This document shows, piece after piece, positions 1 to 64,000 of a stretch of DNA of 64,000 nucleotides. The DNA comes from Schmidtea polychroa (taxonomy: Eukaryota): assembly GCA_044892525.1 (NCBI GenBank), contig CM097885.1, positions 5,024,001-5,088,000 of the forward strand, in the 5' to 3' direction. How positions within the stretch are numbered: position 1 is the stretch's first letter; each line of letters starts with the position of its first letter. Below the pieces are notes generated by a model. That model was not told where the DNA came from. It ran no database searches and was given only the letters and a program-made list of their open reading frames with translations. A program made the position numbers and the translations under genes.

Positions 1-144
1 TTGATTAATTATTTTCTTTCGTCGTATTCTGCTGTTGTTGTTCTAGGCTGGATTTTAACGGCTGACTAGAATTGAAGAGTGAATAATAATTATTTACGTC
101 AGCCGTCGATATTTCTACAGCCGTCCAATCATTTCTCTCTGCTT

Positions 145-355
<211 letters not shown>

Positions 356-919
356 CCCCTTTCCAGTGTTCACAGAAATTTTGCCAAATCCGCATTTCCC
401 CGTCTGCAGTTTGATTGACATTATTATGGTTATTATAACTCTGATTAGATTTTATAGTCTAGTTTTGTTATTGACGGTTTTATTCGTTCACATCGTTTTC
501 GATTCCTTATCTCAATTTGTCGTCTATATTTTCTCTCGATTCGAATTATTATACCAGTAGACCGTCATTGTAGATATATCTAGAAATTATCAACCCCATC
601 TCTATTGGTTGATCAATCACTAAACTAAAATCCGCACGAATATGCTCACGAAGAGGGGTGGGGTTGGGGGGGCAAGAATATGTGCACGTGCGAGTTTTGT
701 ATGTGTTCATATGCATGTATGGCACGTGTGGAAGCAGCAAGTGTGCATTAATAGTAATTGTAAAAGAATTTCAACATGTTTCTACAACTGGCGGTAGATA
801 GAGGGTGGGACCATGGCCTAAATGACAATGAAAATTAATCAACTACATCTCAATCAATTAGAAAAAATTTTTTTATCGGATTATTGATAAAATAAAAAAT
901 TTACTATTGAATATTTTAG

Positions 920-17250
<16,331 letters not shown>

Positions 17251-20200
17251 AGTCAAAAGCCATGGTCTGTTATTTGATTCTAGTAAATTGCATAACAATA
17301 AGTATTATTTCATAATATTTTCACTTCCATATATATATTGCCCCAAAAATGTATACAAATGATCAAATTGATGTCCATTTTAATTTAAACACTGCTGATA
17401 ACGCGAACCAATGGGATAGCAAACACGGCTAATCATTTCATTAGGAATTTCGTTGCATTATCTATCAATTTTCATTTTTTGTAGCTTTTAATAGATAAAA
17501 CTTATTTTTTATAACTCCTCGCCAAACAATTAGTGGCGTAAGATTTGCATAGCACGGGGATCATCGATGGAACCTCTTCGCTCAAAACATGAGGTATTAA
17601 AGTGTATACATTTTTTTGGGACACTATATTTTATTTTTCACATTACCGTTGATAAATTTATTAAAAATCCTAAGGATACATGTTTGAGAAAATCGGGGTA
17701 TGATTTTGTTGGTGTGTGTGAGTATAATCAGTTAAATAGCGTGTCTAAGAATGATGGGCCTAAATTTGTGAATTAAAGGATTATAAAGGGAAGATAAGAA
17801 AACAGGGAATATAAACTATAGGATAGTGTCGAATTCATGTAAAGTAAACAATATTTTTATTAATAAGTCTAAAACTCCGGTTGGATTGTGTTCTGATCTC
17901 GTTTATTAGCTTACATGTAATGGATATAATGCCACATACATTGGACAGACTTACTGTCATCTCTATATTCGAGCTCAAGAACATTGTAGACCGAAGAACA
18001 TTATTTGTGAGCACAATAAGGGCTATAAGAGTAAAATAGGTATGTCTGATTTAAAAATTTTATTAAAAAATTTCAATTATTGGGGACGTGTGTAATTTGT
18101 GAGGCGTTATGGATAAAGCCTTTAAATCCGAAAATTAATGTGCAGAATGCTGTGAGTACTTGTGTTTAAATGTTTTTAAATAATTTTTTGTATCGATTGT
18201 TGTGGTTAAATTAAATAATTATTAAATTTCAATATTTTAAAATTTTATATTTGATTGTTAAAATTAAAAAATATATTATTTAAATTAAAATTTTTTTTTA
18301 ATTCTAAAGATTAAGATATTGTTTTTTTTAATTTGATATATAATTATCATAATTAATGCAATTAATAAATTTGTTCAAAAATATATAATTTCTATAGTTG
18401 TAATGCCTAATGATGACAGGAAAACTGTATAAATATATCGTGAAAGGAATGTTTGTAATTAAATTGTTGCCATGTATGTTTAACTATCTATAATTGGTTG
18501 ATTGATTAATAATCAATTAATTAATTAATATAATTGATTATTTATTGTTACAGACCATCAAGATCTGCTCCGAATCCATCATTGATACCCTTCGTCAATT
18601 CTTCTGATTAAATTGCTGCCTTATTGAAATCGTTGCGATAGATCATCATCCATCCTGTCATGTGATTACAGTTGTCCATCCGCGGTGAGCGCGATTGTCC
18701 CCGTGAATGTCGCCCTCACCATCACTCTCACTGCGCCATTCACTCACTCTTATCATCGTTCCGACTAGCAGTTTCGTCTATTGTCATCAAAATTTTATTT
18801 TAATTAAAAAATTTTAAAATAAATTTCTGCCTTCCGTGTAAAATGATCGAAAAATGTGTGCAACTCCTTAGCTTATTCATTTCGATAACATAAATTTTGA
18901 TCCAGATTTCTCACAGCACATCAGTCGGTGCCGATTCTGTAGATTTGTGTTTTTATTTTGATTTCGCAATAATCATCGCTATTCAATCACCTATCAATCG
19001 ATCAAATTATATATATATTTAATCAATATTATTTCATTGATTTTAATTAATAATAATAATAATAATCAATAATAATAAGATCACTATTGATATAATTTAT
19101 TATTAATAGTGAATTTATTGAATATTGTTATTACTATTGTTTTTATTGCTATCATATAATGATCTTTATTTATGTCAAAAATTACTTTATCATCTTTTCA
19201 ATGGACTTATTTGAGATTATATAGCTGTTGATCAACGTGTAGATTGTTCTCTGATTTCGATCAATTGTAAATGAATTTCGATGAGGGCCCCTCCTTTTAC
19301 CGAGTCGATGTTTCAATCAGCATAATATTGATTTCTATATTCAATTTGTTTGTGAAATTGCACTTTACCTATGGATTATTTGCAGTTATTTTTACCATCT
19401 TCGATACCCGATCATTCTCAGCCGGGTTCTCAATTCGACTCCAGCATGTATTCGTTGAATTTGTGACTTGGACTTCTCTACTGTTATTATACATATGCTC
19501 TCTTCTTGTAGATATTCAATACAGTGTTTAACTTTTGCACTCGCTTTAATTATTTTTATTCAATTTCTCAATCAATTCAACGCAAATCTGTTGAGAGTAT
19601 AATGGCAACCTTGCAAAAGGAGTTTGCGTATTTGAATATCAAATATAATATTATCCATGTGAATAATAAAGCGATATGATTTATCTCCACTGTTGGACAA
19701 TGTTTTATATTTTGTACAAATTTTCAGCTCTGCCCATTTATCAAATGTGGAAATAAATTTTTGACAAAAGGCAGTGCCGAGAATGCATGCAAATATGAAA
19801 CATTGACCTACAGTCAAGAGATATATGAAAGTATGCGAAGATTTAAAATGTAAAAAATTAAAATCATTTTATTTGACATTAGGGTATCGTGCATCACAAG
19901 CAGTACATAATGGAAAGGATGACAAAGTATTTATAATATGTTTACAGTGTTTACTTTTACTTAACTTTGATCATAATGTTTGGCAATCGAGAAGTAGAAA
20001 TTGACGTTCACAAGGAAACTACCAAATGTGTGACTAAGTGGTTTATATTAAACTGGATCTACTATTATCCGTGCTACCCAATGAACCTCATGAACGTGGT
20101 CATATGCAAATATCGAAACGAATGTATGCCTGTTTGTCCTTTATACGTCATGAAAATTTAGGAAATTGTTGAATACACTCCCACAAACCTTTAAAATAAT

Positions 20201-20799
20201 TAGAATAAGATATTTTCAAATATCAGGCGTCATTGATAAGTAAAGCTATTCAAATGCATCAACAATTGCCATTCAAAATTCACATTTTGTGATTAGTGGT
20301 GGCATTGAATCGACAACGTTGATCAACTTACGAGTGCTCAGCGTACCAATGGGCATCGTTTTCAAGCTTCTCAAGACATACTTTACCATTTAATGTTCTC
20401 AGATTTTTGAAGGATTTTTATCAACGCTAGTTTACTAACTGCAATCGGAAGTCAAAACATTCTTATTTGTTTGGATGAACTGTATACAGAAGGCCGAACG
20501 AATATAAATTCGGATGTCCTCCAACTGGTTTGCCCGGTTTACGGAGTTGAAACGTTTTCGCTGATGCATTCCATGTTTAGTATTTTAGCGTTCTTAAGAA
20601 AAATCATCCGTACATAATGAGAAGAACGCAGTTAACGTTGAAAATGCTCTTTCATATATATTCTCCGTTGTAAAATACACGCGCTGTCCATTTTCAGGAT
20701 GCACTGCCAAATGAACAACTGTTGGATGATATTCATGAATTGGACAGAAGAACATACATCAAACAGCTTTATTGCTACTAATGTAGTGTCTCAATTGAT

Positions 20800-21241
20800 T
20801 AAAGGTGGCGGATTGTACTTCATAGATACTGCCGGAGGAACAGGCAAATATTTTATCATTTTGGCAACTACACAAAGAATAATGGCAATCATATGGAATT
20901 GCGGCCAAACTTTTGGATGGTGGTCGAACAGCGCATTCTGCAGTGAAATAGCCGTTGAATTTTCAAACCACTGAGACGCTAACATGTAATATGATCAAAA
21001 ATTCTGGATGGGCAAAATTTTCCTAAAATGTGAAATTATCATATGGGACGAATTCACAAATGCACACAAAAAAGCATTGGAAGCGCTTGATCGTACACTG
21101 CAAGATTTGAGGGGAAAGGGACAGCCCTTTGGTTGGGTACTCATTTTATTGTCTGGTGATATTCGACAAACTCTACCAGTTATATCACTTTCAACACCGG
21201 CTGATGAATTTAAAGGATGTCTCAAATCATCAGTTCTTTAG
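20800..21241 (+). pseudogene. Helitron PIF1-like helicase fragment
   Basis: GLYFIDTAGGTGK (motif I), GIAAKLLDGGRTAHS in another frame, IIIWDE, ALEALDRTLQDLR and LLSGDIRQTLPV. Frameshifted. Confidence 0.85.
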
Positions 21242-21369
21242 CGAAATATAAAGAAATTTACTTTACTGGTCATCCCTTAACATTTTGACATTTCATTTTT
21301 GTTTTTTTTAAACATCATTTCAATTTTTCGTCAAAAAACATTTATTTTTTCAATTTTATATCCATAAAT

Positions 21370-21990
21370 ATGGAACGAAATAAACGTGAACTTTCCAATG
21401 AACAAAGGAGGCCAATATATGAGGATTTGTTAAGTGAAAGTGACCACGGAATTCTTTAGAGGGGTCCATACAATTCCATTGCTGCTAAATACCATGTAAG
21501 TATTCAAACTAGCCAAACCCTAGAAATGAAGCAAAGAAATCAGTCCATCGAATGTGAGTTCAAAAAACGCGGTCGAGTTGATCCAAAAAAGAAGAATTTT
21601 GAATTGAAGGGCAAAATTCGAAAAGTGCCACTGAACAAATGAATAATAATCAGATCACTTGGAGGTGCCTTGAAAATGTCAAAATCATCTCTGTATTGCC
21701 AGATAAAAGCTGGAGAAGTGCGAATCTGCAAGGCAACATTAAAGCCTCTGTTAATTGATGCAAATAAAGTGTAGCGGATTATGTTTGTATTCCGTCATTT
21801 GTAATTTTTTGAAGATGGAAGTATTGGATTATCGGATATATTTGATATAGTTCACATTGATGAAAAATGGTTTTCTCTTAACTGAGGAACAAAGCCGTTA
21901 TATATATAATTACTTTGAAACAGACAAGCAAAAATGATGTTTCTTGCAGCTGTTGCTAGACCTAGATTTGATGCAAATAAAAATGAATGG
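21370..21990 (+). pseudogene. Degenerate Tc1/mariner transposase of DD39D type
   Basis: DIVHIDEKWF and KMMFLAAVARPRFD motifs, with several stops and frameshifts. Confidence 0.75.
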
Positions 21991-24900
21991 TTGATACAAA
22001 TCACTAACGCCTCACAAATTACACGTCCCAATAATTATCGAAATTTTTCAATATAAAATTTATATAAAATTGGAACAAGATATGCTATCTGATTATACGT
22101 CAATCCATTATAATTTAATATTAGTTGTACTTATTAGATTAGTTAATAAAATTATTATATTTTTAAATAAAAATATACCGATCCAAACAAGGATCTTAAT
22201 TTTTATAGTTATTCTATTTTACTTGATGATGATAGAAAAACTGTCGAAATATACTGTAAAGCGACTGTATGAGTAGCGTTTACATACAAATCAAATGGAA
22301 CAACACTACCTATCAGATACTATCCCTAAAGGTTTGTCACAAAATAATTGAGAAAAAAAGAAAGAAACAGCCATTTTAAAATGGCTTAAAAAGAAACTAC
22401 TTGTTTCATTCTCAATTAACAAGGAAGAAGACAACCTAGAATGACTTTTTTCAATTAATAAAAAGAGAAAAAATGAAAATAAAAATAAGATCAAGCATTT
22501 AAAAATTGAAACAGCTAAATTCCAAGAAATTGATAAGGGTTATAATACAACATATTTTCATTATATTAAATATATACTTCGCAGTAAAAGGCTTATCTTA
22601 CAATATTCTTGATTAATATTTAATAAATCCTGCTACGAAGAAACCATCTATTTATTGTCAGTCAATGCCTTCGGTCTATAATGTTCTTGAGCTGGATTAC
22701 AGAGATGACGGGAAGAACTTTATTGATCAACACAATTTATTACAAGTTTACAGCGACACAAAGAATTGTCTGTTACAACGACAAATTGAGTGTTTATTAT
22801 AACTCTTCTGGAGAAATAGGACGTTTACAATACAATTTGAAGTTAACAACCATTACTGCTTCTGGTTTCAATGATTTGTAAATTTGATCTAGTTGCTTTG
22901 TTAACTTTGACTTAAATTTATTCGATAATTTTAATTACCTTCTCCGATAACTTCATACTTCATTTAAGTTGTATTTCCTTTTATAGTCTATTATCTAAAG
23001 GTGGTCATCAACCATTCAAGATGCAGTTATCCATTAGACTTCCATTCCATGGCACCTATCGTCACATTGACATTTAATCATATTCCAGGCAGGATAATTC
23101 ACCAATCATTCATCATCCATTTGCAACAAGTATCATAATCTCCTAACTCATAGACATACTTTCGCCTACTTCTAATTTAATTATCCTACTTACTTTCTTA
23201 TTTTCATTTATTTTTGTGTTTAATAATTTTGGTGTTGTGTAAGTTCTTTTATTTGTGTTAACTTGATGTTTTACATGTGTTTGTTTTAACTTTACTTAGT
23301 GTTGTGTCTGCGTGTTATTTTCCGTCGCATTCCGATCATGTTATTAATATTTGGGCCTAAATTCAGTTTTTGCCCAAGATGTTTTTCGTTGAGCGTCAAA
23401 CGCCAGCAGGGACATCGAATACACATTACCAACGTTCTGTATTCAATGTGTGTTAAGTAGTAAGAAAGCGTTGTATTTTTGGTTGTCATGGAAACTGCAC
23501 GAAAAGGTGATTTTGATTATCTATAATCCACCGAAATAAAAAATATATTTCCCGGGTTGCGGGAAAACTGAAGAAAATATGGAAGTGATCCACAAATAAG
23601 GATGAATGATCAAATTGCATCGAATCAAAGCAATTGTTATGATAACTAATTAGGTTTATTTAAATCTTTTGATATTTTTGCACCCCCCCATCTCAAGATT
23701 ATCAATGGAATTTATTATTAAACACATTTAATCATTTCACCTGTCATCATTGACATTTACAGTTGCAAATTCATTCAATGATCACATTTAATCACAAATT
23801 GTCAGATCATACATGGGAACCGATCAACGCGTTTGTTAATTTGATCTGATATGTGATGAATAATCGTTGATCCGATCGTGCAAATTTGATTTGGAATTTA
23901 TTTTTTCAATTGAATATTTATGATTTATTCTTTTGTGATTCGGATAGAATCATGAAAATTAGGGGAGGGGCGATTCCTTTCTGTCGAAACATTACAAAGT
24001 TTTCTAATTAAATTTCCTTTTTTTTAGTTTTTTGGGATAAGAGTAGAAGAACTTTAAAATTTGACATCTTTATTGAGGAGGGGGAATTAGATTTTTAAAA
24101 ATTTTCAAATTAACATTTTGTAAAATTAATCAAAATCATATTAAAAATGAAAAAAATTTTAAATTTAGAGAAAAGTTTGTTAACAATTTTTGTACAAAAT
24201 CTAACCGGAATTTATGAAAATTATAAAGATAGTGAAAATTGATTTAGAACATGGATGTTTAACCTACCGCCTGACACACAATATTTTGTGGTCTGCGCAT
24301 GGTATCACAAATGTTGATGTTGTGTTTCTCCATTTTTCTAATCCTAATGCAGTTAAAATTGATTCAATAGTTAAATAAGGAACTAGAAGAAAATTATTTT
24401 TTAACGAATTTCAAGATTTTTACCTGAGCCGCAGTCGAGGGTTCCAACAACACGAGTTTAAAAAATACTTTCCTCCGGTTGTGTGTTAAAGTTAAAAGAA
24501 AACGGAAGTAAAAAGAAATGAAAAATGAGAAACAGAAATCAAATAAAAGAAAACAAACGAGAAATTAAAACAAAGGTCATTGTTTATTAAGAAGTACAAA
24601 TGAAGGTGGAATTTAAAATTCCAGAAAAACAAAATATGGGAAAGCCGTATCTTGGCAGCTTGTCAAAGATAGCAAAAGTCGGCAAAGCATGACAAAAGAA
24701 AACAGGGCACATCTTGATATCTGCCAGAGATAAGGCTGACGCAGAGGAAAAGGATAATGGAAAACAGAATCTGTCACCAGTGCCATAAATGAAACAGACT
24801 ATATAAAGCGGAATAGGTGACCGAGAAATCAGAACAAAAGCAGAACAAAATTAGAAACCAAAGTAGAACAAAATTAGAGACAAAAACCGAGACAACGAGA

Positions 24901-25234
24901 GAAGAAAACAAGACTTAAAAGGAGAATTAAATTTTGAGAGTTAAAAAAGAGAATCAAAGGGAGAATTTAAAGGAACATTTAAAGGGAGAATTAAACAGAG
25001 TTCAGAACAGAGTGAAACGAGAAGTGACGTGAATCTTTTGTAAAATTGAATATAAAGTGGAAATGGAGTAAATAAATTGGTGGTCAAAGCAAATAGGACA
25101 AATCGATCAACATACCCTGTAATTGAGTAGTTGACGGCTAGTGATTATTGTTGTGGTTACAGAAAGGGCTATTCTTCACGTAGTGTCGAAATAAGCTCTG
25201 TGTGATAAATTGGTTTATAGTACTTTTGGTTGTA

Positions 25235-27307
<2,073 letters not shown>

Positions 27308-27486
27308 GACTCCACCGTTATTGTTGTATTGTGTGAGCACACACTCGTTATAATAATTAGCAATATGAATAGAGTTTTCATGGTGTATCAAATCAAAACC
27401 TTTCTTTTACATTTATAGTCTATCAACCAATCAAAATCATCCGGTATTAGTATAAATAAAACATCATATTTTAAATTATTGTAAAA

Positions 27487-28007
27487 ATGTCTCAATTTAT
27501 GGAAAATCTTTTAAGAGAACTCGTCAACAGGAATATTATGGAAAGCCTATGTTTCCTGGTCGATCGGACCGAAAAGATTATAGAAGGTAATCACATTGAT
27601 TATGACGATGTGATCAATTCTGATTGTCTCGAAACCAAAAAATTCTATTTTAATAGAATTTTTAACTGTCTATGCGACGATCAGATGAAGTGGACCCGAA
27701 TACTAGTAGGGTTCGCTTATATGAAAATAATAATCCAAAGAAGTCTATGGGACTCAGAGCACTATTATCAGTGGTCTCAAGAAGTAATACTTTTATAATT
27801 TATATTTTATTAATATTTATTTTCTAGATAATCAAGTCAAAGTTTCAACCATGGATTGAAGCCAATGGCGGATGGGGAGTACTCAATCAACTCGCCAGAA
27901 ATGCAAAAGAAATAGACGATCAGAAAAGAAAATTTAAAAACTATGTAAAACTTGCAACAGGTGTTGCTATTTTGTATATTTTAACCAGATTTTTAAATAA
28001 AAATTAA
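27487..28007 (+). CDS. Bcl-2-family protein, two exons (27487-27783, 27828-28007), 158 aa
   Basis: BH1-like DDQMKWTRILVGFAY, 44-nt GT-AG intron, BH2 PWIEANGGW, C-terminal anchor LATGVAILYILTRFL plus a basic tail. Confidence 0.85.
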
Positions 28008-28090
28008 TATAGTTATTTTTGTTTGATTTTTAAATAAATTTTTAAATAACATTTTAAATAAATTTACAAACACTAATTAACTAAGATTTA

Positions 28091-28468
28091 TTAATTAACA
28101 CATTCGCAGTCGTCATCTCCACATTTCATTATATTTTCAACGACATGATCAATACAATCATTCGTAATATTATCTTTAGATTCATCTTTAGGTTCCTCTA
28201 TAGGTTCCTCTATAGGTTCATAGATTTCCTCTTGAGTTTCTTCCTCATCAATTTCTTGAGTTTCTTCCTCATCATCAAATCCTGTATCTTGACTCTCAAC
28301 TAACCAGCCGATATTTAAGGCATTTGTAATAGATAATATATCCTCCATTTTCACACCAGATATTTCTGCTAACTTTTCCAACAAAAAGTTGATTAAAAAT
28401 TCTAAATAATAAATAATTCGGTAATTAATTAATTAATCATGTTAACCTTTTTCTACAGTCATTTTCAT
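28091..28468 (-). CDS. Small acidic protein, two exons (28468-28447, 28401-28091), about 110 aa
   Basis: ATG at 28468; a 45-nt GT-AG intron joins it to the ORF (MKMTVEKEFLINFLLEKL...). EEETQE/EEPI repeats. Confidence 0.6.
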
Positions 28469-28595
28469 CACTTTAAAACTAAATTATAAGTTTGTTTATA
28501 GATTTTCTTTGTTAAATTTGCATGTCATTTGCATTTATGTTGCAATTAATAAAGAGAAAAAACAAATCTGACTAATACATTTATTAAATATAACA

Positions 28596-29006
28596 TTAAA
28601 ATATTTGTGAAAGTCTAGCAGACATAACTTTCCAAATAGGAGAATATACATCATTATTATCAACTTTATATCCCTGGATTGCAATTGTTATATACCAATT
28701 TTCATTTTCTTTGAAAGCGATTTCATCAAAGGAATCATAAAATCTTGCATATCTATTATTGAACCATGCATGTTGATTACATGATAGATTCGAATCTATC
28801 CGTTTAAAAACATCGTCAATAGTTTTGACATCAATCATTGAAAGCGTGCCGGATAAGAATTCAAATTTAGTTGGAATTAGCTTGACTGGTGCAACCAATT
28901 TCATATTGATTTCTTCTTTCAAAAAATACATTTTGTAGTTGTGGAACATTTGAACTGGTTGTACCATTTCTTTAGGTTTTTCGGTGCTTGAAATTTTCTT
29001 GGTCAT
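28596..29006 (-). CDS. Hypothetical protein (136 aa), possibly an OB-fold ssDNA-binding protein
   Basis: Intact ORF with TATA and CCAAT motifs upstream. Beta-rich C-terminus YITIAIQGYK...SPIWKVMSARL. Confidence 0.6.
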   Translation of the reverse strand: MTKKISSTEKPKEMVQPVQMFHNYKMYFLKEEINMKLVAPVKLIPTKFEFLSGTLSMIDVKTIDDVFKRIDSNLSCNQHAWFNNRYARFYDSFDEIAFKENENWYITIAIQGYKVDNNDVYSPIWKVMSARLSQIF

Positions 29007-29352
29007 CGTGAATAATGAATAAATTTAAATGTTACAGGGTTTTTATACCTTTGACTCATGCCTATCAACCAATCAGATTATAGCATGTCTTTGTTTAAAT
29101 TGCATTCAAAATGCATTGATGTTGCATTGTCACATGTTCTATTTACAGATTTATTATTAATGTTTAAATTATTACATGTTTTGATATATGTACAGATTTA
29201 TTATTAATATGTTTCATTATTATTAATGTTTTTTACTATTATTACTATTCATATTTCTATTACTATTATTATTACTATTACTATTATTATTTCAAATATA
29301 AAACACAATAAAACACAATAAAAAAGATAAAACACAATAAAAAATACATTTA

Positions 29353-29766
29353 TTAATAACCCAAATCTACAATCTTGGAGTAGTGAAACCTTCTCAGAGT
29401 TTTCACTAACTCCCATTCGACATATCGCCGATATCGATCGGCGCAACATGAGCATCCGATGATGCACTGGTACTCTGGCTCCATTTGTTTGATGGTTCTG
29501 TTAATCTTTATATCCCACAGAAACTGGTGAAATACATCCATGATTCGAATTTGAGTCGCATAGAATATCAGATCTGGAATGATCTCAGGTTCGCGATCCT
29601 TGATAATTTCAATAATTTGAGGATAATAATATTTTATCCTTTTTATCATAACTTCTAAATATTTCTCTAAAATAATAAATAGTAAATAATGTGAAAAAAA
29701 AATTTTAAATTTACCGGAATCGTCGATATCTTTCATGAGGGTTGCAGAGCTTGGTAATTTGTACAT
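29353..29766 (-). CDS. Hypothetical Cys-motif protein; probable in-frame 48-nt intron at 29667-29714
   Basis: ATG at 29766, AT-rich GT-AG segment, CIIGCSCC motif, upstream CCAAT repeats. Confidence 0.55.
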   Translation of the reverse strand: MYKLPSSATLMKDIDDSGKFKIFFSHYLLFIILEKYLEVMIKRIKYYYPQIIEIIKDREPEIIPDLIFYATQIRIMDVFHQFLWDIKINRTIKQMEPEYQCIIGCSCCADRYRRYVEWELVKTLRRFHYSKIVDLGY

Positions 29767-29839
29767 AGTGTTGAAAAAATGAATTCTAAACAAAAACCGT
29801 TTGTTTAAATCAATCAATAACCAATTAGAAATTAACCAA

Positions 29840-30277
29840 TTAGAAATCGACCAATGAAATTATCTCATTTCGAACATTGTCAACAAATTCTCTATACTCC
29901 AAATTTCTCAACCCCAACATGACAACCTTTCCACTAGCAAACACGTTGACACATATAGGGTTATATTTTAATAGTCTTAGTGCCGGAAACAATTCCGGTT
30001 CAAACATACAATCACATTTTTTCGACATGTTATATAGATTGATACTATGTCCCATATCCATAGTAACGGTAATTGATTGGATTTTAATATTATTTATTCG
30101 ATATTGTAATTTATTAATATCCAAAGGTTTCTTACATCCCATGATTCTGCATTTACCAGTCTTGAAAAATATTATCGGATATTTCCCACTTCTATCGATA
30201 ATTTGCTGGGGTTTCCCTGGTGGGAACCTCATATTCGATACATCAAAATTTCCTCGATAATTTATATTTGCTAACAT
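29840..30277 (-). CDS. Divergent TATA-binding-protein-like protein (145 aa)
   Basis: Two TBP repeats: IIFFKTGKCRIMG, and KIQSITVT...INL...FEPELFPAL...NVFASGKVVMLG. Canonical TBP has IFSSGKMVCTG, KIQNMV, YEPELFPGL and IFVSGKVVLTG. Confidence 0.85.
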   Translation of the reverse strand: MLANINYRGNFDVSNMRFPPGKPQQIIDRSGKYPIIFFKTGKCRIMGCKKPLDINKLQYRINNIKIQSITVTMDMGHSINLYNMSKKCDCMFEPELFPALRLLKYNPICVNVFASGKVVMLGLRNLEYREFVDNVRNEIISLVDF

Positions 30278-30376
30278 TATTAAATCATTTATGAAAATTA
30301 GTCTTTATATACAAATTGAGCACGAGTTCATTAAATCATCGAATATAAACAAATACACATTTATAAAATATTTGAA

Positions 30377-30595
30377 ATGGAATTAAGAAATGATGCTGTA
30401 TACCAAATCGTTGGTCCGAGTGGTAGTGGAAAAACATTATTTGTTTGTAAATTACTAAAATCCAATTTATTCAAATCAAAATTCAACAGGATTTATTGGC
30501 ATAGGGGTGCTGATGAAGAACATGGATTAACTCAATCAAGTTTCTGTAAATTAAAAAACATGAAAATAGTAAAGGGATTCGATAAAAACTGGTCG
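30377..30595 (+). pseudogene. Truncated A32/FtsK-like packaging ATPase, fused in frame to the next gene
   Basis: Walker A IVGPSGSGKT near the N-terminus. Only about 73 residues precede unrelated sequence, and no Walker B follows. Confidence 0.75.
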
Positions 30596-30640
30596 ATAAA
30601 AACACCATCTAAAAAACTTGTAACTGAAAATTTCTCTGCA

Positions 30641-31039
30641 ATGAATCTTATTTCGAAAAATCCTAAACCTAAACGTAAAACCCGTAAAACCCGTAAAACC
30701 GGTAAAAAAGTAGTTAAAAATCATCGCAGTTTTCCATTTTTTAATGCATTGTTAAAGGCTCCGAGTATGAAAAGAATGAATATATTGCAATCATTCCCAA
30801 ATTTTGTTGTCGATGATTTACTCAATATTATACTTAAAGTAGTCAAAGGCAAAATTAAAATCAGTAAATCAAAAAAGCATTTATTGAGCAAACATAGGAA
30901 ACCTTTATTATCTTTAGTAAATAATAAAAATCGTAAGCAAATGAGGAAAATTATATATAAACAACAAGGTGGATTTATTGGTGCCTTGATACCTCTGGCA
31001 TTATCATTATTAGGTGGAGTTGTAGGAAATCAATCATAA
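30641..31039 (+). CDS. Basic Polinton core/virion protein with a C-terminal QxGG-hydrophobic segment
   Basis: Lys/Arg-rich; ends KQQGGFIGALIPLALSLLGG, an adenain-type cleavage site followed by an amphipathic/hydrophobic tail. Confidence 0.7.
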   Translation: MNLISKNPKPKRKTRKTRKTGKKVVKNHRSFPFFNALLKAPSMKRMNILQSFPNFVVDDLLNIILKVVKGKIKISKSKKHLLSKHRKPLLSLVNNKNRKQMRKIIYKQQGGFIGALIPLALSLLGGVVGNQS

Positions 31040-31042
31040 ACA

Positions 31043-31270
31043 ATGGGTGCTAATCCTTCATTGCCCGACATTAAATTTAATTTTAAATCTTCTTGTTGTA
31101 ATGGAGAAGATTTGGACGAACCCAGAAGACGAAGCCGGTTTCGGTGGAGTGGCAAAATTAAACAAAAGAGTTCCGAATTCGAAAAAAGAAACCCAGAAGT
31201 GGTTATCAGATCAGCTTGCGTACAGTTTGAACAAACCAATGCGGAAAAGATTTCCAACAAGAGCGTATAA
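31043..31270 (+). CDS. Candidate overprinted N-myristoylated small protein
   Basis: MGANPS start in acaATGG context, 3 nt after the upstream stop. Overlaps the integrase 5' end in another frame. Confidence 0.4.
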   Translation: MGANPSLPDIKFNFKSSCCNGEDLDEPRRRSRFRWSGKIKQKSSEFEKRNPEVVIRSACVQFEQTNAEKISNKSV

Positions 31271-31488
31271 AACATTTGGTATTGACGATTTATGGCAAAT
31301 GGATTTGATGGAGATGATACCATATTCGAAAATTAACAATGGGAATAAATATATTTTAACATGTATTAATGTATACAGCAGGTTTGCACGAGCAATACCA
31401 GTCAAGGCAAAATCTGCAGAAGAAATGTCCAAGGCAATTAATATTTTATTTAAAGATGGACATCCTAATAATTTGCAAACAGATTTAG

Positions 31489-31553
<65 letters not shown>

Positions 31554-32183
31554 TTAGGTAAAGAATTCTACAATAGCAAAGTTAAGCAAATCCTCGATAA
31601 ACTGAAAATAAATCACTACTCGGTACATTCTCAATACAAAGCTGCCCATGTTGAAAGATTTAATCGAACATTGAGAGATAGATTAAAGAAATTGTTCGTG
31701 CATCAAGGTAATAAAAAATGGGTAAATGCTTTACCGAAAATAATAACAAGTTATAATCATTCATCACATCGAGGACTGAATGGATTGAGACCGGTTGATA
31801 TTACATCAAAAACACCATTATCTAAAAAATCTGTAAAAATTGCAAAACCTAAATATAAAGTCGGTGACCATGTTAGAATTAGTAAAATTAGTGCATCACC
31901 ATTTATTAAAAATTTTGATACAAATTGGAGTGATGAAGTCTTTGTAATTTCAAAAATAAATACTAAACAGAATCCTGTAATGTATGTCATCAAAGACAAT
32001 GATAATAATATTGTACAGGGGAAATTTTATGAGCAGGAATTACAAGTCATTCCTCCCCCAAAAGTATTTAGAATTCAAAAAATATTGAAAACTAAAAAGG
32101 TCGGTAAGGATAAACAATACTATATCAAATGGCACGGTTATCAAAACCCGTCATGGATATCGTCAAAAGACCTAGTAAAATGA
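31101..32183 (+). CDS. Retroviral-like DDE integrase with a C-terminal chromodomain; 69-nt intron at 31489-31557
   Basis: WQMDL, QTDLG|KEFYN after splicing, VERFNRTL, YKVGDHVRI, GKFYEQELQ, YYIKWHGY. Confidence 0.93.
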
Positions 32184-33184
32184 ATTTTTATATTATTTTA
32201 CCTAGCAATAGCTGTCCACTTATTCATCCAGATAATAAAGCCAGCAAATTCAGGGTCAATCTTCAAAATCCGATATATTTGGATAATAGCTGGGAAGTTG
32301 CTCTGTTGGATTTTACATTTGTATACCAAGCCTTTCCATTTTATAGTAAGGCTAAAATTGGATACAAAAAGAATGAGTGGCAGGATAGATTATTGTCTAT
32401 GATCATTGATAATGCAGATGATGAAGTTCGGTTGTCTAACTCAACTGATCCAGCTGTGAAAATGTATATTAACCATTCATATATAGTAGTTGAATGTAAA
32501 CATTATCCTTTTACTGTAAAATTTGATAGTTTGGAAATGGCAAAACGATTGGAATTAAAAACCCAAAGTCATAAAGTTCTTTCCGATAAATTCACTATGC
32601 TACGACCGGGATATTCCAAAACTGTACAGCGATTTGAACCAATTTTATTTACAGTTTCATATCCGGGTATAACGTCTGGTACATTTGAGTTCAAAGATAA
32701 TTTATACATTTCGAAATTGGATGAATTACAGACATATTTAAAACAAAGTGGTTTATTTAAATCATTGGAAATATCAGACAGATTCAAATTCAGTTTGAAT
32801 CCCGAATTTACTGAAATTACTTTTGATGCAAATCTAATAAAAACATTAGGATTATCAAAAGCAACATATGCTCAAGATGATCAAGGTACCCTAGCTCCGA
32901 AAATAATTAAACTTCACCAACAAATGTTCATCTATAGTAATATTGTTGATCCTGTAATTGTTGGCGATTCTTTGGTCCCACTCCTGAAATCTGTTTGGAT
33001 TGAAAAATATGAACATGATGAAGTAGTCAATATAAATATCGATAATCCCATGTATTTACCTGTGTCAACCTCATGTATAAACAATATAGAAATAAATATA
33101 CGTGATGATTCTGGTAAATTAATCGCATTTCCAAAAGATTCAAAAACTCATTTAACATTACATTTTCGTAAAGTAGATGGCTAA
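32180..33184 (+). CDS. Minor capsid (penton-like) protein
   Basis: MNFYIILPSNS...NKASKFRVNL...WEVAL and MFIYSNIV...VGDSLVPLL...IEINIRDDSG...LHFR. ATGA overlap with the integrase stop. Confidence 0.88.
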   Translation: MNFYIILPSNSCPLIHPDNKASKFRVNLQNPIYLDNSWEVALLDFTFVYQAFPFYSKAKIGYKKNEWQDRLLSMIIDNADDEVRLSNSTDPAVKMYINHSYIVVECKHYPFTVKFDSLEMAKRLELKTQSHKVLSDKFTMLRPGYSKTVQRFEPILFTVSYPGITSGTFEFKDNLYISKLDELQTYLKQSGLFKSLEISDRFKFSLNPEFTEITFDANLIKTLGLSKATYAQDDQGTLAPKIIKLHQQMFIYSNIVDPVIVGDSLVPLLKSVWIEKYEHDEVVNINIDNPMYLPVSTSCINNIEINIRDDSGKLIAFPKDSKTHLTLHFRKVDG

Positions 33185-33542
33185 TTCGGATATTATAAGT
33201 ATGTATAGTGGTAGCCAATCTGGCGGTGAATTACCATATTTTATTGGTAAACAGTACGGATCAGGATGGTTGAGAACAATTGGTAGATTTGCACTTCCTA
33301 TTCTTAAACGTATTGGTAGTTTTGGTATGAAAACTGCTAAAGATGTTATTATGAATGAACAGAAAATATTACCATCTCTAAAATCAAATGCTTTAGCAGA
33401 ATTAGGGAAAGTTTTACCCGGGGTTGCAGGTATGTTTCAAAAACCAGCTCCAGCTCCAGCTCATGCTCCAAAACGTAAAAGACATGGAATATCACGTATA
33501 AACAAACGAATGAAAGGCCATGGAACTATATTTGCAAAATGA
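33177..33542 (+). CDS. Core protein with QxGG/QxGxG motifs and an amphipathic helix
   Basis: QSGGELPYFIGKQYGSGWLRTIGRFALPILK and a basic C-terminus. Lies between mCP and MCP, as is typical for Polintons. Confidence 0.75.
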   Translation: MANSDIISMYSGSQSGGELPYFIGKQYGSGWLRTIGRFALPILKRIGSFGMKTAKDVIMNEQKILPSLKSNALAELGKVLPGVAGMFQKPAPAPAHAPKRKRHGISRINKRMKGHGTIFAK

Positions 33543-34762
33543 TTTGTGGTAAATCTGAATTATGTATATTTGATAGACCGTCGCCCCAGGCTGTAATAGA
33601 ATTTGGGGCGTTTGAGGAAGTTTTTCCAATGAATTCAATTACTGATAGTAGAAATGATATAGAGTTTTATATTAATGGTTCGCAAACTGAATATTTAGAT
33701 TTGAACGATACTTTATTGACTGTTCAGATCAAGGTTATAGATAAAGATAAAAAAGCTTTGGGTGATGCTGCTGATGCAATACCGAACAATTTCATGTTTC
33801 ATACTCTTTTTAAAGATGCTGTGTTGGGATTTAATAATATCAAGATTGAAGGTGGTAATAATACATTCATTCACAAGGCTTTGATAGAAACTATTTTAAA
33901 TTACAATTCCGATACTAAAAATACATGTCTTACTCCAATGGGATATGCTGCAACCGACGATGAAAGAAAAAAGTGGATTAAAGGCTCAAAAACATTCACC
34001 ATGTGTTCATCGTTACAACTCGATTTTATGGATCAACCGAAATATTTGCTTCCAGGAGTTAATGTCCACATTCGATTGAAAAGATCCGATTCTGCACTAA
34101 CTCTTACTAGTGCTACAGGTGCACCAATATGTCAATTAGTTGATGCAAAATTATTGGTGAGAAGAGTTCGAGTAGACCCCTCAGTATTAGCTGGTCATCA
34201 ATTGGGTCTTAATTCAAAACATGCAATTTATCCATTAAAAACAAAGGAAATTGTACAATTTGCTATTGCTAAAGGTGCTTCATCATTCTATAAAGAACAA
34301 ATATTTGGTGACAGAAGAATGCCTAATTTTATTCTGATAACATTTCAAAGTGAAGCACAATATAATGGATCATATACTGCGTCCAGCTCAATTTTCAAAA
34401 ACTTTGGTGTTACATCATTGACTTTGTCGAAAAATACTGATTATAGAGAAACATATATTCAAGATTTCGAGAATGACAATTACTGCGCGACATATATGCA
34501 GAGTATTGTTAGAAATCTCGGTTATTTAGATAAAAATTTGAATTGCGGAATAACACTAGAAGAATTTAAAAGCAAATACCCATTTTTCACATTTGTTCTA
34601 GCTCCCGATTTTGATTTAAATCAAAGTCAATTACCTCAAAATGGAAATTTACGACTGGATATAAAGTTTGCAAAAGCTATTACTGAACCAGTACATGTTA
34701 TAATATATGGAGTATTTGAAAATGAAGTTCAAATTACTGCAAATAGAACAGTGTTGGTATAA
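33539..34762 (+). CDS. Major capsid protein (double jelly-roll)
   Basis: KSELCIFDRPSPQ, IEFYING...EYLDLNDT, QPKYLLPGV, GNLRLDIKF. Intact, 407 aa. Confidence 0.92.
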   Translation: MICGKSELCIFDRPSPQAVIEFGAFEEVFPMNSITDSRNDIEFYINGSQTEYLDLNDTLLTVQIKVIDKDKKALGDAADAIPNNFMFHTLFKDAVLGFNNIKIEGGNNTFIHKALIETILNYNSDTKNTCLTPMGYAATDDERKKWIKGSKTFTMCSSLQLDFMDQPKYLLPGVNVHIRLKRSDSALTLTSATGAPICQLVDAKLLVRRVRVDPSVLAGHQLGLNSKHAIYPLKTKEIVQFAIAKGASSFYKEQIFGDRRMPNFILITFQSEAQYNGSYTASSSIFKNFGVTSLTLSKNTDYRETYIQDFENDNYCATYMQSIVRNLGYLDKNLNCGITLEEFKSKYPFFTFVLAPDFDLNQSQLPQNGNLRLDIKFAKAITEPVHVIIYGVFENEVQITANRTVLV

Positions 34763-35174
34763 ATGTATACAGAAACACAAAAAGTTATCATGGAGTAAGT
34801 TGTTTTTTATACTCTGGATTTATTTAAATAGTTCTGTTCAGGTCAATAAAATCGGAAAACAGATATTGGGAAATGAATTTGTTGGAGTTTTTCCTCTTGA
34901 TAAAATTCCATATTTGAGCAATAATCAAGCAATAATCGTCAATACTCAATCGTCTCATCTTGGTGGAGAACATTGGATAGCTATATATGTGAAACCTGGT
35001 AATATATTCGTGTTCGATCCTATGGGTTTCTATTACCCAGCTTTGTTGATATCAAAACTACAAACAATGGGAAAACCTATTGTGTATAATAAAACTATGT
35101 TTCAAAATCCTTTGACCCAAACATGCGGTCAACATTGTTAAGCTTGGTTATTGTACAAAAAATTTGATGTTTAA
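34763..35174 (+). pseudogene. Adenain-like cysteine protease; probable 37-nt intron at 34795-34831; nonsense codon at 35139
   Basis: GEHW, FDPMG and FQNPLTQTCGQHC catalytic motifs. TAA occurs where the paralogous copy near 62185 has TTA. Confidence 0.8.
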
Positions 35175-35266
35175 AGAAAAAAAATGTTTAATAAATTTGA
35201 TGTTTAATAAATGTATCCTTTCCTTTGTTGTTGTGTTATTATTATTAATATTATTATTATTATTAA

Positions 35267-35321
<55 letters not shown>

Positions 35322-35682
35322 ATTATTAATATTATTATTATTGTGAAAAATATTATTATTTTTAATTAATTTTATTATTATTCTAATAAATATTATTATT
35401 TGTAACATAAAGACTGCCTTTGCATGAGGCATGCACAGTGCAAGTTAACAAAGGCATGACTAACAAAGGCAGTCACATGTAATTCTGACTGATTTACATT
35501 ACATACATGCATGCGTGTGATTGGTTGAGAGAGTAAAATATTCAATGTATATGTGTGTGTGTCTATATTCTCATTGGCTGGGACAGGAAAATATTCATTC
35601 TCTTTATAAACATTGACAAATCTAAAATTTGTCACAATTATTTCAAATTTTTCAAATTTCGATTTCAATTTTAAAAATCTAA

Positions 35683-37345
35683 ATGGCTAACAATAATAAA
35701 AATGGAATTCTAAGAAATCTTTTGACGACAATGGGTAATTTATTTTATTTTATTTTATTATATTTTATTTTATTATTATTTTAGAACCATTCGATTGGTA
35801 CGATGTAACGGAAGATGACTCGATATTAACAGTGGATAAGATCTTCGGTAAATTTATTATTATAATTTTTAATAAATTATTTTTTTTTTCAATTCAGAAA
35901 ATGCTTCAAATAGCGACGATGATGTCGTCTTTATCGGGGAAAGTAATGCTCCTAATAAGATCTTTGGTAAATTTATTATTATTTTTTTATTAAATTATTT
36001 TTTTTTTTCAATTCAGAAAATGTTTACAATAGCGACGATGATGTCGTCTTTATTGGGCAAACTGATGCCCCTAATTATGCCCCTAATTATGCCCCAGTTC
36101 TCAAAGAAAAAAGTAAATTTTATTATTATTTCTATTAAATTAATTTTCATTTCAGAAAATGTTTTAAATGTTGATATTGACGAAGAAGAAATTAATGTCC
36201 TCGCATCGGATGATGGTGAAATCTGTGAGAATGATGGGCAAATCTCATCGGATGATGATCAAATCTCAGAGAATGATGGGCAAATCTCATCGGATGATGA
36301 TCAAATCTCAGAGAATGATGGGCAAATCTCTGAGAATGATTCCGACATGGAATCAAAATGTAAGAAATATTTATTTTTATATATATATATTTTGTTTTTT
36401 ATTTATATGTTAAATTTGTAATAACTTATTTAAATATTTTGATAAAAAACTTTTTTAAATATTTTAATAAAAATTATGATGAAACTTCTGAAGAAAATGA
36501 TTTTATGATTTATAATGAAAATATACCGAAAAATTATGAAGAAAAATGATTATGTTTTATAAAGAAAATGATGAAAATGATGAATTTATGATGAAGAAAA
36601 TGATGAAAATAGGATGAAAATCAATTATGATGAAAATATGACGAAAATTATGATGAAAATGATTTACAACCAAAATTATGATGAAAATGATTTATGATGA
36701 TATAATGAAAATGAATTATGATGAAGATATGACGAAAATTATGATGAAAATGATTTATGATGATATAATGAAACTTCTGAAGAAAACTATTTTATGATGA
36801 AAATTATTTATACCGAAAATTATGATGAAAATGATTATACTAAGTTTCTGAAAGTTATTATTATCAAAATATTTAAAAAGTGATTACAAATTATGGTTAT
36901 AAATCCTTGTAGTTTGCAATGTGCATCTACAATAGTTAAAATAATAATAATAATATTAATAATAATAATAATAATAATAATGTAGTCTACAGTGAGCATG
37001 TAGCTACATAGTAGTCTGCAGTGAGCATGCAGCTACTTTTCTTTTATATAATAATAATAATATATAAATAATAATTAGACCCCGTCTACAGTAGTTTGCA
37101 GTAAGCATGCAGCTACATAGTAGTCTGCAGTGAGCATGCAGCTACTTTTCTTTTATATAATAATAATAATAATAATAATATAAATAATAATAATAATAAT
37201 ATAAATAATAATAATAATAATATATAAATAATAATATAAATAATAATAATAATATATAAATAATAATCAGACCCTGTCTACAGTAGTTTGCAGTAAGCAT
37301 GCAGCTACATAGTAGTCTGCAGTGAGCATGCAGCTACTTTTCTTT

Positions 37346-37393
<48 letters not shown>

Positions 37394-37848
37394 TATAAAT
37401 AATAATCAGACCCCGTCTACTAAAATCTCTCTAATATTCTATCGAATATATTAACCTATTTTCTATAATGATTTATCATCATTTGTTATTTAATTCAAAT
37501 GAACTATATAACAAATGATGATAAATCCTTGTAGAAGTAACAATTAGTTTCCTATATAGAAAAAAAACAATAAAATTTTAATTTTATTATTTAACAGGTA
37601 TACTATACCCGAACTATTGTCAAACATCAATTGGACATAGTGATAAATGTCATAGAACAATGACAAAATATTACCGAAAAAAGTTTAATTCGGTCAACTT
37701 TTTTATATGCCCCAAATGTGTAACGAGCGAAAAAATAAAATATAGGGAATTTTTTAATAAACATCATAGTCACTTAGGGCAATTTTCGATATCAAAAAAT
37801 GTTTTATTTAAAAAAATAAATAAAAAATTAAATAAAAAAAAAAATTAG
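35683..37848 (+). CDS. Spliced acidic, SIM-rich N-terminal region, probably the 5' exons of pPolB (35683-35734, 35785-35847, 35898-35966, 36017-36112, 36156-36359, 37598 onward)
   Basis: Five consecutive phase-1 GT-AG introns give one open frame. It stops at 37848, in an A-run where a 1-nt shift would enter the pPolB frame. Confidence 0.65.
36982..37340. repeat. Paired quasi-palindromic repeat TAGTCTGCAGTGAGCATGCAGCTA (six variant copies here, two more at 41875-41939)
   Basis: Seen directly; pairs are separated by (AAT)n. Confidence 0.8.
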
Positions 37849-37904
37849 AAAATAATTTACAAAAAAACTTACAAAAAAATTTAGAAAATAATTTACAAAA
37901 AAAT

Positions 37905-40900
37905 TTGCAAAAAAATATTAAAAAAAATAAAAAAAATATTATTAAAGATTCAAATATTAAAAAAGATGCTATTAAAAAAGATACTATAAATATTATTAAA
38001 AAAGATATTATAAATATTAAAAAAGATTCGATTAAAAGACCTGCTGGTTTAATTAAAAATTGCATTCCTAATAAATTATCGCGACCTGAAGTGATAGTCA
38101 TCAGCAAAGATGAATGTGTAGCTTCAACATCGTTTACACACCAAGCACCTATTACACAACACGCACCCATTACACAACAAGAAGTGATAGTCATCAATGA
38201 TGAATGTGTAGCTTCAACGTCTTTGAACATATGCCAAATAGGCGGCTCTTTGTTTGAACCTATGGTAGAATCCGATTTGAACGGATCGCGTAAAACTTTA
38301 AGATTTGATATTAGAAATCAAAACTTAGTAAAAATAGCCCTAACATCAAAAATTGAAGATAGATTAATACAGGAAATAGAAAAGATGGGCAATGTAAAAA
38401 TTCAATTCACAATTTTAATTAAATTTGAAAAAGATGGGGAGATCCGGGATAATTATTTTTCCAACAATGCTCAAGTTTTTACATCAAACTTTATAAACGA
38501 GGGGGTGAGCAAATTAAATGAAAAGATTGAGCAATTCACCTATTTAGGAAGCGGGTGGCGAGTAATGAATATTTTAGAAATAGATTTTATTTTAACGAAA
38601 TACGCACCCGTCAGTAGATTATCCGGACATAGCTATATAAAAACCCCATCAGCATTAAAATTAAAACATGCAATAATTAATGTAAAAAACAACGACCATA
38701 AGTGCTTCTTGTATAGCATTCTTGCACTTTTAAAAAGAGAAGAAATAGGTCGTAATCACCAAAGAGCCGCCAAATATATAGAATTTTTACCTCTATTAAA
38801 TTATGACGAAGACACTGATTGCCCGATGAGGCTATGCAACATTCCCAAATTTGAAAGAAAAAATAGAGATTTAAACTTGAGCATAAACGTTCTGTCTTAT
38901 AATCCAGCCAGTTCTGATTTAGATATTTCTGAGGATTATGTAGCTCACCACCCTCATCTTAATATAGTACATCGCTCCAAGGTTATAGACGGTAGACCAA
39001 TTTATTTATTACTTTTGAGTAATAAAGATAAATATCATTATACAGCCGTGACAGACTTGGACAAATTAATGAATTGTCATGAAAATGAAAATGTAAATGT
39101 TCAAATAAGGTGTAACTGGTGCCCACATTGTTTAAATGGCTTTAGATATAAGAATGCTTTCGATCAGCATGTTGCTCTATGCTGTAAAAATCAGACTGGC
39201 ACAACTTTGTATACACTTCCTAAAAATAAAGATTTATTATTCACAGATTACGCAAAAACAGTTACACCTCCCTTCGTAATTTATGCCGATTTTGAATCGG
39301 TTTTACCAGAACATGAAACATATCATCAAATACATTTACCCATATCAGCAGGTCTTTTATTAATTAATAATTATACACACACTAAATTTTATTATTATTT
39401 TTTTGGACCTAATTGTATTTTGGATTTTTTGAGGAAAGTGGAGGAAATTGCTGTCACAATTGTCCTGCCATATTATGATCTTGAAGGTCATAAAGGTATG
39501 TCTACTTTGTCTTTTGCTCAGGAGCGTGCCTTTCGATCTTCCACTATTTGTTATTTGTGTAAAAAATCTATTATTAATCCTGTGAGAGATCATTGCCATT
39601 TTACAGGTAGATATGTCGGAGCGGCATGTAGGAAATGCAATGTCTCTCGCAGGATTAATAAATTGTTACCTGTTGTCTTTCATAATTTACGAGGCTATGA
39701 CCTCCACCATATTTTAAAACATGGTCTCAGTGATTTTCCCCTTTGGGAACTTAATATTATACCTACCTCTACAGAAAAATTTATATCTTTAATTGCATAT
39801 ATTAACAAATTGCCTGTTCGTTTTATTGACAGCATGCAATTTGTTAATTGTTCTTTAGCAAAAGCTGTGAAAACCTTAACTACTTTTCCTTTGACTTCGT
39901 CTGTCTTTCAAGGGTCGATGATTCACTCTAAAGGTATCTTTCCATATAATTTCGCCACTTCTTTAGATGTTCTTGAATCGACTTTAGAATTACCTCCTAT
40001 TTGGTCTGATGTTACGGAAGATCAGTACGCTGAGGCTCAACTAATTTGGAGTCAGCATAACTGTAATAATTTGTTAGATTATATGTTAATCTACTTAAAA
40101 TTGGACGTATACCTCCTCGCAGATTATTTTCAGCAATTCCGCGGTAAGGCAATTGCTTACAATGGTCTGGATCCTCTTAATTTCTACGGGATTCCCGGTA
40201 TGTCATGGGCCTCAGCGCTTATGACATTAACGGAACCAATAGAACTTCTGCAGGACATGGAAATGTATAATTTCTATGAGGGAGGTATCCGGGGTGGGTT
40301 AACATTTGTTAACAAACATTACACGGCTACTTCAGATGATACAGAATTATTGTACATTGATATAAATAATCTGTATGGTTGGGCTCTTAGCCAAAATCTT
40401 CCGTATGGTGATTTTTCTTGGGTGAATAATAACTTGAATGATGTTTTACTTGAATGTATGAACACGGATATTGATAACCTTCCATATGGGTATACTATGG
40501 AGGTCGATATCGATATTCCGGAATGTGTGCATGACTTTTTGAATGATTTTCCGCTTGCTCCGGAAAAGTTGTGCCCGCCTAATTCAAAAGTTGAGAAGCT
40601 TATGCTTACGCATTGGCCAAAGAGGAACTATGTTCTTCATTGGAGGCTTCTCAAATTGTATATAGAATTAGGTGCGGTTGTTGTAAATATTCATAGGTGT
40701 ATAAAGTTTAAACAAGGACCTATCTTTAAATCCTACATAGACACCAACACCACTTTACGATCTCAGTCTACTAGTGAGATATATAGGGACTTGTTTAAAT
40801 TGTATAATAACTCTCTTTACGGTAAATCGGTTGAAAATTTGAAAAAAAGAATGAATTTGAGGTTGTGTAATTCATCCGAAAAGATGATAGTATACTCCTC

Positions 40901-41654
40901 AAAGCCGACTTTCAGAAAGTCCATAAGAATCGATAACGATCTGATTGCGGCACATTTGGAAAAAGATGTGATTTGTTTAGACAGACCTAGCTACATTGGT
41001 CAAACAGTACTAGATCTGTCTAAACTGCGGATGTACCAGCTCCAATATATTGATTTGGAGAAGTACAGACGCCAATATAAATGTATCATAAATATTATTG
41101 CCGGTGATACCGACAGTTTCTTTTTGGAAATAAAAAATTTAAAATTAACAACTTTATTACCTCAGATGATCTCTGATAATTTATTGGATACGTCAAATTA
41201 CGATCCAACCCACCCCTTGTATAGTAGGAACCTTGACTCGGTCATCGGGAAGTTTAAAGATGAGAGCAAGGGATTAGGGTATTCTGAATGGGTTTTCTTA
41301 CGCCCTAAATGTTATAGTCTTTTAGGTAGTAAGGAAACGGTAAAAGCGAAAGGGGTTAAATTACCAGGGACATCAATAAATCACGAATCATATCTAAATT
41401 GCTTTCATTCAAATCAGGTGATTTCTGTACCGCAGACTAGAATAGGTACTAGAAATCACCAACTTTTTACTTTTAAAAATTCGAAAATTGCCCTAAGTAA
41501 TAATGATGATAAGCGCGCGTGGCTAGGAAAAAACTTAAGTTACGCATTTGGGCACTATTTAGGAGTTGACGAATTAAGCGAATATGATGAGGAATTCGGT
41601 CCAGCTCCAAGTCCCAGTTTTGACGACAGCGAATGGGACGAAGATCAAATTTAA
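37905..41654 (+). CDS. Protein-primed family B DNA polymerase with an EndoVII/HNH-like zinc insert
   Basis: IYADFES, CYLC...VRDHCHFTGRYVGAACRKCN, FHNLRGYD, YIDINNLYG, KLYNNSLYGK, AGDTDS, GKFKDE, LRPKCYS, KAKGV. Confidence 0.96.
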   Translation: MQKNIKKNKKNIIKDSNIKKDAIKKDTINIIKKDIINIKKDSIKRPAGLIKNCIPNKLSRPEVIVISKDECVASTSFTHQAPITQHAPITQQEVIVINDECVASTSLNICQIGGSLFEPMVESDLNGSRKTLRFDIRNQNLVKIALTSKIEDRLIQEIEKMGNVKIQFTILIKFEKDGEIRDNYFSNNAQVFTSNFINEGVSKLNEKIEQFTYLGSGWRVMNILEIDFILTKYAPVSRLSGHSYIKTPSALKLKHAIINVKNNDHKCFLYSILALLKREEIGRNHQRAAKYIEFLPLLNYDEDTDCPMRLCNIPKFERKNRDLNLSINVLSYNPASSDLDISEDYVAHHPHLNIVHRSKVIDGRPIYLLLLSNKDKYHYTAVTDLDKLMNCHENENVNVQIRCNWCPHCLNGFRYKNAFDQHVALCCKNQTGTTLYTLPKNKDLLFTDYAKTVTPPFVIYADFESVLPEHETYHQIHLPISAGLLLINNYTHTKFYYYFFGPNCILDFLRKVEEIAVTIVLPYYDLEGHKGMSTLSFAQERAFRSSTICYLCKKSIINPVRDHCHFTGRYVGAACRKCNVSRRINKLLPVVFHNLRGYDLHHILKHGLSDFPLWELNIIPTSTEKFISLIAYINKLPVRFIDSMQFVNCSLAKAVKTLTTFPLTSSVFQGSMIHSKGIFPYNFATSLDVLESTLELPPIWSDVTEDQYAEAQLIWSQHNCNNLLDYMLIYLKLDVYLLADYFQQFRGKAIAYNGLDPLNFYGIPGMSWASALMTLTEPIELLQDMEMYNFYEGGIRGGLTFVNKHYTATSDDTELLYIDINNLYGWALSQNLPYGDFSWVNNNLNDVLLECMNTDIDNLPYGYTMEVDIDIPECVHDFLNDFPLAPEKLCPPNSKVEKLMLTHWPKRNYVLHWRLLKLYIELGAVVVNIHRCIKFKQGPIFKSYIDTNTTLRSQSTSEIYRDLFKLYNNSLYGKSVENLKKRMNLRLCNSSEKMIVYSSKPTFRKSIRIDNDLIAAHLEKDVICLDRPSYIGQTVLDLSKLRMYQLQYIDLEKYRRQYKCIINIIAGDTDSFFLEIKNLKLTTLLPQMISDNLLDTSNYDPTHPLYSRNLDSVIGKFKDESKGLGYSEWVFLRPKCYSLLGSKETVKAKGVKLPGTSINHESYLNCFHSNQVISVPQTRIGTRNHQLFTFKNSKIALSNNDDKRAWLGKNLSYAFGHYLGVDELSEYDEEFGPAPSPSFDDSEWDEDQI

Positions 41655-41980
41655 ATAGAAAAAACTTTATATTTTTGATTTATAAAAACTTGTATAGTGA
41701 TTTCATGATTTATAAAAAATTGTATAGAAACTTTTATTTAAAAACTTGTACAAAAACCTGTATATTGTATAAAACTTGTATTTATATATACATATTCAAT
41801 AAAATTTTTAATAAGATTTTTTAAGTATTTGGTGTTTTATTATAATTTTTTTATATTTAATGGTGATTTTTATATAGTCTGCAGTGAGCATGCAGCTATA
41901 TGTTTTTTTTTATATAGTCTGCAGTGGGCATGCAGCTATATCAATGAAATAATAATAATAATAATATTAATAATATTAAT

Positions 41981-42053
<73 letters not shown>

Positions 42054-42061
42054 TTAATAAT

Positions 42062-42122
<61 letters not shown>

Positions 42123-42206
42123 CTTTAAACAGGTTGCAAAGGGTACTAGTCATGCTTATTATTGTTATACATTTGATGGTTACATTTTGAAAGCTCTATT
42201 TTGATT

Positions 42207-42632
42207 TTTAATAAATCAATATGTGTTTGTCCGAATACAGCCAAGTTGATGGATATTTTATATATTCTCGATAAACCAAAATGGTCAAAGCATCCAGGAA
42301 AAAGAATATCTCAAAGATTGGAGAATTTAGAAAACAGTTATGAACTAACATTTGAATATATACAAAATATAAAAATTAAATTGATTGATCATATTGAGGT
42401 TTTCAATAACTCTATTACTGAAAATAAAAAGAATATGAAGATTATTGATAAGAAGCATGATTATTTGTTAAAAAAGATTGAATTATTATTAAGAGAAATT
42501 CAAACAATCAAAGGATCAATAGAATATCTGAAAATCAATTCAACGTTACCAATTTCTAACAATAATGCTGCGAATAGAAGTGCATCAATATTTAGTTTAC
42601 CTTTGTTAATTTTACATTATTTTATTGTTTAA
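42207..42632 (+). pseudogene. 5'-truncated TIR copy of the GPI-anchored coiled-coil gene
   Basis: Same protein as 26881-27381 from FNKSIC onward, but without the ATG or signal peptide. Confidence 0.8.
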
Positions 42633-42757
42633 ATAAATGTATGTTTTGTTGATTTGTTGAGCGTGACCAGTACCCTTGTGAGCATTACCCATAGGGGGAC
42701 AAAATATTTTGTCGGATAGACTCAGAGTATATAGACTCGGTGTATATAGATTAATAC

Positions 42758-42916
<159 letters not shown>

Positions 42917-43072
42917 GATATATGGCTCATTCGAAAGGTCTTGGATTGAGCTTTAAAATGAGCTATCGATTATTAATTTTCGTTGGCGGGAACTTTGAAA
43001 AAATTAAATATAAAATAATAATATTTTTAAAAATAATAATAAAAATAATAATATTTTTTAAAAATAATAATA

Positions 43073-43605
43073 TGACCTTGATGAGTCATCGCGATGGCTC
43101 ATATGACCTTGGGAATGACCTTGGATGAGTCATGTGACCTTGAAAATGACCTTGATGAGTCATAGGATGACTCAGATGACCTTGAAAATGACCTTGAAAA
43201 TTTTGATGAGTCATCGGATGAGTCATATGACCTTGAGAATGACCTTGATGAGTCATAGGATGAGTCATATGACCTTGAAAAAATTTTTCAGGGTCAAATG
43301 AGTCATACTATGAGTCATATGACCTTGAAAATGACCTTGATGAGTCATATTATGAGTCACATGACCTTGAAAATGACCTTGATGAGTCATGGTCTTTGTT
43401 TAAATGTCCTTGAGAAATTTTTTTTGACCTTGATGAGTTATATTATGAGTCACATGACCTTGAAAATGACCTTGATGAGTCATCGGATGAGTCATGGTCT
43501 TTGTTTAAATGACCTTGAAAAATTTTATGAGTCATAGGATGACTCATGGTCTTTGTTTCAATGACCTTGATGAGTCATATGTCTTTGTTTAAATTTGACC
43601 TTGAA
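43073..43605. promoter_or_regulatory. Mirror-image AP-1/NR-site array in the right TIR (about half the length)
   Basis: Repeated ATGAGTCAT and TGACCTTGA. Confidence 0.65.
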
Positions 43606-46600
43606 AAAAAATGTACTTTTAGACTTAGAATATTTTTGAAAATCTTACCGACGGGGGGGAGGGGGGGTACTGTGCTAGCGGTGCCCTGTGCCAGCGGTGC
43701 CCAATCCATCTACTGTTGTAATATAAATCTGTACAATACCGTGTGGATATTAATAAAGCTTATCGTGTTCGAGAGTGTTGAATTGTGAATTAATAAACAC
43801 GCTATGGAGTCAGAGTAAAAGTTTGAATTTACAAACATTGTCACCAACCCAATAACCCAACATATCGATACTACATTTAGAATATTTCAATAGCACTGAT
43901 TATGAGCGCGCTTTACTGCCGACTACTTGATTTTCGAATGCGTTAGATTTCTTTACTACATTCAAAAGCATGCAGAAAATATGAAAAGTTTACCGGTCAG
44001 TTAAGAAAAAACAAGTTAAGTATAATACAAAATAGCTTAATGTGGCAACAGAGTTTATTCATAAAACTGTCGGCTGAAATAAGCAATGAAATAAGCCACA
44101 TTTTATCCAATAAACTAAAAGCTTTTTTGACGGTAATGTAATATAAGAATGTCTCGAAATAGTCGCTGGTCGAATTGATGAAATGACAAAAAATTCGCGA
44201 TCAATTTAATCAAACTTAGTCATACATATGAATATCTTTCTATTTGTTTGGTTGAATCCCCACGTATAACTCTGATACTTGCTAATTTTGTTAGTGGCAT
44301 GAACACAGCATTGAACGTAACCGAAGAATTTGTTGGGCTGAGCCGAAAGATAGCTGGGAAATCAGGTTAAACTTAACTAAAGAAAAATAAAAAAATAAAA
44401 TAAATAGATCGAGGAATAAAATGGAATAGAATATAAGAAAAGCAATAATTAGAAAATAAGAATTAAAACAAAAAACATAAAAATAAGAACAATTAAATAG
44501 GACAATAGAATGACGAAAAATAACGTAAAAGGTAGTAGATAATAAGGAAATTAAGGAAAATAAATAAAAACATAATTTTAATAAAGAAAATAAGAAGAAA
44601 TAACCCAAAAACAAGGAAAATAAATTAAATAAATAAAATAAGGCGGTACTCAATTCTGATTGGTCCGCATAAACAAAAAATACCTATATAAGTAAACAGC
44701 AAATTCACTATAATCAATGTTAAACCAAACCAATTATAGGTAAGAATAGTATTAACTATATGAAATAAATGTTAAACCAAACCAATTATAGGTACTCGAC
44801 AATCAGGAAAACCAAACCATACTCAGACGACTACTAGGGACAGTTCTACAGACTACTCATTCATATAACCGATTAGATCAGTTTATATTTCGGCTCAGCC
44901 TTTGGAACTACAGAATTTTTCAAATAGTAAAGTAAGGATATATTGCTGTTATGAAATTTGTTTTGAAGGATTTAAATATTTCTATTATAATAACCTAACT
45001 TTTGAATAAAAAACTTCTCCATTCGATTTCAATTTTTTAATGATTTTATAGTTCATAAATTAATTTAAAGGTTAATGATATATAAATATTTATGTTATGT
45101 TTTGTCATCGAACGTATTGATTATGCTAAAATTATTGGTATTGAGAAACGTGGAGTTGAGGAGACCCACGCCATGGCATGAGGAGCCTTAGGGAGCTCAG
45201 CCGGCGGGTGTGGATCTCTTCAATCACGCAGCTGACGTGGGCCGGAATGTGGGGGCTTCCTCACGGGTCCGTCGCTGAGGGAAATGAAATGCTGCAAGCA
45301 CGGGTTTAAAGTACAGAGGAATATATTCCAATATTGAAAAGTAGAGCAAAATTGAATTGAAAATGACTGAGGTGGCTACAAACTCTTAGTAAACATCACA
45401 CTCTGAAATTTCATCCGACATCAGAAATCGTATATTGACATCAACTGACATTCTATCTTTTAGCAGAAAAATATTTTTCTATCAAAACTTACTGCGTACA
45501 AATAGGTTCATCAAATGCGAAATCGGAATATAGAGAGCATAAATAAAGACTTATTCAACAAATGTTTTGTAGTATAAATATAATTGTCAACAAACGCTGT
45601 AATTTTTCCATTGCTTCTGAAAATCCACGATAGCGGCAACGCGAGGTTCTTTCTATAAACGACTCTTTCGACCAAAATAAGAGAGATTTCTGTTGAATGA
45701 ACTGCTGGGGATATTTCCCGAAATCACAACATCCAAGTAGAAAACCGGAGGGAACTGCACATCGCGAGAATAAAATTCCAACGTTCACGCGCGGTGAGAA
45801 TTACTCATAGAGAACATATTGAATAACTAAAATAATTCTAACTCGCAGTGTGAGACGATCAGCTGCAACCCGTTGACATAGATAGTAAGAAGCAGACAAG
45901 GCAAATCACACGCATTGCCACATATAAATACACACTGACATATGCCGCATGCATCCTTTTCCCAGCCCGCTAATGACGGTGAGAACAAAAATTGAAGCAC
46001 ACGCTCATGACATAATTATCTCCAATAGATATGTATCTTTCCGATTCATGCGGCTAATGATTTCTACGAGTGATTCATGCGTCGTCGGGTGACTGTTAAT
46101 AATCGACTAAATTTTATAGGTTGAGTGCACCAATAGACTCCATAATGAAAAATAAATAAATTGATTTTTAGGATGGGGATAGAAATCTGATCATACGCGA
46201 CTTATTAAAAATCTAATAGTAGCACGTTGATTAAACGGGTTTTCTGAATTTAATATTCAAATATGAGTTACAATTTGGGGCCATTAATTTAAGGATCGTT
46301 CACGCGGTACTGGAGAATTTTGTTTTACGTTTTTCAAAAATAAATACCTGTAGTCGAAAAGCGATGTGCAAAAATGAGCATTAATTACTCAATCATGCAA
46401 ATATTCCTGATTCTTCCTAAACCATTTTTATGGTAAATTGTAAATCTAATGTCCATTACGTCAATACATTCGCGAGTCATTTTTCACGTAAATATTTGAA
46501 AATCTCAGATAACGGTAGGTAATGAATATTTTAAGTATAACCATAAAATTTTGGCAGAGTATTATCCAAATGTTGATTTCTCTTACACCCTAAATAGACA

Positions 46601-46773
46601 TCTAAAAATTCACTGAATACAATTAACACTATTTCTAACGAAACTATATCATTTATTTTTCCCCTGTTACTTAATTCTACGAAAATCAACAAATGATTGT
46701 GTCCATACTAGTTTAGTAGAGATCGCTGATCTTAATTCTTATGCTCATTGTTTCTTTGTTACAGTTATCAAAA

Positions 46774-47517
46774 ATGTTGCCAAGCTCGAAGCCGTCGCTC
46801 AAACCCTGTTTCTCCTGTGCCGACAAAAATACCGTAATCCGAGAATTACAGGCCCAGATCGGTCGATATAAAAAGAAAATCGACGATCTGGAAGGTACAT
46901 GGTTTAGCCCAGTACAAATGAAGGAAGTTCAAAAGAAATTGTACCGCAGTGAGCATTGTCGCGATGCTTTGATAAGCGAAAGTAGAGCTCAGCGTAGCCT
47001 AATCAAAGAGCAATCCGAAGCTCTATATAAAGTTTACGTTCAAGCCGCTACAACCCGAAGGATCGTTAGTATTCCGATTAAAGAAGCAGACAATGTCTTC
47101 CCCGTTCACCATGAACCTTCATTTAGTTCGCCACCCTTGGCGAAAAGATCTTGTCAGGAATGTGTGGAGGCCGACCTCTCCCCCAGGCCATCGGACGTAC
47201 CTACTACCGGCACTGGCAAGGTCTTGCATTCAGCCACGACGTCCTCGGCAATCTTGTCCACTAACCCCTCAAAACCTAAGCGTCGCCAATTGTCCAGAGC
47301 GGAGCGTAAGAAGCGCCAACGTGGCCGAGCCATTGTCAAACAACGAGAACTATCTGTCAACCTCCCAAGTGTTTCGACTGATCCACCCGTAACGATCGAT
47401 CTGACCGTAGGAATCCCAGGGCGAATCATATCTGCCGCTGGCGTGACTTGGGAGGAGAATGCCTCCGAGTTTTTTGATCTGGAGGAGTTATTGGCGGATG
47501 CGGGGTGGGAGAAGTGA
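46774..47517 (+). CDS. Orphan protein (CxxC, coiled coil, basic NLS-like tract, acidic tail), possibly TE-derived
   Basis: 247-codon ORF in a GC-richer island, with an acceptor-like ttacag just upstream and AATAAA near 47648. No family recognised. Confidence 0.5.
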   Translation: MLPSSKPSLKPCFSCADKNTVIRELQAQIGRYKKKIDDLEGTWFSPVQMKEVQKKLYRSEHCRDALISESRAQRSLIKEQSEALYKVYVQAATTRRIVSIPIKEADNVFPVHHEPSFSSPPLAKRSCQECVEADLSPRPSDVPTTGTGKVLHSATTSSAILSTNPSKPKRRQLSRAERKKRQRGRAIVKQRELSVNLPSVSTDPPVTIDLTVGIPGRIISAAGVTWEENASEFFDLEELLADAGWEK

Positions 47518-50219
47518 TGGCCGCAACGCAATGCAACCGTGCAGGGTGCGAATGGACCAATGTACTATGATGACTCTTTTCCTTATTAATCTAATCTCTA
47601 CCAAGTGTACTTGTTATGTAGTGTATAGTTATCTATTGTATCATGCTAATAAAATTTCTGGTTAAATTCTTGTTGTTGTTTAAATCTAACTAGCTGTGGT
47701 AAAGGTTCAGAGTAGTGTTCGCAAGGCGAGAGTAAACTTTGAGTTCAAGGCAGTGGTCAATTTCGTGCCGAATAATGGGTCAGGGTAGAGAGAGAATCTG
47801 ATGCGGTAAACAGACGTAAGTCCTTCCATCGGCCGTCAGAAAAGGGAAGTCGAGGCCTCAGTAAGGAGTAGTCCTAAGGTAGGGGCTCACCTGCTTACTG
47901 GAGTCTCGCCGGCATAGCACATTTCCAACGTGAAGCAATTCGCGGGTGCTGTGTTGGGGGGCAGGTTGTGCGGGGTCCTGCTCCGGGTTGACACGGGCGT
48001 ATGTAACATAATGAGATGGACACGCATCCCCTAGACAAGGACGTAGAGTGAGCAGAGTCAACCAAGCACTACCCCAGCAAATTACTAGACTAGGTCATTA
48101 TGCTTTCAGTTTCAAATTTTTACCAATCAGTACATAAGACTTTGGAAAAGTTCCACTTGCCAAACGTCGCGGCATATGGTCGCTATGAGAGGTTGTCATT
48201 CAGGTTTAACTTCACTTATAATTAACTCTTTGAGCAATAAACATAAAAAACAAATTTTTTGTTGTCATTGTGTTTTGTATTTTGAAAAAATAGCTTATCA
48301 TCATTCGATATTCGTCCCTGACCTCTCTTGGGTATTATCATATATCGATTCTAAATCAGTCTCATCATATTCGTTGATTTCCCATTTTTTTCGCACGGTT
48401 TCTTGTTTATTGAAATATAAGTTTGTCTTTCCTGTTCCCTGGTCGCCACTCGTCTAATCATTTCGATTGCGAATTTTCCATTATAATATAGCTTCATCCT
48501 AAGACCTATATATTTATGCTCATTCGAAAACTAATCGGGTACTGAAATTGAAAAATGTTAATTGATCTTCAAAAGTCGACAACTGGGTAAACATAGAAAT
48601 ATTTACTGGCAATTGAATGACATATATCAGGCATGAAACAATAAATTGCATGGCACAGAATCGTACTTATGATCACTAATAATTCTTCATTCTTTTTTAT
48701 TAATGCGTTTTTTGATTTTCCCAACCTCGTGTTCCTATCAGCAATTATTTTCTGTTTGATCTTTTCCATGACTTAAGGATTTGTATTTTCCTTAATTTGT
48801 TCATTTTCCACATAAACTTCTGTCTCTACTACTCATTTGTTCGTTCTATTTCTCTACCATTTATTATTTATTATTTATTTTTTTATTTCTCTTTTTTTAT
48901 TCCGATTTATTTATTTTGCATCCTTTCATTGATTTTCGTTTCAGATTTAAATCTTCGCATTTCTCACGCGTTGCTTTATCGTTTTCTATTCCAACAACCG
49001 AGCTAATTTCATAATTATTGCCAGGGGTTGGCTTGCGCGGGTCGGTTGTTAAAATTTTTGAAACTCGGAGAGCCGCTTGTTAAATGACCCTAAAACCAAA
49101 AATAAGCTATTTTAATAATATTTTATGCAAAATATGCACATCGCGCCGATGTGCTACATACCCTACAACATGTCATGTGCGTACGTAAAATACGAAGAGC
49201 TTGGCTCTTCCCTGTGAGTGAGACACAAGTTGTGAAGCTTCGGCACACTGCACACGGTATAGGCCGCTTTATTAATTCCTTCGTTACTTGTTGCAACTTT
49301 ATTTTTTTATAATTTGCTCGTTTTCTATAGATTTTATTTACTATAAAATCTAATTTGTTTAGTGAATTGACAATACAAAATAAAAAAAACTCAAATTTTA
49401 TTTTAATATACATAATTGCCATTAAGGCAAAAAAGGGGAGAGATTCTCACCCTTAAAATTCTAAGATTTTTATTTTCTTCATTCTATCAACGACGAGCCG
49501 GGGCTCAATCGTTAGTACGTGGTTAATACCACCTTAATACTAATTATTCTAATTGCTATGAAAAGTAAAATTAAATTTTTAATTTACATAAATAGACAAT
49601 TATAAATTATTATTTGTAAATAATATAAAATCTAACTTCATCTAAAAATTTTAGATTTTTTTTATTAAAAAAATGAAGAATGCAAGGAAATTTATTGTCT
49701 TTCTTAAATGTCAAAAAACAAAACTCGATGAAGACAATGTACTCATTTACCGTTTTTATCGTCTTTTTAATAGCGAGCCGGTTGTTCAAAATTTGGAAGC
49801 CAACCCCTGGTTATTGCCCAATAATATATATTCTCAAAGCGGGAATATTTATAGTATTTAATTAATATTTTAATTAAAACTTTTTAGTACTAGATTTTTC
49901 TTCATAATTGTTTGCTAATGATCTAATACATTTAAGCTTTAAATTTTATAAAAATTGGAAAAGCATCAACCGAAATTAAGACAATTAATAATGAAATTTA
50001 TTTCTTATTTTCATATGGTTAATTAATCTCAAAATATTCCTAAAAATATTTATAAGTTATTACCTCATTTAGTTGTATTTCTCAACTAATATTTAATTAA
50101 ATATTTTATTTGTAATTGTAAATTAGAATGTTTTTATAATAAAAATTAATAAAAAAACATGCGGAAATTTTAAACTGATAATATTTAATTGAATTATTTA
50201 ATGCAAATAAGTTTTTCCA

Positions 50220-51104
50220 ATGTCTAATATAAAAGAAAAATTTAATGCTGCAGTGGAAGTAATTAAAAATTTACCGAAAAATCAAACGTATCAGCCATCA
50301 AATGAATTAATGCTTCGATTCTATTCATTGTACAAACAAGCAGTTTTTGGAAAATGCAATATCTCTCGACCGGGATTCTGGGACGTTGTCGGTCGAGCAA
50401 AATGGGACTCATGGAATAGCATGGGAACTATGTCCAATAACCAAGCAATGCTTCTTTATGTCGAAGAGTTAAAAAAAGTAAATTAATATCAACATAACAA
50501 TTTAGATTTGAAATCACTTTATTCAGGTTATCGAAACGATGCCTCATTCAGCAGAAGTCGGGAATTTTATTCAGACTTTGGGCAGCTTTTATGAAATTGT
50601 CGATGAGAATCCCCACGAGGAAAACTATAAATTGAATTCTTATCAGCATGTCGAATTGAAAGCGTCTGGCAGTTGCGAGTCCATCAGTGACAAAGGTTCC
50701 GAAACCTCTTTCTATGAAGTAGCTCCTACGTTCTTTGGGGATTTCGATGCTTTGGAAACGATTAAACGCCTTCAGGTAACAAATAGGAGAGGTGGAGAAA
50801 CTGAGGGGGGAGGGGGGAGGGGAGCAGTGCACCCCATGAAGTAATAATAATAATAATAATCGATTATTTGCAGGATGATATCGAATCGATTAGCCAGCGA
50901 GTTGCAGGATTGGAGGCGAGTATCCGCTCGCAACAGGAGCAATGCATTTGCCAAATGTTCCTGTCAAGGATTCATCCAATCAGATCGCTTGGAATTCCAT
51001 TGGCCGTCGGATTATCGATTGCCCTTTTCCCTCTCGTCTGGATTCTGTTGGCGAGAGTTCTCAGGATCGTCCGGCGAGTCAGGCGGATCAAATTGTCGAA
51101 TTGA
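50220..51104 (+). CDS. Acyl-CoA-binding domain protein, ACBD4/5-like (exons 50220-50477, 50527-50775, 50874-51104)
   Basis: KFNAAVEVIKNLPK...MLRFYSLYKQA...RPGFWDVVGRAKWDSW...YVEELKK|VIETMP, then FFAT-like SETSFYEV, a coiled coil, a C-terminal transmembrane segment and a basic tail. Confidence 0.9.
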
Positions 51105-51873
51105 TCGAGAAATTTTTGATTTCTGTGATTCTGGCAAATTGTAGATGAATAAATCGATTTTTGTCTTTTCTTTTATTGGCTAGGAAATCCGGGGAGGGGG
51201 GAGGCGGAGGGGGGATGAGAGGGGTCACTGATATGTAACGCCCGTAACACATCATATTTATATTGATTTTATGTGACTCGCATGTACTGATTATTGATTT
51301 TATTGTAGGAGGTGAGAATTATTTGTGAATTATTATATAGATGATAATGGTGATTTATTTGTTTCAGGTTTTCCTTTCCTGCTAACATCTATTTGGTTTA
51401 GTGAAACATTAAAATATGAAATTATTCTACATAATAATCCAAATCCGGCAAGAATGAGCTATCAAAACACGAATATATTTAACCACAAATCAATGAATGG
51501 GAGGGAGGGATGGATGCACTCGTTTCAGAGCAAACAAGTTTAATATTTGTTTTTAAATTTTCATAAAAATTTCATAGCTTTTTCAGATATCAAGGCATGT
51601 TCATTCTTATTTTTAGCCAAAAATCGATAAACCCTTCTTGAATTCATTTTGGAGTTCCCCATCAAATGACCGTTCTAAATATTTTTCTCTTCAGTTGAAA
51701 ATGGGTTCCTGATCTAGTTTTTATTTGAGAAGTTTTTGGGAAAGTATTTTTATAAAATTCTAAATCAATTGATAGCAGTGTTGTTTTATATCTGAACTCT
51801 ATTCAGGCTGTAATATCAAATTCTTCTTTGACAAAAACTCTTCTAGAGATGGAAATGCATCAGTTTTGTTTTG

Positions 51874-52077
51874 TTACAAATCTTTCAAAATGAGTTTTAA
51901 TTTCTTATTTCTATCATTCACTTTGTACATACTTTCAAAAGGAGCTAAACATGCCAACTTTGCTAGCAACTTCAAGAGTCGAGCTAACACTTTTCCACCT
52001 GATAACCAACGAACTTCACTGTGTAAAATGGGCTTATTGTGTTCATTACCCATTTCATTGCACAAAATTGTAAACAT
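51874..52077 (-). pseudogene. hAT (Buster/Charlie-type) transposase fragment
   Basis: LCNEMGNEH...LHSEVRWLSGGKVLARL. Confidence 0.8.
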
Positions 52078-54212
52078 TCAAATAAATTAACAAATATCTA
52101 AAACAGTTTTAAAATTGATGTGCTAATCTAAGAAAAGAGGACATAATAAAATGGTTAAACGGGACATATAAACACAAAAGGAATAGTAATGTAAAAACCA
52201 CATGGATTGCAAGAGTTAGGGCGTCAATAAAAACTCTACAAAAGAAGCATGGGATCACATTAAAATTTATTACAGAACAGAGAAAGAAGATTCCTAATAT
52301 GAAACAAGCAAACAAAGGACGAAGAATAGGCAGTACATAATGTAGGAAATATGATTACAAGGAATCAGCAAGTCATATCGTCAATCACTGCCTACCAGAA
52401 TAATGGAGTAGGATAGAAAATCACAACTGCATTGTTAACATATTAACGGGAATACTAAAATAGAAAAATATACACTTTGAAAAAGACTCGGTACCTAAAG
52501 AATTAAGCGAAAACTTAACACCCAACTTAGTGGTACACCTCAAAGAAAAAATTATGATCATAGATATAATATGTCTATTTGATGAAGAAGTAGCAATTGA
52601 AAAATCCAGAAATCCAAACATAATTAAATATAAGGAAGCTGCGAAATAAATACATAACAAAACAGAATATCAACAAAATATACACTTTTATCATTTGCTC
52701 CCTAAAACATGGGACATAAGAAATAGTGAGATAATAAGACAATAGGGAAACACATATAATTACACTATGGAAATGAGAAGGAAATTGATACAAACTTAAT
52801 ACAAATGAAATTGATACATGGATCAAGGAAAACATATGACCAACATTGAAATTTCAGGAAAGGATTAGAAAAACAAACGATGATTTGTGGACTCATTTAA
52901 AAGACCACCTAACTCAAACATTAAGTCTGCTTACAGAGGTTGAAGAAGTGTAGGACACTTGATAGGTTCAAATAGCACAATAGGATGACATTAATCCTAA
53001 AAGTGGCTTGCCTACATAACAATAGTAAAACACTCTAATCCTGCGCTTTATATGCAAATTGATATCTAATTAGTTGTGAAATGGGTGAAGGCGGGGTGAC
53101 TTGTAATTGACTAATAACTGGTTAGTGGTAAACTGGTAAACAGCGGCAGTGCAAATATATTTATGTACTTGAATTAGGATAAATTTCGAAATATTTATTA
53201 AGTATATAATAAAAATATCAAGTACTTAGAGTATATTTGTTAATGTAATGCCTGTTTATTGCAGTAATAGACTGATTGAATTATAAATTTAAGGGGACCA
53301 TCCTCTGAAAACTCCTTTTTTCTGGAAGGTTTTGTCAGTTTTTTTCATGGGCCACAAGGCTTATATTAGCAAATAATAATAATATTTTGTTAAATAGTTA
53401 TAATATGCAAAATTAACTCAATTAATAAATAATTTCAAATTGATTTTAATTGTATATTTTATTCTCTATTTGTGGTACTTAATTTAATTTGTAATAATTA
53501 AAATCAAAAAATATTCGTCAAAACGCTAATTAAAAATTATTGATTATTAATATTTTCACTATTAAATGTTGCTGAAAATATTTTTCAACGTAAATTTAAT
53601 ATAGTAAGATTGAGAAATAAAGTTCAACAATGAGAAGGTTTATGATTGCTTCTTTTATAATCAATACAAATTTCTAACAAATATTTAATTTAAATGATTT
53701 TCCATTGGTTGCTAAGGTTATTTTTATGAGTTCAAATAAATATCCAGATATTCGAACTTTATATGTTTTTATTTTTACTTAATAATTATATTCAAAATAT
53801 TTATTTTAAATTTCGAAACAATTTTGTATTTTATTTTCCATCCAAAAATTATAATTTCTGAATTTAAAAATTTTCATGGATTGTTACTATATTTTTTCTA
53901 ATATTCTCAATTTTCCAATTATTGTAAAAAATTAAGTTAATAGTTTTGCGACTAAAATAGTCAATTTTGGTGAAATTAAATTTAGAAATATTATTTATAA
54001 AATGTTTGTTTATCTACATCAAAAAACATTATAAATATTTAAATTGTAAACGTCAGAGGAAATAATTAATATTAGAAGTATGATTTATGAAAGTTTTAAA
54101 ATTTTGAAATATTTCGATAATTTCATAATGTTAAATATAAATATGGAATATTTAATTGATTTATTTTTACAATAATTATTATCAATCAGTAATTTTGTTA
54201 ATTTTAGAAAAA

Positions 54213-55681
54213 ATGTTTGCAAGCGTATGGGAAATGATGAAGAGAAATAAATTTGAATTTGATAATGAAATCAGCAGTGAATTGATATGCAGAATTTGCA
54301 AATGTTTAATGATAAAGGCTTGCAATGCTCCTTGCGGTTGTCGCTTTTGTTCTGATTGCATTGAGCATTATTTGGATGGAAAAGATAAATTCTGTCCAGG
54401 AGCAGCAAAATATTGTCAAGTTCAAAAGATTCTTTTCACTAAAGATGTTTCTGTGGATCACCCAGTCAATTTAAGGATATCTGAAGTCATTGTAAAGTGC
54501 CCAGTGCAAAATTGTGAATTCAAAACCAAGCTGTGCATGATGGAGAGCCACATGAGGGCATGCAACAAGCAGCCAATTAGATGCCCATTCAATAGAATTG
54601 GATGCGAAATGAATGAGGTGGTGATGGACGAAATGAAAGCCCATCTCAATGAGGACAATGAAGGCCACAGCAAATTACTGATTGATCAGATCAGTAATTT
54701 ATTCAATGAGATGCAAGCAATGAGAGATCAGAATATGAAATTGCGTTACGAAATTATCGAATTGAAAGGAGAAATGACGCAATTCAAACAACAATTTGAT
54801 AATATCAATGTAAATTTTATTTGTAATTAATTTAATTGATATTTGTGATTGTAGGTGAAATTGTGCAATATTGAAAGGAAAGAGGCAGAGAACAGAGCAG
54901 AAATAGAAGAATTGAATGAGGAAATGGTGGCATTGAAGAATGAGAATCGCTCATTGAGAATGGAGATGGAGACAAATATTGGATCGATCAATCAAGTTTG
55001 ATTGTTGATTTTATTTGTTATTGAATTGTTATTGATGCAAAGCAGATCAGACAACAAATTGAGGTGATTGAATCAAAATATCAACAGCAAATTGATGAGA
55101 TGAAAGAGAAATGCGAGCAGCGGCTGCAACGGGAGAATGAAAAGGTGATTTATTGATTTATTGAAATGTTTGAATTTGAGATTCAGTTGCAGCTTGAAAT
55201 GGCGAAATGCGCCAATGAAATTCGGCAGATTGAAACAAAATTAGTAAATGAAAAAGATATAAATTACGGATATTTTGAATGGAAAATGGATAAATTTTCA
55301 CAACAAAAGAAAAATGAACATATTTACAGCAAAGCATTTTATTCAAGGCCACTCGGTTACAAAATGTGTGTGGTAGTAGTGATTGGGGGTATTTTGGGTA
55401 TTGTAGCTGGTTTCTGTGTGATGCGTGGGGAAAATGATGATCAATTGGATTGGCCGTTCAAACAATCAGTGACAATCGATGTGATCGATCCAGCAAATGG
55501 CAGCATTTATAAGAGTCAGTCACTAAAATATTCAGATTGCCCTGATCATTCTGGATGGAGGAAATCTTCAAATGACAGAAATGATCCAATTTTCATTTAT
55601 TATCGTGGTGATATCTCAATCTATAAATTAGCAGCCAAAAGTGATAAATTGCTGCTCAGGTGCAGAATTGAAAAATTATGA
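54213..55681 (+). CDS. TRAF-family protein: RING, TRAF zinc finger, coiled coil, MATH (exons 54213-54809, 54855-54995, 55046-55144, 55187-55681)
   Basis: CRIC...CGCRFCSDC RING; CPVQNC...HMRAC...CPFNRIGC...H zinc finger; FEWKM...YSKAFYS...GYKMC...MRGENDDQLDWPF MATH. Phase-0 introns. Confidence 0.9.
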
Positions 55682-55989
55682 GAAATTACAAAAACATTTC
55701 AATAAAAAATTGATTTATTTTGGTTTCTTATCTGATATATTATTTGCCTTGTGCTGGTGGATCAATTTGTCTGGATCAGTTATTGATGCATTTGCCCAAT
55801 TATAGACTGATTGCAACATTATTGATGCCGTGGATCAGCTGTAACCGCATTTAATGCTGATTGGATCAAATCGGATCAGCATTTAATGAGCTTTGTGCAG
55901 ATCCATTTATTGAGCTGTTTTGAATCAATTTTTATTGTTGCTCGTGATTTTGAATTGAAAAATTTTGGAAACAGCACGAAAGGGTAAAA

Positions 55990-56300
55990 TGTATGCTTAC
56001 TTATAACCCACCAGAAGGAAGACAGATTTGGCAGAGATACTACCTGAAGTCAAATGTATTTTAAATGCAACCAAACAAAAAACGATAGGAAAATGCTCGA
56101 GAGTGATAGGTTTTAGAAAGAAAATGAGTAGAGAAAATGATACGGGTCAAAGGAACACAATTAAAGGAAGAACAAGTAGAACAAACAAGGAGTGAATTCA
56201 ACGTAGGAGATGTGTTATTAAAATTAGAAACACGCAAAAAAGGCCAGGACAGATATGAGCGTGTATATAAAATGATCGAGACAGTGCAGTATGACAGTAT
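55990..56300 (+). pseudogene. Possible LTR-retrotransposon integrase C-terminal relic
   Basis: W..ILPEV...LNATKQKTIG and FNVGDVLLK...KKGQDRYE-like fragments. Degenerate. Confidence 0.4.
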
Positions 56301-58003
56301 GTCAAATGTTTTACAAATATTTCAACTGAAATAAATATTGAATAAAGATAAAATATAAAAATTAGTTTAACTTTAAACTGTTTATTAAACAACAATAATA
56401 TAAACCTCAGGGGGATTCATGACCTTCTAGAATCAATTAAGATTAACGATATAACATTTCATAAATCATTTCATTATAAAATTTTACAATCTTTTGTTTT
56501 TTTGTTCCAATGATATTTCAATTTTTCTCTCTGGTCTTCAAATTGTTTAGTTAATTTAATTTTTGACAGACGATACATCTTAAGCAACGATCATGGTAAA
56601 AAGATCTGAAGAAACGTGGGAAAACTTAAAAGGAAGATTGAAATTTGTTTAAATAACACACAAATAGAAGATATAAAATATTTGAGTGCATAATTTATTA
56701 AATAAAATTTATGGAGTTATTTAGTAATTTACCAACCGATGTTAATCTTTTAACGGATGAGAATCCTAATGAAATATATTGTGGTAAAGTTTCCATTTAA
56801 TAATTGTTTATTTCAATCAAATATCATCATTCAAAGGTCAAATAAATCATTGTTCAAATTGCCGTTTATATTCCTCAATTGCCTCTTTCAATTGCTCCCT
56901 ATCAATTTTGCCATTGCAGAAAAATTCCCCTTCAAAATGTAAAACTGGAATTTTATCATAATATTTTTGATTATATTTCCAATTTCTCATGATTTTGATA
57001 TCAATCTCATTGAAATTGAGCTGAAATTATTAAATATAATTAAATAAATATTTATTATATCATTTACATCACAATCTATTATATCCTCGATTGTCTCCTT
57101 ACCTTTGATACATTTGTCACATCCTTCTCTCATAAATAAAGTTACAGAAGGTTTCTGGTATCCGATTGAACGAGACAATAATCTCATTGCAAATCTTTCA
57201 AATTTCCAGTTCATGTATTTGTTAATAAATCGTTGATTGATTAAAACACGAGACCTTTCATATAGAACTAAGCGATCCTAAATAGTTTGAAATCATACAT
57301 TTTATTATACATAAATGTTTGCCTGATTTTCAATAATTGATTTGATAAATTTTATTATTTTGCTAATCATATTTTCACATTCAGAAATTCCTTTTGTTAT
57401 AATCATTCAATTGATAAACATTGATAAATAGATATAATAATCATTTCAAATCTGAATATTGCTTACATTGCTTAGTTGGAATGATGCATTGTTACGGATC
57501 CTATGTTAAACCTTCATTGCGAGTAATTGCAAAAAATCGGTTACAATTTGATAGAGCTATTAAAAGTATTCCGGATTCAATTGCAACAGATGTATTTCTT
57601 ACTTACAGACAATGCATAGGAGAGTGCCTGGCGATGGAATGGATCCGCAATCTCACTCGTAAATGTAGCATTATTGTGTTCTAATTTGTCAAGTTCTTTC
57701 ATATCTTGAGGCATCTGAGATAAAATATTCATTCTAGTTTTATTTTTGTTTCCAAATAAATCAACCAATTAAAATAAATTTATTAAGCACAGCAAATGTA
57801 AAATTTGTTCATTTGACCAATCAGAGAAAGTCTAATGGAATATAAAATAATTAATTACGACTATTGAAAACAATACATAATAAAATATATTTTGTCACAC
57901 AATAATATTATGTAATTAAAATTAATTTCAGATTTTAGTGACAAAATAGTAAAATGCTTAAGAATAGAAACGAAAATAGAATATGAAAATGAAAATAAAT
58001 TAA

Positions 58004-58331
58004 CAGCCAAAAGTGATAAATTGCTGCTCAGGTGCAGAATTGAATAATTATGAGAAAATTAAAAATAACATTTCAATAAAAATTGATTTATTTTGGATTT
58101 TATCAGATTTATTATTTGCCTTGTGCTGGTGGATCAATTTGTCTGGATCAGTTATTGATGCATTTGCCCAATTATAAACTGATTGCAACATTATTGATGC
58201 CGTGGATCAGCTGTAACCGCATTTAATGCTGATTGGATCAAATCGGATCAGCATTTAATGAGCTTTGTGCAGATCCATTTATTGAGCTGTTTTGAATCAA
58301 TTTTTATTGTTGCTCGTGATTTTGAATTGAA
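58004..58331 (+). repeat. Near-identical duplicate of the TRAF 3' end and downstream sequence (55632-55960)
   Basis: cagccaaaagtgataaattgctgctcaggtgcagaattgaa...ttgctcgtgattttgaattga occurs in both places. Confidence 0.85.
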
Positions 58332-60735
58332 ATATTTGAAATTTTTCTTTTTTCATTTTTATTCAAAATATTTATTTTCTATTTTGAAACATTTTTAATT
58401 TTTATTTTCTAAAATGATATTATGGCAGCCATGTTAGATTTCTATCAGATTATTTATTTGAATTTATTATAATAATATTGCAACTGAGCATTTCTTATAA
58501 TTGAAGGTGAAAATGCATTTGATAGAATCCCTCGAAGGCCAGCCAAATCATCATTATCATTATCGATAATTACAATTCCATATTTATAATAATGTTGCTA
58601 GGCTCAAGGCAGCAACCAAATTTACACCTTTAGGAGTTCCTTGAAATCTCCACTACATTCCCAACAATAATATCCATAGAAACATTGAACATTTCAACAT
58701 CAAAGCGTTCTCTAGAGTCAAAAGGTTTCTCATTTTCACTGAGTTTATCAAATATTTGAACGCTTTCATTTTACATTTTTTTATGTTTGTCAAATGTTTT
58801 ATTTAAATGTGTTTTTAGGAAAAGAATTTTAAATAATTTTATATTAAAATGAAATCTCAATAAAGCAAAGCGAAAGCTCCTGCCTAACTGAATCAGTAAT
58901 GCATTAGTAGGAATATGGCCAATCGCATTTTTGGCTTGAAATATATTTTTTATTAATTATACTTTATTTTTATATTAATATTTATTTATTTCTTATTGAT
59001 TTATTTTTATGTATTTAATTTTTTTAAGGTGCAGTTTAACAATTCTAAGATTTAAAATTACTAATCTTTTGTTCATAAAGGTTTTCGACAGCAATAATTC
59101 GGTTAGCAACAAGTCGTTTAGTTTCTGACTCACAATTACAAATAGTCACTCGATTTTCACCCTTCTTTAGTAAGCAATCGTTATCGTAAGGTAGGTTGCC
59201 CAAGTGGTTATCACCTGTTCTGGCACGATAAGTTATAATGTTCCCTAAATTTAGTTGAATTACTTTCTCTTCGATTTTGTAAATTCTCGCTAATTTGTTT
59301 CTTCAACCAACTGGCAACTCATCTCTTTCCAGCTTTTCCTTTTGTACTTTACTAAAAGATATTATAAATTTTTAGGCATCCGTTATTTTAATTCTTGTGG
59401 AGATAACTGACATTCTTCTACAGCATTGATTACCCGTTAATTTTAATCTTCTAAGAGCGATTATTTGTTAACGGTCACTCAATTGAGGTCGCTTCAACTT
59501 CGAATTAATCGGGTCTCAGTGAGCTTCGGGTTGATTCGGGAAATATAAAATGTTTTAATAACAAAAACTTAGTCAAAAATATACAATAATCTAGAAATCT
59601 AGAAATTATTTCTCCATTAGCTTGAAGTTTCTTGAATTTCTCGGAAGCGGATTCGAGATCATTGAACGATTTGAGAAATCTCTGACAAATCAACTCATTC
59701 ATACGGCTAAATGTCTTGAATTGCCGCACTATTTCAATTTCTTGACTTGATAGGTTTACCAGATCTTTGTGAGATTCTCCAGTCCATTTGTTCTTTCGAT
59801 TTAAACCTTTGATACAGTCACGAATCATTGGGCATTAACTGAATTAGTTCTTCGATAATGATTGCCCTTGAACAACTGTTATCGTTCGACTGAATTCACG
59901 AACTCTATATGAACCGGGTTACTTGAAGGCAGTTCAATAAAGGCTCCAATTACAGTTAACATTAACAATGATTCAGTTGAGTTGATAATGTCAACATTTT
60001 ATGTCTCTTGCAAATGTTTTGTTGGTGGGAAATTGACAAAAGTTCCAATAATTTGTGCTTTACATCGTTTGATATTATCTGGTCGTCTTGATGCATCTTT
60101 ATAAATGAAAAATTACAACTATTCGATTTATAATAAGGTAAAAATGCCCGAATGTAGAAATAGTTAAAACTGAATCCGAGTTATAGAACTCACACAATTC
60201 ATCTCTTGTTTCTCCATGAAATTTGAGTAATAATTCAGCAGGAAATATAAAGGAGCACAATCCATTTCACCCTCAACTATTTGCCCTGAGCATTCCAATG
60301 TATCTCCAGCAATTGTTACTGTCTCCTCCAATTTCATGTCATCCAACTATTTCACCCTCAACCATTTTCCCTAAGCATTCCAATGTATCTCCAGCAATTG
60401 TTACTGTCTCCCTCCAATTTAATTAACTCGAACCATTTTAATTGTGCTGAAATGTTTTTCCCACGTCATTTTTAATTCCTGAGTTCTGTTTTTTTCTATA
60501 TTGATTTCTGGAAATGTTCAATTCTATTATCGAGGTGCTTTAGAGGCAATTTCATTCAGTCAATTCCTGCTTGAGGATGTTTTAGACAGACTCAAAAACT
60601 CTTGGCGATGAAAACTGGAGAACAAGATCAGTAGGGTAACACGTGGACCCGAGAACAAAGAACTATTACGTAATCGATGACGCCACAACGGAAATTACGT
60701 CTTATCCCATACCCCGGGAAGAGGGGTGTTTTTTA

Positions 60736-61030
60736 AATTACGTAACAAATACATATTGCGTAATGAAGACATATTACACAACAAAGATATATTATGTAAC
60801 AAAGACATGTTACATAACAAAGACATATAACATAATAAAGGCATATCACGTAACAAAGACATATTACACAACAAAGACATATTATATAATAAAGACATAT
60901 TACATAACAAAGACCTAAATTTAAACAAAGGACTATTATATAACAAAGACATATTATTCAAAAAGGCCATAAATCTAAGCAAAGGGCTATTACGTAACAA
61001 AGATATTTTAACAAATACACATGACTCATC
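60736..61030. repeat. 18-bp tandem array, consensus ATATTACRTAACAAAGAC (about 15 degenerate units)
   Basis: Seen directly; ends in an ATGACTCAT at 61021. Confidence 0.85.
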
Positions 61031-61898
61031 ATACTTTTTAAAAATATTACGTTGCGGTATTTTAAAATTTAAATATATTTTAAAAACTATCTGAAAAGAT
61101 ATTCTGTGCCCCTACTCACAAAGGTACTGCTCACAAAGGTACTGCTAAAAATATTCAAGGCAAAACTTTAACATATTATTACACACACACACACAATGTA
61201 CAAAAAATATTATTTAGTGTTCTAGCGGGCACATGGTTTTGATCTTCAGTTTACCTTCATGCCTGAATGTTTACCTTCAGTTTGAATGATGACATTTGTG
61301 AAGTTACATTTGATAAAAATTTGACAAATACACTTGGATTAGAGAAGCAGCAATATCGGGAAAAATCGGCGGGTATACGTAAACCAAGAATACTTGAACA
61401 TCATTAACAAATGTTTATATATACTAACATTATTGAGCCTATAATTGTTGGTGATTCCAGTGTTCCTCTATTGAAATCGGTATGGATTGGAAAATACGAA
61501 CATGATGAAGTTGTCAATATAAATATAGATAATCCTATGTATTTACCAATTTCAAGCTCATGTATAAACAATATAGAAATAAATATTCGTGACGATAGTG
61601 GAAAACTTATAAACTTCCCAAAAGACTCAAAAACTCATTTGACACTACATTTTTGTAAAGTAGATGGCTAATTCTGATATTATTAGTATGTATAGTGATA
61701 GCTAATCTGGCGGTGAATTACCATATTTTATTGGTAAACAGTACGGATCGGGATGGCTAAAAACAATTGGGAGATTTGCACTACCTATTCTTAAACGTAT
61801 TGGTAGTTTTGGTATGAAAACTGCAAAAGATTTGATTATGAATAAACAGAAAATATTACCATCCCTAAAAACAAATGCTTTAGCTGAATTAGGTAAAT

Positions 61899-62214
61899 TG
61901 GAAAACAAATATTAGGAAATGAATTTGTAGGAGTTTTTCCTCTCGATAAAATTCCTTATTTGAGCAATAATCAAGCCATAATCGTCAATACTCAATCGTC
62001 TCATCTTGGTGGAGAACATTGGATAGTTATATATATGAAACCTGGTAATATATTCGTGTTCGACCCTATGGGTTTCTATTATCCGGCTTTGATGATATCA
62101 AAACTACAAACGATGGGAAAACCTATTGTGTATAACAAAACTATGTTTCAAAATCCATTAACTCAAACATGCGGTCAACATTGTTTAGCTTGTTTGTTGT
62201 ATAAAAATTTTTAA
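61899..62214 (+). pseudogene. 5'-truncated adenain-like protease of the second Polinton
   Basis: Highly similar to 34850-35174 and has an uninterrupted C-terminus, CGQHCLACLLYKNF. Confidence 0.85.
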
Positions 62215-63834
62215 GTTTAATAAATGTATGTAATCATATTTGTTGTTCACTTTATTAACGATGAAATTGCAATATTAATGCAAAATATTAATGAGCAATG
62301 CCCTTAGGGGGACAAAATATCTTGTCAGATAAACTTCGAGTATATATAATAATAATAATAAAAAAAAAAAAAAAATAATAATAATAATAATAATAATAAT
62401 AATCACCGCGCACGTTATTTAAAATGAGTTATCCATTATTTTTAAAACATTTTCAATTCTTAAAAGTTGTTGAATTATCCCTTATTTATTGCCCATTACA
62501 CACAGGCACGCATAAAGTCAGTTTTTCTACCCCCTATATATTTGACCTACTTAATTTTTCAAAAATTTTCTAAGTATTTGGAGTTGACCTACTTATAAAC
62601 TCTGAAAATATTTATGTTGATACCTTGAAAATTGTAAAGAATTATTAAATTTCTGAGAAAAACCATAGAAAAATATAAAACTTTCGAGAAAAACTCTTAA
62701 AAACCGTTGAAAAATATAAAATTTCTGAAAAAATTATAAAATTTTCGAGAAAAACTCTTGAAAATCTTAAAAAATTTAAAATTTTTGAGTTGACCTACTT
62801 TTTTTAAAAAAATGTGAGTTAGCGGGCTCCATACTATCTACTTTGGCGGGAAAATAAATTTAACCAAAACTTAAAGTCCTTGATAAAGTTAACTGGTTTC
62901 TTAGCTTATGTTTTTTAAAGTGCATCAAATATAAATGGAAATATTCTTAGAAAATTATTGAAAAATTATTTATTCAAATACATTACAAAGTTATCATCAA
63001 AAATTTATTCTATCACTTACTTATTAACCTAATTGTCAATGAAATTAATTTTTATTTAAAATTAAAAAACTATTCAATAAAATACAACTAATTATCAAGA
63101 AATTAATTAAATTTATCACCATTAAAACCTTAAATTTTAAAATATTCTTTCAGTCAACATGAAATTCTTAGAAAATTATTCAATATCCTCATCAAAATTT
63201 ATCCTATCACTTGATTATTGTAAAAACTATAATTATTAACCTCATTGAAAATAATTTTTATTTAAAATTAAAATACATCCAATTATCAAGAAATTAATTA
63301 AATTTACCTTAGAATTAGCAATAAAACTTAAAATTTTTAAATATTCATTCAATAAACATGAAATTTGCAAAAATGATAAAAATTCACAAAAATGATAGAA
63401 ATCTGCAAAAATAATAGAAAATTACAAAAATGATGGAAATTCACAAAAATGATAGAAATTTACTTGAATATTTACTAAAACTATCAACTCTTAACCTTAT
63501 CAATGAATGCCTTAAACAACAAATTTGCCTAAATAATCATTCAAATAAAAGCATTAAATACCAGTACCTTTATGATCAGTACCCTTGCGACATGTTGAAT
63601 GTGAGTAGTACCCTTGTGAGCAATACCCATAGGGGGACAGAATATTTTGTCGGATAATAATAATTTTTTTTTCACATTTATGTTTAAAAATTAATTAATT
63701 TATTAAAAATAAAATATACAATTTCCTAAGATACCCACACTATATATTTTTTTAATATTTATTTTCAATATTATTTTCAATATTATTTTCAAATTTTTAA
63801 TATTATTTTATGTTGAAAAAAAACTAATGTCAAT

Positions 63835-63875
63835 TGGGATTTGAACCACTGTGCCAGTCTATTCCCACTGAGCCA
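63835..63875 (-). other. tRNA-type Pol III A/B boxes, possible SINE remnant
   Basis: Minus strand reads TGGCTCAGTGG...GGTTCAAATCCC. The spacing is too short for a tRNA. Confidence 0.35.
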
Positions 63876-64000
63876 GCAATCTTAATTTTAAAATTGCTTT
63901 TTCCTATTAAACATAGAAAATTAAATATTCTACTTAAAAACTAAAAGTAGTAGAATATTATGAAAATAATATTTATAAAAAAAATATTTTGACTTGGGAT

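Follow-up and report, generated by a model that had tools for sequence, protein, structure and literature searches.

Viral Bcl-2 proteins, spliced or with an altered BH1 motif, are an established concept, and Bcl-2 cargo of Polinton-type elements has already been reported. Homologues of Bcl2 and IAP are described among adintovirus genes (Starrett et al. 2021, PMC8502044); at least three Bcl2 labels stand in the supplementary maps of that study, near its cavefish and Steinernema entries, and in the accessible parts of the paper these genes are annotations without a functional test. Adenoviral Bcl-2 homologues are described as having neither NWGR nor a clear GGW in BH2 (PMC7199394), and E1B-19K is reported to inhibit Bax and Bak (PMC11209288). 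The viral Bcl-2 gene vNr-13 of herpesvirus of turkeys (HVT) has two exons and was first predicted by ORF callers as a truncated intron read-through (PMC7199394), and cellular pro-survival Bcl-2 genes are described as carrying an intron directly after the GGW of BH2 (PMC8998228). Substitutions of the BH1 glycine are known from Boo, Trichoplax Bcl-2L4 and adenoviral or murine herpesviral homologues (PMC3542614, PMC8998228, PMC7199394). Among planarian mobile elements, Burro LTR retrotransposons are reported to carry a BCL2-like domain in a giant polyprotein (PMC6431247).

Here, we describe a gene from a 64,000-nt stretch of the Schmidtea polychroa genome (the window) that is a real, probably spliced and divergent member of the Bcl-2 family carried by an abundant Polinton. 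Like the adintoviral Bcl2 genes, it belongs to an element with pPolB, integrase, capsid module, protease and ATPase; unlike them, it is apparently split by an intron and has KWTR in BH1, and the accessible parts of PMC8502044 neither list a planarian nor refer to splicing. With E1B-19K and other viral Bcl-2 proteins it shares a compact, divergent make-up, the same broad virus lineage and, as in adenoviral homologues, a BH1 departing from NWGR (PMC11209288, PMC7199394), whereas it keeps the BH2 GGW that the adenoviral proteins are without (PMC7199394). HVT vNr-13 provides a parallel for the two exons and for the read-through miscall by ORF callers, yet it keeps NWGR and the exon structure of its host orthologue, while here BH1 is altered and the predicted intron lies 16 codons upstream of the GGW boundary (PMC7199394). 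The order of BH3-like helix, BH1, BH2 and hydrophobic tail is that of A1/Bfl-1, Bcl-xL and schistosome Bcl-2 (PF00452), which also give the best sequence matches; compared with cellular pro-survival Bcl-2 (PMC8998228), however, the gene is shorter, its BH1 Gly is replaced, it is continuous after GGW, and all its scores are weak. That continuity, together with a break 16 codons earlier, points to capture via cDNA followed by intron gain, or to a host paralogue of another structure. Burro is likewise a planarian mobile element with a Bcl-2-like module, but an unrelated retroelement in which the module is part of a giant polyprotein (PMC6431247). Bcl terms do not occur in the accessible parts of PMC11071296, PMC8097293 or the nematode Polinton preprint, nor are Polintons or adintoviruses mentioned in those of the vBcl-2 review PMC11209288; a literature search by title or opening, with subscription papers outside its coverage, returned no description of a spliced Bcl-2 gene in a Polinton. 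Given the published adintovirus Bcl2 genes (PMC8502044), the spliced vNr-13 (PMC7199394) and the known losses of the BH1 Gly, as far as these sources were accessible, the original prediction overrated the surprise of the locus. On its sequence, what differs is the position of the intron relative to the conserved GGW boundary, the BH1 variant, and a carrier element with intron-like segments.

The gene and its flanking signals are laid out as follows:

27451..27457, + strand: TATA-like box TATAAAT, 36 nt 5′ of the ATG
27487..27783, + strand: exon 1 of the Bcl-2-like gene, 99 codons, with a degenerate BH3-equivalent helix and BH1
27688..27699, + strand: BH1 core KWTR (for NWGR), aligned to the NWGR of A1 and Bak
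27784..27827, + strand: predicted phase-0 GT-AG spliceosomal intron of 44 nt, from its composition and stops in all frames
27828..28007, + strand: exon 2, 59 codons plus stop, with BH2, linker and predicted tail anchor
27852..27875, + strand: BH2 motif WIEANGGW, from sequence and alignment to the BH2 of Bcl-xL
27951..27995, + strand: short hydrophobic C-terminal segment flanked by basic residues, a predicted tail anchor by Kyte-Doolittle hydropathy
28033..28038, + strand: candidate polyadenylation signal AATAAA, with a second at 28057; a weak signal in AT-rich DNA

The open reading frame from the ATG at 27487 spans 103 codons and ends, as the original prediction had it, at a stop at 27798. Codon 99 is directly followed by a GT at 27784, and a TAG closes the segment at 27827; this 44-nt stretch is 91% A+T and is interrupted by stops in every frame, and the exons have 35% and 31% G+C. 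The frame of exon 2, which has no ATG of its own, opens exactly at 27828, and joining the two exons yields a predicted product of 158 residues in which BH2 is uninterrupted after GGW. The hydropathy of the tail reaches 1.81 in a 15-residue window (at exon-2 residue 42) and only 1.19 in a 19-residue window. Near the junction, six GT-AG pairs keep the frame open, and 27784/27827 is the sole one with a T-rich acceptor that also preserves the coding helix; because the other five pairs are frame-open as well, these sites are the best fit rather than a proven one. A donor at 27706 was judged less likely, since the helix after BH1 would be deleted, as were acceptors at 27836 or 27842, which have no T-rich tract directly before them. 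The TATAAAT box is a weak signal, as the AT-rich element contains 27 such sites.

Searched separately against the 24,736 Pfam families, both exons matched a single family, Bcl-2 (PF00452): exon 1 at profile positions 12-66 (E 0.01, 16.8 bits) and exon 2 at positions 86-100 (E 0.34, 11.9 bits), each below the curated cut-off of 31.4 bits. The two matches are collinear along the profile, and the chance of exon 2 matching the family of exon 1 is, by arithmetic, about 0.34/24,736, or roughly 1 in 70,000. In a relative at about 62% identity (P0004, an unnamed ENA entry), exon 1 matched PF00452 at E 8e-4 and 20.4 bits, again below 31.4. Matches to PDB sequences point the same way: all 46 rows for exon 2 are Bcl-xL or Bcl-2 chains, although highly redundant ones (best E 0.074); for exon 1, 8 of 13 rows are A1/Bfl-1 or schistosome Bcl-2, four falcipain rows being noise; and a profile of seven exon-1 sequences placed six A1 chains on top (E 0.027-0.038), with Bcl-2 proteins in 8 of 13 rows. 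For P0004, A1 and Bak account for 8 of 9 rows, 7 of them weak matches to human Bak. In the ESM Atlas, the top three clusters for exon 1 bear Bcl-2 (0.93, 0.91 and 0.91), with 11% poxviral Bcl-2-like members in one of the 0.91 clusters and a cluster bearing E1B-19K at 0.86; all 10 named matches fall in one family or clan, at a recognition of 2030, below the mark of 2300. Exon 2 gave no usable match there. A structure model of exon 1 only was all-helical and of low confidence (pLDDT 57, pTM 0.34); used as a Foldseek query, it had schistosome Bcl-2 as its top match and Bcl-xL in third place, at E values (2.9-3.5) short of significance, and nothing clear emerged from the viral and VIA fold searches. 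Given the predicted splice, BH1, BH2 and the hydrophobic C-terminal segment follow one another in the expected order. Taken together, the sequence makes membership of the Bcl-2 family highly probable in our judgement. The original claim of a Bcl-2 homologue is thus borne out by the sole, collinear Pfam family of the two exons, at weak scores below the cut-off; of the two checks proposed with it, the Pfam search named Bcl-2 alone, sub-threshold, while the low-confidence exon-1 model produced no significant fold match.

Splicing at the predicted intron is very probable from the sequence. The layout that had been predicted, a 44-nt intron adding BH2 and a tail, is present in the DNA (GT-AG ends, an open frame, WIEANGGW and a hydrophobic end), but the 27783/27828 junction by which splicing was to be recognised is not among the 15 of 43 joints listed for the runs X1, X2, X4 and X7; none of the 14 runs available is recorded as RNA. 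The joints listed all stem from one deep run, X7, at a depth of at least 339, and a joint from a shallow run, the kind presumed to be RNA, would rank below them. Two X1 contigs that start exactly at 27828 might be read as a fork between spliced and unspliced forms; we did not count them as support, because their common end at 27975 would also arise from a simple variant bubble that begins 30 nt later. When the 18.5-kb carrier element was scanned on both strands for short GT-AG segments of high A+T between flanks richer in G+C, four came up, 27784-27827 among them, whereas 100 block shuffles gave a mean of 0.13, a maximum of 2 and never 4. As the thresholds were set after this intron was known, the test speaks for the rarity of such segments and is not an independent discovery; the scan also missed the intron-like segments of the integrase and ACBP genes. 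Segments of the same style are found in the element (GT-AG, 43-69 nt) and in the flanking host ACBP gene (a 49-nt intron).

Related copies place the boundary at the same residue. Six related ORFs, at 63-98% identity, can be aligned to exon 1 as far as residue 99, beyond which they run into short tails that differ in length and sequence. In P0004, the read-through tail starts with Gly and not with the Val expected from a phase-0 donor, which would put its donor one base later or at another site. The intron may have slid by one base in this relative. Among the 40 of 194 substitution rows listed, 17 fall in sense codons of the exons, none of them creating a stop and 7 being silent when taken singly. 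Two more affect the stop codon (28006 and 28007) in one X1 contig, which also has a 1-base insertion at 27989, so the last codons of that copy differ. Of 15 indel rows, 12 are listed; these leave exon 1 untouched, a +1 and a -1 change at 27916/27919 compensate each other, and the final 8 codons hold two +1 changes. In protein collections, whose entries are gene calls that ignore introns and here comprised only intron-read-through ORFs, exon 1 matched near copies alone (1 of 1 candidate; 1 representative), exon 2 matched nothing, and longer forms of the product numbered 0 among 495 candidates. The sole match of exon 1 in viral contigs (L001) was set aside as a chance match to a phage DNA-methyltransferase-like ORF, and a metagenome scan with A2 gave 0 of 215 stretches.

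KWTR at 27688-27699, reported in the original prediction in place of NWGR, is read there indeed and is invariant in all seven aligned copies, including one at 63% identity. It retains the Trp and Arg of NWGR and replaces Gly with Thr, and thus departs from the canonical pro-survival XWGR. Solved complexes show the BH1 Arg paired with the BH3 Asp of the ligand, which is also contacted by the Gly amide, and in Boo a combined Gly-to-Ser and Arg-to-Gln change is reported to abolish BH3 binding (PMC3542614). The present gene resembles mouse Boo/Diva and Trichoplax Bcl-2L4 in having the BH1 Gly replaced (by Ser in Boo and Arg in Bcl-2L4; PMC3542614, PMC8998228), the latter change being read as loss of the groove (PMC8998228), but it differs from Boo in keeping the BH1 Arg (PMC3542614). 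Retention of Arg alongside the Gly-to-Thr change in 7 of 7 copies suggests a groove that is narrowed and not necessarily dead. The BH3-equivalent helix, in a register extended from the A1 alignment, has Val or Ile where Gly is expected, and its Asp varies (D/E/N); in that register, the canonical BH3 motif of the Bax/Bak/Bok subgroup (Leu-x3-Gly-Asp) is absent, and pro-apoptotic members are described as requiring a BH3 (PMC7022251). With the BH1 Trp and Arg, BH2 and the tail kept and the BH3 Gly-Asp signature missing, the anatomy would be that of a membrane-anchored pro-survival protein and not of a Bak-like killer.

The gene is carried by a young Polinton/Maverick element of the adintovirus type, with the following parts:

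25235..43714, unstranded: Polinton/Maverick (adintovirus-type) element carrying the gene, 18.5 kb, with AGTAG...CTACT termini
25235..27307, unstranded: left terminal inverted repeat (TIR), partner at about 42206-43714, with tandem repeats and an ATT microsatellite
29840..30277, - strand: compact TBP-fold gene (Pfam TBP, E 1.6e-15)
30377..31039, + strand: packaging-ATPase-like start with Walker A (Pox_A32, E 0.013, residues 10-40 only)
31101..32183, + strand: retroviral-type integrase with chromodomain (Pfam rve, E 1.1e-5; Chromo, E 0.0013)
31489-31557, + strand: predicted in-frame 69-nt GT-AG intron, almost all ATT repeats, in the integrase core
33539..34762, + strand: putative major capsid protein, by size, position and gene order, with no Pfam match
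34704..35141, + strand: adenovirus-type protease frame (Pfam Peptidase_C5, E 6.6e-6), with a stop just after the QHC motif
about 35684..36359, + strand: five-exon acidic gene with near-duplicate exons and GT-AG introns of 50, 50, 50 and 43 nt, start approximate
37836..41654, + strand: 1272-codon polymerase frame, whose only Pfam match is Endonuclease_7 (E 0.0013)

Polinton ends are recognised by long TIRs, AG...CT termini and a 6-bp target-site duplication (PMC8097293), and all three are found here, the duplication at 25229-25234 and 43715-43720 and the inverted arms being 97-100% complementary. The Polinton gene set is likewise present, with integrase and protease identified by Pfam, the ATPase start only weakly so, and the polymerase and two capsid-position ORFs recognised by size, order and motifs without Pfam. 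In the polymerase frame, the motifs are those that we take to be of polB (pPolB). The ATPase frame is apparently truncated after Walker A and merges, without a change of frame, with a basic ORF unrelated to it, and the frame of the protease comes to a stop after QHC; for these reasons, this copy may depend on other copies and may be non-autonomous for particle formation. The capsid protein has three relatives among 141 in metagenomes (58-59% identity, on contigs too short to show neighbours), and viral contigs yielded 0 of 37 for the capsid and 0 of 5 for the integrase. The family itself is very abundant, as run X7 gave 31,286 contigs over 2.4 kb. While the original prediction called the gene viral, and its context is indeed virus-like, its carrier is an endogenous, very high-copy element of the Polinton/adintovirus type in an invertebrate genome. 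At least six intron-like segments occur in the element, whereas no introns were observed in vertebrate Mavericks as described in the accessible part of PMC8097293. The 69-nt integrase segment, which ORF callers translate as an isoleucine run, is probably one such intron; in the five-exon gene, which has a TATAAAC box 5′ of it at 35605, one common phase is open through all five segments, and segments two to five each have a length divisible by 3, a start at 35702 having been dropped as out of frame. TATAAAC boxes lie at 30344, 30956, 33076, 33497, 35605 and 38492, some just 5′ of structural-module genes. TATAAAC precedes the ATPase and major capsid genes, and the Bcl-2-like gene has TATAAAT instead, a weak hint of an early gene.

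We moderately favour the view that the gene encodes a spliced, tail-anchored pro-survival viral Bcl-2 with narrowed BH3 selectivity; its splicing, localisation, partners and function we infer from sequence anatomy, family similarity, genomic context and conservation among copies, all of which are directly observed. According to this scenario, a Polinton would have captured a compact Bcl-2-family gene, which host RNA polymerase II would transcribe and from which the host spliceosome would remove the 44-nt intron, of a size that the host itself uses. The product of about 158 residues, with its BH1 Arg for the BH3 Asp and its intact BH2 but no canonical BH3 of its own, would fold as a Bcl-2 helical bundle, which its short tail with basic flanks would anchor in the outer mitochondrial or the ER membrane. 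Its action would most likely resemble that of E1B-19K, restraining host Bak/Bax-type effectors or BH3-only proteins, so that a cell with a de-repressed, replicating element would survive, and the protein would serve as a spliced early accessory factor. The Gly-to-Thr change probably narrows the range of fitting BH3 helices, leaving few host targets and perhaps allowing escape from host BH3-only antagonists. That exon-1 similarity of the seven copies ends at residue 99 counts for this pro-survival reading, as do the collinear Pfam matches, the PDB and ESM Atlas matches, the further intron-like segments of the element and the ACBP gene, the lack of new stops among the substitutions listed, the published adintovirus Bcl2 genes and the Bax/Bak inhibition ascribed to E1B-19K. 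Against it count the family scores (16.8, 11.9 and 20.4 bits), every one below 31.4, and a tail that is short for a membrane anchor, and likewise the ESM Atlas recognition under its mark, the junction missing among the joints listed, the displaced donor of P0004, the loss of BH3 binding in Boo, and the late insertions and altered stop of some copies.

The same features could be accommodated by a spliced membrane protein of Bcl-2 fold whose BH3 groove is non-functional, as in Boo, and which plays another role for the element, for instance in autophagy (Beclin-1), in ER/mitochondrial calcium or dynamics, or as an innate-signalling scaffold in the manner of poxviral Bcl-2-like proteins. We regard this as rather unlikely, although it draws on the beta-branched Thr that all seven copies have in place of the BH1 Gly, on Boo, which with its altered BH1 is reported to bind no BH3 motif (PMC3542614), on the groove loss associated with the Gly change of Trichoplax Bcl-2L4 (PMC8998228), and on the poxviral members of the 0.91 ESM Atlas cluster. 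The BH1 Arg, lost in Boo, is invariant in the present copies, BH2 and the predicted tail anchor are kept, and adenoviral homologues without NWGR are still described as blocking Bax/Bak (PMC7199394, PMC11209288), all of which counts against this reading. An opposite role, that of a Bak/Bax-like effector or a dominant-negative decoy for lysis and release or for tuning host turnover, is very improbable: the weak matches of P0004 to human Bak and the capsid-module genes of an element that may need egress speak for it, whereas the Val/Ile at the Gly position and the variable Asp of the BH3-equivalent helix are at odds with the BH3 that pro-apoptotic members are said to need (PMC7022251), and the gene sits among regulatory accessory genes and not behind the TATAAAC box of the ATPase and major capsid genes.

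It is also improbable that the locus is an unspliced relic, the remains of a Bcl-2 gene that an AT-rich insertion disrupted, yielding the truncated 103-residue product or none. The missing junction among the joints listed would fit such decay, as would the damaged look of other genes of this copy (ATPase and protease) and the exclusively intron-read-through ORFs in protein collections, though such gene calls ignore introns. A relic would, however, sit poorly with the canonical GT/AG ends and the host-like size and composition of the segment, with a boundary common to a relative at about 62% identity, with the conservation of both exons across many copies, and with the presence of five or more further intron-like segments in the element.

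As an abundant, conserved and probably expressed example in an RNAi-tractable animal, the gene could serve to ask whether endogenous Polintons act as viruses that manipulate host cell death. It also adds a natural BH1 variant, with Arg kept and Gly changed to Thr, to the material for understanding BH3 selectivity, and it indicates that annotation by ORFs undercounts the accessory genes of Polintons in which mini-introns of host type occur. The low G+C, AAT microsatellites, short introns and TRAF-type genes of the window are in keeping with a planarian host. A Maverick expansion has been reported in Dugesia (bioRxiv 10.64898/2025.12.11.693146), and Schmidtea Polintons are described as PIWI-silenced and de-silenced on differentiation (PMC8532177). 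A broader speculation, which we hold to be quite unlikely as a whole, is that the Polinton lineage filling this flatworm-like genome is a host-spliced, nucleus-adapted parasite whose many Bcl-2 copies modify the death threshold. The intron would then have been gained after capture, at a site unused by cellular pro-survival Bcl-2 genes; the Bcl-2 copies would act together when Polintons are de-silenced during differentiation, and their Thr-bearing groove would block host Bak and ignore host BH3-only sensors. Should this be true, Polintons and Burro, which also carries BCL2, would be two unrelated mobile elements that converged on protecting host cells in an animal of constant turnover. As the host is a planarian, RNAi makes the idea testable in vivo, and our literature search found no such test of a Polinton accessory gene.

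Several neighbouring features deserve mention. Head-to-head with the Bcl-2-like gene, 105 nt apart, lies a 166-aa ORF (26881-27381, - strand) with an N-terminal hydrophobic signal-like stretch, a coiled-coil body (weak Pfam) and a hydrophobic C-terminal end, which resembles a secreted or GPI-anchored protein; most of it is in the TIR, and it is repeated without its start at about 42206-42632. The TIRs (25380-26400 and 43070-43580) contain closely packed tandem arrays in which TGACTCA and CAAGGTCA words abound, which we take to resemble AP-1 and nuclear-receptor half-sites. On the + strand at about 37450-37860, 5′ of the polymerase, small frames with paired Cys/His and a GT...CAG segment may be spliced zinc-finger leader exons. 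Beyond the element, two host genes are found:

50211-51104, + strand: ACBP-domain gene with coiled coil and membrane tail
54213-55681, + strand: TRAF-type gene with RING, zinc finger and MATH, in two long frames

The introns of the ACBP gene measure 49 nt and about 98 nt; a 33-nt reading of the latter was dropped, as 98 nt fits the frame better. Degraded pieces of related Polintons lie at 61276-62220, 62292-62403 and 63593-63656; they comprise minor-capsid and protease sequence (83-92% identity) brought together by loss of the major-capsid region, as well as TIR-proximal pieces. A second protease fragment among them (about 61895-62220) reads on where the 34704-35141 frame ends.

Follow-up and report, generated by a model that had tools for sequence, protein, structure and literature searches.

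The TBP-like late factors of beta- and gamma-herpesviruses, namely EBV BcRF1, KSHV/MHV68 ORF24 and HCMV UL87, are proteins of 550-1000 aa with approximately 10% likeness to the TATA-binding protein (TBP), which work within a multi-protein viral complex. BcRF1 and ORF24 act with a variant TATT box at late genes, and BcRF1 binds TATA and TATT alike in vitro (PMC4893493), so that specificity might need partners. The gene described here lies in a Polinton/Maverick element within a 64,000-nucleotide window of Schmidtea polychroa DNA (contig CM097885.1), the whole stretch that was analysed, and encodes a TBP-family protein of only 145 aa, with approximately 25% likeness to TBP, a retained TFIIB stirrup and no evident viral partner. 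The element shares with the herpesviruses the combination of a TBP-fold protein of its own and no RNA polymerase of its own, and further TBP-bearing large viruses without an RNA polymerase exist. It also appears to share a variant TATA box before late and capsid genes and canonical TATA boxes before early genes, although the putative variant reads YATAAACR in the element and TATT in the herpesviruses. BcRF1 ranked low in a fold search with the element TBP (E 0.03), while a search among proteins of 341-2000 aa for large multidomain relatives of the herpesviral type gave one match among 4010 candidates, a 357 aa member of the family, which is weak evidence on this point. We regard the herpesviral TBP-like factor as an analogue of the element TBP rather than its orthologue.

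The TBPs of giant viruses (Nucleocytoviricota) and poxvirus VITF-3 share with the element TBP an N-lobe without host regulator signatures (PMC7221094, PMC12917281). Giant-virus TBPs are accompanied by a viral TFIIB and mostly by a viral polymerase, and their stirrup glutamates have drifted to only ~40% conservation (PMC7221094), whereas neither a viral TFIIB nor a viral polymerase was found in the element and its stirrup glutamates are conserved. The premise of a first-pass annotation of this locus, that large viruses bearing a TBP carry an RNA polymerase, is too simple, since the herpesviruses encoding BcRF1 have none (PMC4893493). With cellular TBP/TRF (PF00352), the element protein shares the two-lobed saddle and the equivalents of F116, F190, F207, P191, N69, E186 and E188, but it differs in the loss of F99, the replacement of 7/11 base contacts, the deletion of the N-lobe helices in its subclade and its placement in a separate clade.

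Polintons/Mavericks and the 'adintoviruses' have in common with the element a protein-primed family B DNA polymerase (pPolB), an rve integrase, a packaging ATPase and a protease, as well as capsid-type genes, long terminal inverted repeats (TIRs) and a 6-bp target duplication (PMC8502044). A 'TBP' label occurs in a 2021 figure legend on MELD viruses (PMC8502044 and its preprint). The available running text of that paper, its figure content left aside, describes no TBP family, residue pattern or promoter box, while the available text of its supplement makes no mention of TBP, although the maps in its figures may show more. Beyond the legend label, no description of a Polinton TBP family or of the box was found in the literature covered, which lay outside subscription journals, Repbase and figures, and searches of PMC5825884 and of the readable supplements of PMC7221094 gave no match.

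The Polinton/Maverick element and its genes

The element spans positions 25235-43714, with ends AGTAG...CTACT, inverted repeats of ~2.1 kb and ~1.5 kb, and the 6-bp target duplication GTTGTA at 25229-25234 and 43715-43720. Its length of 18,480 bp, measured from the TIR ends and the target duplication, bears out the earlier estimate of ~18 kb. The AG..CT TIRs, 6-bp duplication, pPolB, rve integrase, packaging ATPase and cysteine protease identify it as a Polinton/Maverick. Its main features are as follows:

25235..27307, + strand: left terminal inverted repeat, beginning AGTAG, with an array of TCAAGGTCA and TGA(C/G)TCA words
27487..27798, + strand: Bcl-2-like ORF (weak Pfam match, E 0.01), with a canonical TATA upstream
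28596..29006, - strand: OB-fold single-strand-binding (SSB)-like protein, neighbour of the TBP gene in one subclade (fold Z ~7, middling)
29840..30277, - strand: TBP-family gene, 145 aa, intact (ORF, Pfam, structure model)
30377..31039, + strand: N-terminal part of the packaging ATPase, joined to the PZ end (~520 bp deletion, this copy only)
31101..32183, + strand: retroviral-type integrase with chromodomain (Pfam), with an (ATT)n insert near 31489-31557
32129..33184, + strand: putative minor capsid protein (by gene order, no Pfam match)
33177..33542, + strand: putative PX-type small basic protein (by gene order, no Pfam match)
33539..34762, + strand: putative major capsid protein (by gene order, no Pfam match; conserved across related loci)
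34707..35141, + strand: adenovirus-type protease, its frame stopping earlier than in 30 sister copies
38262..41654, + strand: pPolB with an endonuclease-VII-like insert (homologues match DNA_pol_B_2)
42206..43714, - strand: right terminal inverted repeat, ending CTACT, followed by GTTGTA

The names minor capsid, PX, PZ and major capsid are putative and follow the gene order of Polintons; the major capsid ORF has no Pfam match, and its naming as the double jelly-roll capsid protein rests on this gene order. The ~520 bp missing at 30594/30602, which fuses the ATPase to PZ, are present in 28/29 other copies, the remaining copy being unclear. The window copy is thus defective in ATPase/PZ and protease, while its TBP gene is intact. 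An in-frame (ATT)n microsatellite flanked by GT..AG lies within the integrase gene (31489-31557) and is probably an intron.

Pfam comparison of 14 element ORFs (19 ORFs were scanned) gave no match to RNA polymerase families, in accordance with what had been noted at first pass, and no match to TFIIB. The TBP neighbour was considered as a TFIIB partner, which was ruled out when folding gave an SSB-like OB fold; in fold comparison it resembles ASFV CP312R, phage Enc34 SSB and T7 gp2.5 (Z 6.8-7.3). Many relatives of this SSB-like gene seem to have an upstream exon, with GT..AG words before the frame, and a further Atlas search with the protein returned no match. The TBP gene had been described as divergent from the structural genes; this is true here and in a sister family, with a 99-bp gap to the ATPase, but the arrangement is not conserved, as in many relatives the TBP gene is co-oriented with the ATPase or placed behind the protease.

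Predicted fold and DNA-binding face of the element TBP

The ORF at 29840-30277 (- strand) runs uninterrupted from ATG to stop over 145 aa and requires no intron, as first annotated. It matches the Pfam TBP family (PF00352; E 1.6e-15; 57.1 bits; cut-off 22.9), reaches a probability of 99.4 against the TBP family in profile-profile comparison, and among its PDB sequence matches TBPs make up 35/36 listed (best E 1.8e-11). An AlphaFold model built on an alignment of 92 relatives has a pLDDT of 96.4, and its residues 1-145 align to residues 66-240 of yeast TBP (1ytb; Z 13.2; rmsd 2.5 Å). Yeast and human TBP match the model over its whole length (Z 13; rmsd 2.4-2.5 Å), while the best non-TBP fold match reaches Z 6.8. 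The model thereby confirms the ORF as a predicted two-lobed TBP saddle inside a Polinton/Maverick, with both TBP repeats recognizable, and the absence of a TBP fold, named beforehand as grounds for refutation, is not what structure comparison found.

The first repeat had been called shortened, and it is: N4-F38 comprises 35 residues versus 48 in plant TBP, and G47-Q67 comprises 21 versus 34, giving deletions of 13 residues in the H1/S2 region and 13 in helix H2. Helix H1 and strand S2 are missing from the N-lobe, as is the greater part of helix H2, and residues 1-61 of the model contain no helix of at least 4 residues. This helix deletion is a trait of the element's own subclade; deeper family members retain a helix-length N-lobe segment, from which the basic run is absent.

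Residues were surveyed in 211 family rows, with yeast numbering transferred via plant TBP. Equivalents of the intercalating phenylalanines F116 (96%), F190 (99%) and F207 (98%) are retained, together with those of P191 and N69. The N-stirrup F99 is lost, with Phe in 9/203 rows and absent in 194/203; the alignment register is uncertain at this position, yet neither register has a Phe. Examination of the intercalating residues, as proposed at first pass, therefore yielded three of the canonical four. The accompanying question of the TFIIA and TFIIB surfaces also divides, as far as the alignment indicates. TFIIB is contacted by E284/E286 of human TBP (PMC7221094), and the equivalent glutamates are conserved: E186 (E93 here) in 92% of rows, with a further 4% Asp, and E188 (E95 here) in 98%. 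TFIIA, TAF1, BRF1 and Mot1 dock on the N-lobe surface of TBP (PMC7221094), whereas the basic H2 surface that would receive them is absent here, with 13 residues deleted and no long helix.

The DNA face is altered in a conserved manner. Among the 11 TATA base-contact residues listed in PMC12209930, 7 are replaced, N69, P191 and V213 are kept, and L114 is changed conservatively. The new conserved residues are V122R (96%), T124M (99%), L205N (98%) and N159S/T (97%), with further replacements at V161T/S (97%), V71N (75%), I194R (80%) and, more loosely, T215L. Three second-repeat substitutions are known to shift TBP specificity (PMC10005294). In the element TBP, R44, M46 and N111 represent near-invariant new DNA-face residues. 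The specificity-shifting positions are, we assume, I194, V203 and L205. The replacement of seven base contacts by conserved residues argues that the DNA face is under selection for something other than TATAWAWR.

Genomic copies, relatives and phylogeny

The host genome was searched for TBP copies over 781 Mb in four large contigs. All 150 copies scored (of 4174 candidates) are free of stops, 111 being identical and 39 sharing 99% identity, and a second TBP-bearing family with ~60% identity is present in the same genome. Relatives of the element TBP number 109 among 113 candidates, while a profile search with E up to 1e-10 collected 794 proteins, some of them canonical TBPs. Another gene of the element is held by 46/81 loci fetched by TBP similarity, many of the others being short, and a fetch by integrase only (37 loci) added one more TBP (L179). 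Among 45 listed pairs (106 passed the filter), 40 were computable, and their dN/dS values of 0.05-0.43 indicate that the gene is under purifying selection. A pseudogene is ruled out by these values and by the stop-free copies (150/150), and the suspicion that the gene might be pseudogenised or absent in relatives did not hold, as it is intact and widespread.

In a TBP tree of 80 rows, 55 family rows stand apart from host, plant, archaeal and other viral TBPs (support 100/99), the separate clade that the phylogeny proposed at the outset was to look for. The tree comprises short, divergent proteins under a midpoint root. Recent capture from a host TBP paralogue was rejected, as the tree separates the family from the host sequences with this support. 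TBP-bearing integrases likewise form one clade (96/96) with two subclades, and the same two subclades are recovered in the TBP tree. The element TBPs are therefore a monophyletic family linked to a single clade of Polintons.

Besides its canonical TBP, the host has six or more divergent TBP-like loci (L112-L117, L119), some apparently intronless. Searching the genome for TFIIB-family sequences yielded 21 matches (32 candidates), many fewer than there are copies of the element. These include tandem open frames of 301-310 aa on contigs C1 and C3. One host TFIIB-family exon (L258) resembles BRF1 by a sequence motif. A scan of viral contigs with the TBP family profile gave one unrelated TBP locus only, and two such scans with the capsid protein gave no match.

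A candidate late promoter box

Alignment of the upstream DNA of each gene class revealed an eight-base word, YATAAACR, which was scored within 100 nt of the ATG; near-identical upstream sequences were counted once and genes without a placeable start were dropped. The box precedes the ATPase in 27/28 cases, PZ in 19/19, the major capsid gene in 10/11 and the PLA2-like gene in 10/11. It is found less regularly before the exonuclease-like gene (16/23), the small MG-ORF (8/13), the integrase (7/12), the minor capsid gene (7/15), PX (5/10) and the protease (3/6), and seldom before SSB (3/20), PW (1/10) and the second minor capsid gene (1/3). Within the same 100 nt it occurs before 0/68 TBP genes and 0/4 pPolB genes, the latter being an unfair test because the true start possibly lies in upstream exons. 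On the reverse strand there are no matches in any late class and eight for TBP, partly owing to head-to-head layouts, while dinucleotide shuffles gave fewer than 1.2 matches per class, and fewer than 0.8 in each of the ten classes from the ATPase to the protease.

Among the 103 matches in the last 70 nt, 58 lie at 33-39 nt from the ATG and none at 19-31 nt; nine matches lie only 8-18 nt from the ATG. The distance of 33-39 nt matches the spacing of a TATA element, as judged from the upstream sequences. The box is preserved even within the coding sequence of the upstream gene, and the major-capsid box has the same offset in 29/29 copies of two families in which the start was found (30 loci examined). 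Boxes in the window copy, with the canonical TATA box facing the TBP gene, are as follows:

30303..30311, - strand: canonical TATA box (TATATAAAG); TBP ATG 34 nt downstream (30/30 copies examined)
30344..30351, + strand: YATAAACR box; packaging-ATPase ATG 33 nt downstream (30/30 copies)
30956..30963, + strand: YATAAACR box; small ORF at 31043 87 nt downstream
31035..31042, + strand: YATAAACR box; integrase ATG 66 nt downstream, with the small ORF at 31043 only 8 nt away
33076..33083, + strand: YATAAACR box in the minor-capsid frame; PX ATG 101 nt downstream
33497..33504, + strand: YATAAACR box within the last part of the PX frame; major-capsid ATG 42 nt downstream

The minor-capsid and protease starts of this copy are without a box within 100 nt and have only the GATAAACA variant. 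Additional boxes at 35605 (+ strand) and 28493-28500 (- strand) have no long ORF directly behind them and may mark spliced genes.

The box is associated with the presence of the TBP gene, being found before 59/134 ORFs in 14 TBP-bearing loci versus 3/139 in 18 loci where none was detected; the latter are longer Polinton-like loci on partial contigs, and a TBP could lie beyond the contig. In one of them (L195) the ATPase is preceded by a box at a distance of 41 nt, while in L178, which is too short to show a TBP and falls within the TBP clade, 4/5 genes have the box upstream. Taken together, YATAAACR represents a strand-specific candidate promoter box of packaging and capsid-type genes in the TBP-bearing clade. 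In the orientation expected for TBP on DNA, the N-lobe, which has lost F99 and acquired R44, would cover position 7 of the box (C).

Canonical promoters of the TBP and early-type genes

In 30/30 copies the 99-bp gap between the TBP and ATPase genes contains TATATAAAG facing TBP and TATAAACA facing the ATPase, back to back. The SSB, Bcl-2-like and TIR genes of the window copy have a canonical TATA, with CCAAT also upstream of the SSB and TIR genes. Across relatives, TATAWAW is located at -60..-15 in only 32/68 TBP genes. Those without a clear TATA often carry TTGTTTTA/TTTGTTT, a near reverse complement of the box (L004, L007, L008, L017, L021-L024, L045, L048, L051, L061-L064), for which autoregulation or a host site is a possible explanation. 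The loci L168-L177 and L195, where no TBP was detected and many of which are close kin, show the upstream words TAAATAG, TTCAGTA and TATAAAT, possibly canonical TATA/initiator promoters.

Proposed role of the element TBP and alternative explanations

We suggest that the element TBP is probably a Polinton-specific late-promoter factor that recruits host TFIIB and Pol II. Host TFIID would transcribe the early genes (TBP, SSB and Bcl-2-like) from CCAAT/TATA promoters. The viral TBP would then bind YATAAACR ~30 nt upstream of the starts of packaging, capsid and virion-associated genes, and its conserved C-lobe glutamates would dock host TFIIB, thereby recruiting host Pol II. Because it lacks the N-lobe convex surface, it would escape control by TFIIA, TAF1, BRF1 and Mot1/BTAF1. 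The redirection of host Pol II to capsid-gene promoters, raised in the first-pass annotation, thus gains strong indirect support from a candidate box in the TBP clade and conserved TFIIB glutamates. Several late genes without a box (PW, second minor capsid), the clear TATA in only 32/68 TBP genes and the single joint gain of TBP and box count against it. Whether, in one clade of animal-type Polintons, a 145 aa orthogonal TBP alone runs a complete early-to-late cascade, reading YATAAACR, plugging into host TFIIB-Pol II and being immune to TFIIA/TAF1/Mot1, is a stronger proposal, which we consider evenly poised.

Host TBP/TFIID or a host TBP paralogue might instead read the box as a weak form of TATA, the element TBP helping at most non-specifically or having another role. 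TATAAAC and TATAAAA are one base apart, and the host has paralogues in addition to its canonical TBP. Furthermore, TBP and box appear to have been gained once on the integrase tree, so that their co-occurrence counts as a single joint gain. We consider this reading unlikely, however, as position 7 is C in 82/101 TATAAA and 37/42 CATAAA words upstream of late genes and remains so among elements with capsid proteins that share just 26% likeness, while early-type genes of the window copy use canonical boxes and TBP-less loci are nearly free of YATAAACR.

A dominant-negative decoy, the other role first suggested, would sequester TFIIB (or BRF1) or block host TATA boxes, damping host transcription. 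The retained TFIIB-contact glutamates and the loss of the regulator surface and one Phe are in keeping with it, but a decoy needs no near-invariant new DNA face, leaves the matching box upstream of element genes unaccounted for, and sits poorly with >100 intact TBP copies in the host genome; it is disfavoured as quite improbable.

Just as improbable is that the box is a forkhead-type site or a variant poly(A) signal of the upstream gene, unrelated to TBP. The forkhead consensus is RYAAAYA, of which ATAAACA is a perfect instance, and the box is often located at the end of the upstream gene. Against both stand the strict orientation before late genes, G after C in 20/117 matches and the sharp lower distance limit of 32-33 nt. 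A poly(A) signal is further contradicted by the box before the ATPase, where 30/30 copies have no co-oriented upstream gene, and by boxes up to 75 nt before the downstream ATG, within the PX frame. Moreover, ordinary AATAAA is found at 6/10 gene or cassette ends inspected. At 2/10 cassette ends a box has no annotated gene behind it, which counts against the late-promoter reading. Cassettes ending in AATAAA suggest nested transcripts with shared 3′ ends.

Least probable of all is a non-transcriptional role, such as binding single-stranded or terminal DNA in protein-primed replication: the TBP gene adjoins the single-strand-binding gene in one subclade and the ssDNA-binding Giardia TBP shares three substitutions (V to N, N to S, V to T; PMC12209930), but the Giardia protein lost three Phe whereas the element family keeps three and both TFIIB glutamates, and the YATAAACR box would be left unexplained.

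A late-promoter function of the element TBP would bear both on the timing of Polinton gene expression and on the status of these elements as real viruses with an infection programme. If the single-factor cascade is real, no smaller late-transcription switch would be known from a virus, and it would have converged on the TBP-TATT system of herpesviruses; it would also provide a natural TBP:promoter pair of altered specificity and evidence for these Polintons as autonomous nuclear viruses. One small protein and a matching 8-bp box permit a cheap and direct test, and the box may serve as a marker for sorting early from late genes in largely unannotated elements. The family furthermore offers natural experiments on which TBP residues alter TATA specificity and on whether a TBP without N-lobe helices can start Pol II transcription.

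Terminal repeats, accessory genes and other sequences

Positions 25235-26400 of the left TIR, mirrored in the right TIR, hold 37 TCAAGGTCA words (+ strand) and 42 TGA(C/G)TCA words in 1.17 kb, while 45.5 kb of host flank contain 0 and 4, respectively. We take TCAAGGTCA to be an NR5A/ERR nuclear-receptor site and TGA(C/G)TCA an AP-1 site. This dense array suggests that the TIR may function as a signal-responsive enhancer. The TIR also contains an ORF at 26881-27381 (- strand), present at both ends with a shorter right copy at 42249-42632 (+ strand), whose product is hydrophobic at both termini with a coiled coil between them, and which has CCAAT and TATA upstream.

Accessory genes of related elements encode a ubiquitin-conjugating enzyme (L016:222-719), an LRR protein (L029:1918-3330) and a KilA-N protein (L070:7142-8002), and L016 additionally has two minor-capsid-like genes in tandem. 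The Polinton integrase contigs L178-L203 occur within bacterial metagenome-assembled genomes, most likely through binning contamination. A fragment of a related Polinton is located at 61270-62184 of the window, comprising the minor capsid end, the PX start and the protease at 74-97% protein identity, with the major-capsid gene absent between the remaining parts. Pieces of a host TRAF-like gene (RING, TRAF zinc finger and MATH domain) are found at 54213-55681, adjoining a direct repeat at 55623/57995.

Follow-up and report, generated by a model that had tools for sequence, protein, structure and literature searches.

A tandem array of putative PAR/C-EBP-type sites at a probable Polinton-type end in Schmidtea polychroa

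Position 60630 of the window (the whole 64,000-nucleotide stretch of Schmidtea polychroa DNA that was analysed) is very probably the end of a recurrent, multi-copy element of the Polinton type. Judged by its motifs this end is a PAR/C-EBP-type array, related to an AP-1-rich neighbour in the same window (element 1) yet built differently. Our best reading is that each subfamily multiplied its own units, all drawn from one common set of motifs, which would give the subfamilies enhancer-like ends.

Results

The window and its intact Polinton

The window is AT-rich animal DNA with a GC content of 20-39% in all 1-kb bins except one. Its host genes are split by introns and gave domain matches to PDZ, TRAF and MATH; the PDZ exon, as we take it, resembles flatworm Dishevelled. 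A TRAF-like gene (zf-TRAF, MATH) lies at 54156-55681 and has a partial duplicate of 345 bp at 57995-58337 that is 97% alike. The intact element has the following main features:

25235-43714, no strand: element 1, a full-length Polinton of 18,480 bp with TIRs of about 2 kb and a 6-bp TSD
25348-26407, plus strand: left motif array of element 1, 1060 bp with 42 TGASTCA, 40 TCAAGGTCA, 5 AACAAWG and 0 PAR sites
43073-43604, minus strand: right motif array of element 1, 532 bp with 19 TGASTCA and 18 TCAAGGTCA
29041-29101, minus strand: promoter-like region before the ORF at 28596-29006, with a 'scaffold' word, a CCAAT box, an AP-1 site and a TATA within 60 bp

The two ends of element 1 share 12 identical bases and start with AGTAGA. 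Its genes include TBP, an integrase, a C5 protease and a B-family polymerase. The polymerase matched a PHROG DNA polymerase (E 1e-19) and had 0 matches among PDB sequences, the protease matched Peptidase_C5 above cut-off and the integrase matched Pfam rve at E 1e-5, below cut-off. The TBP-like protein (29840-30277, minus strand; Pfam PF00352, E 1.6e-15) also occurs in several related metagenome loci, and a trinucleotide microsatellite at 31490-31553 lies in frame within the integrase ORF (poly-Ile stretch). The 407-aa ORF has 173 relatives, which show the same gene order in metagenome loci, and a DJR-like Pfam match was found in only 2 of the 29 aligned members (E 0.005). The labels major capsid, minor capsid and ATPase in element 1 are our assumption, resting on gene order and on this weak DJR match (2 of 29 relatives). 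Presumably the ORF at 32129-33184 is the minor capsid/penton; the candidate ATPase ORF had no family match. Each TIR holds an ORF (26881-27381; 42249-42632) that begins with hydrophobic residues and resembles a coiled coil in its middle part; we found no family match for it above cut-off. The ORF at 26881-27381 is also preceded by a CCAAT-TATA pair similar to the one before 28596-29006, and for this latter ORF an atlas search gave no usable match.

The arms of element 1 couple AP-1 with 58 TCAAGGTCA words, left and right together, a pairing that the initial annotation did not mention. We take TCAAGGTCA to be a site of the NR5A/FTZ-F1/ERR type (nuclear-receptor type), ACAAAG to be a Sox/HMG-type site and AGTAGGTCA to be a ROR-type site. 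There are no PAR-type sites in the arms of element 1. As the two arrays differ twofold in length (1060 vs 532 bp), such arrays change fast. The window holds 8 copies of the 'scaffold' word TTTAAACAAAGAC: 7 are in the TIRs of element 1 and one is in the internal promoter beside CCAAT, AP-1 and TATA, and because of this last copy the word may itself be a factor site. TGACTCA is given as the TRE/AP-1 word (PMC13513840).

The relic end and its array

The relic lies downstream of element 1 and is composed as follows:

60630-60743, plus strand: terminal segment, beginning AGTAG, with a lone unit at 60654, ACGT-core words at 60641 and 60695 and a G/C tract
60737-60998, plus strand: 18-bp tandem array with an ACAAAG-type word and, by sequence match, a PAR/C-EBP-type site across each unit junction
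61005-61031, plus strand: single AP-1 unit, 23/27 alike to the element 1 TIR at 25358
61087-61146, plus strand: inner TIR block in common with element 1 26794-26845 (58 bp, 74%, E 8e-4), in left-arm orientation
61276-61668, plus strand: 3' gene fragment, equivalent of element 1 ORF 32129-33184 (76% at the nucleotide level, one internal stop)
61664-61897, plus strand: 5' gene fragment, equivalent of element 1 ORF 33177-33542 (92% at the nucleotide level, early stop)
61897-62214, plus strand: adenain (C5 protease) fragment (Pfam PF00770, E 1.1e-5; 94% to element 1 at the nucleotide level)
62292-62403, minus strand: inner TIR block in right-arm orientation (131 columns, 75% to 42679-42809), followed by a TAA microsatellite as in element 1
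62404-62842, minus strand: unmatched outer block with three AGTAGGTCA repeats and AGTAGAT at 62842, a candidate third end type

The relic starts with AGTAG at 60630, and the 18-mer array that the initial annotation described is real. The array consists of 14 in-register units, each exactly 18 bp, at 60744-60995 with 15 junction sites, and the units show a mean agreement of 82% with the commonest letter per column. Beyond these units we found a site at 60737 and the lone 18-mer-like unit of the terminal segment (60654), which carries TTACGTAA at 60666. Exact TTACRTAA is present in 5/15 of the array sites (either strand) and once outside the array; TTAYRTAA accounts for 7/15, TTRCRYAA for 8/15 and either pattern for 10/15. 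Across 60630-61086 we counted TTAYRTAA 8 times, compared to 0.07 per 450 bp in the host DNA of the window, where TTRCRYAA occurs at 0.13 per 450 bp. Octamers with measured binding by human NFIL3 make up 7/15 of the array sites and the optimal octamer only 2/15. The whole relic arm has 1 TGASTCA and 0 TCAAGGTCA, against 42 and 40 in the left arm of element 1.

Two words named by the initial annotation were found as described: AAATTTAAACAAAG, said to be common to both elements, occurs at 60917, 25356 and 43596 only, and one ATGACTCAT is kept in the relic at 61021. Both the array and the change of the dominant site are real; the units quoted for them are idealised. The exact array unit AACAAAGACAT-ATTACRTAA has 0 occurrences, and the element 1 unit AACAAAGACAT-ATGACTCAT has one exact copy in each arm; a further 4 units on the left and 3 on the right read AACAAAGACC-ATGASTCAT. 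AP-1 units of this AACAAAGACAT/AACAAAGACC type are a minority in the arms of element 1, to judge by the 42 TGASTCA and 40 TCAAGGTCA of the left arm.

Kinship with element 1

The inner block and the genes of the relic are collinear with element 1. The arms of the two have only one 27-bp AP-1 unit and the inner block in common. For the AP-1 unit against the TIR we obtained a score of 39, which was reached by 0/280 host stretches and 0/1000 shuffles; with the AT-rich tails included, 21/182 host stretches matched the TIR as well as the relic arm does. The outer 115 bp of the relic gave no alignment with the outer arm of element 1 (score 16), and a blastn search (word 7, E 1e-3) with 56001-64000 as query and the whole window as subject returned no match between array and TIR. 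Three fragments are left of the core Polinton genes, and thus the relic is a defective derivative and not an intact member. The fragment at 61664-61897 is cut by a deletion with which the presumed major capsid gene was lost; other contigs extend into the deleted part (loose ends at 61895-61897).

Within the relic the inner block alone is paired (61088-61114 with 62305-62331). The window holds no matching right arm for the outer arm of the relic, and the 6 bp before 60630 are not repeated downstream in the window; the partner end may lie beyond 64000. A TSD that would give an element from 60608 to 62842 (same 6-mer at 60602 and 62843) was set aside, since a flank-like contig extends over all of bin 60546-60623 and the depth rises only beyond that bin. 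The block at 62404-62842 stands where the outer part of the right arm would be and is possibly a third end type or part of a chimeric relic; it had no significant match to the left arm and no TSD. By eye the left AP-1 unit seemed to match 62404-62450, but this match was dropped because 16 and 57 of 814 host stretches were as good in the control. On the other side of the relic, the flank at 59350-60629 (minus strand) resembles a broken copy of a host-type gene, and a second copy of it, about 87% alike, is present in all four public runs described below. The inner TIR block is present once more at 63593-63656 (minus strand), 91% alike to that of element 1 and preceded by AT-rich tandem repeats. 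This extra block suggests that the region around the relic is a nest of Polinton debris.

Copies of the end in public sequencing runs

Contigs from four public runs (X1, X3, X5 and X7) were aligned to 60000-62330 at 80% likeness. X1 and X3 come from one study, possibly the source of the assembly. In three of the four runs the depth rises more than 150-fold at the end of the relic: from bin 60546-60623 to bin 60624-60701 the mean depth went from 340 to 139,343 in X1, from 118 to 18,990 in X3 and from 158 to 25,683 in X5, summed contig depth not being the same as copy number. X7 was without a step (221 to 107), and one of its contigs (367 nt) covers 60643-60819 with 27 differences. A flank-identical contig spans 60382-60655 in X1 and X3 and then ends. 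The contigs of these runs were presumably built from 31-mers; if so, a stop 26 letters inside the relic fits many insertions that share this end plus a few chance letters of flank.

Other contigs connect the parts of the relic arm in other contexts. At least 4 joints (X1, X3; sides of 26-45 letters) among the 15 listed of 198 connect the end segment with array units in contigs whose spacers differ. By its own terms the initial annotation would have been refuted by an array not associated with Polinton ends elsewhere; in these contigs end segment and array are joined. Array units are also joined to the AP-1 unit at at least 4 joints (X1, X3, X5, one also in X7), again among the 15 listed of 198; these joints have short sides (20-33 letters) at the lax 80% setting and are hence weak. 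No contig of the four runs connects the relic end to intact genes. The claim of a Polinton-type end related to element 1 held up, with the AGTAG start, the kinship of inner arm and genes and the depth step in its favour. In its terminal motif the relic reads AGTAGG and element 1 AGTAGA, each matching 5/6 letters of (AGT)2 (PMC8097293).

Comparison with known systems

Element 1 matches the known Polintons/Mavericks in its TIRs, AGT-type end, 6-bp TSD, polymerase, integrase and protease, and the relic does so in end type, inner arm and three gene fragments. Vertebrate Maverick TIRs are given by length (46-1,447 bp) and by their 6-bp end motif (PMC8097293). The available part of that account is without internal host-factor-site arrays or subfamily-specific arrays, whereas the arms of both element 1 and the relic have arrays. 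Across the titles and abstract starts that our literature search covered, with subscription papers and Repbase outside its scope, factor-site arrays in Polinton ends were not described.

The viral contigs contained no relative of the presumed capsid ORF, and a degenerate pattern of two units matched them 0 times. Metagenome contigs yielded 70 loci with capsid relatives, most of which stop short of the element ends. These loci, mostly without ends, gave no blastn match to either arm, and none of those of at least 4 kb reaches 4 copies per 400 bp for any of the motifs tested, except for the start of locus L059 (by eye). Positions 1-260 of L059 (28% capsid identity) show an AP-1 site, seven ACAAAG words, CCAAT and TATA before the first ORF, which is one case. 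Upstream of the related genes in L002, L006, L021 and L059 there were no clusters of PAR, C/EBP or, except at the L059 start, AP-1 sites.

For the PAR-bZIP/NFIL3/C/EBP site, the array has the same TTACGTAA core and tolerated variants, with the binding figures being those of human proteins: for human NFIL3 they are 0.042 uM for TTACGTAA, 0.18 for TTGCGTAA, 0.52 for TTATGTAA and 1.66 for TCACGTAA (PMC10941009). C/EBPs also bind the TTACGTAA octamer (PMC10941009), and PAR activators and NFIL3 have opposite effects via one site (PMC4629104). As activators and a repressor use one site, the sequence of the array cannot tell which effect it has. A vrille orthologue is reported from a parasitic flatworm (PMC8638415). 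In planarians, Polintons show tissue-specific de-silencing during differentiation (PMC8532177), and the presence of a motif alone is a poor predictor of regulation (PMC10558129).

Three other systems resemble the arrays in part. The subfamilies of HERVH LTR7 differ in factor-motif modules through point mutation, duplication and recombination (PMC8912925). Their partitioning of expression and the needed motif were shown by reporter assay, whereas the Polinton arrays are known from sequence alone; here, moreover, the carrier is a virus-like DNA transposon and the motifs stand in dense tandem TIR arrays (PMC8912925 for LTR7). The hr regions of baculoviruses are repeats with many host bZIP sites (CRE, TRE); they function both as enhancers and as origins, and their strength follows the number of sites. 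They differ in being dispersed in a circular genome as 30-bp palindromes read by the viral IE1 and, in the part of the account available, are without a PAR-type array and not terminal (PMC13513840). Adenovirus, a protein-primed DNA virus, has terminal NFI, NFIII/Oct-1, Sp1 and ATF sites in its ITRs for replication and transcription; yet these ITRs are about 137 bp long, have single sites and are conserved between types, and are neither kilobase arrays nor replaced (PMC5717082).

Discussion

We propose that 60630-61146 is the outer part of a left arm that belongs to a Polinton subfamily with many copies or to a non-autonomous derivative of it, here on a decayed and internally deleted copy. Taken as a whole, with the origin and the role of the array included, we give this reading an even chance. 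The arms of Polintons in this genome would be built by local repeated duplication of short units from a small vocabulary, namely an ACAAAG-type word, a bZIP site and a nuclear-receptor-type half-site. The lineage of element 1 would have amplified AP-1 together with TCAAGGTCA, and the lineage of the relic ACAAAG together with the PAR/C-EBP-type site, keeping one AP-1 unit at the inner edge. Most likely host factors would gather on the arrays, making the ends accessible and boosting internal promoters at a distance of a few kb. The arrays are not the proximal promoters of the outermost genes of element 1, since these genes point outwards and stop a short way inward of the arrays. Arrays of different types would be expected to respond to different host factors. 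The site class cannot name the responding factor, as PAR activators, C/EBPs and the repressor NFIL3/Vrille all recognise one octamer. A broader version, which we put forward as tentative and rather doubtful, is that Polinton ends may be exchangeable, fast-evolving enhancer cassettes, such that related subfamilies with arrays for different factors would divide host cell types or stress states among themselves. Its array types would be AP-1 with NR5A-type sites, ACAAAG with PAR/C-EBP-type sites and possibly a third, ROR-type, at 62404-62842.

How the array arose can be explained in other ways. The initial annotation saw a kept repeat scaffold in which the bZIP half-site had been swapped. That the dominant bZIP-type site differs between the arms stands, but the swap on a kept scaffold is not supported: the amplified units themselves differ and TCAAGGTCA is gone too. 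In its fuller form this explanation lets an AP-1 unit of an element-1-like arm mutate at its half-site and become re-amplified as a PAR-type unit, shifting the subfamily to other cell types. It can point to the outermost unit of element 1, which shares 15 of the first 16 letters with the array unit and is the best match outside the array for the 18-mer profile (19.6 bits, with true units at 8.7-25.5), and also to the one AP-1 unit left at the inner edge of the array. A change in one step does not hold, as about three substitutions, read from the sequence, separate the shared unit from the array unit; no intermediate units were seen, the dominant AP-1 plus TCAAGGTCA units are entirely missing from the relic arm and the shared word was possibly kept as a site in its own right. 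Short-unit likeness can also mislead: an 18-bp repeat at 38134-38181 (2.7 copies, in frame upstream of the polymerase ORF and apparently coding) matches the relic array unit in 33/47 letters, a level seen in 0/1564 controls and equal to the likeness of the TIR unit. We therefore consider the swap unlikely. We judge a neutral minisatellite to be just as improbable, with an AT-rich 18-mer copied by slippage or fold-back and a bZIP look that is incidental and partly decaying by C-to-T and G-to-A changes. It would account for the site columns being the most variable (0.72 vs 0.88 for the rest of the unit), with the changes centred on the CG, which is least kept, and for an array length that varies between the arms of one element; look-alikes of motifs are common as well, any of 22 common motifs being found in 35-40% of random tandem 18-mers. 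But a bZIP-class word arose in only 0.9-1.9% of 20,000 trials with random 18-mers in tandem, and yet both arms are bZIP arrays. ACGT-core words also occur beyond the tandem part (7 observed in the relic arm vs 0.67 expected, 4 of them outside the array), and the arrangement recurs in other contigs.

The remaining alternatives concern what the array is for or what it belongs to. Host factors or an element-encoded protein could load polymerase or integrase at the arrays, which would then serve replication or integration and not transcription. The arrays lie 100-400 bp from the terminus, where protein-primed copying starts; host-factor sites in adenovirus ITRs enhance replication (PMC5717082) and the TIR repeats of Galileo are bound by its own transposase (PMC3688188). 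Against this, no bZIP family match was found among the 12 ORFs of element 1 and 2 further ORFs that were scanned, the 92-94% likeness in two genes is hard to reconcile with entirely different binding sites for a protein of the element and the array words recur in an internal promoter, so that we regard this role as a live but unlikely rival. The end segment and the array might also be a different mobile element that abuts Polinton debris by chance, in keeping with the failure of the outer 115 bp to align with the outer arm of element 1 (score 16), with the lack of a matching right arm or TSD in the window and with the nest of relics around it. The AGTAG start, the shared AP-1 unit, the inner block in correct order and orientation and the joining of array and AP-1 unit in contigs of three DNA-type runs make a chance neighbour very improbable. 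A coding role as a hexapeptide repeat, with open frames of 87-138 codons spanning the array and a minus frame that matches Pfam LED_rpt (E 1e-7), was largely refuted and is hardly credible: the match is far below the curated cut-off (32 vs 59 bits), the synonymous share of unit variants is 2/16 to 5/16 in all six frames, as for random change, and gaps of 1 and 4 bases occur just upstream in other contigs.

We thus favour amplification of different units by related subfamilies. That virus-like or mobile DNA diversifies in this way is in principle already known from retroviral LTRs and baculovirus enhancers. For animal Polintons no virion or trigger is established according to the available text of PMC8097293. 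Dense, subfamily-specific arrays of host-factor sites offer a testable handle on how Polintons are switched on, as expression should follow the matching factor. If the cassette reading is true, the arrays would be the first cis-regulatory code to set the time and place of Polinton activation in animals. Being present in many copies, they could also seed host enhancers or soak up factors. The arrays hint that Polintons may diversify how the host turns them on.
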